A DNA stretch of 64,000 nt from Gemmataceae bacterium (GTDB lineage Bacteria; Planctomycetota; Planctomycetia; Gemmatales; Gemmataceae): NCBI GenBank assembly GCA_046350195.1, contig JAXMAW010000028.1:25490-89489 (forward strand), in the 5' to 3' direction. Below are positions 1-64,000 of this stretch, one piece after another (the stretch's first letter is position 1; each line of letters begins with the position of its first letter). The notes under the pieces are model-generated. The model was not told the DNA's origin. It worked only from the letters and a program-made list of their open reading frames with translations, and did no database searches. The position numbers and the translations under genes were made by a program.

Positions 1-383
1 GTTTCAGGCCGTGCCCGGCGAGTACATAGACGTAAGCATCTGCTCAGCGTGATCTCATGGATGCTCGAATGATTTGATCGAATTCAAAGCAGCAGCTGGC
101 TGCCATCGTAAACACCTATCAAGCCCTTGGCGGCGGCGACTTGGCTAAGTTTCCCGCAAAGCAGCACCAGGTGACCCGTTAACGCCAACTCTGCCCTCGG
201 CAATCTCGGCAAGGCCATAGGTTATCCGAGGACAAGGCCAAGGGGGCCGCCAAGGACAAGGACCGACCGGATCCCAAACCGGCTCCCGTGCAGGAGTTGC
301 CCGTCCCGCGCCCCCTAGATAAGGCGCCTGATTTACCTCCTTCTAACCGCTTTGAAATACTACCGCCATTGTCCAAGCCGTGA
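1..383 (+). pseudogene. 3' fragment of a TolC/OprM-type outer-membrane efflux protein gene, frame broken; 5' end lies outside the window
   Basis: Frame 2 (nt 2-49) reads FQAVPGEYIDV. Frame 3 (nt 78-179) reads SNSKQQLAAIVNTYQALGGGDLAKF, the ..YxALGGG C-terminal signature of outer-membrane factor proteins. Stops at 27, 33, 75 and 180 interrupt the frames. Frame 3 reopens after TAA 180-182 and runs to TGA 381-383 with a K/D/P-rich tail. Confidence 0.4.
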
Positions 384-631
384 GCCGGCGGTTCTGAGGG
401 TGGGAAGGGGCGCTCGCCTGGTTTTTATTCCCCCCGGGTCTGGACCGGAATTGCCAAGGCGGCTCCGCCCTCTACAAGGGAGTCGGGCCTGCCAATGGCC
501 CGTTGCCGGTTGCCTTGGCCGGCTTGCCCCCGCTTGGGGGCCTGCTGCGCCGGCCCCGGGGCCAATGAGGGGTCTGGTGACGATTTCCTCAGCGCCTTGG
601 CTTGTTGCTGGGTGCGGTTGGCCGCTGGCCC

Positions 632-2119
632 TCATGCCAGCAGCTCGCTGCGGACGCGACCTGTACTGCTGACCGGCATCGGCCGGCCGAGGCGGTCGTG
701 GATTTCCGTGTGCGGGTCGATGCCGAGCAGGTGGTAGAGGGTCGCCAACACGTCCTTCGGCGAGAACGCCGTCTCGGCCACGGTCCCGCCGATGCGGTCG
801 GTGCGGCCGACGACCCGGCCGCGGGCGAAGCCGCCGCCGGCGAACAGCGCCGAGTACGCCCGCGACCAGTGATCGCGGCCGCCGCCCTGGACGTTCTGAA
901 TCCGCGGCGTGCGGCCGTGCTCGCTGAGCACGAGCACGGCGGTGTCGTCGAGCATGCCGCGGGATTCGAGATCGGTCACGAGGCCGGAGAAGGCCGTGTC
1001 GAAGCCCGGCCCGAGTTCCTCGCGCAGGCGCGGGTAGTGGTGGACGTGGGTGTCCCACCCGGTGTTGACCAGGCCGTACTCGTCCCAGAACACGGTGACG
1101 AAGGTGCCGCCGGCCTCCAGCACGCGCCGGGCGGCGAGGCACGACTGGCCGAACAGCGTCATGCCGTAGCGCTCGCGGAGGGAGGCAGGTTCGCGCTGCA
1201 CGTCGAGGGCGGCCCGGAGCTTGCCGGAGGTGAGCACCGACAGGGCCAGCTCCTGGTGACGGTCGAAGGCGTCCTGGCCGGCGAGCCGGTCGGCCCGGCG
1301 GGCGCGGAGTTCGAGTTGGCGGGCCAGTGATAGGCGCCGGTCGAGCCGGTCGAGCGCGAGCCCCTCGCCGCCGGCGGACAGCTCGAAGCGGTCGGTGGGC
1401 CGGATGCCGAGGTACGGGTCGGCAATCCTGCGCGGGGCGATGCCGGGGGTATTGGCGTCGCGCTCGACGCGGCGGGTGCCCCGGGCCTGGAACTCCGACC
1501 AGACGGGGTCGTAGGCCGGCCCGAGGAAGCCGCCGACCGGCCCCGACCGGGCCGGGCCGCGCTTGGAGCCGAACGGGAACGGAAGGCCGAAGTTGCGCGG
1601 CACGACCGGCACGCCGCCGCCGTTCTTCTCGGCGAGGTAGTCCACGACGCTGCCGACGTAGGGCCAGTGGCGGCTGTCGCGCGCCCGGGATTCCAGGGGG
1701 ATGTCGGTGGTGGGCGTGCCAGTCGTGGCGAAGGCGACGCCATGGATGGGGTACGGGTGCGTCAGCGAGCGCAGCACGCACAGCCGGTCGAGCAGGCGGG
1801 CGGTGCGCGGCAGGACCTCGCCGAGGCGGACGCCGGGGAGGGCCGAGGCGACGGAGCCGAGTTCGCCGCGCACCTCGACGGGGGCGTCGGGCTTGGGGTC
1901 GAGCGTTTCCAGCTGGCTGGGCGAGCCCCACAGGCAGAGGAGGATGCAGCGCTTGGCCTGGCCGAAGCCGGCCGCCGGCGGAGTAGGGGGGGTGGCGGCG
2001 CGGGCGGCGAGCCAGCCGGGCAGCGTCAGGCCGAGCGGGGCGAGGGCGCCGAGGTGCAGCAGGTCGCGGCGCGTCAGGCCGTCGCAGAACTGTTTGCGGG
2101 AGCCAAGGATTCGGAGCAT
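632..2119 (-). CDS. DUF1501 domain protein (sulfatase-fold, Tat signal)
   Basis: ORF 632..2569. I place the start at ATG 2119 (MLRILGSRKQFCDGLTRRDLLHLGALAPLG, an RR signal). Family motifs present: CILLCLWGSPSQLETLDPKPDAP, SLTHPYPIHG, EHGRTPRI..GGRDHW. Confidence 0.9.
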   Translation of the reverse strand: MLRILGSRKQFCDGLTRRDLLHLGALAPLGLTLPGWLAARAATPPTPPAAGFGQAKRCILLCLWGSPSQLETLDPKPDAPVEVRGELGSVASALPGVRLGEVLPRTARLLDRLCVLRSLTHPYPIHGVAFATTGTPTTDIPLESRARDSRHWPYVGSVVDYLAEKNGGGVPVVPRNFGLPFPFGSKRGPARSGPVGGFLGPAYDPVWSEFQARGTRRVERDANTPGIAPRRIADPYLGIRPTDRFELSAGGEGLALDRLDRRLSLARQLELRARRADRLAGQDAFDRHQELALSVLTSGKLRAALDVQREPASLRERYGMTLFGQSCLAARRVLEAGGTFVTVFWDEYGLVNTGWDTHVHHYPRLREELGPGFDTAFSGLVTDLESRGMLDDTAVLVLSEHGRTPRIQNVQGGGRDHWSRAYSALFAGGGFARGRVVGRTDRIGGTVAETAFSPKDVLATLYHLLGIDPHTEIHDRLGRPMPVSSTGRVRSELLA

Positions 2120-2351
2120 CGGGGCTCCTGCGGGGAATGTGAGAGGCGAGCCGGCGGGTGGTGCATACCAGTTTACCCGAGCGGGGCCTCGGGTCAACAC
2201 CGAGCGATCACGGCGAGGTGCGGCGGTGCGGCTGGGGTGTGCCCTGAAAAAGTAGGTGGGAAAACGAGGCCGGAATAGTAGGGTGAGAGTGGCCCAGGGA
2301 AATGCTCGCGCGTGCCCACCACCCTCTTGTCCTAACGCCAGGAAGGTTCCC

Positions 2352-3784
2352 ATGTTGCAGCCGACTCCTTCTCCGACTTCTCCGACTTCTCCGACCTCGG
2401 AAGGGCGTGAGGGGCGCCGCCAACGGATCCTCCAGGGCCTCAAGGACGACCCGTTGCTGAGCGTCTCGCCGACGGTTCGGTGGACCTGCCCGATGGCAAG
2501 GTGTTCGGCCTCGATCGAGCACACCCTGCGCGACCTCAGCCACGACCCGGGCGGCCAAGCGTTCACCAAGCCGGCATCGAGGCCGGCAAAAAAGGGCTAC
2601 CGCGGCCTCCAGCGTCGTCTGCTCGCACTGCCGCCTGACGCCTGGTTCGTCAGCTACCGCGAGAAGACCTGGCTGACCACCACCGGGGAGGTGACGGTCG
2701 CCTCGCCGCCTACTACCACTGCAAGCACCGCCACCGGGGCCACTGCCCGCTTGACCAGGAACTCCCGGCCTGCGCGGCGATCACCCCCAGCAGCGGGCTG
2801 CGGCCGCTGGTCTGCCTGGCCGGCACCCTCGGGTCGTTCGCGACGGCTCCGACGACCTGCTGGAGGCGGTTCTGCGGCCTACACCGCCCTGCCGGCGTGC
2901 TCCGCCTGGCCACCGAGCAGGCCGGCGAGAGCCTGCTCCACCGGCAAAAGGGGGGCCAAATCGCCGCCCTGGCTTCGCCGGTGAAGTGGGACTTCACCCT
3001 GAAGGCCACCGCCACACCGCGGCGTTCCTCGGCTGGACGCCTTCGCGGTGCCGATCCAGGGGCCGGCGGCAAGAAGGCCGACCACCGCATGCTCTACACG
3101 GCCACGCTGTACACCCCCGACAAGACCCAGACGCACTACCTGGTCGATTTCGACCTGGACCCTGTGCGCGGCCGCCCAGATGCGCGAGGCGCCGGCGCGC
3201 CGGGGCTGGGGAAGGCGAATCAGCTGGTCGCGATCTGATGGTGGCAACGGGCTGGAGGAGGTGATCCACCGGCACTTCGACGACGACCTGTTGTGCATCC
3301 TGGACTGGTATCACGCCGGGCACCTGTTCGACTACGCCGCGCGCTGCACCCGCGCGACGCCCAGGCCCAGGCTTGCTGGGCCGCCGAGGCGAAGGGGGTG
3401 CTGTACGACAAGGGCGGCACGGCGCTGCTGGCTCACCTGGACAGCCAGCCGATCCCGGCGGAGCCGCTGGTGGCCGAGGAGTGGCGGAAGCTGATCGGGT
3501 ACTTCAAGAACAACGAGCACCGGACGGATTACCCGACGTACCGAAGCCATGGCTATGACATAGGCAGCGGGCCGACGGAGGCCGGCTGCAAAATCGTCGG
3601 GGCGCGGCTGAAGGGCAGCGGCATGCGCTGGCTGGAGGTAGGGGCGGCACAGGTAGCCCCTCTCCGCGCCCTGTATGAGTCCGGCGCGGCCGCCTGGGAT
3701 GCTTCGCCCTGGCGTTATGACCTTTACCTACTTGGTCAGTACACCCGTGCGGCTGTCCTGGTAGGTATTGTTTCTCACCGATAA
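2352..3784 (+). mobile_element. ISKra4-like IS transposase gene, frame broken several times; IS ends not identified
   Basis: Pieces lie in three frames: RRYYHCKHRHRGHCPLDQEL-type zinc-finger region (2256..2984 and neighbouring frame), SDGGNGLEEVIHRHFDDDLLCILDWYHAGHLFDYA (3048..3494), and FKNNEHRTDYPTYRSHGYDIGSGPTEAGCKIVGARLKGSGMRWLEVGAAQVAPLRAL (3293..3784). GGAAGG lies 6 nt before ATG 2352. G+C drops at the 3' end. Confidence 0.7.
2369..2395 (+). repeat. three perfect tandem copies of the 9-mer TTCTCCGAC
   Basis: Read directly. Encodes PTSPTSPTS in the transposase N-terminal region. Confidence 0.9.
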
Positions 3785-3824
3785 ACGGGACGCTGTGGGA
3801 TTACTTGACAGCGAAACCCGAGAT

Positions 3825-6800
3825 TCACCTCGGCACCGGGTACACGCCCGACAGCCGGTCGTGCGGCCCGCGGTTGGGCCAGACGATCGCCACGAAGATG
3901 TACGCCCCGACCAGCCCCAGCGCCGCCCACCACAGGTGCCAGGCCAGCCAGCCGGCGAAGCGCACCTCGTCCACCCCCCAGCCGTCCCGCGACGACGACA
4001 CCCGCCACACGTCCAGGTACAGCGCCGCCAGCAACAGCAGCGTCACCGGCAGCCACACCATCAGCGTCCGCCAGGCGCACCGCCACCGGGCCGCCGGCCG
4101 GCCGTCCGCCCCGACCAGCGCGATCCCCGCCAGCCGCGGCGCCAGCCCGCCCCGCATCGCGAACGACCACGCCGCCCAGAAGGCCGGCCAGAAGAGCATC
4201 ATCGCCGGCAGCGTCCAGTCGCCCAGCCACTCGCCGACCAGGCCGGCCGGCCCGGCCGTCAGGTCGTCCGCCTTGGCCAGGAAGTAGTCCAGCCCCTCGC
4301 CCTCGTCGTCCTCCACCCCGACGTAGCTCGCCAGCCGATCGCCACCCCGGCGGAAGCGTTCCTCGAAGCCCTCAGCCGGTTGACGACGAACCAGCTCCAC
4401 GACGCCAGCACCACCTCGCGGTCGTGGGTCAGCTGCCCCAGCTCGCGATCGACCCGCGCCAGCTCCTCGCGGTACTCCCGGGCCAGGTCGGGCGTGGCCG
4501 CCTCGTCGGTCTCCGCCAGGCACGCCTCCGCCTGGTCGCGGGCGAACTCGCCCGTCGCCGCCCCCAGCACGCAGACGATGTAGGCGATCAGCATCACCAC
4601 CGGCCCCAGGCCGAACAGGCACAGCATGCCCGGCGTCATCCCGGCGAACATCAGCCCGACTTGCAGGCCGCGCCCCGGCCGGCTGATCTCCTCCGGCAGC
4701 TCGTGCGCCTTCGCCAGCTCCTCGCGCGCCTGCGCCAGGCTCACGAACGGCTCCTCGGCCCCCGACGAGCCCATCAGCCGCCCCATCAGCGCCGAGGCGT
4801 GCCAGGGGATCGGCGCCCGGATCGGCCGGTCTCGCTCGCCGTGCGGCCGCGGCTGGCCCTCCAGGGCCACCGCCGCCGCCTGCCGCAGAAGGTTCATCGG
4901 CGTCCGCACCAGCGCCGGCTCCCGAGCCGGGCGTCCAGCAGCATCACCCGCCCCGACGCCTGCACCCACACCTGCTCCGGGCTTAAGCGTTCCGGCAAGG
5001 TGCCTTCCTGCTCCGCCTCCTCCAACTCCGCCGCCAGCTGCTCCAGCACCGACAGCGCGTCTCGCCAGCCGAGTCGGTGCCGCTTCGGCACCGTGTCGGC
5101 TACAAGCACGCCGCCGGTCGCCGCCACGAAGGCGTCCCACTGCCAGCCGTCCTGCTCGCCGCCGGCCAGCCAGCCGCGGCCGGGCGTCGCGCGCCACCCC
5201 GCGGCGGGCCGCCGTCACCCGGCCGCCCGCGCCGCAGCCACAGCCACACCGGGCGGTGCGTGCGCTGCCGCGTCCTCGCCGTGCAAGCACCATCTCGTCG
5301 GGCGTCCGCAGGGGCCGTGCCGCCAGCAGAACGTCGTAACTGCCGACCCGCTCCGGCACCCCGTCGGGCAGGGCGGCCTTCGCCGGCCAGCCCGCCTTCG
5401 CCCGAGATCGGAACGGCGGCCTTCGCCTCGGTAGGCGGATCACCCGCGTGCCGACAGCAGCTCGTGCAGGCCCAGGTAGCCGCTGCGCCGCCGCATCGTC
5501 GAGGCCAGCACCGCCAGCCCGACGCCGTACGACAGGTACGGCAGTGCCGCCACCAGCAGCACGCTGGCGACGACCCGCATGGTCACGCTGACGTCGCGCT
5601 CCTCGACCAGCCAGCCGCCCACCTGCCCGCCGATCGCCATCAGTACGCTGCCGGCCAGGACGCCGGCGTCCAGCACGAGGTAGAACAGGAACGTCCGCCA
5701 CAGGCTGCCCGCGGCAGCGACGGCCGGTCGCCCCGTCCGCAGCGCGTCCCGACCCGCAGGCGGCGGCGTACTTGCCCGGCGAGCAGCCGACCAGCCACTC
5801 CGGCAGCCCGAAGTACACCACCCCGCAGACCAGCCCCAGCAGCGGCGACAGCAGCGGCCAGACCCGCGCCTGGCTCGCCGGCGCCAGCACCGCCACCAGC
5901 TTCCCCAGCGCCAACCCCAGCGGTAAAATCAGCAGCAGGTCGAGCAGGAACGCCGTCACCCGCCAGCCGACCTCCGGCACGACGGCCGGCCCGCCGAGGA
6001 ACGGCAGCAGGGCCAGCCGCAGCTCCTCCAGGTCCTGCCAGCGCGCCCGCCGCGACTTGGCCAGGCCGCGCAGCACCACCTCGTCGAGGGTGCGTGGCAC
6101 GTCCTTGCGGTACTTGCGCATCGACGGCGGCGGGTCCGACACCGCCCGGGCCAGCGCCGCCGTCGGGTCGTCGTCCTGGAACGGCGCGCGGCCCGTCAGC
6201 AGGTAGTACAGCGTCGCGCAGACGGAGTAGACGTCGGTCTGCGGATCGACCGGCTCGTTGCGGATCTGCTCCGGCGAGGCGAACAGCACCGTGCCCAGGA
6301 ACGACCCCGACCGCGTCAACTGCTCCGGCCCGACCAGCGACTTGGCCAGCCCGAAGTCGCCGACTTTCACCCGGCCGTCCTCGTCGAGGAAGCAGTTGGA
6401 CGGCTTGACGTCGCGGTGGACCACGCCCAGCCGGTGGGCCTCCTGTAGCCCCTCGACGACGTCGAGAATCTTCGTCACCGCCTCCTCGACCGGCAGCGGC
6501 CCCCTCTCGGCGACCAGGTCGCCGAGGTTCTTGCCGGGCATCAGCTCCATGACGATGTAGGGCTGCCCGGCCTCCTCGTCGGCGGCCAGCACGAAGACGC
6601 AGCGCGGGTGGAACAGCGCGGACGCCAGCCGGCCCTCGCGGCGGAAGCGCTCGACGGCGTCGTGCGAGTCGGCGAACTCCGGGCGGATCAGCTTCAGGGC
6701 GACCCGGCGGGCGGTGACCTCCTCCTCCGCCTCGAACACCGTCCCCATGCCGCCCCCGCCGAGCGTGCGCAGCAGCCGGTAGCGGCCGACCGCCTCCGGG

Positions 6801-7012
6801 TGCCGCCCGAGGCGGCGGGGCGCCCCGTAGGCGAGGGTCGCTTGCGGGTCGGCCGGCGCCTTCCCGCCCGGGAGCGTGGTCGCCTCCGACGGCCGCCGCG
6901 GCGGCAGCGTCTGGACCTCCGACCCCAGCGGCGAGCCGCAGTGGGAGCAGAACCGCGGCGCCACCCGCGAGAACTCCAGCGCCGTGCCGCACTGTGGGCA
7001 GTCGAGCCGCAT
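3825..7012 (-). pseudogene. Ser/Thr protein kinase with N-terminal zinc ribbon and two RDD-type membrane modules; at least 5 frame changes (possibly assembly indels)
   Basis: The first ~400 aa are in one frame: CPQCGTALEF..CSHCG, GGGGMGTVFEA, VALK, HRDVKPSN, DFGLAK, SPEQ, then WRVTAFLLDLLLILPLGL..GLPEWLVGCSPGKY. The continuation is found in ORF 5440..5676 (..YLGLHELLS), then GTRVIRLP back in the main frame, ORF 4894..5127, and ORF 3825..4622 (second RDD-like module ending GPHDRLSGVYPVPR). Confidence 0.8.
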
Positions 7013-7019
7013 AGTTTCC

Positions 7020-7110
7020 CAGTAGTCAGTAGCCAGTAGCCAGTAGAAAGCAGCAGAGCCGGCAGTGAGTCTCTTCCTACTGACTACTGACTACTGGCTA
7101 CTGACTACTT
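7020..7110. repeat. long hexamer-periodic hairpin between the 104-aa ORF and the kinase start
   Basis: Left arm CAGTAGTCAGTAGCCAGTAGCCAGTAG (7020-7046). Right arm CTACTGACTACTGGCTACTGACTACT (7085-7110). 19 bp pair perfectly, then 6 of 7 pair. The loop is about 38 nt. The right arm also encodes the last codons (EVVSSQ*) of the 104-aa ORF. Confidence 0.85.
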
Positions 7111-7405
7111 CTATCCGGCTGTGGTCGTCCAGCGTCACGCTGGACAGCTCGCCGTTGTCCTTGGCGAAGTGGACGGTGACGACGACGATGTCGTCCTCCG
7201 GCACCCGGTCGGTGGCCAGCCCCGTGGCCAGGTAGTTCACGCCGCGGAACGTGCCCTCGACGGTCGTGTCCCAGCCCCAGCGGCTGTTCATCCGTACCCG
7301 CTGGGTGATTCGGATGCGCTGGCCCGGCCTTAGCGACTTTACGACCGAGGCCAGCCGCGGGCGGACCGGTCGCGTCGAGGAGGGCAGGGTGTCCGGCTGG
7401 CTCAT
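7091..7405 (-). CDS. hypothetical protein, 104 aa, translationally coupled to ilvN
   Basis: Intact ORF. Its ATG (7405) overlaps the ilvN stop in an ATGA arrangement. I recognise no motif. Confidence 0.6.
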   Translation of the reverse strand: MSQPDTLPSSTRPVRPRLASVVKSLRPGQRIRITQRVRMNSRWGWDTTVEGTFRGVNYLATGLATDRVPEDDIVVVTVHFAKDNGELSSVTLDDHSRIEVVSSQ

Positions 7406-7899
7406 GACTGCTTCTCCGCCCCGCGAGCGCCGCGCACCAGGGCGATCCGCCCCGACCGCGCCAGCTCGACGATCCCGTACGGCCGCATCAGCTCGATGTA
7501 CGCCTCGATCTTGTCCTCCCGCCCGGACATCTCGATGATCATCGTGTCGATGCCGATGTCCACCACCCGGCCGCGGAACATCTCGACCAGCAGGCTGATC
7601 TCGACGCGCTGCAGCGCGGTCGCCTTGACCTTCAACAGCATCAGGTCGCGCTCGACGTAGTCCTCGCTGGAGATGTCGTGGACCCGGACGACGGTGACTA
7701 CCTTGTCCAGCTGCTTGCGCACCTGGTCGAGCACGCCGTCGTCGCCCTTGACGACGAACGTCATCCGCGACAGGTTGGCGTCCTCGGTCTCGCCGACCGC
7801 GAGGCTGTCGATGTTGAAGCCCCGCGAGGCCAGCATGCCCGAGATGTGGGCCAGCACCCCCGGCTGGTTCTGCACAAGCGCCGACAGGACGTGTCGCAT
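7402..7899 (-). CDS. ilvN: acetolactate synthase small (regulatory) subunit
   Basis: MRHVLSALVQNQPGVLAHISGMLASRGFNIDSLAVGETED..MTFVVKGDD..QVRKQLDKVVTVVRV is an ACT domain plus the ALS small-subunit C-terminal domain. Start ATG 7899 is preceded by GGGGGAG. Confidence 0.9.
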   Translation of the reverse strand: MRHVLSALVQNQPGVLAHISGMLASRGFNIDSLAVGETEDANLSRMTFVVKGDDGVLDQVRKQLDKVVTVVRVHDISSEDYVERDLMLLKVKATALQRVEISLLVEMFRGRVVDIGIDTMIIEMSGREDKIEAYIELMRPYGIVELARSGRIALVRGARGAEKQS

Positions 7900-7981
7900 T
7901 CCGCTTTTCTCCCCCACCGCGTCATAAGATACCGTGATGATAGGAGAACCGTGACGTCCCGGCGACACCCCCGGAGCGCCC

Positions 7982-9663
<1,682 letters not shown>

Positions 9664-9667
<4 letters not shown>

Positions 9668-10089
9668 CCCGGCCGATCCTCGTCATCGAGGACAACGAGC
9701 AGAACCTCTACCTGATGCGCTACCTGCTCGAGAGCGACGGGTTCGAGGTGGCCGAGGCCCGGGACGGCCGGGCCGGGATCGCCCTGGCCGGCCGGATCGA
9801 CCCGCTGGCGATCGTCCTGGACATCCAGCTGCCGGCGCTGGACGGCTACGCCGTCACCGGCGAGCTGCGTCGCAACCAGGACCTGGACGGCGTGCCGATC
9901 ATCGCCGTCACCTCCTACGCCATGGTCGGCGACCGCGAGCGCTGCCTCGCCGCCGGCGCCACCGGCTACCTGGAGAAGCCGATCGACCCCGACACGTTCG
10001 TCGCGCAGATCAAGGCGTACCTGCCCGGCGAGCCGACCGGCCTCCGCGGCGAGGGGGTGGAGCATGTCGAACATCCTGATCGTCGATGA
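9664..10089 (+). CDS. single-domain response regulator (CheY-like receiver)
   Basis: MTRPILVIEDNEQNLYLMRYLLE..VLDIQLPALDGY..PIIAVTSYAM..GYLEKPID. The ATG overlaps the kinase stop (ATGA). Confidence 0.9.
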
Positions 10090-11630
10090 CGACGACCAGA
10101 ACCTCTACCTACTTGAGGCGCTGCTGGCCGGCCACGGCCACCAGGTCGTGCGGGCGCGGAACGGGGTCGAGGCACTGGCGGTGGCCCGGCGGTCGCCCCC
10201 CGATTTGGCGGTCTCCGACATCCTGATGCCAAAGATGGACGGCTTCACCCTCTGCCGGGAGTGGAAGCGCGACGACCGGCTCAGCCGTGTGCCGCTGATC
10301 TTCTACACCGCCACGTACACCGACCCCAAGGACGAGCAGCTGGCGTTGAGCCTGGGGGCGGACCTGTTCGTCGTCAAGCCCCAGGAGCCCGACGCCCTGG
10401 TGGAGATCATCCAGGGGGTGCTGGAGGGGGGGCAGGGGAGCCCACCCGCAGCCGCCGCGGACGGCCGAAGAGGTGCAGCAAGGGAGTACAACGAGGCGGC
10501 ACCCGATCCGCAAGCTGGAGGCGAAGCTGGTCGAGCTGGAGGTCGCGGCGGGCGGCGGCGGCCAGCGAGGCGCATTCCAGGCGTTCATGGACCACTGCCC
10601 GGCGGCCTTCGTCGAGGACGCCGCGGGGCATACGTCTACGCCAACCGCGGCCTGGGAGGGCCAGTTCTCCCCGCCGCGGACCGACTGGATGGGCCGGACC
10701 GACTTCGACGTGTTCCCCGGCGAGACGGCCCGGCTGACCGGGAAAGCGACCGGGAGTGCCTGGAGGCGGGCCGGTCGGTGCGCGTTCAGGAGACCGCCTC
10801 GGGGGCCGGCGGCGAGGCGCGGCACTGGCTGACGATCAAGTTCCCGCTGCCGGCCGCCCCGGGCGAGCGGTCGGGCCGGCTGGGCGGCATGGTGCTCGAC
10901 GTCACCGGGCAGGCCCGGCTGGAGCAGCAGCTTCGCCAGGCGCAGAAGATGGACGCGATCGGCCGCATGGCCGGCGGCGTCTCCCACGACTTCAACAACC
11001 TGCTCACGGTCATCGGCGCCCACGCCGACCTGCTCCTGGCGAGGCCGGACCTGGGCGACCTGGCCCGCGACCACGTCGGGCTGATCGGCCAGGCCTGCGG
11101 CACAGGGGGCGCCTGGCGACGGCTGCTCCTGGTCAGCCGGACGTCTGGCGTCACCCCGGCCCGGGTGCGGCTGGACCAGGCCGTCCGAGGCCATGGGGCC
11201 GATGCTGCGCAGCGCCCTGTCCCGCGACATCGACCTGGTCGTCACCACGGCGGCGGAGGGCGCCTGGGTGAGCCTGGGGTCGGGCCAGGTCGAGCAGGTG
11301 CTCCTCAACTTGACGCTGAACGCGCGCGACGCCTTGCCCGGCGGCGGGCGGCTGACGATCGAGACGGCGGCCGAGGGCGAGCAGGTGCGGCTGGTGGTCG
11401 GCGACACCGGCACCGGCATGACGGCGAGACGTGATGTCGCACCTGTTCGAGCCGTTCTTCACCACCAAGGGGCCCGGCCGGGGCACCGGGCGCAGGGTTG
11501 GCGGTCCGTTTACGGCATCGTCACCCAGGCCGGCGGGCAGGTCGCCGTCGCCAGCGAGCCGGGCGGCGCTCGTTCACGATCTACCTGCCAGCCGCGAGTC
11601 CGCCTCGCCGAGGGCCGGGCCGGTCCCTAG
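10064..11630 (+). pseudogene. hybrid receiver-PAS-histidine kinase, several frame changes; 3' end uncertain
   Basis: REC domain (MSNILIVDDDDQNLYLLEALL..DILMPKMDGF..VVKP). PAS pieces lie in ORF 10473..10832 (AFQAFMDHCPAAFVED, WEGQFSPPRTDWMGRTDFDVFPGETARL) and the 10064 frame (ECLEAGRSVRVQETASGAGGEARHWLTIKFPL). H-box GGVSHDFNNLLTVI. HATPase pieces: QVLLNLTLNARDA, VGDTGTGM (11193..11630), [15 protein letters not shown] (11431..), [18 protein letters not shown]. Confidence 0.7.
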
Positions 11631-11674
11631 AATGCCCGGGTGCTTCCTCTCCGCCAGGGGCCCGATTCGCAGCC

Positions 11675-12628
11675 GTGACGAACTCGCAGATCACCCACGC
11701 CGCCCGGCTCGACCGCCTCCGCGACGCCGTCGCCGGGGTGCTCCTGGGGAAACCCGAGGGCATCCAGCTGGCGCTGGTCGCCCTGCTCGCCGACGGGCAC
11801 CTGCTCATCGAGGACGTGCCGGGCATCGGCAAGACCCTGCTGGCCAAGGCGGCTGGCCCGCAGCCTCGGCTGCACGTTCCACCGCATTCAGTTCACGCCT
11901 GACCTCTTGCCGTCGGACCTGCTGGGCACGAGCGTGTTCCACCAGGCGTCGGGGGAGTTCGTCTTCCAGCCCGGCCCGCTGTTCGCCCAGGTGGTGCTGG
12001 CCGACGAGATCAACCGCAGCACCCCGCGCACCCAGTCGGCCCTGCTGGAGGCGATGAGCGACCGCCAGGTGTCGCTCGACGGGCAGACCCGCCCGCTGGG
12101 ACCGCCGTTCTTCGTCGTCGCCACGCAGAACCCGTACGAGTTCGAGGGCACCTACCCACTGCCCGAGAGTCGAACTCGACCGCTTCCTGGTCCGGGTGCG
12201 GCTGGGCTACCCCGACCGGAAGGCGGAGCGGCTCATCCTCGACGGCCACCGCGACGGCGAGCCGGTGGACAAGCTGACCCCGGTGCTGTCCGGCGACGAG
12301 GTGGCGGCGTTGCAACAGCGTGCGGCGGGTGGCCGTCGAGGCCAGCCTGGCGGACTACCTGCTGGACATCGTCGAGGCGACCCGCATGCACGCGGACATT
12401 CAACTCGGCACGGCAGCACCCGCGCGCGACGGGGCTGCTGCGGGCCAGCCAGGCGCTGGCCTTCCTGGAAGGCCGCGACTACGTCGTTCTCGACGACGTC
12501 AAGCGGCTAGCCCGACCGGTGCTTTGGCTTGCGCCGCCTGTTGGTGCGGCGGCCGGGCCACGTAGGCCGACGCCGCCAGGCAGGCTCGTCCCGAGGAGGT
12601 CGTCCGCCAGACGCCGGTACCGGGGTGA
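11675..12628 (+). pseudogene. MoxR-type AAA+ ATPase, about 5 frame changes and one in-frame TAG
   Basis: [17 protein letters not shown] (Walker A), [110 protein letters not shown]-terminal [11 protein letters not shown]. These are spread over ORFs 11498..11902, 11907..12698, 12196..12510 and 12320..12565. GTG 11675 is the proposed start. Confidence 0.8.
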
Positions 12629-12793
12629 CTGTCCCCACCCTCGCCCCGTCCCCATCGCTCCCATCCGTAGCTTCATGGGGGCCCGGTCGCCTGGCTGACG
12701 GGGCCAGGAATGTGACCCGTCTTCGTCACAGCTCTCCGCCCCAGCCGTACCTGGAAACGAGAAGCACTGCCTAGCAAGTTCTCGCCCCCGGGG

Positions 12794-12817
12794 CCTCCGG
12801 CCGCATGCGGCCGGAGG
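12794..12817. terminator. 24-nt perfect palindrome CCTCCGGCCGCATGCGGCCGGAGG downstream of moxR
   Basis: All 12 base pairs checked by hand. No T-tract follows, so a terminator role is only inferred from position. Confidence 0.4.
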
Positions 12818-12883
12818 GGTTCCCGCCGGGACCTACCGAACGACAATCTGCGGTCCAAGAAACACCTTTTCGCGAGGGTTCTC

Positions 12884-14989
12884 ATGTTGCGCGCCTGGAC
12901 AAAGTCGGCGGGTACGCCCGGTTCACGGCCCCGGACAAGCCGCGCCCGGTTGGGGTTGGAGTCCCTCGAAGGGCGCTGCCTGCCGGCCTCCTCGGTCACG
13001 GCCCCGGGCGCATTTCTCGGCTCGGCCGCGCTGGCCGGGGCGGTGGGCCGGCCGGTGGCGGCGGTGACGACGACCTACTTCACGGACCGCCGAGGGGGCC
13101 TGTTCACGGTGGACGTGGCGACGGGGCGGACGACGTCGCTGGGCAGCGTCGGGGTGACACTCTTTGACATCGCCTACTCTCCCACCGGCCAGCTGTACGG
13201 CGTCAACAGCAACGGCCGGCTCTACCGCGTCAGCGGGCTCGGCTCCTCGCCGCGGGCCGAACTGGTGGCCCCCCTCCGTGACCCCAGGGGGCGGGTCGTC
13301 TTCGCCAACGCGCTGGAGTTCCGCTCCGACGGCCGGCTCTTCGCCGCCGGGTACAACGGCGTCTACGCGGTGAACGTCAACACCGGGACGTGCGCGCTCC
13401 TGTTCGCCCTGCCCGGCCGGGACAACTCGGCGGGCGACCTGGCGTTCGATCCGGCGGGCAACCTGTACGCCACCACCACCGCCGGCTTCCTCGTCCGGCG
13501 GACGCCGGCCGGCGCGGTGTCGCGGATGCGGACGGGCCGCGGCGACCTGTACGGGCTGGTCTGGCGGGACGGGGCGCTGTACGCCTTCTCCGATCGGACG
13601 GGCGGCATCTTCCGCATCCTCTACGGCAAGGGAATGGCCCGCATCAGCACCCTCGCCACCGGGCCGGGGGCCTACGGCGCGACCCAGTTCACCGGCGCCC
13701 CGAGCAACCCCGGAACCACCTACTTCACGGACCGCGACGGGGGCCTGTTCACGGTGGACGTGGCGACGGGGCGGACGACGTCGCTGGGCAACGTCGGGGT
13801 GACGCTCTTCGACCTCGCCTACTCTCCCACCGGCCAGTTGTACGGCGTGGACAGCGGGGGTGGGCTCTACCGCATCAGCGGCCTGGGGTCCACGCCGCGC
13901 GCCGACTTCGTCGGGCAGGTCGAGGACGGCGACGGGGACAACCTGTTCGTCAACGGGCTCGAGTTCCGCCCGGACGGCCGACTGTTCGCCTCAGGGTACA
14001 ATGCCGTTTACGAGGTCAACGCCGACACCGGCGACGCCGGGCTGGTGTTCAACCTCCCCGACGGGGAGGACTCGGCGGGCGACCTGGTGTTCGACCCTTC
14101 CGGCAACCTGTACGTGACCACCCGGGAGGGCGACCTGGTGCGGCGGACGCCGGCCGGCGCGGTGTCGCGGATGCAGACGGGTCGCGACGACCTGTACGGG
14201 CTGGTCTGGCGTGACGGGGCGCTGTACGCCTTCGCCGACGGCACCGGCGACATCTACCGCATCACCTACGGCGTGGCCATGGCCCTGTCCAGCACGCTCG
14301 ACACCGGCCCCGGGGCCCACGGCGCGACGCAGTACGCCGGGCCCGCGCCGAGCGGGCCGACGACCTACTTCACGGACCGCCGGGGGGGCCTGTTCACGGT
14401 GGACGTGGCGACGGGGCGGACGACGTCGTTGGGCAGCGTCGGGCTGGTGCTGTTCGACCTCGCCATGTCGCCTTCGGGTCAGCTGTACGGCGTCAACAGC
14501 AGCGGCCGGCTCTACTTGGTCAGCGGGCTCGGCTCCTCGCCGCGGGCCGAGCTGGTGGCTTCCCTCACGGACTCCAGGGGCCGGTCCGTCTTCGCCAACG
14601 CCCTGGAGTTCCGCTCCGACGGCCGGCTCTTCGCCGCCGGGTACAACGGCGTCTACGAGGTCAACCCGACCAGTGGCGCCTGCACCCTCCTGTTCGGGCT
14701 GCCCAACAACGACAACTCGGCGGGCGACCTGGTGTTCGACCCGACGGGCAACCTGTACGTCACCACCACCGGTGGCTACCTCGCCCGCAGGGACGCGGCG
14801 ACTGGTGCCGTGACGAGGATGAGCACGGGGCTGACGGACCTGTACGGGCTGGTCTGGCGCGACGGGGCGCTGTACGCCTTCGCCGACGGCACGGGCGGCG
14901 TCTACCGCATCACCTTTGGCGGGGCCGTGACCCGCGTCAGCACCCTCGCCACCGGGCCGGGGGCCCACGGCGCGACGCAATCGTTCTGA
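12884..14989 (+). CDS. secreted repeat protein: N-terminal LGLESLEGR motif plus three tandem 215-aa beta-propeller-like units
   Basis: Intact 701-aa ORF. Each unit starts TTYFTDR(R/D)GGLFTVDVATGRTTSLG and carries recurring G.LYG / G.LYA / GRLFA blade-like motifs. Confidence 0.85.
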   Translation: MLRAWTKSAGTPGSRPRTSRARLGLESLEGRCLPASSVTAPGAFLGSAALAGAVGRPVAAVTTTYFTDRRGGLFTVDVATGRTTSLGSVGVTLFDIAYSPTGQLYGVNSNGRLYRVSGLGSSPRAELVAPLRDPRGRVVFANALEFRSDGRLFAAGYNGVYAVNVNTGTCALLFALPGRDNSAGDLAFDPAGNLYATTTAGFLVRRTPAGAVSRMRTGRGDLYGLVWRDGALYAFSDRTGGIFRILYGKGMARISTLATGPGAYGATQFTGAPSNPGTTYFTDRDGGLFTVDVATGRTTSLGNVGVTLFDLAYSPTGQLYGVDSGGGLYRISGLGSTPRADFVGQVEDGDGDNLFVNGLEFRPDGRLFASGYNAVYEVNADTGDAGLVFNLPDGEDSAGDLVFDPSGNLYVTTREGDLVRRTPAGAVSRMQTGRDDLYGLVWRDGALYAFADGTGDIYRITYGVAMALSSTLDTGPGAHGATQYAGPAPSGPTTYFTDRRGGLFTVDVATGRTTSLGSVGLVLFDLAMSPSGQLYGVNSSGRLYLVSGLGSSPRAELVASLTDSRGRSVFANALEFRSDGRLFAAGYNGVYEVNPTSGACTLLFGLPNNDNSAGDLVFDPTGNLYVTTTGGYLARRDAATGAVTRMSTGLTDLYGLVWRDGALYAFADGTGGVYRITFGGAVTRVSTLATGPGAHGATQSF
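13067..14986 (+). repeat. 3 x 645-nt in-frame tandem repeat inside the CDS
   Basis: The anchor codon TAC of TYFTD sits at 13076, 13721 and 14366, an exact 645-nt period. About 90 nt at the start of each unit is almost identical. Units 1 and 3 are closer to each other than either is to unit 2. Confidence 0.9.
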
Positions 14990-15046
14990 CGGCCGTCGGG
15001 TCGGGCTCGAACGACCCACCCGGGGAGGCGGTGAGGGAGAAGGTCC

Positions 15047-15077
15047 GGGCCAGGAGGGGTTGCTTCCCTCCTGGCCC
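15047..15077. terminator. bidirectional hairpin between convergent genes
   Basis: GGGCCAGGAGGG (15047-58), loop GTTGCTT, CCCTCCTGGCCC (15066-77): a 12-bp perfect stem. Confidence 0.6.
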
Positions 15078-15097
15078 GTGCCTTGCGCCACCCCCAG

Positions 15098-15730
15098 TTA
15101 GAATCCTTTCGACGCCCAGTACAGGTTGACGTAAGCGGTGCGGGCAAGCGTTGCAGCGTAGGAGTTGGGAGTGGCGTAAACCCACGCGGCGTAGGCATAC
15201 TGCATGGCCACGTTGTATTTCGACAGATCCCCGGTCTGGATGCCAATCCGCGCGTAGGAGTAGGCCATGTAGGCGTAGAAACGCGTGGCGGTGTAGATCC
15301 CGCTGTAGTTGTAGGCGAGTACCGCGTAGTTATAGCCCAAAACTCCGACCGCGCTCCGGTGGACCCTCGCCTGGGATGCCTGAGCGCCCGCGGTCGGATG
15401 AGACGAATGGGCGGCATCGTTCGCATGAGTCGTCGTGGCGACGGTCGCCTGGAGCGGACCTGTCAGCTGAGCCGAATGGGTGACGTCGTTCACCACCGTC
15501 ATGGTGGCTTTCGTCTGGAGCGTGGTGGCGGCCTGGGTCAGGGTGCCGGTGACGTTGTTCTGTTGCGAAGGAGCGTGGTTGATCCGCATCGGCTGGGCGG
15601 CCTGAATGTGGTGCTGGGTCGGGATCGGGGCGATGGGCAGCACGGCGGCGGCCTTGGCGTCGAGCATCTGTCGATCTTCGAGGCGTTCCAGGCTCAGGTT
15701 CGCGTTGCGGGTCTTGAGGGAGACGGTCAT
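15098..15730 (-). CDS. hypothetical secreted protein with N-terminal LSLERLEDR motif and a Tyr/Ala-rich C-terminal half
   Basis: Intact 210-aa ORF with AAGGA before the ATG. The C-terminal 90 aa contain about 20 Tyr (YNYAVLAYNYSGIYTATRFYAYMAYSYARIG..). Local G+C is clearly below the window average. Confidence 0.7.
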   Translation of the reverse strand: MTVSLKTRNANLSLERLEDRQMLDAKAAAVLPIAPIPTQHHIQAAQPMRINHAPSQQNNVTGTLTQAATTLQTKATMTVVNDVTHSAQLTGPLQATVATTTHANDAAHSSHPTAGAQASQARVHRSAVGVLGYNYAVLAYNYSGIYTATRFYAYMAYSYARIGIQTGDLSKYNVAMQYAYAAWVYATPNSYAATLARTAYVNLYWASKGF

Positions 15731-16272
15731 GGCCCTATTCCTTTGCGTGTTTCGAGGTTGCGGTTCGGTCTACACCCGATATATCCCCCCCGGTTTTCAA
15801 ACCGGACAGGGGGCGGCACAATTATTTCGGGAGAGCCACGTCAGTTTGCCTGTGGTGCTTCCGTGCCGGGTTGTAGGTGTTGTTCAAAATAGATTCCTCG
15901 CGGGGCGCCAACGTGCTGATCGAAGTCCTGGGAACCGAGACTAACGGCGTTGATGGCGACGTGCGCCCAACGAGGGCGATCGGGGTACGCCGGGAAATCG
16001 AGAAGAGCAAGCCCTGGCGACAAGGCCTACCGACAGGGCCAGAGCAAACCTGCGCGGGGTAGGTGCGAAGGAAGAACGGTTATTGCAAAACCAAGGCAAA
16101 GCCATTGGTCAATTACTTCTGCGCGCTTTACACCCGTGAACGGATACGGTCCGGGAAGGAGGCCTCGCCGACGAGTCGGGCTAGCGGTCGGGCAAATCGC
16201 GCAGCTCGTTGACGTCCTGGATGCGGGAGGTTAGAGATACACTTACCTCCCCGCACTTCCCAGGAGTGGCCC

Positions 16273-18432
16273 ATGCCCGGCCCAGAAGACGCGACCCGCT
16301 TGAACGACGCCCCGGCTCCCGCCCGTTGGGTGTCAGATACTGACGCCAGCAACGCCACCTCGACCACGGCGGCGTCTCTGCCGGCAGCAAGTATCGTTCG
16401 CTACGTGCTGGGCGAGGAGGTGGCCCGCGGGGGCATGGGCGTCGTCTACCGCGCCACCGACACGACCCTCGGGCGCGAGGTCGCCGTCAAGGTCCTCCAG
16501 GAGCGGTTCGGCCCCGGCTCGCCGGCCGCCCGCCGGTTCGACGACGAGGCCCGCATCACCGCCCAGTTGCAGCACCCGAACATCCCCGCCGTCCACGACC
16601 TCGGCGTGCTGCCCGACGGCCGGCCGTTCCTGGCCATGAGGCTCATCAAGGGCGACACGCTGGAGGCGATGTTGGCCGCCCGGCCCGCCCCGTCGGCCGA
16701 CCGCGGGCGGTTCGTGGCCGCATTCGAGCAGGTCTGCCAGGCGGTGGCGTACGCCCACGCCCACGGGGTGATCCACCGGGACCTGAAGCCGGCCAACGTC
16801 ATGGTGGGCAGCTTCGCCCAGGTCCAGGTCATGGACTGGGGGCTGGCCAAGGTGCTGGCCGGCGCCGAGGCCGGCGGCGACCCGCAGGCGACGACGGGGG
16901 AGACAGAGGTGCGGTCCCTACGAGACGGGGCGTTCACCCAGGCCGGCAGCGTGCTGGGCACTCCGGCGTTCATGCCCCCCGAGCAGGCCGCAGGGGCCGT
17001 CGGCAAGGTGGACGCCCGCAGCGACGTGTTCGGGCTGGGGGCCATCCTGGCGGTGATCCTGACCGGCCAGCCGCCGTTCGCGGCCGGGTCCGCCGAGACC
17101 AGCCGGGTGAGGGCGGCCCAGGGCGACGTGGCCGATTGCCTCGCCCGGCTGGACACCTGCGGGGCGGAGCCTGACTTGGTGGCCCTGTGCAAGCGCTGCT
17201 TGAGCCCGAAGCCGGCGGACCGGCCTGCCGACGCCGGCGAGGTGGCCAGGGCGGTGGCCGGGCTGCGTGCGGCGGCGGACGAGCGGGCGCGGCGGGCGGA
17301 ACTGGACCGGGCCGAAGCGGTGGTGCGAGAGGCCGAGCAGCGTGAGCGGCGGAAGGTGTGGCTGGGGCTGGCCGGTGCGCTGGCGGCTGGCCTGGCGGTG
17401 GCGGCGGCGCTGGCCGTCTGGGCCGACCGGGCCCGGCGGATGGCCGAGGCGGCCGAGCAGCAGGCCGAGGATGCGAGAGGGAAGGAGGCTCAGCAGAGGC
17501 GAGAGGCGGAGGCGCAGACCAAGCTGGCCAACGCGGTGAAGGACTTCCTGAAGTACGACGTGCTGCGGCTGGCCGACCCGGCGACGCAGCAGCGGGACCG
17601 GAGGCTGGCCTACGACGCCGACGTCAAGCTGCGCGACGTGGTCCTGCGGGCATCGAGGGCAATTGAGGGGAAGTTCGCCGACCGCCCGCTGGTCGAGGCC
17701 GAACTGCGCTGGACGCTCGGCCACGCCCTGTGGGGCATGGGGCGGGCCGACCTGGCGGCCCCCCACTTCGAGCGAACGCTGGCCCTTCAGAGGGAGAGGC
17801 TGGGCCCCGGCCACCCCGACACGCTCGCGAGCATGAGCAACCTGGCCAACAGCTACGCCGCCCTGGGCCGCCACCCCGAGGCGCTGAAGCTGCACGAGCA
17901 GACCCTGGCCCTGCGGAGGGAGAAACTGGGACCCGACCACCCCGACACGCTCAACTCGGCCTTGGGGGTGGTCGCATCGCTGGTCGCGCTGAAGAAGCCC
18001 GACGAGGCCCTGCCGCGCCTCGACGAGACGCTCACCCTGGCCGACCAGGCGGCGGCCGGCGGCAAGCCGCCCGACCCCCGGCTGAAGCCGGCATTGATCA
18101 GCCTCCGCGTGCAGATCTTCGCCTCCCGTAGGGACGCCGCGGCCTGCCGCCATTCGGACGAGAAGCTTCCCCTCCGCTCCGCCGGCGGCCTGTACGACGC
18201 CGCCTGCTGGCGGGCGGTCCTGGCCGGGCTGTCGTCCGGCGACACGGCGAAGGCCGAGGCCGACCGGGCCATGGCGTGGCTGCACAAGGCCGTTGCCGCC
18301 GGCTACAACGACCGCGCCCACATGGAGAAGGACGCCGACCTCGACGCCCTCCGCGGCCGCGAGGACTTCCAGGCGCTGATGAGGCAGCTGGCCGCGAAGC
18401 CGGAGTTGCTACGGATGCCGCGGAAGGAGTAG
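16273..18432 (+). CDS. Ser/Thr protein kinase with TM segment, coiled coil and C-terminal TPR repeats
   Basis: GGMGVVYRATD, VAVK, HRDLKPANVM, DWGLAK, PPEQ. TPR_12-like repeats (LASMSNLANSYAALGRHPEALKLHEQTLALRREKLGPDHPDTL). AGGAG lies 7 nt before the ATG. Confidence 0.9.
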   Translation: MPGPEDATRLNDAPAPARWVSDTDASNATSTTAASLPAASIVRYVLGEEVARGGMGVVYRATDTTLGREVAVKVLQERFGPGSPAARRFDDEARITAQLQHPNIPAVHDLGVLPDGRPFLAMRLIKGDTLEAMLAARPAPSADRGRFVAAFEQVCQAVAYAHAHGVIHRDLKPANVMVGSFAQVQVMDWGLAKVLAGAEAGGDPQATTGETEVRSLRDGAFTQAGSVLGTPAFMPPEQAAGAVGKVDARSDVFGLGAILAVILTGQPPFAAGSAETSRVRAAQGDVADCLARLDTCGAEPDLVALCKRCLSPKPADRPADAGEVARAVAGLRAAADERARRAELDRAEAVVREAEQRERRKVWLGLAGALAAGLAVAAALAVWADRARRMAEAAEQQAEDARGKEAQQRREAEAQTKLANAVKDFLKYDVLRLADPATQQRDRRLAYDADVKLRDVVLRASRAIEGKFADRPLVEAELRWTLGHALWGMGRADLAAPHFERTLALQRERLGPGHPDTLASMSNLANSYAALGRHPEALKLHEQTLALRREKLGPDHPDTLNSALGVVASLVALKKPDEALPRLDETLTLADQAAAGGKPPDPRLKPALISLRVQIFASRRDAAACRHSDEKLPLRSAGGLYDAACWRAVLAGLSSGDTAKAEADRAMAWLHKAVAAGYNDRAHMEKDADLDALRGREDFQALMRQLAAKPELLRMPRKE

Positions 18433-18649
18433 GAGGCGGCGTACACCTCCCAACGTGTGAAACCTCTGGGCAGCCGCGGACACGGCGCGCGTCCGTCTTG
18501 GCCCGAAGCTCCGGCCAGGTTCGGGCAGAAGCAGCCCTCGCCGGCCCCTGGGCGTAATGGAGAGTGTCACGGCCCACCCCGCGATCACGACCCGAGCGAG
18601 GCCGGACAGTGTTTGGTACAACTATATGGCCGCCCACCGAGGTACCAGC

Positions 18650-19789
18650 ATGGCCCCGCCGCCCGAGCACGACGCCCTCCGCCAGGCCCACTGGACCGGC
18701 TGGCGGCCCACGCGCGAGGGCCGGCTCTGGCTCGGCATCGTCGTGCTGCTGCTGACCGTCGGCGTGGTCAAGAACATCAACCTCCTGACCCTGCTCGGCT
18801 ACGTCCTGCTGGCCGTCATCGCCCTGGCCAGCGTCGTCGCCGGCCGGCGGCTGCGCCGGCTGGAGGCGCGGCGCGTCCTGCCGGAGAACCTCTTCGCCGG
18901 TGGCCCGGCCCGCCTGGAGGTCCGGCTGCACAACACCTCCTCCCGGCCAGTCCGCGGCGTCCGCGTCGAGGACGGCGGGGCGTCGCACACCGCCGGGTGG
19001 TTCTTCGAGCGCCTCGAAGGCCACGCCCGCCGGGCCGTCGAAGCCGAGATCGTGCTACCGCGGCGCGGCTGGTACGACTTCGCCCCGCTCGCCGCCACCG
19101 GGTCGTACCCGTTCGGGCTGTGGCAGCGGCGGGTGCTCGTCGGCCCGCCGGCGCGCGTTCTGGTGCTGCCGCGGCCGGGCAAGGTGCTCCGCGAGCGGCT
19201 CCGCCACCAGCTGCGCGGGGCCGACCCGCGCGGCGACCGGGTCATGCGGCACCGCTGGCGGCACGAGGCGGCCCAGGCCGACTTCCACGGCCTACGGCCG
19301 TTCCGCCCCGGCGACAGCCCGCGGTGGATCCACTGGCGAACCAGCGCCCGCCGCGGCGAACTGATGGTCCGCGAGTTCGAGGACGTGCCTGGCGACGACC
19401 TCGCCCTGGTCGTGGACGTGCCGGGGGACTCCGGCCGGCTCGAGGCCGTCGTCGCGCTGGCGGCGACGCGGGTCTGGGAGTGGGGCCAGAGGCGCGGCGA
19501 CCGGCTGGTGCTGAGCGTCGGCGGCGCCCGGCCGGGCCTGATCGACGGCGTCACCGGGCCGGAGCACACCCGGGCGACCCTGGAGTGCCTGGCGCTGCTG
19601 GAGCCGGCCGGCCTGGGCGCCGCGCCGCCGGCCCTGCCCACCGACCGCGTGCCTTCGACCGCCTCCGTCGTCGTCCTCGCCGCCGAGGACGACGGGCTGG
19701 CGGCCCACCTGGAAGCCGCCCTCGCCCGGCCCGTGACGGTCCTCACCCCGGAGCAACTGCGCCTCGCCGGAGTCTACACCCCGCCATGA
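18650..19789 (+). CDS. DUF58 protein (MoxR-associated); start could also be 18626 or 18557
   Basis: Two N-terminal TM helices, then FHGLRPFRPGDSPRWIHWRTSARRGELMVREFE, the DUF58 signature. Confidence 0.85.
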   Translation: MAPPPEHDALRQAHWTGWRPTREGRLWLGIVVLLLTVGVVKNINLLTLLGYVLLAVIALASVVAGRRLRRLEARRVLPENLFAGGPARLEVRLHNTSSRPVRGVRVEDGGASHTAGWFFERLEGHARRAVEAEIVLPRRGWYDFAPLAATGSYPFGLWQRRVLVGPPARVLVLPRPGKVLRERLRHQLRGADPRGDRVMRHRWRHEAAQADFHGLRPFRPGDSPRWIHWRTSARRGELMVREFEDVPGDDLALVVDVPGDSGRLEAVVALAATRVWEWGQRRGDRLVLSVGGARPGLIDGVTGPEHTRATLECLALLEPAGLGAAPPALPTDRVPSTASVVVLAAEDDGLAAHLEAALARPVTVLTPEQLRLAGVYTPP

Positions 19790-21633
19790 GCCGACCGCGC
19801 ACCGCCGCCCTGTTCTCCCACCTGGCGCTGGCCATGGCCGGCGTCGCGCTGGGGGTCGCCGAGCTGGACTTCCTGCCCGAGGCGCCGCTGGTGCTGGCGA
19901 TCTACCTCGCCCTCGTCGCCGCCTCCTGGAGCGCCGAAGGCCAGTGGGGCCTGCCGACCTGGGCGGTGAACCTGATCGGCCTGGGGATCGCCGGCACCGC
20001 CAGCGCCTGGATCGCGTCCCGGCTGGGCCGGGGCGAGGCCGCCCTGTGGCAGCGCGAGGTCCCCCTGGCGGTCGCCGTCGTCCCGTACCTGGGGCCGCTG
20101 CTGATGGGGCTGACGGCGGTCCGGCTGTTCTGCCCGCGCTCGCCGCGCGACTTCTGGGTGCTCCAGGGGCTGGGGCTACTCCAGGTCGCCCTGGGCTGCG
20201 TGCTCAGCAGCGGCGCGCTGTTCGGCGGCGCGCTGCTGGCCTACCTCGTGGTGGGCCTGTGCGCGCTGGCGGCGCACGAGCGCCACCGGCAGGGCGGGTT
20301 CGCGGCCAGTGGCGGTGGGGCGGCCCCGGGCCGGCTGGCCGGCTGGCTGGGGTTCAGCCTGCGCTGGACGACGGCCGTCGGCCTCGTGGCCCTGCCGTTG
20401 TTCTTGCTCACCCCGCGCGCGGAGGGCCCCGAGTGGGACCCGTGGGGCCGGTTCGGCTTCACCCAGCCGGCCGCGGCCCAGGCTCGCACCGGCTTCGCCG
20501 AGGAGATCGACCTCAACCGCGGCAGCACCTTGCAGCCGGACGAGTCGGTGGCGTTCACCGTGGCCGTGACCGACACCGAGGGGCAGCCGGCCCGCGGGCT
20601 GCCCGGCGACCAGCGCTGGCGCGGCGTCGTGCTCGACAATTACCGCAACGGCCGGTGGAGGAACAGCCTCAACTGGGCCTTGCCGCGGGCGGCAGCGCGG
20701 CCCCCGGGCCGGGGCACCGAAGGGCTCTACCTGCACTTCCGCGTGCCCGGCCGGGCCGGCGGGCTGTTCCTCGCCGAGCCGGTCCGCCTGGGGCCGCTGT
20801 TCAACTCACTGCCGGTCTGGGTGCCCAACCAGGTGCCCGGCGAGCCGCTGTTCCACGAGTTCTTCGGCACCGTCGTCCCGGTCGTCCCCCCCAGCGCCGT
20901 CAGCCACACCGAGTACCGCTACACCCAGGTACTGACGCCGGGGCCGCTCGACCGCTACCCGGTGCTGCGGACGCGCGGGGACTACCTCCAGCAACTGACC
21001 GAGAACCGCCCCGAGGACCTGGTGGGCTGGTCCCGGCAGTTGCTGGCCGAGCTGGCGGCCCGCGGCGATCGGTTCGCCGCCCTCCGGCAGGCGATGCGCG
21101 CCAACGCCGAGACCGGCGACCCGCTGCCGCCGGAGCACTGGGAGACGGCGGCGCGGCTGCTGAGCGACCACCTGGCGCGGTCGAGCCGGTACGGCTACAG
21201 CCTGACCTTCTCCCGGTCGTCGCCGGACCTGGACCCGGTCGTCGATTTCCTGGTCAACGTCCGTCACGGGCCGTGCGAGCGGTTCGCGACGGGGTTGGCG
21301 CTGATGCTACGGGCGGTCGGCATCCCGTCGCGCGTCATCAAGGGCTTCCGCGGGGCCGAGGAGGCCGCCCCGGGGAGCTATCAGGTGCGGAACACCCAGG
21401 CGCACGCCTGGGTGGAGGCGATTGTCCTGTCCCAGGGGACTGGCCAGCTCAGCTTCGACTGGGCCACCCTCGACCCGACCCCGGAGCACGACGCGGAGCG
21501 GGAGGCGTCGGCCCTGTCCAGGCTCTGGCAGCTCCAGCACAGCGGGCAGGCGCTGTGGCAAGACCTGATCGTCGGCTACGGCCCGACGCGCCAGGCCGAC
21601 CTGCTGCACGACCGGGCCGAGCCGGGCCGCTGA
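19786..21633 (+). CDS. transglutaminase-like membrane protein
   Basis: The ATG overlaps the DUF58 stop (ATGA). Multiple N-terminal TM helices. Core RHGPCERFATGLALMLRAVGIPSRVIKGF..QAHAWVEA (Cys/His of the transglutaminase fold). Confidence 0.9.
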   Translation: MSRPRTAALFSHLALAMAGVALGVAELDFLPEAPLVLAIYLALVAASWSAEGQWGLPTWAVNLIGLGIAGTASAWIASRLGRGEAALWQREVPLAVAVVPYLGPLLMGLTAVRLFCPRSPRDFWVLQGLGLLQVALGCVLSSGALFGGALLAYLVVGLCALAAHERHRQGGFAASGGGAAPGRLAGWLGFSLRWTTAVGLVALPLFLLTPRAEGPEWDPWGRFGFTQPAAAQARTGFAEEIDLNRGSTLQPDESVAFTVAVTDTEGQPARGLPGDQRWRGVVLDNYRNGRWRNSLNWALPRAAARPPGRGTEGLYLHFRVPGRAGGLFLAEPVRLGPLFNSLPVWVPNQVPGEPLFHEFFGTVVPVVPPSAVSHTEYRYTQVLTPGPLDRYPVLRTRGDYLQQLTENRPEDLVGWSRQLLAELAARGDRFAALRQAMRANAETGDPLPPEHWETAARLLSDHLARSSRYGYSLTFSRSSPDLDPVVDFLVNVRHGPCERFATGLALMLRAVGIPSRVIKGFRGAEEAAPGSYQVRNTQAHAWVEAIVLSQGTGQLSFDWATLDPTPEHDAEREASALSRLWQLQHSGQALWQDLIVGYGPTRQADLLHDRAEPGR

Positions 21634-21643
21634 AGCGCGCGCT

Positions 21644-21982
21644 GTGGCTGGCGGCCGCCGCGGCGGGCGCTGCTCGCTGCCCGGCTGTGGCGGCGCCGGG
21701 GCCGGGCGCTCACGCCTCGCCCCGCCGGGGCGGAGGGCACGACCGCCTGGTGTCGCCGTTGGCCGGCCGCCCACCTGTCGCCCCGCTCCGACGAGACGCC
21801 GCGCGAAACCTGGCCGGCCGGGCCGCCGAGGCGATGGCCTGCCGCACCCCGGCGGGGCTGGCCGCGGTGCCGGGGCAGGTCGTGGACGCCGTACACCGCG
21901 CTACGGCGGGCGCAGCCCTGGACGAGCCGGCCCTGGTCGAGGCCCGGTCGGGGCTGGCGCTGGAGGCGCGCTGTCGGCGTAA
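21644..21982 (+). pseudogene. possible DUF4129-like small protein after the transglutaminase, frame broken
   Basis: By frame-hopping: TM-like ALWLAAAAAGALLAARLW, then SPRSDETPRET, AAVPGQVVDAVHRARYGG, ALDEPALVEARSGLALE. This resembles the ETP.E...Y..ARYG pattern. Weak call. Confidence 0.3.
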
Positions 21983-21989
21983 ACCTCGT

Positions 21990-22758
21990 CAGCCGCCGAC
22001 ACGCTCCAGGACGTGCGAACTGGAACGGCGACGACCGGCCGCCGAGGATCACCACGTTGTCGCCCTTCCGCCTCCGCCTCCTTGAGGTCGAGCGGCCGCC
22101 GATCAGCTTCTCGTTGACGATCGTGCCGAGGTTGCTGCCCTGGTCGCGGACGATATAACGGGAGCCGGCGATCACCTCGAACGAGGCGTGGTTGCGCGAG
22201 ACGTTGAACGGTGACTTGTCCAGCAGCCACAGGTCGCTGAGGGCGATCGCCTGAACTCGTGGGCCTCGTTGGCCTGGCCCAGCCGGAAGGGGAAGGCGTC
22301 GATCAGCACCCCTCGGGCGTCGAGGACGCTGGCGGCGTGCGACAGCGGGTGCAGCGACAGCCGGTACTGGCCCGACTTGCGGCCCTCGCCGGGGCCGGTC
22401 GGGTCGGTCACCACCTTGTCCCGGGCGTCCAGCTGCCGCAGCCGCTCGAACAGGCTGCGGAGGAACACCAGGCGCACTTCGGCGGGTCGGACACCAGCAG
22501 CTGGGAGAACTCGTCCCGGCCCAGCCGGGTGGCCTTCCTGTCGCTGACCGCCTGGGCGGTGTCGCCGCGCGGGGCCGCTCGTCGATCAGGCCCATCTCGC
22601 CGAACACCTCGCCGGGGCCGACCTGGCCGACGGGCCGCGGGCTGGACGGGGTATCCCCGCACGATCTCGACCGTGCCGGACTGTAGCAGGTAGGCGTGGT
22701 CGCTGGGATCCCCCTCCTGGAACAACACGTCTCCGGACCGGAAGGCCACCTCTTGCAT
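21990..22758 (-). pseudogene. cyclic-nucleotide-binding domain plus FHA domain protein, frame broken
   Basis: cNMP domain: FRSGDVLFQEGDPSDHAYLLQSGTVEIVRG (22408..22758) and FGEMGLIDERPR (21576..22607 frame). FHA domain: PFNVSRNHASFEVIAGSRYIVRDQGSNLGTIVNEKLIGG..GDNVVILGG. Confidence 0.7.
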
Positions 22759-22770
22759 GGACCACCTTAT

Positions 22771-23263
22771 CTAAGGCCTTGGCCGGCGGAGGCGCTGGGA
22801 GGGCCCCCGCCGGCCGTTCGGTTCAGCCACTTCTTGACCTTGAGCGTACTCGACCTCGAAGACCAGGTCCGCGTCCGGCGGGATGACGCCGCCCGCCCCG
22901 CGCGAGCCGTACCCCAGCTTGGCCGGGATGATCAGCTTCCGCTTGCCGCCGACCTTCATCCCCGCGACCCCCTCGTCCCAGCCCTTGATGACCATGCCGG
23001 CGCCGAGCGTGAACGAGAACGGCTCGTTGCGGTCGTGGCTGGAGTCGAACTTCTTCTTGGTCTTCTCCAACCAGCCGGTGTAGTGGACCTCGACGCTGTG
23101 GCCCCTTCTTGGGTCTGTCCCCGGTGCCGGCCTTCAGGTCCTGATACCGCAGGCCCGAGTCGGTCTTGACCACCTTCGGCTCCGGCTCGGGATCCGGCCG
23201 CGCCTCGGCCACGCCGAGGGTGAGAAACGCCAGCGCCAAAGCCGCCAGTGCCAGATACTGCAT
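22771..23263 (-). pseudogene. FKBP-type peptidyl-prolyl isomerase with signal peptide; one or two frame changes
   Basis: [35 protein letters not shown], then [59 protein letters not shown]. Deleting one C from the CCCC run at 23102-23105 restores [23 protein letters not shown]. Confidence 0.8.
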
Positions 23264-23648
23264 CACGCGCCTCCGTTCGGGGTAGTTAATCACATCCGCA
23301 TCTATCCTACACCCTGCGGTCGCGGCGGCTCTCGCCGTGTGCCCAGTGGCCGCGCCCGCCGCCGCGCCCTACCATCACCCTGCCCTGCAACGATGGCAAC
23401 CATCGCCGCACGCCCACAATGATTGTGGAGTGGCTCCGACATGCGTACCGGCGGGCTCGGGAAGACATCCACGCCATGATCGCCCACAGGTAGCGGAAGC
23501 GCGCTGGACGTGGTGGAGCTGCCGCCGACAGACCTGGCGGTGGGTCGGCTGGGGGCTGCTCGTGGCCCTCGCCTTGCCGGGGCCTCCGGGGCGGTGGTGG
23601 CCCTTGGGGGTCTGGCTGGCCTCCGACGGCCAGTGGCCCCTTTGAGGC

Positions 23649-23675
23649 GTGGGGTAGGCCCCCGGCCTACCCCAC
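23649..23675. terminator. hairpin downstream of the AAA+ gene
   Basis: GTGGGGTAGGCC CCC GGCCTACCCCAC: a 12-bp perfect stem. Confidence 0.5.
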
Positions 23676-23705
23676 ACTCCCACCGCGCCCGCCCGGTGGT
23701 CCTTT

Positions 23706-25210
23706 TCACGACCCGGCCGTGACGGGCTCGCCCTGCTGTTGCGGATCAGCGCCGCCGCCGTCTCCCGGAGCAACTCCTGCTCGGCCTCGTGCGTCTCCCG
23801 CCAGAACCGGCGCCGCCGCGATCTGGCCGCACCGCTCCTGGAACTGCGCCGGCGTCTCCTGCAAGTCCGGGAACTTGTCCACGAACTCGAGCACCTTGGC
23901 GTACTCCTCCGGGTACTCGCCGAGGATGCGCCGCGCCATCCGCTTCTTGTCGGCCGGCTCCATGTAGGTCGTACTCGACCGCCTTGTCGATCCGGCCGGG
24001 GCGGGTGGAGATGAACTCCATCGTCCCGTCCGGCAGCCGCGCGGCTGGCCCAGCCGCCGGGTCGATCTTCGCCAGGTCGTTCGTCGATGACCGTGAAGAT
24101 CCTTGCCGTGCTTCACCTTGCCGAGGGTAGCTCAGCGCGGCAAGTCGAACTCGCCGTTTGGCCGGCTCACCCTTGCCGTTGTCGTCGTCGTTGCGGCGAG
24201 GGAACAGGAACGGCATCGGGCTGTTCTTCCTCGCCACGTTCTCGCGGCCGTGGAAGACGTTGTCGATGTCCTCGATCAGGGCGATGCACGGCACGTTGAC
24301 CTGCATGTCGGTCCACGCCTTCATCGCCCGTGGTTGCTCATCTGCGCCAGGTTGAAGACGTAGATGGGCATGTTCAGGTCCTCGGCGAAGGCGCGGGCCA
24401 GCGCCGTCTTGCCGGTGCCCGGCGGGCCGTACAGCAGCCAGCCGCGCTTCCACGGGATGGCCCGGTCGCGGTACCAGGCCGCGGGTATTCGCCACGCTCG
24501 ATCTCGCGGATCAGCTTCTTGACCCGCTCGGGGAAGATCAGGTTGTCCAGCCGCCCGGCCGTTGTGCAGCGCCTTGCCCAGCCTCGTCCGGGGAGTGGCT
24601 GAGCAGCCGGTAGTAGTGCTGCCGGTACCACGGCAGCCCGTTGGCGCCGGTGTCCCAGTCGTCCTCCTGCTCCTTCCGCGGCGGGACGTGGTGGATGACG
24701 AACCGGTTCTTCGCCTGCTCCTCCGCCGAGTTCACCTCCCACGTCAGCCGGTTCGACTCGTGGCACGCCTTGCGCATCAGGTCCTCGAAGTCGAGCGTGC
24801 CGCGCAGGAACGTCACGGTCGAGTAGATCTTGGTCGCCCTGCCGGAGTTCGTCGCCGGACGGCTGGGTGCCCTTCGTCTTGCGCTCCAGCGAGTTGGCGA
24901 AGAAGAACGGCCACCAGCCGTTCCAGAACACCAGGCTGCGGTTGCCGAACTGCTCGTACGGCACCAGGCCGTAGCGGCCGTCGCGGTGGTGCTCGAAGTC
25001 GGCGCCGTACATGCTGTCGTAGTTGCGGTACTCCGCTTGTAGCTCTTGACCAGGTAGGCGATCGCCGCCTGGTGGGCGGCCCTCGCTGGGGATCTCGACG
25101 CGGCGGATCAACATGCCGGCGATCCGCCAGCCGAAGCCCTTGACGTGCTCCCAGCAGGCGGCGAGGATGCCGAGGGCGGCCCCGCCGAAGAAGACGTTGC
25201 GAAAGTCCAT
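23706..25210 (-). pseudogene. BCS1-like membrane-anchored AAA+ ATPase, many frame changes; 3' end uncertain
   Basis: N-terminus MDFRNVFFGGAALGILAACW (TM). AWYRDRAIPWKRGWLLYGPPGTGKT read from the reverse complement of 24401-24476 (Walker A). CIALIEDIDNVF (Walker B). RPGRID and YMEPADKKRMARRILGEYPEEY in other frames. ATG 25210 is preceded by GGAAAGGAAGG. Confidence 0.7.
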
Positions 25211-25447
25211 GGCCCTTCCTTTCCCTGACGGTATCGAGGAGAAACGAGGTCCCACTCATCTCAAAGTGAAGAGACGAGGGGCATGGGCTCCGCTCCCTGA
25301 TGTGTTGGGGTACGCCGCGGCTTTCCAAGGGTGACGGGAGGGAAGTGCCCGCGCGGGGGATGGTGGGTACAAACAGCGACCACTGCGGAGGAGGCCTCCG
25401 CCATCCACTGGATTATAGCTGGGGATTACAAGGAGCGTGACAGAAAA

Positions 25448-25493
25448 AGGAGGCGTCAGCGACGGCTTCGCGGAGCCGCTGCTGACGCCTCCT
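25448..25493 (-). terminator. rho-independent terminator of the giant gene
   Basis: AGGAGGCGTCAGC (25448-60) pairs with GCTGACGCCTCCT (25481-93). On the minus strand the stem is followed by CCTTTTTCTG. It lies 18 nt after the TAG stop (25511-13). Confidence 0.75.
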
Positions 25494-25510
25494 GACCCCC
25501 AGCGTTGGGG

Positions 25511-28500
25511 CTACTCGCGACGCAGTACCACGGCGTTGCCCAGGTAGAGCACCCGGAACCGCTTGCCGCTGAGGGTCACGAACGAGCCGTTGGGCAGCCC
25601 GGCGAACGTCCCGTTGACCGTCCCGCCGACCGTCTCGATGATCGTGAACTGGTCGCCGATCGCCACCGCCGGCCCGGCCGTGCCCAGCAGGATCGCCCCG
25701 TTGAGGTTGATGTTGCCGTTCACCACCAGCTTGTCGTGGCCCGAGCCCGGGGTGGTGTCGTTGAGGTTGACCACGAACCGGACGTCCGGCCGCCAGGTGA
25801 CGCTGTTCGTCTCCAGCTGGGCCGTCGGCGACGTCAGGTCGCCCACCGCGACGAGGCCGTTCGGGGCCGACACCGTGATCTGCCCGACCGCGCCGCTGCC
25901 GCTCAGCGTGCCGCCGGCCAGCACCACGTTGCCGACCGTGCCGTTGACCTGCACGTCGCCCTGGGCGATGACCGTCGCCCCGTTGTAGCTGCCCAGCCCC
26001 TCGAGGACGAGCTGGCCCAGGCCGCGCTTGGTCAGGTTGGCCGGCGTCACGTCGGTGATGTCGTTGGTCAGGACCAGTCGGGTGCTGGTGTTCACCCCGA
26101 TCGTCGCGTTGTCGCGGAGCGAGATCGGGCCGGTCCAGGTGTTGACGCCGGCCAGGTTGGTCAGCGCCCCGGCGTTGACCGGCGGCAGGCCGGCGCCGGC
26201 CAGCCACAGCTCCTCGTCGGCGACGGTCATGCCGGCCGGGTTGAGCAGCTCCAGTGCCCCGCCGGCCCGCACCTCGGTGCGGTTGCCCGTGCTGCCGGCA
26301 GCGCCCAGGCCACCCGGCGTCAGGATGCGCAGGGCCCCGGCGAGGATGATCGTCACGCCCTCGTAGGTGCTGTCCTGGGTCAGCGTCATCCGGGCCGGGC
26401 CGACCTTGACCAGGCCGCCCGTGCCGCTGACCGGCCCGATCACGTTGAACCGCGACGTCGGCGTCGCCACGTTGATCGACGGCTGCGGGAAGAACGGCGG
26501 GACGGAGACGAGGATGATCGGCCCCTGCCAGTTGACCGCGCCGATGACGATCAGCGCGCCGCTGTTGGCGATGCCGGTCCCCTCCAGGAACAGCTCCTCG
26601 CCGACGACGGTGAACGGCGCCGTCGCCGCGTTCTTGATGGTCCCGTCGTTGTTCACCTCGTTGGCCGGCAGCGGTGGCGCCTGGAGCTGGAGGGCGGCGC
26701 CGAGCCGGACGTAGGTCAGGCCGCTGTTGGCCGGCCCCAGCCCCCGGGGCGAGGTGACCACCACCAGGCCCTCGTTGATGAACGTGGAGCCGGTGTAGTT
26801 GTTGGCGGTGCCCAGGATCAGGGTGCCGGTCCCCTCCTTGGTGAAGCCGACCCCCGGGACCGCCTGGGTGATGACGCCGACGCCCGGCAGGCCCGCCCGC
26901 GCCCCGATCGTCAGGCTGCTGCCCGACTCGACGCCGATCGACGAGTTGCCCCGCAGCGTCAGCACCCCGGTGAAGGTGTTGTTGTTCGAGACGTTCCGCA
27001 GCGCCCCGGTGTCCTGGCCGTTGAACGTCCGGCCGGGGCCGAGCAGCTCGACCCGCTCGTTGACGAGGTTCGTTTGCAGCTCCAGCGAGGCGAACGGGCT
27101 GACGACCGTCTTGCCCAGCGGCGACGTCGAGCCCAGCGCGGCGGGGTGATCGACCCGCAAGGCGCCTTCCAGGACGTTGACCGCGCCGCCGATGTTGGTC
27201 GGTGCGGACAGGATGACCCGCCCCGGGCCGGTCTTGTTCAGGGTCAGGTTGGCCCCGGCGCGGAACTCCACCAGCGGGGTCAGGAAGTCGATCGTCGAGT
27301 CCCGCTCGGCCCGGACGTCGGTGGCGCCGTTGAGCTGGATGTTGCCCTTCCACACCGACGTGCCGGTGATGGACCGGATCGCCCCGCGGTTGAACCGGTT
27401 GTTCTCGAAGTCGTCGGTGTTGTCGTCCAGGAACATGGTGAACACGCCGCGGCCGAACGTGCCGACGGTCAGCGTGTTCGTCTGGGCGTTGAACACCACC
27501 TGCTTGACCTGGACGTTGGGCAGGCCCTCGCCGTAGCGCGCCCAGGCGAACCCGCCGCCGGTGAGCCCGTCGGCCAGCTCGGCCCCGGTGAGCCGGTAGA
27601 CGCCGTTGTCGTTGCCCAGGTAGATGTCGCCGTTACGCGAGTTGAGGGTGACCTTCCACGCCGGCAGGTCGGGCAGCTCGCCGCTGATGTCCACCCACGT
27701 CTGCCCGCCGTTGGAGGTGCGGAAGACCTGGCCGGCGCTTGAGCCGTCGCGGAAGACGTGGCGGACGATGTAGGCGACGTTGCGGTTGGTCGGATCGACG
27801 GTGATGTCGCCGTAGTTGGCGTACGGCCCGGTGTTGAGCAGGTTCGAGGTCGGCAGCCCGGCGTCGCGGCGGGCCCAGCTGCTGCCGCCGTTCTTGGTGA
27901 CGAACAGGCCGAAGTTGGTCAGCACGTAAATCGTGTTCGGGTCGTAGGAGTCCGGCCCGGCGTTCTGGGCGTCGGGGAAGGCCGGGTCCGCCAGCGGGGC
28001 GCCCTCGAACCGGGCCAGGGCCACGCTGCGGATCTTGACCGTCGAGAACGGCTGGCTCTGCTGGTCGGGGAACCACTTGGACGGCTCGCCGATCGTCCGC
28101 ACCGTCAGCGGCTGGCCGTTCCCCGCCGCCAGGTCGGCGAACAGCGTCTCCTGGAGGATGTTGATGTCGTTGTCCAGCGGCAGGACGCTCCGCTGCACGA
28201 CCAGGACGCGCGACGGGTTGAACGGATCGACGACGAAGAGGAACCCGGCGCTGCTGGTGTAGTCGGGGAAGTTCTCGGTGCCGCTGGACCCGAAGATCGA
28301 CTGGTCGTCGTTGTTGGGCAGCATGTAGGGGTAGAGGTGCGGCTCGCTGTACTGGTACGGCAGGCCGGAGCTGACGGTGTAGGAGATGAAGTTGGTCCCG
28401 CCGGTGGCGTTGTAGACCGGCGAGGGGGTGACGGTGTGGACCACCGTCCAGGTCTTCCCGCCGTCCGTCGAGCGGACCAGCTCGTTGTTCCTCATGTGGT

Positions 28501-31500
28501 AGATGAGGTTCGGGCTCTTGGGGTGGATGTAGGTGAGCCCGCCATGCCCGCCGTCGATCGCCCGCGAGTAGCTGGAGCCGTTGTAGAGGATCGTGCCGTT
28601 GCCGATCGTCCCGCCGATGACGACGTTGGGGTTGAACGGATCGACGTCGAGCCCGGTGAACTCGCCGATGTTCAGCCCGCTGCCGTTGATGTTCTCCCAG
28701 GTGGCGTCGGCCGCCATCGACGACAGCCGCCAGACGCCGCCGTCGGTGGCGACGACCACCCGGCCCAGCGGGTCCACCGCGGCGCCGTGGTAGTTGACGT
28801 GCGGGGCGTTGGCCGACGTGCCGACGTCGTTCCAGGCGGGGGTGGCGCCGGGGACGTGCACGAACGGCCCGTTGGTGAACGGCTGCCCCACGCCGGCGAC
28901 GAACACCCGGGTGGCGTCGGCCCGCCCGGCGTTGGTGGTCGTCACGCCGGCCGGGCTGACCACCAGGGCGTTGGCGTACCAGCCGGCCCCGGGCTGGTTG
29001 GTCCGGACGTTGTCGAACGGCAAGCTGTTCGGCTGCGGGGTGCCGCCGTCGAGGCCGCCCGGGATCGCCGGCGCGAAGTCGCCCCAGCCGCCCAGCCCCC
29101 ACTCCGCGACGGTCGGGGCGGGGTTGTACGTCGCCGTCATGCTGAGCAGCTGGCGGAACCGCCCGTCGTTGTTGCCCGGGGCCGGGTTGTTGAGGAACTC
29201 CCGGTCGAGGTTGACCGGGTAGGAGACGAAGGCGAACTGCCGGACGTCGCGGCTGAGCCGGCCGGCGTTGCCGTCGGGCTGAGTCGGCCGCACGCCGGTC
29301 AGCTTGATCATGCCGTTGCGCGGCGTGACGATGTTGTCGATCGTCTCGTCCCCGTTGGGGAAGCCGTTGGCCGTCCAGCCGGCGGTGTCGGCGGCGCTGC
29401 CGGGTATGCCGGGGCTGCCCGGCAGGACATCGGAGAAGTCGGTGAAGAAGCCGAGGTAGGCCGAGTTGCTCGCGGCGGCGACGGTAACGCCGAGGTCGTG
29501 GCCGGTCGGGTCGCCGACCGCGAAGGTGACCATCCGGTACTCCGGCCGGTTGGGGTAGACCTCGCCGGGCACCCCCGCGTCGATCGGGTAGAACGGGTTG
29601 GACAGGTACGGGTTGACGTTGATCACCGTCAGGTCGGTGAACCGGTTCAGGTCGTCCAGAACGATCGTGCCCACCAGCGGGGCGGTCAGGTCCACCCACC
29701 CCTCGGCGACGGCCGGGCGGAAGAACGTCGCCGCCAAGGCCGGGTTGAACCGCCAGATGCCCAGGTTCAGGTTGCCGGCGTTGGCCGGGTTGGCCGGGTC
29801 GAAGCCGTTGACCCCGGGGCCCTCGACGGTGACGTAGAACACGTCGGCGTTGGTCGGATCGACCACGATCTGCGAGATCGTCTGCCGGTCGAACGCCGCC
29901 CCCGGCGGCTGGATCAGCCGCCAGCTCTTGCCCCCGTCGATCGACTTCAGGATCCCCTTGCCGTAGTAGTCCTCGACGGCGTGGTTGGGGTTGCCCAGCC
30001 CGACGTAGATCACCCGCGGGTCGGACGGGGCGACGGCGACGGTGCCGGCGAACAGCACCTGGTCGGTGTAGGTGGGGTCGTTGACGTGGTCGATGAGCGG
30101 CTCCCAGGTCAGGCCGCCGTCCTTGGTCCGCCAGGCGCCGCCGGAGGCCGACGTGATGTAGTACACGTTGGGGTCGATCGGGTCGGTGGCGACCGACGTC
30201 ACCCGCCCGGTGGTGTTCCCGGTGCCGGTCGTCCCCGCGCCGCCGGTCTGCCCGCCCACCGTCGGCCCGCCGCCCAACTGGAGCCAGCTCGGCTGGATGT
30301 TCGGGGCCGAGTTGGGGCCGTTGCCGACCACCTCCAGCGCCTCGCCGCCGATGGTGACGTCGTTCTGCACCTCGATGGAGGCGTCGTTGAGCAGCACCGT
30401 GCCACCCCGCCGGGCGACCGTGCTCGGCAGCCCGAACGCCTTCGAACTCTGGGCGCTGACGATGCCGGCGGTGATGACCGTGTTGCCGGCGAAGCTGTTC
30501 TCGCCGGCGAGCACCATCTTGCCCCGGCCGACCTTGGTCAGGCCGCCCGGGCCGGCGACGTCGCCCCGGAACGACAGCCGGCTGTCGTTGCCCGTGTCGA
30601 GCACGACGTTGGAGTTGAAGTTGACCGGCCCCAGCGCGGTGTTGTCGTCGGAGAGGTTGGTCACCGTCCGGGCCCCGCCCTGGACCGGCGTGCCGGATGT
30701 GACCGCCACGCCGGTGCCCCCGCCGGTGATCTGCGGCCGGTCGGCGCCGACGAGGTTCTTCTGGAACGTGATCGTGTAGTAGTACGACCCGTCCAGCGCG
30801 TCGATCGCCAGCGTGACCAGGACGCCGCCCGCCCCGATGGGCGGCAGGGCGTTCAGGGCGGCCTGGACCTGGGCGGCGGTGGCGCCGAACGGCAGCACCC
30901 GCGTCACCTGGTTGCCGAACACCAGGCGGAAGGAGGCGGTGCCCGGGGCGGCGCGGCGGACGCGGACGCGCTGGGTCTCCGCCAGGCCCGTGCCGAACAG
31001 GTCGATCCGGTCGCTCACCTGGATGCCGCCGCCGACCCCGCCGTTCACCGCCGGGTTGTGGCCGGCGAACTCCAGGGCCGCGCCGTTCTGCACCGTCGTC
31101 GTGGTGGGAATGACGTCGTTGACGTTGCCCGGGGTGGCCTTGTAGCCAACCCCCAGGGCGGTGTCGGACTGGACGCGGACGGTGCCCTCGCGGACGTTGA
31201 ACGCCCCGCTGTAGTCGCCCGGCCCCTGGAGGATCAGCCGGTTCTTGCCGTGCTTGTCCACCCCCGCGGGGCGGTTGGTCGGCGTGACGACGGCGGTGTA
31301 CTCCCACACCGTGCCCGGGTCGCCGGTCGAGCCGCGGTTGACGATGATGTCCACGAACGTGTCGGTGCCCGGGCCGAACGGGACGGTGACCGTCACCGGG
31401 GCCGTCGGGGTGGAGACGAGGCCGGTGTTGAAGATGACCTGCCCCTGGTACTCGATCTCCAGCCGGTCGGGGATGTTGAAGAAGTTGTAGGTGAGCTGGA

Positions 31501-33985
31501 TCACGCCCTGGTTGGCGGCGACGTCGAGGCGGTAGCGGTCCTCGGCGATGCCGGCGCCGGCGGCGCTGCGCGGCACGACGAACCGGCCGAGCGTGTCGCT
31601 CATCTTGCCCGTCATCGTCATCTGGCTGACGGTCGCGCCGAGGTCGAACGGGTCGAGGTCCACGCCGATGCCGACCTGGGGGTCGCCCGGCCGGCTGAAC
31701 AGCTGGATGTCGCCTGAGACGGTGTTGTCGCCGGAGAGGTTCAGCAGCGCCCCGTTCTGGTTCAGCTCGGCGAAGCGGTGGGTGATGCCCTGGCCGGACA
31801 GCCAGAGGTTCTCCGGCAAGTCGATGTCCAGCCCGCCCAGCCGCGTCCGCTTCAGGTGCAGGGCGGCGCCGAAGGCGACGCGCGTCTCGGGGAACTGGGT
31901 GAAGCCGTTCTGCGGGATGTCCTGGCCGTTGAGGTCCTTGCCGCCGACGAGGATCGGCAGGGTGCGGAGCTGGTCGCCGCCCAGCGCCCGGTCGTTGCGG
32001 GCGGTGATCCAGCCCCCCTGGATGTACGTCACGCCGGTGTACGTGTTCGGCTGGAGCGTGCCGCTGCTGTCGCCACTGAGCACCAGCTCGCCGCCGCCGA
32101 CCTTGAACAGGTCGGCGGAGATGGAGGTGCCGGCGACGTAGGTCTGGCCCAGCCGGACCTCGGGGGTGTCGCGGAACGTGCCGTCCTGGATCACCCCGGA
32201 AAGCGTCAGCTGGCTGTGGAAGAACGGGTCGGTAAACGGGGCGGTGTCCGGCTCGACGCCGACCGACGCCCCGCGGTCGCGGAAGCTGACGCCGGTCGGC
32301 ACGCCTTTTACGCCGATTTGCAGGTCGCCGCGGTCCAGCCGCGTCATCAGCGAGATGGCGCCCTCGAACTCGTTGGTCCCGCGGATGTTCCGCAGCGACC
32401 CCGCCCCGTTGGCGCCGACGCCCATCAGGAACAGGTTCTCGTCGGCGAAGACGATGTCCGTGGCCAGGTGCAGCCGGCCGTCCGGCGAGAAGCCGCCCGG
32501 CTTGGAGTCGTTGCGGCGGTCCGCCTCCAGCTCCAGCGAGCCGTTGGGGAACACGTAGGTGCCGTTCTGCTCGGACCCGGTCGTGCCCAGCGCCTGCGAG
32601 TCGCGGATGTTCAAAAAGCCCTGGAGCACCTCGGTCCGCCCGCGGTAGGTGTTGGCCGAGACGAAGATCACCCGGCCGGGCCGCGTCTTGATCAGCGCGT
32701 ACTCGGTCCGGGTCAGGTCCTGGCTGCCGGGCACCGCCGTCAGGCTGTCGTCGTCGATCCGCCCCTCGATGGCGATCGACGTGTTCGCCTCGGCGCCGAT
32801 GCCGACCGTCGAGTAGTTGACGGCGTTCTGCAGGACGACGCCGGTGTTCGGATCGACCAGTTCCGGCTGTTTCCAGACCAGCGGATCGACGTTCGCCGCC
32901 GCCCCGTCGCCGGTCCACAGCCGCACGTTCTGGGTCCAGGCGTTGTCGCCGCTGGCGTTGTTCAGCGCGCCGGACACCGTCCGGCCGTTGACGCCGGCCT
33001 CCTTGGGCCGGACGTGGACGCCCTCAAACCCAGGGCCGTTCAGCGTGAGCGTCTCCAACGGCACCCGGAAGCCGATGACCTGCTTGGCGGCGTTGCGGAT
33101 CACCGACGGGTCGATCCGTCGGGCGTCGGGCACGTAGCTGAGCTGGAGCGTTCCGGAGCGGCCGGGGAAGCTGTTGACGACGGTGCCGTTGAACCCGAAG
33201 GTCGGCGAGCCGGCCCCCAGGGCGCGGGAGTGGCGGATCTGCAGGATGCCGTTGTTGACGAACGTCTGGCCACGGTACACGTTGCCGGTCGGCGTCCGCA
33301 GCGGGTCGAGGACGACCACCGCGGGGCCTTCCTTCGTCAGGTTGTGGCCGACCGAGGTGTCCCGGATGACGCCCTGGAGCTGGAGGGCGCCGGCGTTGGA
33401 GGCGATGGTCGAATCGGCGTCCAGGGTGATGGCCCCGGTCAGGAAGTTGGTGCCGGCCACGTTGAGCAGCACCCCGTCGCTGGCCGGCCCGGGGCCGTTC
33501 AGGATCAGCGGCTCGGCCATGGCCAGCCCGCCGAGGTCATCGACCTGGAGCTGGCCGCTGTTGGGGAACGTGCTGAGCACGATGGTCGGCCGGGACGACG
33601 ACCCCAGCGCGTTGTGGTGCGTGACCCGGACGGCCCCCTCGACAATGGTGATCGTGCCGGTGTAGCCGGAGTTGTCGTTGCGGAGCACCAGCGTGCCGGG
33701 CCCGTCCTTGCTCAGCTCGACCGGCGAGGTGCTGAAGATGCGCCCGGTGACCGTCAGGTCGGCACCGTCGTCCTCGACCTTGACGAACTGGCGGTTGAAC
33801 TGCCCGCCGCCGAGGACCAGGTTCAGGTTGACGATGTTGTTGGCGGCGCCGAGGTTCGAGGTCAGGTAGCCGGTGCCGGGCGTGGCCGTGCCCAGGATGA
33901 TCGGGTTGCCGTTGAGGCGGAACCCGCTGCTGGCGAACGTGACCGAGTTGAAGGTGGTGTTGACCGGGAAGTTGTTGACCGTCAC
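25511..33985 (-). CDS. giant (at least 2824 aa) surface/adhesin-like protein: PATR-type beta-helix repeats flanking BNR/Asp-box propeller modules; the true N-terminus lies upstream of 33985
   Basis: The translation is coherent across all 8.5 kb. PATR-like units (GPGTLVLRNDNSGYTGTITIVEGAVRV, GTGTLILGTANNYTGSTFINEGLV, GLGQLVLEGLGSYNGATVIAQGDV, and others). Asp-boxes TKDGGLTW, SIDGGKSW, STDGGKTW, TKNGGSSW, TSNGGQTW. The listed start is GTG 33985, but the frame stays open upstream and encodes the LTVEELEVR motif (34141-34103). Confidence 0.9.
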   Translation of the reverse strand: MTVNNFPVNTTFNSVTFASSGFRLNGNPIILGTATPGTGYLTSNLGAANNIVNLNLVLGGGQFNRQFVKVEDDGADLTVTGRIFSTSPVELSKDGPGTLVLRNDNSGYTGTITIVEGAVRVTHHNALGSSSRPTIVLSTFPNSGQLQVDDLGGLAMAEPLILNGPGPASDGVLLNVAGTNFLTGAITLDADSTIASNAGALQLQGVIRDTSVGHNLTKEGPAVVVLDPLRTPTGNVYRGQTFVNNGILQIRHSRALGAGSPTFGFNGTVVNSFPGRSGTLQLSYVPDARRIDPSVIRNAAKQVIGFRVPLETLTLNGPGFEGVHVRPKEAGVNGRTVSGALNNASGDNAWTQNVRLWTGDGAAANVDPLVWKQPELVDPNTGVVLQNAVNYSTVGIGAEANTSIAIEGRIDDDSLTAVPGSQDLTRTEYALIKTRPGRVIFVSANTYRGRTEVLQGFLNIRDSQALGTTGSEQNGTYVFPNGSLELEADRRNDSKPGGFSPDGRLHLATDIVFADENLFLMGVGANGAGSLRNIRGTNEFEGAISLMTRLDRGDLQIGVKGVPTGVSFRDRGASVGVEPDTAPFTDPFFHSQLTLSGVIQDGTFRDTPEVRLGQTYVAGTSISADLFKVGGGELVLSGDSSGTLQPNTYTGVTYIQGGWITARNDRALGGDQLRTLPILVGGKDLNGQDIPQNGFTQFPETRVAFGAALHLKRTRLGGLDIDLPENLWLSGQGITHRFAELNQNGALLNLSGDNTVSGDIQLFSRPGDPQVGIGVDLDPFDLGATVSQMTMTGKMSDTLGRFVVPRSAAGAGIAEDRYRLDVAANQGVIQLTYNFFNIPDRLEIEYQGQVIFNTGLVSTPTAPVTVTVPFGPGTDTFVDIIVNRGSTGDPGTVWEYTAVVTPTNRPAGVDKHGKNRLILQGPGDYSGAFNVREGTVRVQSDTALGVGYKATPGNVNDVIPTTTTVQNGAALEFAGHNPAVNGGVGGGIQVSDRIDLFGTGLAETQRVRVRRAAPGTASFRLVFGNQVTRVLPFGATAAQVQAALNALPPIGAGGVLVTLAIDALDGSYYYTITFQKNLVGADRPQITGGGTGVAVTSGTPVQGGARTVTNLSDDNTALGPVNFNSNVVLDTGNDSRLSFRGDVAGPGGLTKVGRGKMVLAGENSFAGNTVITAGIVSAQSSKAFGLPSTVARRGGTVLLNDASIEVQNDVTIGGEALEVVGNGPNSAPNIQPSWLQLGGGPTVGGQTGGAGTTGTGNTTGRVTSVATDPIDPNVYYITSASGGAWRTKDGGLTWEPLIDHVNDPTYTDQVLFAGTVAVAPSDPRVIYVGLGNPNHAVEDYYGKGILKSIDGGKSWRLIQPPGAAFDRQTISQIVVDPTNADVFYVTVEGPGVNGFDPANPANAGNLNLGIWRFNPALAATFFRPAVAEGWVDLTAPLVGTIVLDDLNRFTDLTVINVNPYLSNPFYPIDAGVPGEVYPNRPEYRMVTFAVGDPTGHDLGVTVAAASNSAYLGFFTDFSDVLPGSPGIPGSAADTAGWTANGFPNGDETIDNIVTPRNGMIKLTGVRPTQPDGNAGRLSRDVRQFAFVSYPVNLDREFLNNPAPGNNDGRFRQLLSMTATYNPAPTVAEWGLGGWGDFAPAIPGGLDGGTPQPNSLPFDNVRTNQPGAGWYANALVVSPAGVTTTNAGRADATRVFVAGVGQPFTNGPFVHVPGATPAWNDVGTSANAPHVNYHGAAVDPLGRVVVATDGGVWRLSSMAADATWENINGSGLNIGEFTGLDVDPFNPNVVIGGTIGNGTILYNGSSYSRAIDGGHGGLTYIHPKSPNLIYHMRNNELVRSTDGGKTWTVVHTVTPSPVYNATGGTNFISYTVSSGLPYQYSEPHLYPYMLPNNDDQSIFGSSGTENFPDYTSSAGFLFVVDPFNPSRVLVVQRSVLPLDNDINILQETLFADLAAGNGQPLTVRTIGEPSKWFPDQQSQPFSTVKIRSVALARFEGAPLADPAFPDAQNAGPDSYDPNTIYVLTNFGLFVTKNGGSSWARRDAGLPTSNLLNTGPYANYGDITVDPTNRNVAYIVRHVFRDGSSAGQVFRTSNGGQTWVDISGELPDLPAWKVTLNSRNGDIYLGNDNGVYRLTGAELADGLTGGGFAWARYGEGLPNVQVKQVVFNAQTNTLTVGTFGRGVFTMFLDDNTDDFENNRFNRGAIRSITGTSVWKGNIQLNGATDVRAERDSTIDFLTPLVEFRAGANLTLNKTGPGRVILSAPTNIGGAVNVLEGALRVDHPAALGSTSPLGKTVVSPFASLELQTNLVNERVELLGPGRTFNGQDTGALRNVSNNNTFTGVLTLRGNSSIGVESGSSLTIGARAGLPGVGVITQAVPGVGFTKEGTGTLILGTANNYTGSTFINEGLVVVTSPRGLGPANSGLTYVRLGAALQLQAPPLPANEVNNDGTIKNAATAPFTVVGEELFLEGTGIANSGALIVIGAVNWQGPIILVSVPPFFPQPSINVATPTSRFNVIGPVSGTGGLVKVGPARMTLTQDSTYEGVTIILAGALRILTPGGLGAAGSTGNRTEVRAGGALELLNPAGMTVADEELWLAGAGLPPVNAGALTNLAGVNTWTGPISLRDNATIGVNTSTRLVLTNDITDVTPANLTKRGLGQLVLEGLGSYNGATVIAQGDVQVNGTVGNVVLAGGTLSGSGAVGQITVSAPNGLVAVGDLTSPTAQLETNSVTWRPDVRFVVNLNDTTPGSGHDKLVVNGNINLNGAILLGTAGPAVAIGDQFTIIETVGGTVNGTFAGLPNGSFVTLSGKRFRVLYLGNAVVLRRE

Positions 33986-34137
33986 CAGGCGGGTGTTGCC
34001 GTCGAAGATCAGGTTGTCGCCGGCGCGCGGGGCGACGTTCTGCTCCCAGTTGACCGGATTCGACCAGAGGTTGTTCCCGCCCCCGCCGTCCCAGACCCGG
34101 GTCGCGGGCGACAGTCGAACCTCCAGTTCCTCGACGG

Positions 34138-34543
34138 TCAGCTTGCGGACGAGGCCCCTGGGGACCTTGTTCTTGTTCTTCGAGCCGAACAGCCGCCGCA
34201 GTCGCGGATGCCGCCGTCCATCGAGATCACGTTGGTGTAGCCCATCTTCTGAAGGTTGTCGGCCGCCAGGGCCGAGCGGAAGCCGCCGCCGCAGTAGAGG
34301 ATCAGCTCCTTCGACGTGTCGGGGAAGCGCTGCTCGACGTCGCGCTCGAGGACACCCCGGCCCATGGGGACGGCTCCGGGCAGGTGGTCGCGGGCGAACT
34401 CGCTCTCCTCGCGGACGTCGAGGATCGTCAGCGGCTCGCCGCGGTCGAGGCGGGCCTTCACCTCGTCAACGGTCGTCTCCTTGACGCGCGCCTTCGTGTC
34501 CTGGACGAGCTTCAGGAAGCGCGGGCTGTGCTGCATCGCCATG
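34138..34543 (-). CDS. single-domain rhodanese (sulfurtransferase); the last ~20 codons look spurious
   Basis: MAMQHSPRFLKLV..LTILDVREESEFARDHLPGAV. Active-site loop ILYCGGGFRSA, then NLQKMGYTNVISMDGGIRD. GGAGG lies 9 nt before ATG 34543. The tail CGGCSARRTRTRSPGASSAS overlaps the giant gene's N-terminal frame. Confidence 0.8.
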
Positions 34544-34547
34544 GGGT

Positions 34548-34811
34548 TCAACCTCCGGGTTGGGTTTGTCGCGCCTCCTCGCGGCGGAAGCGGCGGAGGA
34601 CAAAGAACGCTTCGAGGAGTTGCAAGGCGACGGCGGCGAGGACGATCCACGGCAGGGCGTTCATGACGGCCACGAACCGGCCCAGCGCGGGGTCGTCGGC
34701 GACGGCGAGCCGGTCGCGGAACTCGGCCCACCGCCACCACCACAGCCCGAGGGCGACCGCGGCCAGCGCCAGGGCCGCGCCCAACTGGGCGAGGTAGCGG
34801 CCGCGGGTCAT
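34548..34811 (-). CDS. small membrane protein, 87 aa, two predicted TM helices
   Basis: MTRGRYLAQLGAALALAAVALGLWWW..MNALPWIVLAAVALQLLEAFFVL. Sits 44 nt after the ggt stop and 4 nt before the rhodanese start. Confidence 0.5.
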   Translation of the reverse strand: MTRGRYLAQLGAALALAAVALGLWWWRWAEFRDRLAVADDPALGRFVAVMNALPWIVLAAVALQLLEAFFVLRRFRREEARQTQPGG

Positions 34812-34855
34812 CGTCAGCACGCCGTACAGCTTGATCCGCACCGGCTGCACGTCGG

Positions 34856-36526
34856 TCACTCCCGGAACGCCGCCGGCCGGCCGGCACGGCGGGGGTCCAT
34901 GACACCTTCGTACCTGCCCCCCTTGGCGTTGTAACAGATCGAATGGGCGTCGCCTTGCGCCCGAACCTTCAGGACGCGGTGGCCCATCTTCTCCAGCCGC
35001 GTGACGGCGTCGGCGTGCTTCTCCCAAGTCGCCGTTTCCAGCTGCACCCTGTCGGGGAACCACTGCTGGTGCATCCGCGGCGCGTCCACCGCCTGGTGCA
35101 GCGGCATGTCGTAATCGACCACGTTCACAACCACGCCAAGCACCGTGTTGATGATCGTCCGCCCGCCGGGGCTGCCGGTGATCAGGGCCGGCCGGCCGTC
35201 CTTGACCAGGATCGTCGGCGTCATGCTCGACAGCATCCGCTTGCCGGGTGCGATCAGGTTCGGCTCGGTGCCGACCTGCCCCTTGCGGTTGGTCACCCCC
35301 GGAACGGGGTTGAAGTCGGTCATCTCGTTGTTGAGCAGGAAGCCGCCGCCGCGCACCACCACCTTCGAGCCGAACGAATCTTCCAACGTCGTCGTGGTGC
35401 TGACCGCCATGCCGGAGGCGTCGAGGACGGAATAGTGCGTCGTGTGCGTCTTTTCGTCGGCGAGCTTGATCTCGCCGGCGAGTGACTCGCTCGGCGTGGC
35501 CTTCTTCAGGTCGATGCCCAGCGCGAGCTTCCTGGCGTACTCCTTCGTGGTCAGGTGCGCCGGGTTCTTGACGAAGTCCTGGTCGCCGAGGTAGGCGGCC
35601 CGGTCCCGGTAGGCCCGCCGCATCGCCTCCGTCATCAGGTGCAGCGTCTCGGCGGAGTACCGGGGGTGCCTGTTGAGGTCGAAGGTCTCCAGGATGTTGA
35701 GCATCTCGACGAGGCAGACGCCGCCGGAGGACGGCGGCGGCGGGGCGTACACGTCGTAACCCCGGTAGCTGCCGCGGATCGGCTCGCGCAACTTCGCCCT
35801 GTACCTCGCCAGGTCCTCGGCGGAGATCAGCCCGCCGCCGGCCCTCATCTCCTGGACGATCAGCTCGGCCGTCTCCCCCTTGTAGAACCCGTCCGGGCCT
35901 CTCTCCTGGATCCGCCTCAGCGTCCGGGCCAGGTCGGACAGGACGATCCGGTCGCCGGCCTGCCAGTCGGACTTGCCGCCGTCCTTGCCGTAGGCCCGGA
36001 CGAACTCCGGCGTGACCTGCGTGCCGCGCAGCGCCCAGCCGAGCGACGACGCCAGCTGGGCGTCGATGACGAAGCCCTCCCCGGCCAGCCTCACCGCCGG
36101 GGAGACGACGTCCTTCCACGGCAGCCGGCCGAACCGCTGGTGGGCCAGGTACAGCCCGGCCACGGTGCCGGGCACGCCGACCGCCCGGTGACTGTACCAG
36201 GTGTCCTTTTTGGTGAACATGGTCCGGCTGGCCGCCAGCGGGGCGGTCTCCCGGTAGTCGATGACGACCGGCTCGCCCTTGCCGGTCGCAGGGTGGACCA
36301 GCATGAACCCGCCGCCGCCGAGGTTGCCCGCCGACGGGTACGTCACCGCCATGGCGAACGCCGTCGCCACCGCCGCGTCCACCGCGTTGCCGCCGGCCAG
36401 AAGGACGTCCCGGCCGACGTCCGCCCCCGGCGGCGACACGGCGACGACCATGCCGTGCCGTTGCGACGGGCGGGCGGCGAAGCTGAGGGGGGTGAGGAGG
36501 GTGAGGACGACGAGCAGTCTGCGCAT
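34856..36526 (-). CDS. ggt: gamma-glutamyltranspeptidase
   Basis: Signal peptide MRRLLVVLTLLTPLSFA. GNLGGGGFMLVH. Nucleophile region KTHTTHYSVLD. GSPGGRTIINTV. Start ATG 36526. Confidence 0.92.
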   Translation of the reverse strand: MRRLLVVLTLLTPLSFAARPSQRHGMVVAVSPPGADVGRDVLLAGGNAVDAAVATAFAMAVTYPSAGNLGGGGFMLVHPATGKGEPVVIDYRETAPLAASRTMFTKKDTWYSHRAVGVPGTVAGLYLAHQRFGRLPWKDVVSPAVRLAGEGFVIDAQLASSLGWALRGTQVTPEFVRAYGKDGGKSDWQAGDRIVLSDLARTLRRIQERGPDGFYKGETAELIVQEMRAGGGLISAEDLARYRAKLREPIRGSYRGYDVYAPPPPSSGGVCLVEMLNILETFDLNRHPRYSAETLHLMTEAMRRAYRDRAAYLGDQDFVKNPAHLTTKEYARKLALGIDLKKATPSESLAGEIKLADEKTHTTHYSVLDASGMAVSTTTTLEDSFGSKVVVRGGGFLLNNEMTDFNPVPGVTNRKGQVGTEPNLIAPGKRMLSSMTPTILVKDGRPALITGSPGGRTIINTVLGVVVNVVDYDMPLHQAVDAPRMHQQWFPDRVQLETATWEKHADAVTRLEKMGHRVLKVRAQGDAHSICYNAKGGRYEGVMDPRRAGRPAAFRE

Positions 36527-36663
36527 GGTGCGGTCCCTCGCGAACGGGGCCAGACCATCTGACATCGATCGCGGGGGCCCGATCGGTTAAGAGAACCTGC
36601 TCGGGCCGGCCGACGACGTCCCAGCCGTTCATGGGTCGTGCCGGTTCTGACAGGAGGAGTGCT

Positions 36664-37239
36664 ATGGTACGTCTGGTCTTGGCGGCGTTCCTGGCAGGGG
36701 TGGTGCAATTCGCCTGGGGGTTCTACTTCTGGGCCGCCTCGCCGATGAGCAAGGAGATGATCGGCAAGCTGGCCGACGAGGACAAGGTGGTGCAGGCGCT
36801 GAAGGACGCGAACCCCCAGACCGGCATGTACTTCGTGCCGTTCGCCGACCCGGAGGTGATGTCCGGCGACAGCCCGGGAGCGGCCGAGGCGTTCCAGGAC
36901 CGCCACGCCGAGGGCCCGCTGGTGCAGATCATGTACCGCCGCGAAGGCGCCGCCTGCATGGACCCCAGGCAGATGGGCCTGGGCTTCGCGCACATGGTCG
37001 GCGGGTCGTTCCTGGCGGGGCTGCTGCTGTTGATGGCCGGGCCGGGGCTGCGGACGTACTTCGCCCGGGTGCTGTTCGTGGCGCTCTTGGGCGTGTTCGC
37101 CGTGTTCGCGTTGAACCTGGCGCAGCCGATCTGGTTCCTCCACCCGTGGAAGTACCACCTGCTGCATTCGGTCTTCGACGTCGTCTCGTGGGTGCTGGCG
37201 GCGATCGTGCTGGCGGCGCTGGTCCGCCGGGCGGATTGA
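36664..37239 (+). CDS. hypothetical membrane protein
   Basis: AGGAGG lies 7 nt before ATG 36664. N-terminal TM (VRLVLAAFLAGVVQFAW) and three C-terminal TM helices. Confidence 0.7.
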   Translation: MVRLVLAAFLAGVVQFAWGFYFWAASPMSKEMIGKLADEDKVVQALKDANPQTGMYFVPFADPEVMSGDSPGAAEAFQDRHAEGPLVQIMYRREGAACMDPRQMGLGFAHMVGGSFLAGLLLLMAGPGLRTYFARVLFVALLGVFAVFALNLAQPIWFLHPWKYHLLHSVFDVVSWVLAAIVLAALVRRAD

Positions 37240-37270
37240 GGACGGGGCCGCGCCCGCGGCGAGTCTTCGA

Positions 37271-37307
37271 GCGGGGTAAGCGGTCTGGGGAAGACCGCTT
37301 ACCCCGC
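37271..37307. terminator. 16-bp perfect hairpin, bidirectional terminator
   Basis: GCGGGGTAAGCGGTCT, loop GGGGA, AGACCGCTTACCCCGC. Confidence 0.7.
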
Positions 37308-37427
37308 TTCGCCTAGGTGCCGTAGGCGGCCTTGACGGTCAGCGGAAGGTGCGGGTGGCGTTGCTGACGATCTTCAGGTCGCGGTCGCGCTCATGTTTTC
37401 TCCACGGGGCAGACTCATTCGGTTGAC

Positions 37428-37622
37428 TCACCGCCCGGTCGGTGGCGGGACGCCAAGCTGCTCGCAGATCCCCCGAGCCGTCGTCGTCTTGATCTCGCGG
37501 TGGCGAGGGACGAACGTGTGGCGCCCGTTCGCCGGGTTGGACACCCGAGTATGTTTGCCCCCCTCGCCGACGATCTGGCAGCCGTGATCACGAAGGTGTC
37601 GAAGTAGCTTTTGGCGCGACAA
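37428..37622 (-). CDS. hicA: HicA-family mRNA interferase toxin
   Basis: LLRHLRDHGCQIVGEGGKHTRVSNPANGRHTFVPRHREIKTTTARGICEQLGV fits the HicA/YcfA pattern. TTG start at 37622, overlapping hicB by 35 nt. Confidence 0.8.
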   Translation of the reverse strand: MSRQKLLRHLRDHGCQIVGEGGKHTRVSNPANGRHTFVPRHREIKTTTARGICEQLGVPPPTGR

Positions 37623-37890
37623 GGGGTGTCTCGATTTTTTGTTGAAGGATCAGCTTCATCGGTTCGAGAACCGCCGCGGAAGGGTCGGTCGCGCCGGGGT
37701 CGGGCCGCGGGAGAGGGCGCCCGTCTTTGATCTCCCACTCGACCATGTCGCGCAGGGCCGACCGCAGCATCCTTCGCGCCTTCTCCAAGGTCCGTCCCTG
37801 GGTCAGAACCCCCGGGAAATCGAGGAGCCTGGCCATGTACCAACCGTCCTCGATGGCGTAGTAAGCCGCGTGGTAGTCCAGCTGAATCAT
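37588..37890 (-). CDS. hicB: HicB-family antitoxin (N-terminal UPF0150 fold only)
   Basis: MIQLDYHAAYYAIEDGWYMARLLDFPGVLTQGRTLEKARRMLRSALRDMVEWEIKDGRPLPRP. ATG at 37890. No stop separates it from the upstream ORF. Confidence 0.75.
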   Translation of the reverse strand: MIQLDYHAAYYAIEDGWYMARLLDFPGVLTQGRTLEKARRMLRSALRDMVEWEIKDGRPLPRPDPGATDPSAAVLEPMKLILQQKIETPLVAPKATSTPS

Positions 37891-40290
37891 GTCCCGGCCC
37901 TCTCCAGTTCCGCGTCGCACCCCTTGCTCGTCGGCCTCCCGTCCCATCTCGCCGGCCATCAGCCGGCTCGGGGCGTCAGATTGTATCACGGACCGACGGC
38001 AGGCAGCAACGAAACGGGGGGCTCCGTTCGGAACCCCCCGCCTCGGCCCTCTCGCAGTTTGATGGTCAAGCCGTCGCCGGTGCCAACTCTGACTTCTCGT
38101 CCGTCTCGGCGGCGACGGCCGCGCGGCCGCGTCAGCAGCGCCCGCCAGGTACAGCACCGCGACCAGAAGCAGCAGCGCCTTGATGCCGGTGGCGAACGTC
38201 ACCGTCTGCACCAACGCGCCGGCCAATGAGCCGAGCAGGTTCGCTCCCAGGGCGACGTCCTTCCGCTCCACGTCGGCGAACGAGCGGATGAAGACCAGGC
38301 CGCTGAAGAACATCGGCAATGCCGTCAGCAACCCGACCAGCAGCGCCTTGGAGAAGTACGGCAGAAACGCCAGGCTCGACAGGTCGAAGAAGTACAGCCC
38401 CAGGCACGAGCCGATCAGGCACGCCCCGACCAGGCCCATCGGCAACCGCGGCCAGGTCGCCCCGACCAGGTTGGACAGCAGGATCATGCACAAGACGCCG
38501 GAGACGATCACCCCGTTGACCTGCCAGGTGTTGCCCAGCACCACCGAGGCCTTGCTGATGTTCTGCACCTCCAGCAGCATGAACGCCGCCCCCATGAAGA
38601 AGAAGTGCCACAGCGAGCGGTCCCAGCGGGCCGGCGACAGCGCCGGCGCCTGCAGGCGGTAGGCGGCGTAGGCCACCAGCGCCCCCAGCAGGATGCCGAG
38701 CATGACGTACAGCGTCGGGATGCGGGCCGACTCGAGGTAGACGTAGGGCCAGTCGTCGGTCGTCACCCGGGTCGTGTGCGGGAAGCTCAAGGGCGACTCG
38801 GCCTGCCACCGGGCGACCTGCTCGGCCAGCCGACTGTTGTTGGCCAGCGTCCCCTTCACCACCGACTCGTCACCGGTGATGAACAGCACGCCGCCCCAAC
38901 CGCTGCCGGTGGACTTGATGCGGAACGCCACCGGCTGCCAGCCGAACACCTCGGTCAGCGCCCGCGACATGCGGTCGGCGATGAACGGCTTGGCCGCCTC
39001 GAAGCTGAGCACGACCACCCCGTTCTCCTTCAGCAGCGAGCGGACGTGCTGCAAGCTCTCCTTGGTGTAGACGTAGTGGTCCAGCCGGGCGTTGGTCATC
39101 GCCGTCGTCGTGTGCGAGTCCAGCAGGCCGAACACGATCAGGTCGTAGCGCTCGTCGGTCGTGGCGAAGTGCGACCGGGCGTCATCGACGACGACCCGGA
39201 CGCGCGGGTCGTCGTACGGCTTCTCGGGGTGGCGCTGCCGACCCATGCCGACGATGGCCGGGTCGATCTCGACGGCCGTCACGCTCTGGGCCCCGCCGCG
39301 GAGGACGCCGGCCACGTCGTTGCCCGAGCCGGCCCCGACGCACAGCGCCTTGCCCGGCCGGGGCTGGAACAACGTCGGCACGTCGTACTGGCTCAGTCCG
39401 TACTGCTCCTTGGGGACGCGCGGGTTGTCCGCCAGGCTGTCCGGCCGCAGGTCGATGATCCCCTGGTAGCCGGCGTTGTTCACCGTGATGATGTACTGGC
39501 CGGGGAACTCCCGGTTGTCGTTGCGGAGGTTGAACAGGGCCAGCTTCTGGTACGGCGACCAGGTGACCCCCTCCGACCCCGGCTCGTAGCCGGCGACGAA
39601 GCAGCCGACCACGATCGCCCCCAGCAGGCCGATGTCGCCCCAGCGCTGCGGCCCCTTGAGGACGAACGGCATCAGCAGCACGGCGCAGACGGCCGCCCAG
39701 AGGCCCGGCGGGAAGTACAGCGCGCTGGCCAGCGCGAACAGCAGGATGCCGACCAGGCTGCCGGCCACGTTGACCGAGTAGGCCTGGATCGTCCGCGGGT
39801 GGTCGTCCATCAGCCGGCCGAGGATTCGGCCAAGCGGCACGAAGATCTCCCACAACAGCAGCATCAGGACGAAGGCCAGCAGCAGCCCCAGGCTCACCTT
39901 GAAGACGGCCTCGCCGGTGCTGCTCGCCCCCTCCTGAGCCCAGACGACCAGGTCGCTGGCGACGCCCAGCCAGTTGCCGATGTTGCCGATGGCGTGCCGG
40001 CTGAAGGGCACCGCCAGCATGGCGACGAGCGTCAACAGCGGCAGCAGCATCTGGCGCGCGGACACCGGCTGTCGGCAGGTGAAGCAGCCCATGCCCAGGC
40101 CGAGGAAGCAGACCACGAGGATGGTGTTCTGGAGGTAGGCGAAGATGCGCACCTCGGTGCCGACCCACCGGATCAGCATCATCTCCAGGAACAGCCCCAG
40201 GACGCTGACCAGAAAAATGGCCCAGAGGCGGTTCCCGGGCGTGCCCGCCCCCTCCGCCGAGGCGGGGGCGGGGTCCTGGATGTTCGACAT
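37891..40290 (-). CDS. membrane spermidine-synthase-like (polyamine aminopropyltransferase fold) protein; no stop codon before hicB, so the ORF as sequenced runs to 37588
   Basis: Start ATG 40290 (GGAGAG upstream). Multiple TM helices on both sides of a Rossmann module ALCVGAGSGNDVAGVL..AVEIDP..VVVDDAR..DLIVFGLLDSH. Confidence 0.8.
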
Positions 40291-40436
40291 GGCATCTCTC
40301 CACGGGGTGGGCGGTAGCGGTTCGCCAAACCCTAGCACGGTTCCGAGGGCGAGGCAAACCGCGGTTGCGACTATTGCGCGAATCGTGCCGCCCGTGCGAA
40401 CCCCGCGCGAGGCCGGGAACTTTCCGGTTTTTCCGG

Positions 40437-40465
40437 TTGACAACCCAGACAGGCAGTCTTACTCT
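40437..40465 (+). promoter_or_regulatory. candidate sigma70-type promoter of the blaI-like gene
   Basis: TTGACA (40437-42), 17-nt spacer, TACTCT (40460-65), about 50 nt before the ATG. Flanked by the direct repeats TTTCCGGTT x2, CTTACT x2 and CCCAGACA x2. Confidence 0.35.
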
Positions 40466-40517
40466 TACTCCCAGACACACTGTCTGCCTTTTCCCGATGA
40501 CCGGGCGAACGAGAGCC

Positions 40518-40928
40518 ATGCCAACGCCGCCGAAAGAACGCGACCGCGACGTGCCCGACGCCGAGCTGGCGGTCCTGCAAGCGCTGTGGGACGAGGGGCC
40601 GTGTACGATTCGCCAGTTAACGGATCGGTTATATCCACAGGGCTCGGACGTCTACTACGCGACCGTGCAGAAGCTGCTGGAGCGCCTGGAGGACAAGGGT
40701 CACGTCCGCCGCGACAAGTCGCAGCACGCCCACCGGTTCGAGGCGGTGACGGGGCGGGACGCGCTGATCGGCCACCGGCTGCGGACGGTCGCGGAGAAGC
40801 TGACGGGGGGGATGATGGCGCCGCTGTTGACGCACCTGGTTCGCGCCGAGTCCTTGAGCCAGGAAGAGCGCCGCGAGCTGCGCCAGCTGATCGACGAGCT
40901 GGATCGGAAGCACCACCCCAAGAAGTGA
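40518..40928 (+). CDS. BlaI/MecI/CopY-family transcriptional repressor
   Basis: LAVLQALWDEGPCTIRQLTDRLY..YYATVQKLLERLEDKGHVRR..HRFEAV. Alternative start at 40497. Confidence 0.9.
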   Translation: MPTPPKERDRDVPDAELAVLQALWDEGPCTIRQLTDRLYPQGSDVYYATVQKLLERLEDKGHVRRDKSQHAHRFEAVTGRDALIGHRLRTVAEKLTGGMMAPLLTHLVRAESLSQEERRELRQLIDELDRKHHPKK

Positions 40929-40955
40929 GCCGGCCTGGTTGAAGGAGCCGATCCC

Positions 40956-43900
40956 ATGTCCACGCTTGTGGCGCTCGGCCTGGCGAACGCGGTGTGCGCG
41001 GCGGCGTTGGCGGTGCCGGCGTTCCTGGTCGGGAGGTACGCCCGGCGGCCGGCCCTGGCCCACGCGCTGTGGCTGTTGGTGCTGCTGAAGTTGGTGACGC
41101 CACCGGTGTTCCGCCCCAACCTGGCGTGGCTCCCCGCCGACACGCCGCGGGAGGCGGCGAAGGACGTGGTGACCTTCGCGGAAGAGCCGGCGGGCTTATC
41201 CCGCCGGGGCCTGCCCGACTGCTCCAGCCCCGTGTTCGTGTCGGTCCCGACCGGCGCCCAGCCGCCCCGCGCCATGGTGGTCCGTCAGGTGACCTCGGCC
41301 GCCCCCTCGGACGTCGTCCTCGCCCCGGTGCGAGCGAGCGGGAAGGCGACGGTCCTCGTCACCGTGCCTCCGCTCGACGTGAAGCCCCTCCCGGTCGAGC
41401 GCGGTCCGCAAGCCGACCCCGCCGGCGGCCTGGCCGACCTGGCGGTCCTCGTCTGGCTGACCGGTGCCGTCCTTTTCCTGGGGCGGGCGCTGTTCTTCGC
41501 GGCCGGCTTCCACGGCCTGCTGCGGCACGGGCGAGCGGCCCCGGCCTACATCCAGCGGCAAGCCGAGGAGCTGGCCATGGAGCTGGGGATGCGCCGCTGC
41601 CCGCGCGTCTGGCTGGTGCCGGGGCCACTGCCGCCGATGGTGTGGGGCGTCTGGTCGGCGCGGCTGCTGTTCCCCGAGGGCTTGCTGACGCGGCTCAGCG
41701 AGGGGGAGCGGGCCAGCCTGCTAACGCACGAGCTGGCCCACGTCCGCCGCCGGGACCACTGGGTCCGGCTGCTGGAGCTGGCCTGCGTGACTCTGTTCTG
41801 GTGGTTCCCGCTGGTGTGGTGGGCGCGGAAGCAGTTGCAGGCGCGCGAGGAGGAGTGCTGCGACGCCTGGGCCGCCGGCGCGGTGGCCCCGCGGGTCTAC
41901 GCCACGGCGATCCTGGAAGCGGTGGACTTCCTCGCCGAGGCCCGGCCGCGCCTGCCGGCGATGGCCAGCGCGCTGGACAGCAAGGGGGCGCTGAGGGAGA
42001 GACTGACGCTCATCCTGACGGCGCCGGCCCCGCGCCGGCTCGGCTGGCCGGCGCGCCTCGCCGTCGCCGCCCTCGCCGCCGCGGCGCTGCCGCTGGTGCC
42101 GACGCTGGTGCGGACCGAGGCGGCCGCCCCGCCCGTGGGGATAACAGACAATCGCGATCCGGAAGCGACGTCGTTCACCGTGTCCGCCACCGACTTCCTC
42201 GCCCCGCTGCGGGCGAAGCTCGGCGCCAGGCTGGCGGCGGTCGGGATGGCGGTCTCGCCTGACGGCAAAACATTGGCCGTAGGTGAAGAGGGCGGTCAGA
42301 TCCGGCTGCTCGACCCTCGCAGCGGCGGCCTGCTGCGGACGCTGAAGGGTCACGACGACGCCGTCACGACGCTGGCGTTCTCGCGCGACGGCAAGCGGCT
42401 GGCCACCAGCGGCCCGGACACGACGGTCAAGGTCTGGCGGGTCGCCGACGGCCAGCTGGCCCGGTCGCTGAAGGGCCCCGGCAGCTGGGTGTACACCCTG
42501 GCGTTCTCGCGCGACGGCAAGCGGCTCGCCTCGGGGTCGTACGACCGCTCCATCCACGTCTGGCCGCTCGACGGCGGCGAGGCCAAGGTGCTCGACGGCC
42601 ACCGCGCCTCGGTGCGGGCGCTGGTGTTCGGCCGCGACGACAGGACGCTGATCTCCGGCGGCACCGACCGGGCGATCCGCGTCTGGGACCTGGCGACGGG
42701 CCAGGGCAAGACGATCTCGAAGGACCACGAGGGCGACGTCCGCGGCCTGACCCTGCTGGGCGACGGCAGGTCGCTGATCTCCGCCGGCGGCGACGGCTAC
42801 CTGCGCCTCTACGACCTGGCGGCGATGAAGGAGACGAAGAGCGTCAAGGCCGCCCCGGAGGGGCAGATCATCTCGCTGACGCTGTCGCTCGGCGAGCGGA
42901 ACCTGGCCGTCGGCACCGAAGGCGGCTCGGTGATGCTGTACGACCCGGAGAAGTTGGTCCTGCGCACGACCCAGGCGTCGGTGCATCAGGGCGGGGCGCT
43001 GGCGCTGGGCTTCCTGCCGGGCGGGACGCGGATGTTCTCGCTGGGCGGCGACCACTCGCTGAAGGCGTGGGAGGGCGAGCCGGGCCCGCTGCGGCTGCTG
43101 GTCGGGCACAAGGGGCCGGTGCGGCACGCGGTTTACTCCCCGGACGGCCGGTGGGTCCTCTCCGGTGGCGGCTGGCCCGAGGGCGACGGGACTCTACGGC
43201 TGTGGGACGCGACCACGGGGCGACTGATTCGCGACGTCGTCACCAGCCAGAAACAGGTCTTCGCCCTCGCCTGGGCACCAGACGGCAGGCATGCCGTGAT
43301 CGGCCAGGAAGACGGGGCGGTGCAGATGTGGGACGTGACCGCGCCCAGGCTGGTGCGCGACTACAAGGGCCACACCGAACAGGTGCCTTTCCTGAGTCTG
43401 TCGCCGGACGGCAAGCACCTCGTAACCGGCAGCCACGATAAGACGGTCAAGGTGTGGAACGTCGAGACCGGCGCCGTGGAGCGGACGCTGTCGGGGCACA
43501 CGGGGCCTGTGCGGGCCGTGGCCTTCCACGCCGACGGCAAGCGGGTCATTTCCGGTTCGTGGGACAAGACGGTTCGCGTGTGGGACGGCGGGTCCGGCAG
43601 AGAGTTGGCCAGCGTCCCCTTCGCCGACGCCAAGGTCGAGCGCGTCGCGCTGCTGCCCGACGGCAAGCGCGTGCTGGTCGTCGGCGAGTCGGTGGCGCGC
43701 CTCTACGACCTGGAGACCGGCGGCGCGGTGCGCGAGTTCGGCCCGGTCTCGAACGGGGCGATTGGCCTGGACGTCTCGCCCGACGGCCGGCGGGCGTTGA
43801 CGTGCGGGTATGACGGCGCGGCCCGACTGTGGGACGTCGAGACGGGGGCAGAGTTGAGGCGGTTCGCCGGCCACCGGGGCACGGTGTGGAGCGTGCGGTT

Positions 43901-44018
43901 CTCGCCCGACGGCAAGACGGTGTTGACTTCCGGCGGCGGGGCGTGGGTTGGGGGCAAGCCGGTCAAGGGCGACGACTTTGCAATCCGCGTGTGGCGGCTG
44001 CCGACGGCGATGAATTAG
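40956..44018 (+). CDS. BlaR1-type M56 peptidase sensor fused to 14 WD40 repeats
   Basis: TM helices. HExxH in LLTHELAHVRRRDHW, then EEECCDAWAA. 14 units ending in V(K/R)VW / LRLW / LRLY-type strands, consistent with two 7-bladed propellers. Confidence 0.9.
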   Translation: MSTLVALGLANAVCAAALAVPAFLVGRYARRPALAHALWLLVLLKLVTPPVFRPNLAWLPADTPREAAKDVVTFAEEPAGLSRRGLPDCSSPVFVSVPTGAQPPRAMVVRQVTSAAPSDVVLAPVRASGKATVLVTVPPLDVKPLPVERGPQADPAGGLADLAVLVWLTGAVLFLGRALFFAAGFHGLLRHGRAAPAYIQRQAEELAMELGMRRCPRVWLVPGPLPPMVWGVWSARLLFPEGLLTRLSEGERASLLTHELAHVRRRDHWVRLLELACVTLFWWFPLVWWARKQLQAREEECCDAWAAGAVAPRVYATAILEAVDFLAEARPRLPAMASALDSKGALRERLTLILTAPAPRRLGWPARLAVAALAAAALPLVPTLVRTEAAAPPVGITDNRDPEATSFTVSATDFLAPLRAKLGARLAAVGMAVSPDGKTLAVGEEGGQIRLLDPRSGGLLRTLKGHDDAVTTLAFSRDGKRLATSGPDTTVKVWRVADGQLARSLKGPGSWVYTLAFSRDGKRLASGSYDRSIHVWPLDGGEAKVLDGHRASVRALVFGRDDRTLISGGTDRAIRVWDLATGQGKTISKDHEGDVRGLTLLGDGRSLISAGGDGYLRLYDLAAMKETKSVKAAPEGQIISLTLSLGERNLAVGTEGGSVMLYDPEKLVLRTTQASVHQGGALALGFLPGGTRMFSLGGDHSLKAWEGEPGPLRLLVGHKGPVRHAVYSPDGRWVLSGGGWPEGDGTLRLWDATTGRLIRDVVTSQKQVFALAWAPDGRHAVIGQEDGAVQMWDVTAPRLVRDYKGHTEQVPFLSLSPDGKHLVTGSHDKTVKVWNVETGAVERTLSGHTGPVRAVAFHADGKRVISGSWDKTVRVWDGGSGRELASVPFADAKVERVALLPDGKRVLVVGESVARLYDLETGGAVREFGPVSNGAIGLDVSPDGRRALTCGYDGAARLWDVETGAELRRFAGHRGTVWSVRFSPDGKTVLTSGGGAWVGGKPVKGDDFAIRVWRLPTAMN

Positions 44019-44039
44019 TCCGCAAAGGAGACCCGATTT

Positions 44040-45635
44040 ATGAACATCTCACGCTCGTGGGCCGTGCTGGCCTGCGCGCTGGCGGCGCTGCCTTGCCCGG
44101 CGGCCGACCGCTACGCCGGGGCCGACGCCCTGGCCCGGCGCATCGACGACCGGCTGGCGTCGGCCTGGAAGCAGGCCGGCGTGCCGCCCGCCGCCGACGC
44201 CGACGACAGCGAGTGGCTGCGCCGCGTCTACCTCGACCTGGCCGGCCGCATCCCGTCGGTCACCGAGGCGCGGGCGTTCCTCGCCGACCGGCGCGAGGAC
44301 CGCCGCCGGCTGCTCGTCGAGAGGCTGCTCGGCGGCCCGCGCTTCGCCACCCACTTCGCGACGGTGTGGCGCAACTTGCTCTTGCCGGAGGGCAACGTCA
44401 ACTTCCAGGTGCGCTTCTCGCTGCCGGGCTTCGAGAAGTGGCTGCGCGACTGGGTCGTCTCCGGGCGCGGCTACGACGCCATGGTGACTGAGCTGCTGAC
44501 CACGGCCATCCGGCCCGGGGGCGGGGCCTTGCAGATCGGCGGCGCGCCCGGGCCGGCCCCCTTCTACTCCGCCAAGGAGTTCAAGCCGGAGGAGATCGCC
44601 GGCGCGGTCGCGCGGACGTTCCTCGGCGTCAACCTGTCCTGCGCCCAGTGCCACAACCACCCGTTCGCCGACTGGAAGCGCGAGCAGTTCTGGAGCTTCG
44701 CCGCGTTCTTCTCCGGCATCAAGGTGCAGCGGCGCGGCGACTTCGTCACCGCCGAGGCCGAGAAGGCCGACAGCCACGAGATCGAGATCCCCGGCACCGA
44801 CAAGGTGGTGAAGGCGAAGTACCTGAACGGCCAGCAGGCCGAGGTCGCCAAGGGGGCGAAGGCGCGGGAGGTGCTGGCGAGGTGGATGACGGCCAAGGAC
44901 AACCCGTACTTCGCCCGGGCGATCGTCAACCGGATGTGGGCCCACTTCTTCGGCACCGGGCTGGTCGAGCCGCTGGACGAGATGACCGGCACCGAGTCGC
45001 AGCCGAGCCACCCCGCCCTCCTCGACGAGTTGGCGGCGGGGTTCGTCGGGCACGGCCACGACCTGCGCTGGCTGATGCGGGCGATCACATCGACGAAGGC
45101 GTACCAGCTGTCGAGCCGGCGGTCGCACCCCGGCCAGGACGACGGCAAGCTGTTCGCCAAGATGGCGCTGCGCGGCCTGACGCCGGAGCAGCTGTACGAC
45201 AGCGTGGCGATGGCGACGGGCTTCCAGGAGGCGGCGCGCGGCGGCGGGTTCTACGACGCCGGCGGGGCGCGGAGCGAGTTCCTGACCAAGTTCGCCAACG
45301 GGGCCGACCGGCCGACCGAGACGCAGACGTCGATCCTGCAAGCGCTGACGCTGATGAACGGCCGCGTCGTGACCAGCGCGACCGACCTGAAACGGAGTGA
45401 GACGCTGGCCGCCGTGATCGACGCCCCGTTCCTGGACACGGCGGCGAAGGTCGAGGCGCTGTACCTGGCGGCGCTGACGCGGACGCCGACGGCCAAGGAG
45501 GTCAGCCGGATGGCCGCCTACGTGGAGAAGGGCGGCACGGCGCAGACGGGTAAGAAGCAAGAGCGCCGGGCCGAGGCGCTGGCGGACGTGTTCTGGGTGC
45601 TGCTCAACAGCGGCGAGTTCGTGCTGAACCATTGA
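44040..45635 (+). CDS. DUF1549/DUF1553 (PSD1-type) protein
   Basis: Signal peptide. DDSEWLRRVYLDLAGRIPSVTEARAFLAD (DUF1549). CAQCHNHPFADWKREQFWSFAAFF. C-terminal VFWVLLNSGEFVLNH (DUF1553). Confidence 0.9.
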   Translation: MNISRSWAVLACALAALPCPAADRYAGADALARRIDDRLASAWKQAGVPPAADADDSEWLRRVYLDLAGRIPSVTEARAFLADRREDRRRLLVERLLGGPRFATHFATVWRNLLLPEGNVNFQVRFSLPGFEKWLRDWVVSGRGYDAMVTELLTTAIRPGGGALQIGGAPGPAPFYSAKEFKPEEIAGAVARTFLGVNLSCAQCHNHPFADWKREQFWSFAAFFSGIKVQRRGDFVTAEAEKADSHEIEIPGTDKVVKAKYLNGQQAEVAKGAKAREVLARWMTAKDNPYFARAIVNRMWAHFFGTGLVEPLDEMTGTESQPSHPALLDELAAGFVGHGHDLRWLMRAITSTKAYQLSSRRSHPGQDDGKLFAKMALRGLTPEQLYDSVAMATGFQEAARGGGFYDAGGARSEFLTKFANGADRPTETQTSILQALTLMNGRVVTSATDLKRSETLAAVIDAPFLDTAAKVEALYLAALTRTPTAKEVSRMAAYVEKGGTAQTGKKQERRAEALADVFWVLLNSGEFVLNH

Positions 45636-45639
45636 CTCA

Positions 45640-45715
45640 CAGCTGTCAGCTATCAGCTGTCAGCCATCAGCCAGAGGGTTCTTGCTGATAGCTGACAGCT
45701 GATAGCTGACAGCTG
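45640..45715. repeat. 32-bp-stem hexamer-periodic hairpin between the DUF1549/1553 and DUF1501 genes
   Basis: CAGCTGTCAGCTATCAGCTGTCAGCCATCAGC (45640-71), loop CAGAGGGTTCTT, GCTGATAGCTGACAGCTGATAGCTGACAGCTG (45684-715). One mismatch. Confidence 0.9.
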
Positions 45716-45730
45716 ACAAGGAGACCTCGG

Positions 45731-47074
45731 ATGTCCACAACTCATTTCTCGCGCCGCGACTGGCTCAAGCTCGCCTCCGCCGGCGCCCTCGCCCCGTGCG
45801 TGTCCGGCTGGCTCGAGCCGCTCGCCCGCGCCGCCGCGCCCAACCCGGCCCGCAAGCGCGCCTGCATCCTGCTGTGGATGAACGGCGGCCCGTCGCAGAT
45901 GGACACGTTCGACCTGAAGCCCGGCCACAAGAACGGCGGGCCGTTCAAGGAGGTCGCCACCGCCGTCCCCGGCGTCAAGATCAGCGAGCACCTGCCGCTG
46001 CTCGCCAAGCAGGCGAAGCGGCTGGCGATCGTCCGCTCGATGTCCACCAAGGAGGCCGACCACGGCCGCGCGACTTACCTGATGCGGACCGGCCGCGCCC
46101 CCGGCGGGCCGATCCAGTACCCGGCGCTCGGCTCGCTCATCGGCAAGGAACTGGAGCCCAAGGACGCCGAGCTGCCTAGCTTCGTGAGCATCGCCCCGCA
46201 GCGGTTCCTCAGCTCGGCGGCGTACTCGTCGGGCTTCCTCGGCCCGCGCTACGCCCCGCTCATCGTCGGTGAGGGCGGCGGCGGGGTCGTCGTTGCCCAG
46301 CCCCAAAGCGACGCCTCGCGGTCGCTGCGCGTGCAGGACCTCGACCTGCCCAGGGGCGTGAGCCTCAAGCGCAACGGCGCCCGGCTGGAGATGCTCGACG
46401 AGATGGAGCAGGACTTCCTCGCCGACCGCTCCGGCCTGCCGTCGGTCAGCCACCGCACCGCCTACCACCGCGCCGTCGCCATGATGCGCTCGCCGGCGGT
46501 CAAGGCGTTTGACCTCGACGACGAGCCGGCCAAGCTGCGCGACGCCTACGGCCGGAACCTGTTCGGCCAGGGCTGCCTGCTGGCTCGCCGGCTCATCGAG
46601 CGTGGCGTGCCGTTCGTCGAGGTGACGCTGTCCAACGTCCCCGGCGCCTTCGGCTGGGACACGCACCAGAACAACTTCTCGATGGTCCAGGCGCTGTCGA
46701 AGGTGCTCGACCCGGGCTTCAGCACGCTGCTCGACGACCTGGCCGACAAGGGCCTGCTCGACACGACCACCGTCGTGTGGATGGGCGAGTTCGGCCGCAC
46801 TCCGCTGATCAACGGCGGCAACGGCCGCGACCACTGGGCCGTGTCGTGGTCCACGGTGCTGGCCGGCGGCGGCATCAAGGGCGGGCTGGCCCACGGCAAG
46901 ACGTCGGCCGACGGCATGGAGGTCAAGGAGAACCCCGTCAGCGTGCCCGACTTCCTGGCGACCGTCGGCCAGGCGCTGGGCCTGGACATCACCAAGCAGA
47001 ACCCGTCGAACGTCGGCCGGCCGATCCGCTTCGTCGATCCCGGCGCCAAGCCGATCAAGGAGGTGCTCGCATGA
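45731..47074 (+). CDS. DUF1501 domain protein (Tat signal)
   Basis: FSRRDWLKLASAGALA, CILLWMNGGPSQMDTFDLKPG, GEFGRTPLINGGNGRDHW. Confidence 0.92.
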   Translation: MSTTHFSRRDWLKLASAGALAPCVSGWLEPLARAAAPNPARKRACILLWMNGGPSQMDTFDLKPGHKNGGPFKEVATAVPGVKISEHLPLLAKQAKRLAIVRSMSTKEADHGRATYLMRTGRAPGGPIQYPALGSLIGKELEPKDAELPSFVSIAPQRFLSSAAYSSGFLGPRYAPLIVGEGGGGVVVAQPQSDASRSLRVQDLDLPRGVSLKRNGARLEMLDEMEQDFLADRSGLPSVSHRTAYHRAVAMMRSPAVKAFDLDDEPAKLRDAYGRNLFGQGCLLARRLIERGVPFVEVTLSNVPGAFGWDTHQNNFSMVQALSKVLDPGFSTLLDDLADKGLLDTTTVVWMGEFGRTPLINGGNGRDHWAVSWSTVLAGGGIKGGLAHGKTSADGMEVKENPVSVPDFLATVGQALGLDITKQNPSNVGRPIRFVDPGAKPIKEVLA

Positions 47075-48795
47075 AACCCCTCTTCACGCTCCTACTGGCG
47101 GGCGTCGTGGCGATCGCCGGGGCGTCGGCCGCCGCGCCGAACGCGGACGGCAAGCAAAGGCTTGTGTTCCTCTCGGACAAGGGCCCGATCGTGATCGAGC
47201 TGAACGTCCTGATCGACGGCAAGCCGTTCCGCGCGGCCCACGCCGCCTTCCTGGACGAGCTGTTCAAGGCGCTGGACAGGGACAAGGACGGCGTGCTGTC
47301 GAAGAAGGAGGCGGCGGGCGCCCCGTCGCCGCAGGTGCTGGCGGGGCCGGGCGGGTTCGGCGGCGTCCGCGTCAGCGGCAAGGGCCGCCAGCTCGGCGAC
47401 AAGGTCACGCCGAAGGACCTGGCGGCGTACTACACCAAGAATGGCCTGCCGCCGTTCAGCCTGAGCTTCACGCCGAAACAGGACGGCGTGATCGTGCTGA
47501 ACAACCTCGGCAAGGACGACGCCTCCGCCGACGCGATCAACGCCCGGCTGTTCGAGCTGCTCGACACCGACAAGGACGGCAAGCTCTCGAAGAAGGAGCT
47601 GCGCGCGGCCGCCACCATCCTGGGCAGGCTCGACGACGACGAGGACGAGATGCTGACGTCGGCCGAGCTGCAAGGCCGGGCCGCCCCCCGCGGCAGCGAT
47701 GACGAGGTGGAACTCGTTGTCGTCTCCGGCGCGACGGCCCCCGCCCCCGCCGACCGGCCCCTGTACGCGGTCGGCGCCGACGGGGTGACGCCGGACCTCG
47801 GCAAGCGGCTGCTCACGCGCTACGGGAAGAAGGGGGCGAAGTCGCTGACGCGGGAGCAGATCGGCCTGCCCGCCGGCGCCTTCGAGCGGCTCGACCGCGA
47901 CGAGGACGACCAGCTCGACGCCGACGAACTGGCCCGCGTCGGCACGCTGCCGCCGGCCGCCTCGTTCACGGTCCGGCTGGGCAAGCGAGCCGGCAAGGAG
48001 CCGATCGTCGAGGCCGGCCAGGCGAACGAGTGGGTGAGGGTGACGCCGTCCGGCGGCGGCGCCCTGCTGGAGGTGGGCAAGATCCAGCTGGAGCTGCGCG
48101 GGCCGAAGGAGGAGGACTTCAAGGTCAACGTCAACTTCAGTGTCCGCGAGCAGTACATCAACCAGTTCCGCATGGCCGACAAGGACAACAACGGCTACCT
48201 GGACCGGGAGGAGGCGAAGGGTAGTCCTTTGCTCAGCAACCTCTTCGCGGCGATGGACGAGGACGGCGACGGGCAGCTGTTCGAGAAGGAGATGCTGGCC
48301 TACGTCGATCGCGTCGAGGGGCTGCGCAAGCGGGCGAGCCAGAGCTGCCTGACGCTGAGCGTGAGGGACGACGGCAAGGGCCTGTTCGAGCTGCTCGACC
48401 TGGACGGCGACGGCCGGCTCAGCGTCCGCGAGCTGCGCCAGGCCGCGAGGCTGCTGGACAAGCTCGACGCCGACAAGGACGGCCATCTGGCGAAGGCCGA
48501 GGTGCCGAAGCGCTACAAGGGCTCGTTCGACCTCGGCTCGTCGTCGGGCGGTAACGGCGGCCGCAACGTGGTCGTGTTCCGCGCCGGCATGGAGGCCCCG
48601 ACCGGCCCGGCGGCGAAGACGAAGGGCCCGCTGTGGTTCCGCAAGATGGACCGCAACCGCGACGGCGACGTGTCGCTGAAGGAGTGGCTGGGCACCGAGG
48701 ACGAGTTCCGCGCCGCCGACGCCGACGGCGACGGCCTCATCAGCGCCGCGGAGGCGGAGCGATACGATAAGCGGAAGCGAGCGACTGAGGAGTGA
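47071..48795 (+). CDS. secreted protein with 9 EF-hand Ca-binding loops
   Basis: The ATG overlaps the DUF1501 stop (ATGA). Signal peptide MKPLFTLLLAGVVAIAGASAA. Loops DRDKDGVLSKKE, DTDKDGKLSKKE, DRDEDDQLDADE, DKDNNGYLDREE, DEDGDGQLFEKE, DLDGDGRLSVRE, DADKDGHLAKAE, DRNRDGDVSLKE, DADGDGLISAAE. Confidence 0.88.
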   Translation: MKPLFTLLLAGVVAIAGASAAAPNADGKQRLVFLSDKGPIVIELNVLIDGKPFRAAHAAFLDELFKALDRDKDGVLSKKEAAGAPSPQVLAGPGGFGGVRVSGKGRQLGDKVTPKDLAAYYTKNGLPPFSLSFTPKQDGVIVLNNLGKDDASADAINARLFELLDTDKDGKLSKKELRAAATILGRLDDDEDEMLTSAELQGRAAPRGSDDEVELVVVSGATAPAPADRPLYAVGADGVTPDLGKRLLTRYGKKGAKSLTREQIGLPAGAFERLDRDEDDQLDADELARVGTLPPAASFTVRLGKRAGKEPIVEAGQANEWVRVTPSGGGALLEVGKIQLELRGPKEEDFKVNVNFSVREQYINQFRMADKDNNGYLDREEAKGSPLLSNLFAAMDEDGDGQLFEKEMLAYVDRVEGLRKRASQSCLTLSVRDDGKGLFELLDLDGDGRLSVRELRQAARLLDKLDADKDGHLAKAEVPKRYKGSFDLGSSSGGNGGRNVVVFRAGMEAPTGPAAKTKGPLWFRKMDRNRDGDVSLKEWLGTEDEFRAADADGDGLISAAEAERYDKRKRATEE

Positions 48796-48811
48796 AATGG
48801 GTGTGAGCGAT

Positions 48812-48858
48812 CGTGGTGACCAGCCGGAGGGGATTAATACCACCGGCTGGTCACCACG
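48812..48858. terminator. 16-bp perfect hairpin between convergent genes
   Basis: CGTGGTGACCAGCCGG, loop AGGGGATTAATACCA, CCGGCTGGTCACCACG. Confidence 0.65.
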
Positions 48859-48863
48859 ACGAT

Positions 48864-49121
48864 TCACCCGGCCTGCTGGAGTTTGGCGGCGAACACCGAT
48901 GGGGCTGCGAGGCCGAAGTTATCCAGCTCGATCCGCACGGCGGCGACGTGATGCTCGAACGCCTTCTCGCCGTCTGTCACGTCAGGCAGCATGATGAACG
49001 CGCCGGATTCCCTGTGTTCGTAAACGCGGCCCGGCGGGTCATGTTCGGCCGGCCGACAGGAGAAGCCGAGCGATCGCAACACGCTGTCCAGTTGGCCGTA
49101 AGTCACGGCGGTTCGTTTCAT
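48864..49121 (-). CDS. hypothetical protein, 85 aa
   Basis: Intact ORF in a lower-GC stretch (MKRTAVTYGQLDSVLRSLGFSCRP..). No confident family assignment. Confidence 0.55.
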   Translation of the reverse strand: MKRTAVTYGQLDSVLRSLGFSCRPAEHDPPGRVYEHRESGAFIMLPDVTDGEKAFEHHVAAVRIELDNFGLAAPSVFAAKLQQAG

Positions 49122-49245
49122 GTGCTACCCTCCACTTCTCTTGCCCCAAAGCCGCATGCTTGAGGCCGCGAATGATCGCGACGGCTCGGGCGTTCATCGG
49201 CTGGCGTCTGGGGACTCGAACCCTCTCGGTGGGTGATCGACCCTG

Positions 49246-49593
49246 CTATCCCTCAAACCGCTCTCCGACCTGCGGGTCGAACAGCTTGGCCCCGAATTCC
49301 GCCCCGATGTCGATGAAGAGGTTGACCACCTCGCCAGGTAGGCCGTAGCAATCAACCCGAAAGTGCTGCGGCCCGAGTTCGACCAGGAACGCCCCTTGTG
49401 ATCGCTCCCAGTTGAGTTCGTCAAGTCGCACCCAGCCGTCCTTGAACATCTCGGCGACGCGCCCCAGGATGCGATCACCTGGGAGTTTCTCCAGACCCGC
49501 CACCTGCTCCCCCTCCATCAACTGCTCGTAGATTGGCAGCGGATCGGCCGGGTTGCCAGGAGACTGTTTCCAGAAGACCAGTTCGTAACTCAT
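49246..49593 (-). CDS. hypothetical protein, 115 aa, 20 nt downstream of the methyltransferase
   Basis: MSYELVFWKQSPGNPADPLPIYEQLMEGE.. GGAAAGGGGA lies before ATG 49593. Lower G+C. Confidence 0.6.
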   Translation of the reverse strand: MSYELVFWKQSPGNPADPLPIYEQLMEGEQVAGLEKLPGDRILGRVAEMFKDGWVRLDELNWERSQGAFLVELGPQHFRVDCYGLPGEVVNLFIDIGAEFGAKLFDPQVGERFEG

Positions 49594-49613
49594 AGGTCCC
49601 CTTTCCCAATTTC

Positions 49614-51170
49614 TCATCCCAGCAGCACCATCGACCGCGCCAGCCGCGCCAGGCTCTCGACCAGCTCCTCCCGTAGCGCCGCCCGCACCTCCGCCGCTTC
49701 GCCCAGCTCGCGGCCGTCGCGCTTCAGGCCGATCTCGCCCGCCGCGACCAGCGCCGCCAGCCCCTCGACGATCGCGGCCCGGTCGCGCTCCCCGTCGCAC
49801 AGCGACAGCACGGCGCGGTCGAACACGGCCAGCTCCACCGTCTTGTGCCGGAGGTTCGTCACCCGCGCCCCGGTGCGCGCTTGCAGGCGCGTTAGCGCCG
49901 TCGCCCGCGGCCGGTCGCCCGGCGACAGTGTGAACGGCGTCAGGTGCGTGTGCAGGCCGACCAGGCCCGACAGGTAGAGGTGGACCAGCGACCTCGCCAG
50001 CATGCCGCGGCCCGGCTCGTCGTCGGCGCCGCCCAGCCGGTCGCGCACCGCCGACCACAGCTCGTCGAAGCGGAACGGCCGCGGCCACTGCTCGAACAGC
50101 GTCACCAGCGCCGCCTTGGCGAACGGCACGTTCGTCGAGACGGTCGAGCCGGCGTCGTTGACGAACTCCTCCACCTTGTCCGAGTTTACCTCCGGCCGCT
50201 CCGACACCGGCTTCGCCAGCCCCGCCGCCAGCAGCGATTCGACCACCCCCGGCCCCGGCATCCGGCTCAGCGGCACGTCGTCCCGAACGAGCAGCGTGCG
50301 GCGGAAGGTGCGGTTCTTCAAAAAGTCGAGGTACTGCTCCAGCTCGAGCAGGTCCGCCGAGAGGCCGCGCAGCACCTTTTGCACCTCGGGGGGGTAGACC
50401 GACAGGCTCGTGTGCAGCTCCGCCTCGCCGAGGTATTGCAGCCCGTGCCGTTTGGCGTGGCCCATGAAGTCGGTGAAGTAAACCGGGTGGTTTTCCGATT
50501 CGAGGTGCTCGTGGAAGACATAGTAATCGCCTTCCGGGCGGATCAGGTCCGCCTCGTCCTTGAGCACCTTGGCCCAGCTGCCGTCGCGGTCGGGGGTGCT
50601 CTCCTCGATGAAGTCGAGGACCAGCCTGGCGTGCTGGACCTTCGCCTCGGCCCCGTCCAGGTCGCGGGTGTGGAACTTCATCAGGTCGCGCACGCCGGCC
50701 CGCAGATACCACCCCGGGTAGGTGTTGTAGCTGACGTAGGCCACCCCCTGCGGGGCCAGGTTCGCCCGGCACACCGCCAGGATCTTGTCGCGCACCTCGG
50801 CCGGCACCCACGAGTAGACGCCGTGCGCGATGACGTAGTCGAACTCGCCGAACGACGGCTCGACGTCGAGGATGCCGCGGGCCTCCAGCCGCAGGTTGCT
50901 CAGTTCCAGCGCCGCGGCGACCTTCCGGCCCATCTCGATCTGCCGCTGGGACAGGTCAATGCCGACGAAGCTCGCCCCCGGCAGCGCCGCGGCCAGCGGC
51001 AGCAGGTTGCCGCCGGTCGAGCAGCCCAGTTCCAGGACCCGGCAGCGCTCGACGGGCGCCGGCGTCATGCCCAGCAGCCGGGCCAGCGTGGCCAGGCAGT
51101 CGGGGTGGGTCGCGTAGCGCGGCCGGGAGTCGTAGGGGACCTCGTCGTAGCTCGTTGCGGCGGAAGGCAT
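49614..51170 (-). CDS. class I SAM-dependent methyltransferase with C-terminal methyltransferase-regulatory-type domain
   Basis: YDEVPYDSRPRYATHPDCLATLARLLGM, RVLELGCSTGGNLLPLA (motif I), DYVIAHGVYSWVP, YLDFLKNRTFRRTLL. Confidence 0.88.
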   Translation of the reverse strand: MPSAATSYDEVPYDSRPRYATHPDCLATLARLLGMTPAPVERCRVLELGCSTGGNLLPLAAALPGASFVGIDLSQRQIEMGRKVAAALELSNLRLEARGILDVEPSFGEFDYVIAHGVYSWVPAEVRDKILAVCRANLAPQGVAYVSYNTYPGWYLRAGVRDLMKFHTRDLDGAEAKVQHARLVLDFIEESTPDRDGSWAKVLKDEADLIRPEGDYYVFHEHLESENHPVYFTDFMGHAKRHGLQYLGEAELHTSLSVYPPEVQKVLRGLSADLLELEQYLDFLKNRTFRRTLLVRDDVPLSRMPGPGVVESLLAAGLAKPVSERPEVNSDKVEEFVNDAGSTVSTNVPFAKAALVTLFEQWPRPFRFDELWSAVRDRLGGADDEPGRGMLARSLVHLYLSGLVGLHTHLTPFTLSPGDRPRATALTRLQARTGARVTNLRHKTVELAVFDRAVLSLCDGERDRAAIVEGLAALVAAGEIGLKRDGRELGEAAEVRAALREELVESLARLARSMVLLG

Positions 51171-51276
51171 GGCCTCTCCAACGAATGTCCGGGCGAAGAC
51201 ATTCTACGGCTGATGGGGGGCTTGTTCGCCTTCGCCGGCCGGCTACAACACACCTGCCCCTCGGCGGAGGCACCCG

Positions 51277-51819
51277 ATGCGACGCCCTTTCGTCTGGCTG
51301 CTCCTCGGCGTCGCCGTGTGCTGCCTGGCGGCGCTCCTGCCCTCGCGGCAAGGGCAGGGGAGCCCTTCCGCCACTCCGCCGCCGACCGTCCCCTACGAGA
51401 AGCACTACGTCACCCCGCGGCAGCTCACCGCCGCCGGGTCGCTCGCCGACCGCCGAGTCGAGCGGTTCGCCACCGACCGGCCCACCGCCTTGCTCTTCCT
51501 CAAACAGGGCTGTCCCTGCAACGACGACTTCGCGCCGTTCTGGCGGCGCCTCCAGCAGGCCTACGGCGACCGCCTCGCCTTCGTCACCGTCACCGACGAC
51601 GATCGAGAGGCAATCCGCCTGTTTGAGGTTGAAAATAGCGGTTATCTGATTCTCCTCCGGCCCGACGGCACGGTCGATGCCGCCTGGCCGGGCTGGTCGC
51701 GCGAGATGTTCGAGCAGGTCCACCAGCGCGCCGCCGCGCTGGCCGGCGTCGCCGCCGCGCCGCCCGACCTCGACGGCCTGCCGCACGCCCTCACCACCGG
51801 TTGCCCCTACGAGAAGTAA
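51277..51819 (+). CDS. exported thioredoxin-fold protein (CPC motif)
   Basis: Signal/anchor MRRPFVWLLLGVAVCCLAALL. TALLFLKQGCPCNDDFAPFWRRL. LILLRPDGTV. Confidence 0.7.
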   Translation: MRRPFVWLLLGVAVCCLAALLPSRQGQGSPSATPPPTVPYEKHYVTPRQLTAAGSLADRRVERFATDRPTALLFLKQGCPCNDDFAPFWRRLQQAYGDRLAFVTVTDDDREAIRLFEVENSGYLILLRPDGTVDAAWPGWSREMFEQVHQRAAALAGVAAAPPDLDGLPHALTTGCPYEK

Positions 51820-51836
51820 CCAGCGAGGTAACTGCC

Positions 51837-53396
51837 ATGCCAGACGGCGTCTCGCGGCGGGACATCCTGAAGTACACGGCGGCCGGCCTGGCCGGCGCGG
51901 CCATCGCCAAGGGCGTCGATTACCTCGGCGTGCCCGGCCTCAACGCCCGCCAGGAGGGCACCAAGGCCCCGTCGCTGGGCAAGCTCGGCCGGTTCCTGTA
52001 CCTGTCGCCGCAGAAGCTCGGCGGCGGCACGCACGTCGTCGATATGGACGCGAACAGGACGCTCGCCTGGATCTCGTACTGGAACTACGGCGACACCTGC
52101 CCGATCTCGCACCACCTCGCCGCCTACCCGTCGCCCGACCCGTACAAGGGGTTCGAGTTCGTCAACTCGACCCAGGGCGGCGACAACGTGATGATCTACG
52201 GCCTGCCCACGCAGATCAAGAAGCTCGGCCTGCTCGAGCCGTGGTACGGCCAGGGCAACCGCATCTACCGCGTCCGCTTCGACGGCCAGCAGATGAACCT
52301 CGTCGAGGACGTCTCCGACACGACCGGCATCGGCCTCGGAGTCCATACCACGATCTACCCCGACGCCAACGGCTTCGCCTGCGCCGACGGCCAGAAGGAC
52401 CTCGCGGCCTTCTTCAACCGCCCGAAAGACCGCGAGAAGACCAAGGTGCTGATGGCCTACCGCGCCGACTGGGTCCCGAAGAACAAGGAGTCGCTGGAGC
52501 GCAACTGGCGGGACGGCGGCACGCTGCGCTTCCAGCGGCTGACTCAGCCCAAGGAGACCGGCAAGTACGATTACCAGGGCACCAAGGGCAACAAGATCAA
52601 CTGGGAAATGGTGCCCATGGCGGAGAACCTGGTCGAGAAGGGGATGATCCCCGGCGACAACCCGAAAGGGCTGGCCGGCCTCGACGGCGTCGTCCACCAC
52701 CCCGGCAACCGCTACTCGGCGATGATCCTGCGCATGCTCGCCAGCGCCTTGATCCTCGACCGCCAGACGTGGGAGCCGGTCTGCCTGCTGCACGCCCCGG
52801 AAGGCTCGCCGGACAACGTCCCGATCCGGAAGGTCGCCAGCGGGCCGGACACGTGGGAAGCAGACTTTAAAGATGTCAAATGCGTGGCCCACGAGTGCGG
52901 CTTCTCGCCCGACGGCAAGCACTTCACGCTGATGGCGAACATCCAGCAGAACTACATGCCCGTCTGGGACACCTCCGACGACGACCCGCGCAGGTGGAAG
53001 CGCGTCGCCGGCGTGAAGGACCCGTCGTGGAAGGGCGAGTACCCCAGCCCGTTCCACGTCGCCTTCTCGATGGACGGCAGCAAGATGTTCGTATCCGTGC
53101 TGCACCCGAAACCCGCCAACAGCGAGGTGGTGGCGGTCGATACGAAGACGTGGAAGATCATCAAGAAGTTCGAGAACGTCGGGCCCGACTGCCAGACGAT
53201 GGCGGTGACCTACGACGGCAAGTACGTCTTGCAGATCTTCTCGGGCTTCCAAAGGCTCTCCAGCGGTCTGTTCGTGTTCACCCAGGACACGCTGGAGCCG
53301 GTGGGCTACCAGCCGAACTTCGGCGGCCACCACGACTGCGTCATCGTGCCGGCCAAGGTCGAGCACCTGCGCAACAGCCGCTGCACGACGGTATGA
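51837..53396 (+). CDS. Tat-exported His-rich beta-propeller protein; candidate NosZ-N-domain / thiocyanate-dehydrogenase-like copper enzyme (function unproven)
   Basis: GAGG lies 8 nt before the ATG. SRRDILKYTAAGLAGAAIA (twin-arginine signal). His pairs CPISHHLAAYP, GVVHHPGNRY, FGGHHDCVIVP. Repetitive beta-strand and turn pattern. No cupredoxin domain. Confidence 0.9.
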   Translation: MPDGVSRRDILKYTAAGLAGAAIAKGVDYLGVPGLNARQEGTKAPSLGKLGRFLYLSPQKLGGGTHVVDMDANRTLAWISYWNYGDTCPISHHLAAYPSPDPYKGFEFVNSTQGGDNVMIYGLPTQIKKLGLLEPWYGQGNRIYRVRFDGQQMNLVEDVSDTTGIGLGVHTTIYPDANGFACADGQKDLAAFFNRPKDREKTKVLMAYRADWVPKNKESLERNWRDGGTLRFQRLTQPKETGKYDYQGTKGNKINWEMVPMAENLVEKGMIPGDNPKGLAGLDGVVHHPGNRYSAMILRMLASALILDRQTWEPVCLLHAPEGSPDNVPIRKVASGPDTWEADFKDVKCVAHECGFSPDGKHFTLMANIQQNYMPVWDTSDDDPRRWKRVAGVKDPSWKGEYPSPFHVAFSMDGSKMFVSVLHPKPANSEVVAVDTKTWKIIKKFENVGPDCQTMAVTYDGKYVLQIFSGFQRLSSGLFVFTQDTLEPVGYQPNFGGHHDCVIVPAKVEHLRNSRCTTV

Positions 53397-53420
53397 CGTC
53401 TCATCTCTGCACGGATCTGG

Positions 53421-53523
53421 CGAGCCGCGCACGAAGTAAGCGGTCAGGTCAGTATCAGCGGCCTCGCTTGGCGCTCTGCCCAGGGGAGCGCCTCCGCACC
53501 CCGCTTACTTCGTGCGCGGCTCG
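53421..53523 (+). promoter_or_regulatory. 23-bp perfect inverted repeat with a nested hairpin in the 139-nt spacer before the ABC permease gene
   Basis: CGAGCCGCGCACGAAGTAAGCGG (53421-43) pairs with CCGCTTACTTCGTGCGCGGCTCG (53501-23). The 57-nt loop contains GGCGCTC..GAGCGCC. The 3' arm ends 12 nt before ATG 53536. Confidence 0.8.
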
Positions 53524-53535
53524 CCGGGGGCACCG

Positions 53536-54720
53536 ATGAACCGCGCCACTCTTTTACCGCGCCTCGCCGCCCAGAACCTCGGCCGGCGGCCGGCGCGGAC
53601 GGCGCTGTCGGCGCTGGCCGTGGCGGTGGCCATCGCCGCGGTCTTCACCACGCTCGTCGTGCGCCGGGGGCTGTCCGAAGGCCTGGCCGCCGGCTTCGGC
53701 CGCATGGGCGCCGACCTGCTGATCGTGCCGCGGCAGACCCTGGTCAACCTCACGCCGGCGCTGCTCACCGCCGAGCCGACGCCGCACACGCTGGACGCAG
53801 GGCTGATCGACGTCGTCGCGAAGTTGCCGGGCGTCGAGCGCGTGGCGGCGCAGCGGACTCACCGCGTCGAGCTGCCCGGGCGCGGCCACTCTCACGCCGT
53901 CGATCTCGCCTCGTTCGACCCGCGCTCCGACTTCACCGTCCTGCCGTGGGTCGTCGAGAAGCTCGACCGGCCGATGCGCCCCGGCGACCGGATCGTCGGG
54001 GCGCGACGTGACGAGAAGGTGGACAGCGAGCTTTCTCTGTTCGGCCAGACGCTCACCGTGTACGCCAAGCTGGGGCTGACCGGCGTCGGGCCGTACGACC
54101 GCGCCGTCTTCGTCACGCCGGACACGTTTGAGCAGCTCACCGACGCCGGGGCCGCCCAGGCGTCGGCGCTGTTAGTGCGGCTGCGCGTCGGGGCGAAGGC
54201 CGAGGAGGTGCGCTTCGCGCTGGCGGATAACTCCGAGGTGAAGGTCGTCGCCGGGCCGTCGCTGTTCACGTCGGCCCGGCAGACGCTGACGGCGCTCCAA
54301 TCGGGAGCGCTGTTCTTCACGGCCCTTCTGATCCTCGCCAGCGTGCTGATGGTGAGCGTTGTGTTCTCCGCGGTGCTCGCCGAGCGGCGGCGCGAGCTGG
54401 GCCTGCTCCTCGCCGTCGGGGCGAAGCCGCGGCAGCTGCGTCGCCTGGTGCTTGCCGAGGCGGTGATGACGACCGGGCTAGGCGGCATCGTCGGCCTGAT
54501 GCTCGGCGCGGGATTCGTGCTCCTGTTCTACCGCTCGCTCGGCTACTACTTTGAGACGGTCGCCGCCCCGGTCGGCTGGCCGCCTCCCGAGACGCTGGCC
54601 CTGTTCGCCGGGGGTTGCGTTGCGCTGGCGGGCGCCATCGGGCTGGCCGGGGCCGCCGTGCCGGCCTGGCGCGCCAGCCGAGAGGAGCCTTACGTGCTGA
54701 TGCGGTCGGAGGGCAACTGA
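53536..54720 (+). CDS. FtsX/MacB-type ABC transporter permease
   Basis: LAAQNLGRRPARTALSALAVAVAIAAVF (TM1), a large periplasmic loop, and three C-terminal TM helices (LFFTALLILASVLMV.., AVMTTGLGGIVGLMLG.., LFAGGCVALAGAIGLAG). Confidence 0.85.
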   Translation: MNRATLLPRLAAQNLGRRPARTALSALAVAVAIAAVFTTLVVRRGLSEGLAAGFGRMGADLLIVPRQTLVNLTPALLTAEPTPHTLDAGLIDVVAKLPGVERVAAQRTHRVELPGRGHSHAVDLASFDPRSDFTVLPWVVEKLDRPMRPGDRIVGARRDEKVDSELSLFGQTLTVYAKLGLTGVGPYDRAVFVTPDTFEQLTDAGAAQASALLVRLRVGAKAEEVRFALADNSEVKVVAGPSLFTSARQTLTALQSGALFFTALLILASVLMVSVVFSAVLAERRRELGLLLAVGAKPRQLRRLVLAEAVMTTGLGGIVGLMLGAGFVLLFYRSLGYYFETVAAPVGWPPPETLALFAGGCVALAGAIGLAGAAVPAWRASREEPYVLMRSEGN

Positions 54721-54721
54721 C

Positions 54722-56068
54722 GTGCTCACGGCGCGCGGCCTGACGAAGGTCTACGCCGCGGGGAAGCGCCGCGTCGAGGCGGTCGTTGACGTCAGTCTCG
54801 ACGTCGCCGCCGGCGAGTTCCTCGCGATCTGTGGACGGTCCGGATCGGGAAAGTCCACCTTGCTGGCGATGCTCGCCGGGCTGTGCCGGCCGACGGCGGG
54901 CCGCGTGTCGGCCGGCGGCGAGATCGGGATGCTGTTCCAGTTCTCCGGGCTGCTGCCGACGCTGCGCGCCATCGACAACGTCGCGCTGCCGGCCCTGCTC
55001 CGCGACGGCGACGGGCTGGAGGCCGTCTACCGCCGGGCCGCGGAGTTATTGACGCGGGTGGGGCTGGCCGACCGGGCGGAGGCGTACCCGGCCGAGCTGT
55101 CCGGCGGCGAGCAGCGGCGGGTGGCGCTGGCGCGGTCGCTGATCCACGACCCGCCGGTGCTGCTCGCCGACGAGCCGACCAGCGACCTCGACGCGGAAAC
55201 CGAGGCGGAGATCGTGCGGCTGCTGCTCGACGTGCGCGCCGCGACCGGCAAGGCGCTGGTGGTGGTGACGCACAACCCCGACATCGCCGCGCTGGCCGAT
55301 CGCATGCTCCGCCTGGACCGCGGCCGCGTCGTGTCGGAGTCGGCGCCTGAGCCGGCGGGTTTCTCCCGCCGGTCTTTCCCGGACCGGCGGGAGAAACCTG
55401 CCGGCTCGGAGACCGCTCCCGCCACAACGTCTCCTCCGCCCACGCTCCTGGGGTCGGGCGCGGGCCGGTTCGTGCTCGACTTCGCCCTCTGGGTGGGCGT
55501 CATCGCCCTGGCCGTGGCGGGGTTCAACCACGCCGCCGCCCGGTTCCAGCAGTCGCGCCTCGAAGAGCGCAAATCCGATCGCGAGCGGCTCGAGCAGGCG
55601 GCGCTGCGCCAGCTACGCGCCGACGTCGAGAACATCGCCGCCGGCCCGGACGGCTCGTTCCTGTTGACGGTCTACCTGCAAAACGTCGCCCCCGAGGAGG
55701 AGCTTTACGTCACCGCCCCGAGTCTGCGGGCGTTCGTCCAGGTCGAGCGCGACTGGGTGGAAGTCCCGCTGGAGCCGGCCGACGACCAGGCCGGCCGCGT
55801 CGTCGCGCTGACCGACCGGCGCCCCTTCCGGTTCCGCTTCACGCCCCGGCTGACCCGCTTCGAGGAACTGCTGCCGGGCTACATGCACGTGCGGCTCAGC
55901 AACACGATGCTGATCCGTCCCGGCCGTGATGCCCAGGCCGCCCCGTTCGAGCGCGTCGATGACTACTACATCTACCTCAAGCCGCACGGCGCCGACGACG
56001 CGGCGATCCTGAAGAGGCTGAAGTTCCCCGGCAAGCCGCCGCTGTGGATCCCGATGCCGCCGCATTAG
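54722..56068 (+). CDS. ABC ATPase (about 205 aa) continuing in frame into a TM + coiled-coil + beta-rich module of about 220 aa; possibly two genes
   Basis: GTG start 1 nt after the permease stop. GRSGSGKST (Walker A), [31 protein letters not shown]. After [10 protein letters not shown] comes a 59-bp palindrome, then [21 protein letters not shown] (TM) and [23 protein letters not shown]. Confidence 0.8.
55349..55407. repeat. 59-bp near-perfect palindrome inside the ABC ATPase ORF
   Basis: GAGCCGGCGGGTTTCTCCCGCCGG TCTTTCCCGGA CCGGCGGGAGAAACCTGCCGGCTC: a 24-bp stem with one mismatch. Encodes [21 protein letters not shown]. Confidence 0.9.
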
Positions 56069-56158
56069 CCGCGACTCTCCGTCTTGACATGGGTGGGCCG
56101 GTCGGGCTACTTACGACGGTTCCAGGAGCGCCATCGAACCCCAGGGACGGGGCTAGCC

Positions 56159-57556
56159 ATGATCGACCGCCGCAGCCAGCTGATGTGCCTCGGCTTCCTC
56201 CTCTCCGACCTCGCGCTGACCGCGGCGGCGTGGCTGGGGGCGTACTACCTCCGCTTCGAGACCGGCTGGCTGCCCGCCGACGCCGCCGAGGTGCCGTCGT
56301 TCTTTCTCTGCCTGCGGCAAACCCCGCTCTTGCTGCTGCTCGCCTTCCTCGCCTACCGCGTCGCCGGCCAGTACGACATCGGCCGGCTCCGCCGCTTCCG
56401 CGAGGAGACCGTCGCGGTGCTCCGCGGCACGGCGCTGTTGTCGCTGTTCATGATGGCGACCATCTTCTTCCTGCACGACCCCTACGAGTCGCGCGCCACC
56501 ATGGTCCTGTTCTGGGCGCTGACCGCCACGTCGATCGTCGTTGCCCGCCGCGTCGGCTGGGGAGTCGTCCGCACCCTCCGCAGCCACGGCTACAACCAGG
56601 CGTTCGCCCTGATCGTCGGCTCCGGCCGCGGCGCCCGCCGCCTCGCCGCCACCTTCGCCCGGGTCAACTGGCTGGGCCTGAAGAACGTCGGCTTCGTGGA
56701 CGAGCGCCCCGCGGCGCTGTCGGCCGACCTCGACGTCCTCGGCGGCTTCGCCGACCTGCCGGAGCTGATCCGCAAGTACGGCATCTCGCACGTCTTCATC
56801 GCCCTGCCGCTGGGGCGCTACGACGACGTCCGCCGGGTCTACGCCGTCCTGTCGCGCACCATGGTCGAGGTGCGGTTGGTGCCCGACCTGCCGGCCCTGG
56901 CCGGGCTGACGCTGACGACGGCCAACCTCGACGGCCAGCCGCTGATCGGCCTGCGCGAGAGCCCGCACTTCGGCCTCAACGTCGTCGTCAAGCGCGCCAT
57001 GGACGTCGTCCTGTCGGCCCTGGCGTTGCTGATCCTGTCACCGCTGCTGGCGCTGATCGCGGCACTGGTGAAGTGGTCGTCGCCGGGGCCGGTCTTCTAC
57101 AAGCAGCAGCGCTGCGGCCTGAACGGCCAGTCGTTCTGGATGCTCAAGTTCCGCAGCATGCGCGCCGACGCCGAGAAGGAGACTGGCGCGGTCTGGGCGC
57201 GGAAGAACGACGACCGCCGCACCCGGCTGGGCACGTTCCTGCGCTCGACCAGCCTGGACGAGCTGCCGCAGTTCTGGAACGTGCTGGTCGGCCAGATGAG
57301 CCTGGTCGGCCCGCGGCCGGAGCGGCCGGAGTTCATCGCCCAGTTCGAGAGGACCATCCCCAACTACATGGCCCGGCACTGCGTCAAGGCCGGCATCACC
57401 GGCTGGGCCCAGGTGCACGGCTGGCGCGGCAACACGTCGCTGCGGAAGCGGATCGAGTACGACCTGTACTACATCACCCACTGGACGCCGTGGCTGGACA
57501 TCCAGATCCTGTGGCTGACCGTCTTCCGCGGGCTGGTGAACAAGAATGCCTACTGA
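56159..57556 (+). CDS. polyprenyl-phosphate hexose-1-phosphate transferase (WbaP/WcaJ-type exopolysaccharide initiating enzyme)
   Basis: N-terminal TM helices, CoA-binding-like linker. [74 protein letters not shown]. Confidence 0.92.
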
Positions 57557-57561
57557 ATCCG

Positions 57562-57640
57562 GGCGATTCCCCACGGATCTGTCTGACCCGTCTTCATCCG
57601 TGTCCGAAGGCCGTGTGCCGTAGGCCCGTGGGGAATCGCC
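57562..57640 (+). terminator. 15-bp perfect inverted repeat with a 49-nt loop after the sugar transferase gene
   Basis: GGCGATTCCCCACGG (57562-76) pairs with CCGTGGGGAATCGCC (57626-40). Confidence 0.55.
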
Positions 57641-57740
57641 TTATTCTCCGCCGCCGCGACCGCCGGGTGGGGTCCCTATCGGATCGCCGCCGGTCCTGCT
57701 ACAGTGTATGCACCACATAGAAGACGAGGGGGCAGCGGCG

Positions 57741-58799
57741 ATGGCGTTCGTGGACCGGGTGGAGATTTTCGTCAAAGGCGGCGACGGCGGCTCCGGCTGC
57801 GTCAGCTTCCGCCGGGAGAAGTACGTCCCGAAAGGCGGCCCCGACGGCGGCGACGGCGGCGACGGCGGCGACGTCATCGTCCGCGCCGTGGCGGGTTGCG
57901 ACAGCCTCGCCGACCTGGTCAACCGCAAGTTCTGGAAGGCCGACCACGGCGGCCGCGGCGGGACGGCCAACTGCCACGGTCGCAAGGCCGAAGACCTGGT
58001 CATCACCGTGCCGCCCGGCACCGTCGTCTACGACCGCGAGCGCGGCCACATCCTCCGCGACCTGAAGCAGCCCGGCGAGCAGTTCGTCGTCGCCGTCGGC
58101 GGCCGTGGCGGCCGCGGCAACAAGTCGTTCGCCTCGGCGACCAACCGCGCCCCGCGCCAGTTCCAGAAGGGCACGCCCGGCGAGGAGCGCTGGGTGCGGC
58201 TGGAGCTGAAGGTGATCGCCGACGTCGGGCTGGTCGGCCTGCCCAACGCCGGCAAGTCCACGCTGCTGTCCCGGCTGTCGCGGGCCACGCCGGAGATCGC
58301 CGACTACCCGTTCACGACCAAGTACCCCAACCTCGGCATCGTCCACGTCGGCGGCGAAAGGGCGTTCGTCCTGGCCGACCTGCCGGGGCTGATCGAGGGC
58401 GCCAGCCAGGGCGTCGGCCTGGGCCACGAGTTCCTCCGCCACGTCGAGCGGACGCGCGTGCTGGTCCACCTGGTCGAGCCGCTCCCCGCCGACGGCAGCG
58501 ACCCGGTGGCGAACTACCGCGCCATCCGCCGCGAGCTGGAGCTGTACCGCCCCGAGCTGGCGGAGAAGCCGGAGGTCGTCGCCGTCAGCAAGTCGGAGCT
58601 GACCGGCGCCGGCGAGGTGCGCGAGCGGCTGGAGAAGGAACTGGGCCGGGAGGTGCTCGGCCTCTCCGCCGTGACCGGCGCCGGCCTGGCCGACCTGGTG
58701 CGCCGGGTCGTGACCACCCTGGGCGTGGTCATGCAGGCGGAGTCTCCGCCGCCGGAGCGGGTCGTCCCGCCGCACCAGCGCGACGAGATCCTTTTATGA
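57741..58799 (+). CDS. obg: GTPase Obg/CgtA
   Basis: MAFVDRVEIFVKGGDGGSGCVSFRREKYVPKGGPDGGDGG. GLVGLPNAGKST. DLPGLIEGA. SKSEL. Confidence 0.93.
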   Translation: MAFVDRVEIFVKGGDGGSGCVSFRREKYVPKGGPDGGDGGDGGDVIVRAVAGCDSLADLVNRKFWKADHGGRGGTANCHGRKAEDLVITVPPGTVVYDRERGHILRDLKQPGEQFVVAVGGRGGRGNKSFASATNRAPRQFQKGTPGEERWVRLELKVIADVGLVGLPNAGKSTLLSRLSRATPEIADYPFTTKYPNLGIVHVGGERAFVLADLPGLIEGASQGVGLGHEFLRHVERTRVLVHLVEPLPADGSDPVANYRAIRRELELYRPELAEKPEVVAVSKSELTGAGEVRERLEKELGREVLGLSAVTGAGLADLVRRVVTTLGVVMQAESPPPERVVPPHQRDEILL

Positions 58800-59600
58800 C
58801 GCCGCACGTCGTCGCCGATGTCGGCAACACGCGCATCAAGTGGGGGCAGGTGGCCCGCGACGGCCGCTCGCTGTCGTCGATGGCCTCGCTGCCCGAGGAC
58901 GAGGCCACCTGGGACGCCGAGGGCTGCGTCGTGGGGGTTGCCGCGCCCCGCGACGTGGGTGATGGCGAGCGTGCGGCCGGCCCGGTCGGAGAGGCCTGCC
59001 GCCTGGCTGGCGGCCTGGGGCGACCGCGTGGCGCGGCTGGAGAGGGCGGCCCAGCTGCCGCTCCGCGTCGAGCTGGAACGCCCCGACCACGCGGGCATCG
59101 ACCGCCTGCTCAACGGCGTCGCGGCGAGCGCCACCTGGAGCTCAGCGCGGGGCGCCGTCCTCATCGGCGCCGGCTCGGCGGTCACCCTGGACTGGCTCGA
59201 CGAGGGCCACGCTCCGCGGCGGGGCGATCTACCCCGGCTCCCTGACCTGATGGGCGCAGCGCTCCACCAGTACACGGCGCTGCTGCCGCTGGTCCAGGTC
59301 ACCCACCCGGCCCCGCCCTGCCCGGCGGCGACACGATCGCGGCGATGAAGGCGGGGGATCTTCCTCGCCGTCTCCGGCGGCATCCGCGAGGCGGTGCGGG
59401 TCTACGCCGAGAAGGCCGCCCACCTGCCGCGTCTTTTCATCGCGGCCAGGCCCCGCTCCTGGCCTCGGCGCTATGGGGCTGCTCAGCGGGCCGCGGCCGG
59501 CGCCCTGGAAGACTTCTTGCTCTGGCCAGAGCAGACGCTGATCGGCATCCTCGACAGCGTGGAGCCGCCTGCCGTGACCGACACCTCGCCGCGCTGCTGA
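58796..59600 (+). pseudogene. coaX: type III pantothenate kinase, frame broken about 4 times
   Basis: The ATG overlaps the obg stop (ATGA). VVADVGNTRIKWG. LPLRVELERPDHAGIDRLLNGVAA and GAGSAVTLDWLDE (58818..59348 frame). [19 protein letters not shown] (59394..59600). Confidence 0.75.
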
Positions 59601-60635
59601 CGCCCCCGGCAAGAGCCGCCTCGCGGTGGTCGGCCTGCGCGGCCCACGGGCGTGGGAGATCGCCCAGGGGTTGTTCACGCCGCGGTCGGGCAGTTGGCCG
59701 TCGAGACCGGCCGGTGGTGGCCTTGCCGAGTCGGCGACCAGGTGGCCGACGAGGGCATCCTTGGCGGTGCGGCGGGCCGGGCCGACCCCGCTGGTCGAGC
59801 TGCACGTCCACGGCGGTCGGGAGGTCGCGCGCTTCCTGCTGGACCTGCTGGAAGCGCGGGGCCGCCGCCGTCGGCTGGGAGGAGTTCGTCCGGCTGGAGG
59901 AAGACGACCACGCCGACGCCGCCCTGCCCCGCGCGGGCGATGACCACGCGCACGGCCGGCATCCTGCTCGACCAGTACCGCGTCGCCTTCCGCCGGGAGG
60001 TGAAACAGGGGCGGGCGGGGGACCGGGACGCCCTCCTGTCGCTGGAGCGGCGAATCAGCTGCACCTGACGACCCTGTTTCGAGTCGTCGTCGCCGCGCAC
60101 CTGGAACGTGGGCAAGTGAGCAGCCTGGTCAACGCGCTGGCGGGCTACCAGCGGGCGGTCGTCGCGCCGACGCCCGGCACGACGCGCGACGTCGTTTCGA
60201 CCACGCCGGCGATCGACGGCTGGCCGGTGGAGCTGCTCGACACCGCCGGGCTGCGCGAGGGCGGCGAGAGCGCTGAGTGAGGCTGGCATCGGGCTGGCCC
60301 GGCGGGCGATGGCCGAGGCGGACCTGGTGCTGGTGGTCGAGGCGTCGGGTGAGCCGGGGCGTCAGCGACCGGAGTCCGACTCCCCTCCGGGTCGCTGACG
60401 CCCCCGGCTCAAGCCACTGGTTCGCCTGGTCGTCAACAAGACCGACCGGCCTCGCCCGGGACCTCTCCTCGCCGGGAACGCCCCGCACGTCTCGGCGGCG
60501 ACCGGCGACGGGCTGCTGCCGCGCTCCGCCCCGCCGCCTGGCTCGTCCCCGACCCGCCCCCGCCCGGCGCCGGGGTGCCGTTCACCGCGCGCCAGGCCGA
60601 GGAGGTCTGGCCTTGCCATGCCCGGCGGCGGGTGA
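59574..60635 (+). pseudogene. mnmE: MnmE/TrmE-like tRNA-modification GTPase, frame broken; no C-terminal CIGK motif seen; both ends uncertain
   Basis: [43 protein letters not shown]-domain [67 protein letters not shown]. Confidence 0.6.
60356..60404. repeat. 15-bp perfect palindrome with nested hairpin inside the mnmE G-domain
   Basis: GGGGCGTCAGCGACC (60356-70) pairs with GGTCGCTGACGCCCC (60390-404). The loop contains GGAGT CCG ACTCC. Confidence 0.85.
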
Positions 60636-60657
60636 CCTCATTGTCTGACCTCGGAGG

Positions 60658-61502
60658 ATGTCCCCCATGCAGCCATGTAAGTTCCGACCCAGCGGCGGCA
60701 CCCACGCCGGCCTCCTCGACCGCGACCGTCCGCCCGCTGTCCCCGCCGCACTCCCCAGCGACGTGCTTCACGCCGCCGACCCGGCCAGCCTGCTGCGGTC
60801 GATCCCGACGCTCGACTCGCTGGCGCCGTCGGCGGTGACGCTGCTGCCGCCGATCGACCACCAGGAGGTGTGGGCCGCCGGCGTGACCTACAAGCGCAGC
60901 AAGGTGGCCCGCGAGGAGGAGTCGGCCGGCAGCGGCGCGTCGCGGTTCTACGACCTCGTCTACACCGCGCCGCGGCCGGAGCTGTTCTTCAAGGCGTCCG
61001 CGAGGCGCGTCGTCGGCCCCGGCGACCCGGTCCGCATCCGCCGCGACGCCCGCTGGAGCGTGCCGGAGCCGGAGCTGGCCCTGGTGATCTCCCCCTCGCT
61101 GAAGGTCGTCGGCTACAACGCATCGGCAACGACATGAGTTCCCGCGACATCGAGGGCGAGAACCCGCTGTACCTGCCCCAGGCGAAGGTCTACGACGGCT
61201 CGTGCGCCCTGGGGCCGGCCATCACCCTCGCCGGCCACCTGCCGCCGCTGGCGGAGACGACGATCCGCCTGAGCATCACCCGCGACGGCCGCACCGCCTT
61301 CGAGGGGAAGACCGACCTGGGGGCATTGGCTGCCTTGTTCGAGGAGCTGGTCGGCTGGCTCGGCAAGGAGACGAGCCTCTGACGGCGCCGTGCTGCTGAC
61401 CGGCACCGGCGCCGCCTGGCGACGACTTCACCCTGGCCGTCGGCGACGAGGCCGACGAGGTGGCCGGCGTCGGGACGCTGGGTCAACCGCGTGGCGGGTT
61501 AA
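60658..61502 (+). pseudogene. fumarylacetoacetate-hydrolase-family protein (KdaD-like), 2-3 frame changes
   Basis: [62 protein letters not shown], then in another frame [34 protein letters not shown], and the tail LLTGTG..DDFTLAVGDE. Start at 60658 or 60667. Confidence 0.7.
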
Positions 61503-61826
61503 GGAGAGTACGGATGCAAATCTGGCGATCGGGCCCGCCTTTCGCTGGTGGCGTGGCGGCTGCTGGGCGGCGCTGGAGCCAGCGCTGCTGAGCCCGCAGC
61601 CGCTGCTCGTGGCGGAGGTCCCGCTGCCCGAGGGCCTCGACGTTCACCGCCAGCAGCGCGCTGCCCCACGCTGCTGCCTACGCCTTCCTGACGTTCCCGG
61701 GGCGCGGTGGCTGCCCGCCACCCGCAAGGCGCCTCGCCCTCTGGGCCTCCTGGCCCTGCATCGCGCGCTGACCGAGGTCGGCCAGACGTTCGTGCCGCCG
61801 CTACGGCTGCGTCGCCGACGTCTTCA

Positions 61827-62987
61827 TCAACCTGTTATCCCTTGGCCTGGTCCTGGTGTGGTGGCGGTCGCGGTCACGGGCGCTGGCCCCGAGGCGTCGT
61901 GACCGCGGATGGTCGCGCCTCGGGACCGCGCCCACAGGATCAGCCACATCGCCACGCCGCCGACGATCAGGGCCAGGCTGCCGTAGCTCTCCAGGCCCTC
62001 CGGCCGCGGGTCGTCCCGAGGATCTCGTTGAGGGACCGGTGGATCCCGTAGACGGCCATCAGCACCGCGAACACCCGCCCCATGGCCAGGCGGAACGGGT
62101 AGTACGCCAGCAGCACGAGCATTAGTAAGCGCCATGCTGACCGGCCTCGTAGAGCTGCGTCGGGTACAGGCCGACCGTGCGCGGGGAGATCGTGATCGCC
62201 TCCGGCTCCTTGCCGCCCTCGGGGAGGAACTCCACCGTCAGCTGGGACTGGCCGCGCGGCCAGCTGGCCAGGCCGCCGAGGTGGAGGCTCAGGTCGCCGC
62301 GCGACTTCACCTCCTGGCCGTTGAGGCCGACGATGACCGCCCCCGGCCTTAGCCCGGCCTCGTAGGCGGGCGAGCTGGGATCGACCGCGCCGACGCGCGC
62401 CTCGCGGCCGGGGCCGTCGGCGAGGGTGAACCCGGCGGCGGTCTGCGCCCCGGACTCGACGAGCACCTCGCGGCACGGGGCCGACAGCGGGAAGTGGGCC
62501 GCCATCACCACCGGGCACTCGGCGCAGGCCACCTGGCCGTAGCAGCAGCCGTTGAGCAGGCAGCCCAGCGGCCCAGCCGATGCCCAGCGCGATCGACGGG
62601 GCGATGGCGTCGAGGAACGGCAGCGTCTTCAGGCCGCGGCGGCGGTAGACCAGCGCCCAGGCGGCGAAGTACGCCACCGCCCCGCCGATCAGCGACCCGT
62701 ACAGGACGATGCCGCCCTCCCAGATGCGGACCAGCTTCCAGGGCCACTCGGCCAGGGGGGCGCGGGGGTTCTCGTTGAGCAGGTAGGTGATGCGGGCCCC
62801 GAGCAGCCCGCCGAGGAACAGCCAGACGGCGATGTCCTGGATGAGGTCGCGGGAGATCCCCTCGCGCTCGGCCCGGCGGCCGGCCAGCCAGGTGCAGGCG
62901 ATGAAGGCCAGGAACAGCATCATCCCGAAGCCGTAGACCGGGATGCCTTGCTGGCCGACTCGGGACGCGAAACAGTACCTGCCACAT
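61827..62987 (-). pseudogene. lgt: prolipoprotein diacylglyceryl transferase with a PDZ-like insertion, at least 4 frame changes
   Basis: MWQVLFRVPSR.. then GIPVYGFGMMLFLAF, LGARITYLL, IWEGGIVLYGSLIGG, PLGCLLNGCCYGQ (62122..62532 frame), PDZ-like VGAVDPSSPAYEAGLRPGAVIVGLNGQEV, PTQLYE, LLAYYPFRLAMGRVFAVLMAVYGIHRSLNEI. Confidence 0.75.
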
Positions 62988-63148
62988 AGGTCGCCCTCAA
63001 CCACAGGCGCGGCGTGCGGTTTGGTATACCGCCGGCCGCCGCGGCTGTCGAGACGAGCGACCCGGGCGGGTGCCCCGCGGCGGGCAATGGTAGAGGGGGC
63101 CGGCCGCCACGCCCTTGGCCCGGCGACACCGAGGAAGGAGCGGGACGC

Positions 63149-64000
63149 TTGGACGACGTTCTGGGTCACGCTACTCCTCTTTTCCTCACCTACCTCGGCC
63201 TCGCCGTCGGCAAGGTCCCCCGCCTCCGCGTGGACCGCGCCGGCATCGCCCTGGTCGGCGCCACCGCCCTGCTCGTCGCCGGCGCGGTCCCCTTCGACGA
63301 GGCGGTCAGCGCCCGCTGCGTCAACTACGAGGCCCTCGCCCTGCTGTTCGGCATGATGGTCGTCGTCGCCGTGCTGCGCTGTCGGGCTTCTTCGCCCGGC
63401 TGACGTCGCGGGGCCTGACCCGCGTCCGCTCCCCGTGGGCGCCGCTGGGGCCAACGATCGGGCTGTCAGGCGTCCTGTCGGCCTTCCTGGTCAACGACAT
63501 CGTCTGCCTCGCCCTGACGCCGCTTCTGCTCGGCGTCACCCGCCGGCTCCGCTACGACCCGGTGCCGCACCTGATCGGCCTGGCCACGGCGGCGAACATC
63601 GGCTCGGCCGGCGCCATCACCGGCAACCCGCAGAACATGATCATCGGCATCCAGTCGCGGATCTCCTACCTCCGCTTCTCGGCGAAACTCTTCCCCGTCG
63701 CCCTGCTCGGCCTGGCCGTCGCCTTCCTTCTCCTGTCCTGGCTGTACCGCCGCCTCGCCGCCCCCGCCGCCGCGCCGGCCGAGCACGTCGTCCCCGCGCC
63801 GCCGCCGCGGGCCCACCGGCCCGCGCCGCAAGGCCGTCCTGGTCGCCCTGGTCACCGTGGCGCTGTTCTTCGCCCTGCCCAGCCGGCACCTCGCCCTGAT
63901 CGCGCTGTCGGCTGCCAGCGTGCTGCTGCTGGGCCGCGTCAACCCCGGAAGATCACCGCCAGATCGACTGGACGCTTCTGGCGCTGTTCGCCGGGCTGTT
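63149..64000 (+). pseudogene. ArsB/NhaD-superfamily (YbiR-like) anion permease, 5' part; frame broken; runs off the window
   Basis: AGGAG lies 8 nt before TTG 63149. PLFLTYLGLAVGKVPRLRVDRAGIALVGA, YEALALLFGMMVVVAVL, SAFLVNDIVCLALTPLLL, LATAANIGSAGAITGNPQNMIIG. These sit in two or three frames. Confidence 0.65.

Follow-up and report, generated by a model that had tools for sequence, protein, structure and literature searches.

A compact planctomycete gene cassette built around a thiocyanate dehydrogenase homologue, an FtsX-type ABC module and candidate copper-loading parts

The locus investigated in this study raises the question of which enzyme family its exported, histidine-rich product belongs to, and what the genes that accompany it may contribute. 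The window, by which we mean the whole stretch of DNA analysed, comprises 64,000 nt of a Gemmataceae bacterium (GCA_046350195.1, contig JAXMAW010000028.1, positions 25,490-89,489, forward strand). A sequence-only reading had described in it a co-directional gene set with short spacing, centred on a Tat-exported copper beta-propeller for which N2O reductase (NosZ), thiocyanate dehydrogenase (TcDH) and SBP56 were named as candidate relatives.

A conserved gene neighbourhood and its TcDH-family enzyme

All four open reading frames of this set were recovered with the same boundaries on the plus strand, namely a thioredoxin-fold gene (51277-51819, 180 aa), the gene of the TcDH-like enzyme (51837-53396, 519 aa), an FtsX permease gene (53536-54720, 394 aa, with an alternative GTG start at 53512) and an ABC ATPase gene (54722-56068, 448 aa). 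The intergenic gaps are 17, 139 (115 with the alternative FtsX start) and 1 nt, and since GC3 amounts to 0.88-0.94 in all four genes in a window of 70% GC, they are typical of real genes. Among 167 related loci, which span at least seven phyla, most have the enzyme gene beside homologues of the FtsX permease, of the ABC ATPase and of the C-terminal part of the latter, named the MPxH domain in this study. This neighbourhood, found in Planctomycetota, Melainabacteria, Verrucomicrobia, Alphaproteobacteria, Myxococcota, Acidobacteriota and Cyanobacteria, is conserved far beyond chance, which is what the sequence-only reading had proposed to check. Methanotroph-type loci harbor the enzyme gene with no ABC genes beside it. 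Cytochrome c, cyanase and sulfur-oxidation genes were detected neither in the 64-kb window nor as conserved neighbours of the cassette in its relatives, whereas classical TcDH loci do carry genes of these types; likewise, fccAB, copCD and the sigma-54 two-component system of classical loci have no linked counterpart here.

The 519-aa protein is a clear TcDH homologue, a Tat-exported seven-bladed beta-propeller. Its textbook twin-arginine signal was confirmed, with the motif SRRDILK at 51852-51872 on the plus strand, and its PDB sequence matches are all TcDH, with E-values from 1.7e-150 to 2e-131 (9e-150 for the enzyme of Pelomicrobium methylotrophicum, pmTcDH, and about 1e-132 for that of Thioalkalivibrio paradoxus, tpTcDH) and identities of 49% to pmTcDH and 44% to tpTcDH. 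The AF2 model (pLDDT 81) superposes in Foldseek on 20 TcDH chains with TM scores of 0.92-0.95 and an rmsd of about 2.1 A, so that the proposal of a TcDH-like copper propeller is well borne out. The characterised enzymes of T. paradoxus and P. methylotrophicum (EC 1.8.2.7; 5F75, 5OEX, 6UWE, 8Q9X) share this fold and Tat export, but the host here is a planctomycete and not a sulfur oxidiser; as had been presumed, no characterised planctomycete member was found. JGI automatic annotation calls members of the family 'thiocyanate desulfurase', which is a name given by annotation and not a test.

NosZ, through its CuZ domain, and SBP56/methanethiol oxidase share with the 519-aa protein the seven-bladed propeller, His-ligated copper, Tat export and ABC-type accessory genes. 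No chain of either family appeared among the PDB sequence matches with E <= 1 or among the top 50 Foldseek matches, and the best fold matches after the TcDH chains were generic propellers with TM scores of at most 0.78. Moreover, Pfam and NCBIfam disclosed no cupredoxin or other additional domain, just as had been read from the sequence, so the CuA domain of NosZ is lacking, and the ABC module is of the FtsX type and not of the NosDFY type. Though a published comparison of another TcDH-like protein had the SBP56-like structure 2ECE as a distant second template (PMC8061750), kinship with NosZ or SBP56 is very improbable and, in effect, refuted, leaving TcDH as the candidate that stood.

The active site and the Q-type clade

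The 13 active-site residues published for TcDH (PMC6504805, Fig. 4) were mapped onto the 519-aa protein through a HMMER alignment to 5oex/5f75 and MAFFT, and 12 of the 13 are retained. With the T. paradoxus residue in brackets, the active-site residues, encoded within 52014..53381 of the plus strand, are K60 (K103), H92/H93 (H135/H136), Q113 (Q156), H170 (H206), E257 (E288), D283 (D314), H352 (H381), F406/H407 (F436/H437), H498/H499/D500 (H527/H528/D529) and R515 (R544). Those kept from TcDH are K103, H135, H136, Q156, H206, E288, D314, H381, H437, H528, D529 and R544, and F436 and Y164 are likewise preserved. Three His-His pairs, at 52110-52115, 52695-52700 and 53328-53333, had been put forward as metal ligands; two of them, H92/H93 and H498/H499, are indeed TcDH active-site residues, while the third, H287-H288 (52695..52700, plus strand), takes the place of Phe/Tyr-Asp and falls on F318/D319 of tpTcDH, which are not classical ligand positions. 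In the model, an inner strand (residues 282-287) starts with D283 and has this pair at its far end. Q-type sequences have His (77) or Trp (80) at position 318, and H-type ones Phe, Tyr or Trp; position 319 varies among His, Asp, Asn and Glu, and H288 is not conserved.

The one published active-site residue that is not retained is a histidine, a change that the sequence-only reading had not seen. Gln453 (53193..53195, plus strand) replaces His482 of tpTcDH and His447 of pmTcDH, and this glutamine defines a clade, the Q-type: it was observed in all 120 protein matches and in 157/157 clade members from genomes and metagenomes, with His in 11/11 classical-type sequences. Further changes beside active-site residues are fixed together with it, namely L289M, G292M, Q382E and T435P in tpTcDH numbering. 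The first two are M258 and M261 in the stretch E257-M258-V-P-M261 (52605..52619, plus strand), where classical enzymes have Leu and Gly; the others are E353 (52893-52895, plus strand; classical Gln) and P405 (classical Thr). Each of these columns separates the clades in 157/157 Q-type against 10-11/11 classical sequences. From these alignments we infer that the third copper site is remodelled, with Gln453, Met258, Met261 and Glu353 standing for His, Leu, Gly and Gln, which may alter how tightly it binds copper, its redox potential or the range of its substrates. Over more than 270 sequences, the remaining listed residues are essentially invariant, an argument for a functional site.

The natural Gln453 is the same substitution as was engineered in tpTcDH H482Q (6SJI) and pmTcDH H447Q (8YU5, 8YU6), and 6SJI and 8YU5/8YU6 rank as the best PDB sequence matches because they carry Gln at this site. 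These mutants are, however, single-site changes in a classical background, in which the four accompanying Q-type changes (two Met, Glu and Pro) are absent; if they are dead, thiocyanate turnover by the Q-type would need compensation.

It is conceivable, though we regard it as rather unlikely, that the protein shares the fold and the cassette but is not a TcDH, its third copper site being adapted to another substrate or reaction, such as another sulfur, selenium or pseudohalide compound, or a breakdown product of organic thiocyanates or isothiocyanates. Five changes at or beside the active site fixed in 157/157 Q-type sequences and absent from 11/11 classical ones would fit this, as would a mere 44-49% identity to the characterised TcDHs, a cassette without linked cyanase, cytochrome c or sulfur-oxidation genes, and hosts that are mostly non-sulfur-oxidising heterotrophs of soil and fresh water (Planctomycetota, Obscuribacterales, Verrucomicrobia and soil Alphaproteobacteria). 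On the other hand, the published active-site list is essentially invariant in its Lys, Glu, Gln, Arg, Asp and remaining His residues, true TcDH operons carry orthologues of the accessory genes, and one member (L032) comes from a MAG of a thiocyanate-fed bioreactor; the JGI name, an annotation only, points the same way. We favour thiocyanate, or a very close sulfane-sulfur pseudohalide, as the most likely substrate, which the enzyme would oxidise to cyanate and S(0), with electrons passing to an acceptor encoded elsewhere.

The FtsX/ABC module and the MPxH domain

The product of 53536..54720 is, by its sequence, an FtsX/MacB-type (type VII ABC) permease, matching Pfam FtsX (2.6e-17) and MacB_PCD (2.1e-09), and hydropathy predicts TM helices at residues 24-42, 263-281, 304-322 and 354-372, the 1+3 pattern of FtsX, around a periplasmic domain of about 220 aa. 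The ATPase, which starts 1 nt past the FtsX stop codon, has a cytoplasmic LolD/MacB/FtsE-like domain at 54722..55351 on the plus strand (residues 1 to about 210; Pfam ABC_tran 4.8e-30), and scores 2.4e-53 against NCBIfam LolD, which is under the cut-off of that model. The MacB/FtsX-type module recognised earlier is thus substantiated by the Pfam matches. Beyond the ATPase domain, a single TM helix (55469..55525, plus strand; residues 250-268, hydropathy 2.27), which belongs in the AF2 model to one continuous helix (fragment residues 30-82), leads the rest of the chain to the periplasm, where a stalk helix and a beta-sandwich form the MPxH domain (55526..56065, plus strand; AF2 pLDDT 88). Of the miniature adaptor formerly envisaged here, the TM segment and the beta-rich part hold, whereas the coiled-coil adaptor gives way to a TM helix and a beta-sandwich with a Met/His signature.

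The signature consists of GYMHVR (55877-55894) and the C-terminal M-P-P-H-COOH (56054-56065). G171, Y172, H174, M230, P231 and H233 are invariant in alignment A1, with M173 nearly so, and all complete homologues in the loci end in M-P-[PAS]-H. The x of GYxHxR is Met, Leu or Phe, and the replacement of Met by Leu or Phe in some lineages weakens the case for a strict Met2His2 site. With merely 289 matching clusters in 1.84 billion representatives, the family is tiny and dedicated. Its Foldseek neighbours comprise weak Ig-like, ApaG and Kir-CTD matches only, with no copper chaperone among them.

Sequence comparison identifies all three parts, the permease, the ATPase and the MPxH domain, as orthologues of uncharacterised genes found after tcdH in Pelomicrobium, the source of a solved TcDH structure; identities to the P. 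methylotrophicum operon are 41% (FtsX1), 49% (ABC1) and 41% (MPxH protein). The tcdH-linked ABC genes of Thioalkalivibrio and Pelomicrobium likewise show one N-terminal and three C-terminal TM helices in the permease, an ATPase partner, and a place directly downstream of tcdH. Classical operons, however, have two permease/ATPase pairs with MPxH as a separate one-TM protein, as in the Pelomicrobium and H-type tcdH operons, one of which (L096) also has a second paralogue that lacks the motif, whereas the present cassette has a single pair with MPxH fused to the ATPase. This fusion was found in 52/53 loci of the His318 subclade. With its single ABC pair, its natural Gln at one active-site His and its ATPase-MPxH fusion, the cassette is a compact planctomycete version of the TcDH operon.

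In Thioalkalivibrio, thiocyanate induced the genes downstream of tcdH for a four-TM permease, an ATPase and a one-TM hypothetical protein by 4.5- to 6.7-fold, and the authors suggested that they take part in acquiring copper (PMC5744179; PMC5328954). For the present cassette we consider it slightly better than even (a probability of roughly 0.55) that it encodes a periplasmic trinuclear-copper oxidoreductase of the TcDH family together with its maturation helpers, among them an ATP-driven copper loader. The apo-propeller would be exported folded via Tat, and the type VII (FtsX/MacB-like) ABC machine would load copper into its central tunnel in the periplasm, with ATP hydrolysis moving both the MPxH beta-sandwich and the part of FtsX that lies in the periplasm. 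The invariant His and the Met/Leu/Phe of GYxHxR, the C-terminal M-P-x-H, the periplasmic beta-sandwich and the small size of this dedicated family hint at copper handling, so that MPxH may load copper, possibly holding Cu(I) on the conserved His and Met and the C-terminal His. A working analogy, and only that, is offered by NosDFY with NosL, which reportedly supply copper to N2O reductase in this manner. That enzyme, too, is a Tat-exported, His-ligated multicopper propeller, and its CuZ centre is served by an ABC-type system that has periplasmic components and by NosL as a dedicated Cu(I) chaperone (PMC6530538, PMC8457098). No homology to the cassette was detected: NosY stands there in place of the FtsX/MacB-type (type VII) permease here, and the cassette has no NosD beta-helix and no NosL.

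The same module might instead act as an FtsEX-like mechanical activator or dock by which the propeller is opened or positioned, or clear a product from the periplasm, for instance sulfur or polysulfide leaving the active site, which we hold to be doubtful, at a lower rank than the change of substrate considered above. FtsX/MacB transporters act by mechanotransmission to the periplasm, and FtsX-family systems often regulate periplasmic partners in place of transporting a substrate (PMC5985334, PMC7668044); the transporter genes of Thioalkalivibrio gave no match to a metal-binding domain in InterProScan (PMC5744179), and both the variable Met of GYMHVR and the lack of a copper chaperone among the Foldseek neighbours of MPxH agree with such a role. 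Nevertheless, a purely mechanical function does not readily account for a small periplasmic beta-sandwich in which a His and the C-terminal M-P-x-H are invariant. PDB titles, moreover, distinguish 'non-activated' from activated pmTcDH and name a Cu(I) complex of tpTcDH, and copCD or cus genes accompany classical tcdH, with a Sco1/SenC-like gene adjoining tcdH in an H-type locus, which makes copper supply an operon-level concern and speaks for a loader.

The thioredoxin-fold protein

The 180-aa protein is, on sequence grounds, an exported or membrane-anchored thioredoxin fold of the TlpA/ResA/DsbF kind, with a hydrophobic N-terminal segment at residues 5-23. The dedicated thioredoxin-fold protein with a CPC motif that had been proposed was upheld, as the profile of 29 orthologues matched DsbF (1.7e-07) and ResA (3.2e-07) in the PDB, and 28/29 orthologues matched Pfam AhpC-TSA or Redoxin. 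Its CxC (C79-P-C81, 51511-51519) stands instead of CxxC, the first Cys aligning with the first Cys of CxxC in TlpA/ResA/DsbF, and a third invariant Cys, C176 (51802-51804), lies near the C-terminus in a G-C-P tail; TlpA/ResA/DsbF and Sco1/SenC, in contrast, have CxxC or CxxxC. The invariant residues are H43, F74, C79, C81, W137, G139, S141, G175 and C176. A thioredoxin-like gene directly upstream of tcdH in Thiohalobacter and Guyparkeria was proposed to encode an S(0) acceptor (PMC6504805). The CxC protein could assist the enzyme either by Cu(I)/thiol handling, as Sco/TlpA do, or by accepting zero-valent sulfur on its C-terminal Cys. In the loci found, its gene is always linked to a TcDH-like gene, but it is absent from the Melainabacteria and alphaproteobacterial loci and thus nonessential to the system. 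The copy in the window is shorter than most orthologues and lacks two segments common to most of them; the nearest relative, L168, likewise has the 180-aa form and shares 77% amino acid identity with it.

A thiocyanate dehydrogenase-family enzyme in a four-gene cassette

In this study, four co-directional open reading frames were found on the forward strand of the window at exactly the coordinates which the sequence-only reading had assigned to them. They encode a thioredoxin-fold protein of 180 aa (51277-51819), an enzyme of 519 aa (51837-53396), an FtsX permease of 394 aa (53536-54720; a GTG at 53512 could also serve as its start) and an ABC ATPase that continues into a C-terminal domain, 448 aa (54722-56068), with intergenic gaps of 17, 139 and 1 nt. 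The third-position GC of all four lies at 0.88-0.94, as expected for real genes in a sequence of 70% GC. The codons of the twin-arginine motif SRRDILK, of the CPC motif and of all three His-His pairs were recovered where expected. Scans for Rfam families, sigma-70-like promoters and terminators gave nothing informative for the window.

The 519-aa protein had been placed between three families, namely N2O reductase (NosZ), thiocyanate dehydrogenase (TcDH) and SBP56/methanethiol oxidase, and TcDH proved to be the right one, because of the three it alone was matched by sequence and fold searches. In the PDB sequence search, the strong matches were to TcDH only (phmmer E = 1.7e-150 to 2e-131), at 9e-150 for the Pelomicrobium methylotrophicum enzyme (pmTcDH) and about 1e-132 for the Thioalkalivibrio paradoxus enzyme (tpTcDH); they spanned residues 48-518, which is the whole mature protein, and the identity to TcDH was 44-49%. 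The AlphaFold (AF2) model, obtained from an input of 39 homologues (pLDDT 81), is a seven-bladed beta-propeller that superposes on 20 TcDH chains with a Foldseek target-normalised TM of 0.92-0.95 and an rmsd of 2.0-2.3 A, and these chains were followed by generic propellers such as a YVTN S-layer protein, NirF, NirN and lactonases. Neither NosZ nor SBP56 appeared among the PDB sequence matches at E <= 1 or in the top 50 Foldseek results, and no Pfam SBP56 match was detected, so that kinship with both was rejected. Likewise, no cupredoxin (CuA) domain was detected by Pfam or NCBIfam. The Tat motif occupies residues 6-12 and its Pfam TAT_signal match (E = 0.0018) falls below the curated cut-off; its RR pair is nearly invariant in the alignment of homologues. 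On these matches and the predicted fold, the protein belongs to the TcDH family. Among copper enzymes, few have a trinuclear centre that works without dioxygen. TcDH belongs to these few, and to our knowledge it has been studied so far only in a handful of sulfur oxidisers.

An apparently remodelled active site and the Gln-type clade

Tsallagov et al. listed 13 active-site residues for the T. paradoxus enzyme (PMC6504805, Fig. 4), and these were transferred to the window enzyme through HMMER and MAFFT alignments. Twelve of the 13 are kept: K60 (T. paradoxus K103), H92 and H93 (H135 and H136), Q113 (Q156), H170 (H206), E257 (E288), D283 (D314), H352 (H381), H407 (H437), H499 and D500 (H528 and D529), and R515 (R544). 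The thirteenth, His482, is Gln453 in the window enzyme. We take His482 to be a ligand of the third copper (Cu3), as reportedly described by Tikhonova et al. in 2020. Since the window enzyme has Gln453 at this position, its best PDB match is the engineered pmTcDH mutant H447Q (8YU5), ahead of the wild type; the tpTcDH mutant H482Q (6SJI) similarly ranks above its wild type, and the PDB titles confirm both mutants.

The sequence-only reading had pointed to three His-His pairs, and two of them, H92/H93 and H498/H499, match TcDH residues. The pair H287/H288 does not: it replaces Phe/Tyr-Asp, and in the model the inner strand on which it lies begins with the ligand D283 and has this pair at its other end. 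Across the relatives, the corresponding positions are His, Trp, Phe or Tyr (position 318) and His, Asp, Asn or Glu (position 319). Because of this location and this variability, H287/H288 was not counted as a ligand pair and was rejected as a substitute for the lost His482. Cys452, next to Gln453, was also considered as a thiolate ligand and was discarded, since other members of the clade have Ala, Thr, Leu or Met there in place of Cys.

The glutamine is by no means peculiar to the window. The 120 best matches to the enzyme in a collection of 5.8 billion proteins, at 63-89% identity, all carry Gln at position 482 (120/120), and so do all 80 of the genomic loci. An identical copy of the window enzyme was not found in public assemblies. 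When metagenomes were scanned with the classical T. paradoxus sequence as the seed, 70 such Gln-type loci were obtained versus only 10 of the classical His-type, the latter being 68-71% identical to the seed and complete enough to classify in nine of the ten cases. Gln-type sequences make up 157 of the 168 classified. The genomic loci belong to Planctomycetota (among them cultured Singulisphaera strains, of which Ch08 and GP187 have homologues at 55% identity), Melainabacteria/Obscuribacterales, Verrucomicrobia subdivision 6, Xanthobacteraceae and other Alphaproteobacteria, Methylococcaceae/Crenothrix, Solibacteraceae, Planktothrix and one Myxococcales MAG. Among the sequences sampled, the Gln-type enzymes are the commonest relatives, and their hosts are soil and freshwater heterotrophs. 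We found no paper describing this clade in the searchable literature. The JGI pipeline calls members of the clade 'thiocyanate desulfurase', a name that comes from annotation, not from any test. The 'novel thiocyanate desulfurase' of Afipia / THI201 was set aside as functional evidence for the clade, since at only 33.7% identity to 5F75 (PMC8061750) it represents a more distant lineage.

Eighteen alignment columns separate the Gln-type from the classical type among the 168 sequences, and several of them adjoin active-site residues and are fixed in 157/157 Gln-type sequences. At T. paradoxus positions 289, 292, 382, 435 and 482, the classical residues are Leu, Gly, Gln, Thr and His, and those of the Gln-type are Met, Met, Glu, Pro and Gln (M258, M261, E353, P405 and Q453 in the window enzyme). 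The remaining active-site positions are essentially invariant across the family alignment, so the Gln-type site looks functional yet remodelled. Thiocyanate is most likely the substrate, and we advance this as a hypothesis together with copper binding. A different substrate for the Gln-type enzyme is a serious rival, for which the Gln/Met/Met/Glu set fixed throughout the clade speaks. Either outcome would be of consequence: if the Gln-type enzymes oxidise thiocyanate, the degradation of this pollutant is much wider spread than assumed, and if they do not, there is a new copper-propeller chemistry to be found.

The FtsX/ABC module and its MPxH domain

The sequence-only reading had also recognised a MacB/FtsX-type ABC module, and the domain searches bear this out. 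Pfam FtsX and MacB_PCD match the permease, and an ABC ATPase domain occupies the first ~210 residues of the ATPase protein. Hydropathy places the four permease helices at residues 24-42, 263-281, 304-322 and 354-372, which is the 1+3 pattern of FtsX, and TM1 is separated from TM2 by a large periplasmic domain. The ATPase is nearest to the LolD, MacB, DevA and FtsE models of NCBIfam and stays below their equivalog cut-offs. Judged by sequence, the pair can be assigned to the type VII (MacB/FtsX) ABC systems.

That such genes are linked to the TcDH gene, tcdH, was already known. In Thioalkalivibrio, two permease/ATPase gene pairs come after tcdH, and behind them lie hypothetical genes, one of which encodes a protein with a single TM helix at its N-terminus. 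The permeases show the FtsX topology, with one TM helix at the N-terminus and three at the C-terminus. These ABC and hypothetical genes are induced by thiocyanate, with their function reported as unknown (PMC5328954, PMC5744179). The operon of P. methylotrophicum, the source of the solved pmTcDH, was recovered here: its FtsX1 is 41% identical to the window permease, its ABC1 49% to the window ATPase domain, and a 225-aa protein 41% to the C-terminal region of the window ATPase. By these similarities, the accessory genes of the window are orthologous to those of real TcDH operons. As opposed to the classical operon, the window cassette contains a single permease/ATPase pair. The one-TM protein is fused to its ATPase, whereas Pelomicrobium and the classical-type metagenomic locus L096 encode this protein by a gene of its own. 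For this reason, the window cassette can be described as a minimal TcDH operon; it is of the Gln-type, with a single pair and a fused domain, and comes from a phylum in which no TcDH operon has been characterised.

Conservation of the neighbourhood had been named as a check, and it was borne out: homologues of the permease, the ATPase and its C-terminal region adjoin the enzyme gene in most loci with sufficient flanks, and the genes around the cassette are otherwise unrelated between loci. The fusion occurs in 52 of 53 loci of the subclade with His at position 318, and in the Trp318 (alphaproteobacterial and soil) subclade, as in the classical loci, the C-terminal domain mostly has a gene of its own. 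Within the alphaproteobacterial Trp318-His319 subclade, where it is separate in 36 of 48 cases, the order is ftsX-abc-(MPxH)-enzyme in the GTDB genome set and enzyme-ftsX-abc-(MPxH) in the soil and freshwater metagenome set (L065-L080 compared with L098-L161). Five loci (L017, L020, L026, L029 and L086, from Crenothrix, Methylococcus, Methylococcaceae and a Nitrospirota-labelled MAG) have a Gln-type enzyme gene without FtsX/ABC genes in the available 2-10 kb flanks, and the neighbours in L086 are lipid and polyketide-type genes. A complete Gln-type cassette with thioredoxin-like gene, enzyme, FtsX and fused ATPase occurs in Myxococcales bacterium 68-20 (MKVQ01000043.1, scnpilot_expt_750_bf), and the name of this record suggests that it came from a pilot bioreactor fed with thiocyanate.

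Classical TcDH loci also have linked genes for an acceptor, copCD/cus and a sigma-54 regulator. In contrast, no cytochrome c or fccAB acceptor, copCD/cus or sigma-54 two-component genes were found in the 64-kb window, nor are acceptor, copCD/cus or sigma-54 regulator genes conserved beside related cassettes. Cyanase and sulfur-oxidation genes were equally absent from the window, and no cyanase, cytochrome c or sulfur genes were found in the related loci. The layout of L096 is the same as that of the Pelomicrobium operon, with in addition a gene for a Sco1/SenC-like copper chaperone (8434-9204, minus strand, CADVCP motif) divergently upstream of tcdH and, adjoining it, an AprA-like adenylylsulfate reductase gene (6565-8409).

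The C-terminal region of the ATPase had been likened to a miniature periplasmic adaptor, and this likeness was not sustained. In its model (pLDDT 88), the TM segment and a stalk together form one long helix, which leads into a beta-sandwich. Foldseek returned only low-TM Ig-like, ApaG and Kir-C-terminal-domain matches and no adaptor. On this evidence, a MacA-like adaptor with alpha-hairpin coiled coil, lipoyl and beta-barrel domains was rejected. Hydropathy shows a single TM helix at residues 250-268, and by this topology the domain is periplasmic. No Pfam model matched it. The alignment has an invariant G-Y-x-H-x-R (GYMHVR in the window; the Met becomes Leu or Phe in some lineages), and all complete homologues end in M-P-[P/A/S]-H, so that the terminal residue is always His; from this end we call it the MPxH domain. 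A full HMMER pass over 1.84 billion representative proteins found it in only 289 clusters, fused at ~435-486 aa or standalone at ~200-306 aa, so the family is small and is dedicated to operons of the TcDH type. A beta-sandwich in the periplasm with conserved Met and His is typical of Cu(I) chaperones. Classical loci such as L096 (14912-15601 and 15604-16260) have a second paralogue of the domain with GYVHLR and without the M-P-x-H end, and Pelomicrobium has a predicted 172-aa lipoprotein after the MPxH gene (7055-7573 in locus L170); neither has a counterpart in the window.

How copper is inserted into TcDH was a question left open by the Thioalkalivibrio papers (PMC5328954, PMC5744179), and the FtsX/ABC and M-P-x-H module is a concrete candidate for this step. 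In the likeliest mechanism, which we offer as a hypothesis, Tat would export the apo-propeller, and the type VII ABC machine would load it with copper once it is in the periplasm, with ATP hydrolysis transmitted through FtsX, as in MacB and FtsEX (PMC5985334, PMC7668044), moving a Cu(I)-holding MPxH domain. This ATP-driven loading would parallel NosDFY-NosL for N2O reductase (PMC6530538, PMC8457098). The PDB titles distinguish 'non-activated' from activated pmTcDH and include a Cu(I) complex of tpTcDH, which fits copper loading after folding. The boldest reading is that the module would be a hitherto unrecognised type of ATP-driven copper insertase in the periplasm, dedicated to TcDH-family propellers, and that the very widespread Gln-type enzymes which it serves in Planctomycetota, Melainabacteria, Verrucomicrobia and soil Alphaproteobacteria would have a His/Met/Gln-type third copper site, which would give them a substrate or chemistry other than thiocyanate oxidation; as a whole it seems unlikely, with roughly one chance in five. 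If the role of the module were confirmed, it would be the second case, after NosDFY-NosL, of ATP-powered assembly of a periplasmic metal centre. The cassette draws attention to a large clade of uncharacterised enzymes and offers a candidate for the step at which copper is inserted.

The thioredoxin-fold protein and the surrounding genes

The product of 51277-51819 had been read as a thioredoxin-fold protein, and profile searches lend support to this fold. Alone, the window copy gave only a sub-threshold Rng_hyd_C match (Pfam, NCBIfam), and the fold was recognised only through a profile built from 29 orthologues, which matches DsbF, ResA and other TlpA-like oxidoreductases (best E = 1.7e-07); 28 of the 29 orthologues match AhpC-TSA or Redoxin. 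The protein has CxC in place of CxxC, with the first Cys in register, and an invariant third Cys in a C-terminal G-C-P tail; H43 and W137 are also invariant. Most orthologues (200-240 aa; e.g. L002, L006 and L058) share two segments that the window copy lacks, ~15 residues before CxC and ~22 residues after the following strand. The short gene is real, because its closest relative, L168, has the same 180-aa form at 77% amino acid identity.

In planctomycete and Myxococcales loci, the gene immediately precedes that of the enzyme; in Verrucomicrobia, it comes after the ABC genes, and it is absent from the Melainabacteria, alphaproteobacterial and classical loci compared. In Thiohalobacter and Guyparkeria, a thioredoxin-like gene just upstream of tcdH was proposed to encode an acceptor of zero-valent sulfur (PMC6504805). 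The CxC protein may either serve in copper or thiol handling or take up the S(0) product.

A PKMT-type methyltransferase gene (49614-51170, minus strand) is divergent from the cassette and syntenic in L168 (1103-2662). In the shared intergenic region, a stretch of about 40 bases directly before the thioredoxin-like gene differs little between the window and L168 (GCCGGCTACAACACACCTGCCC...GGCGGAGGC) and could be a regulatory site. The other content of the window is typically planctomycete, with WD40, EF-hand and Ser/Thr kinase genes. The stretches 40956-44018, 44040-47074 and 632-2569 hold a BlaR1-type M56 peptidase fused to a long WD40 array, a PSCyt2/PSD1 (DUF1549/DUF1553) gene followed by DUF1501, and a second DUF1501 gene; such gene pairs are planctomycete hallmarks and agree with the taxonomic guess made from the sequence alone. 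A 2824-aa ORF (25511-33985, minus strand, GC3 0.98) has the passenger-associated transport repeat (PATR) as its only clear Pfam match, its Sortilin-Vps10 match being weak.
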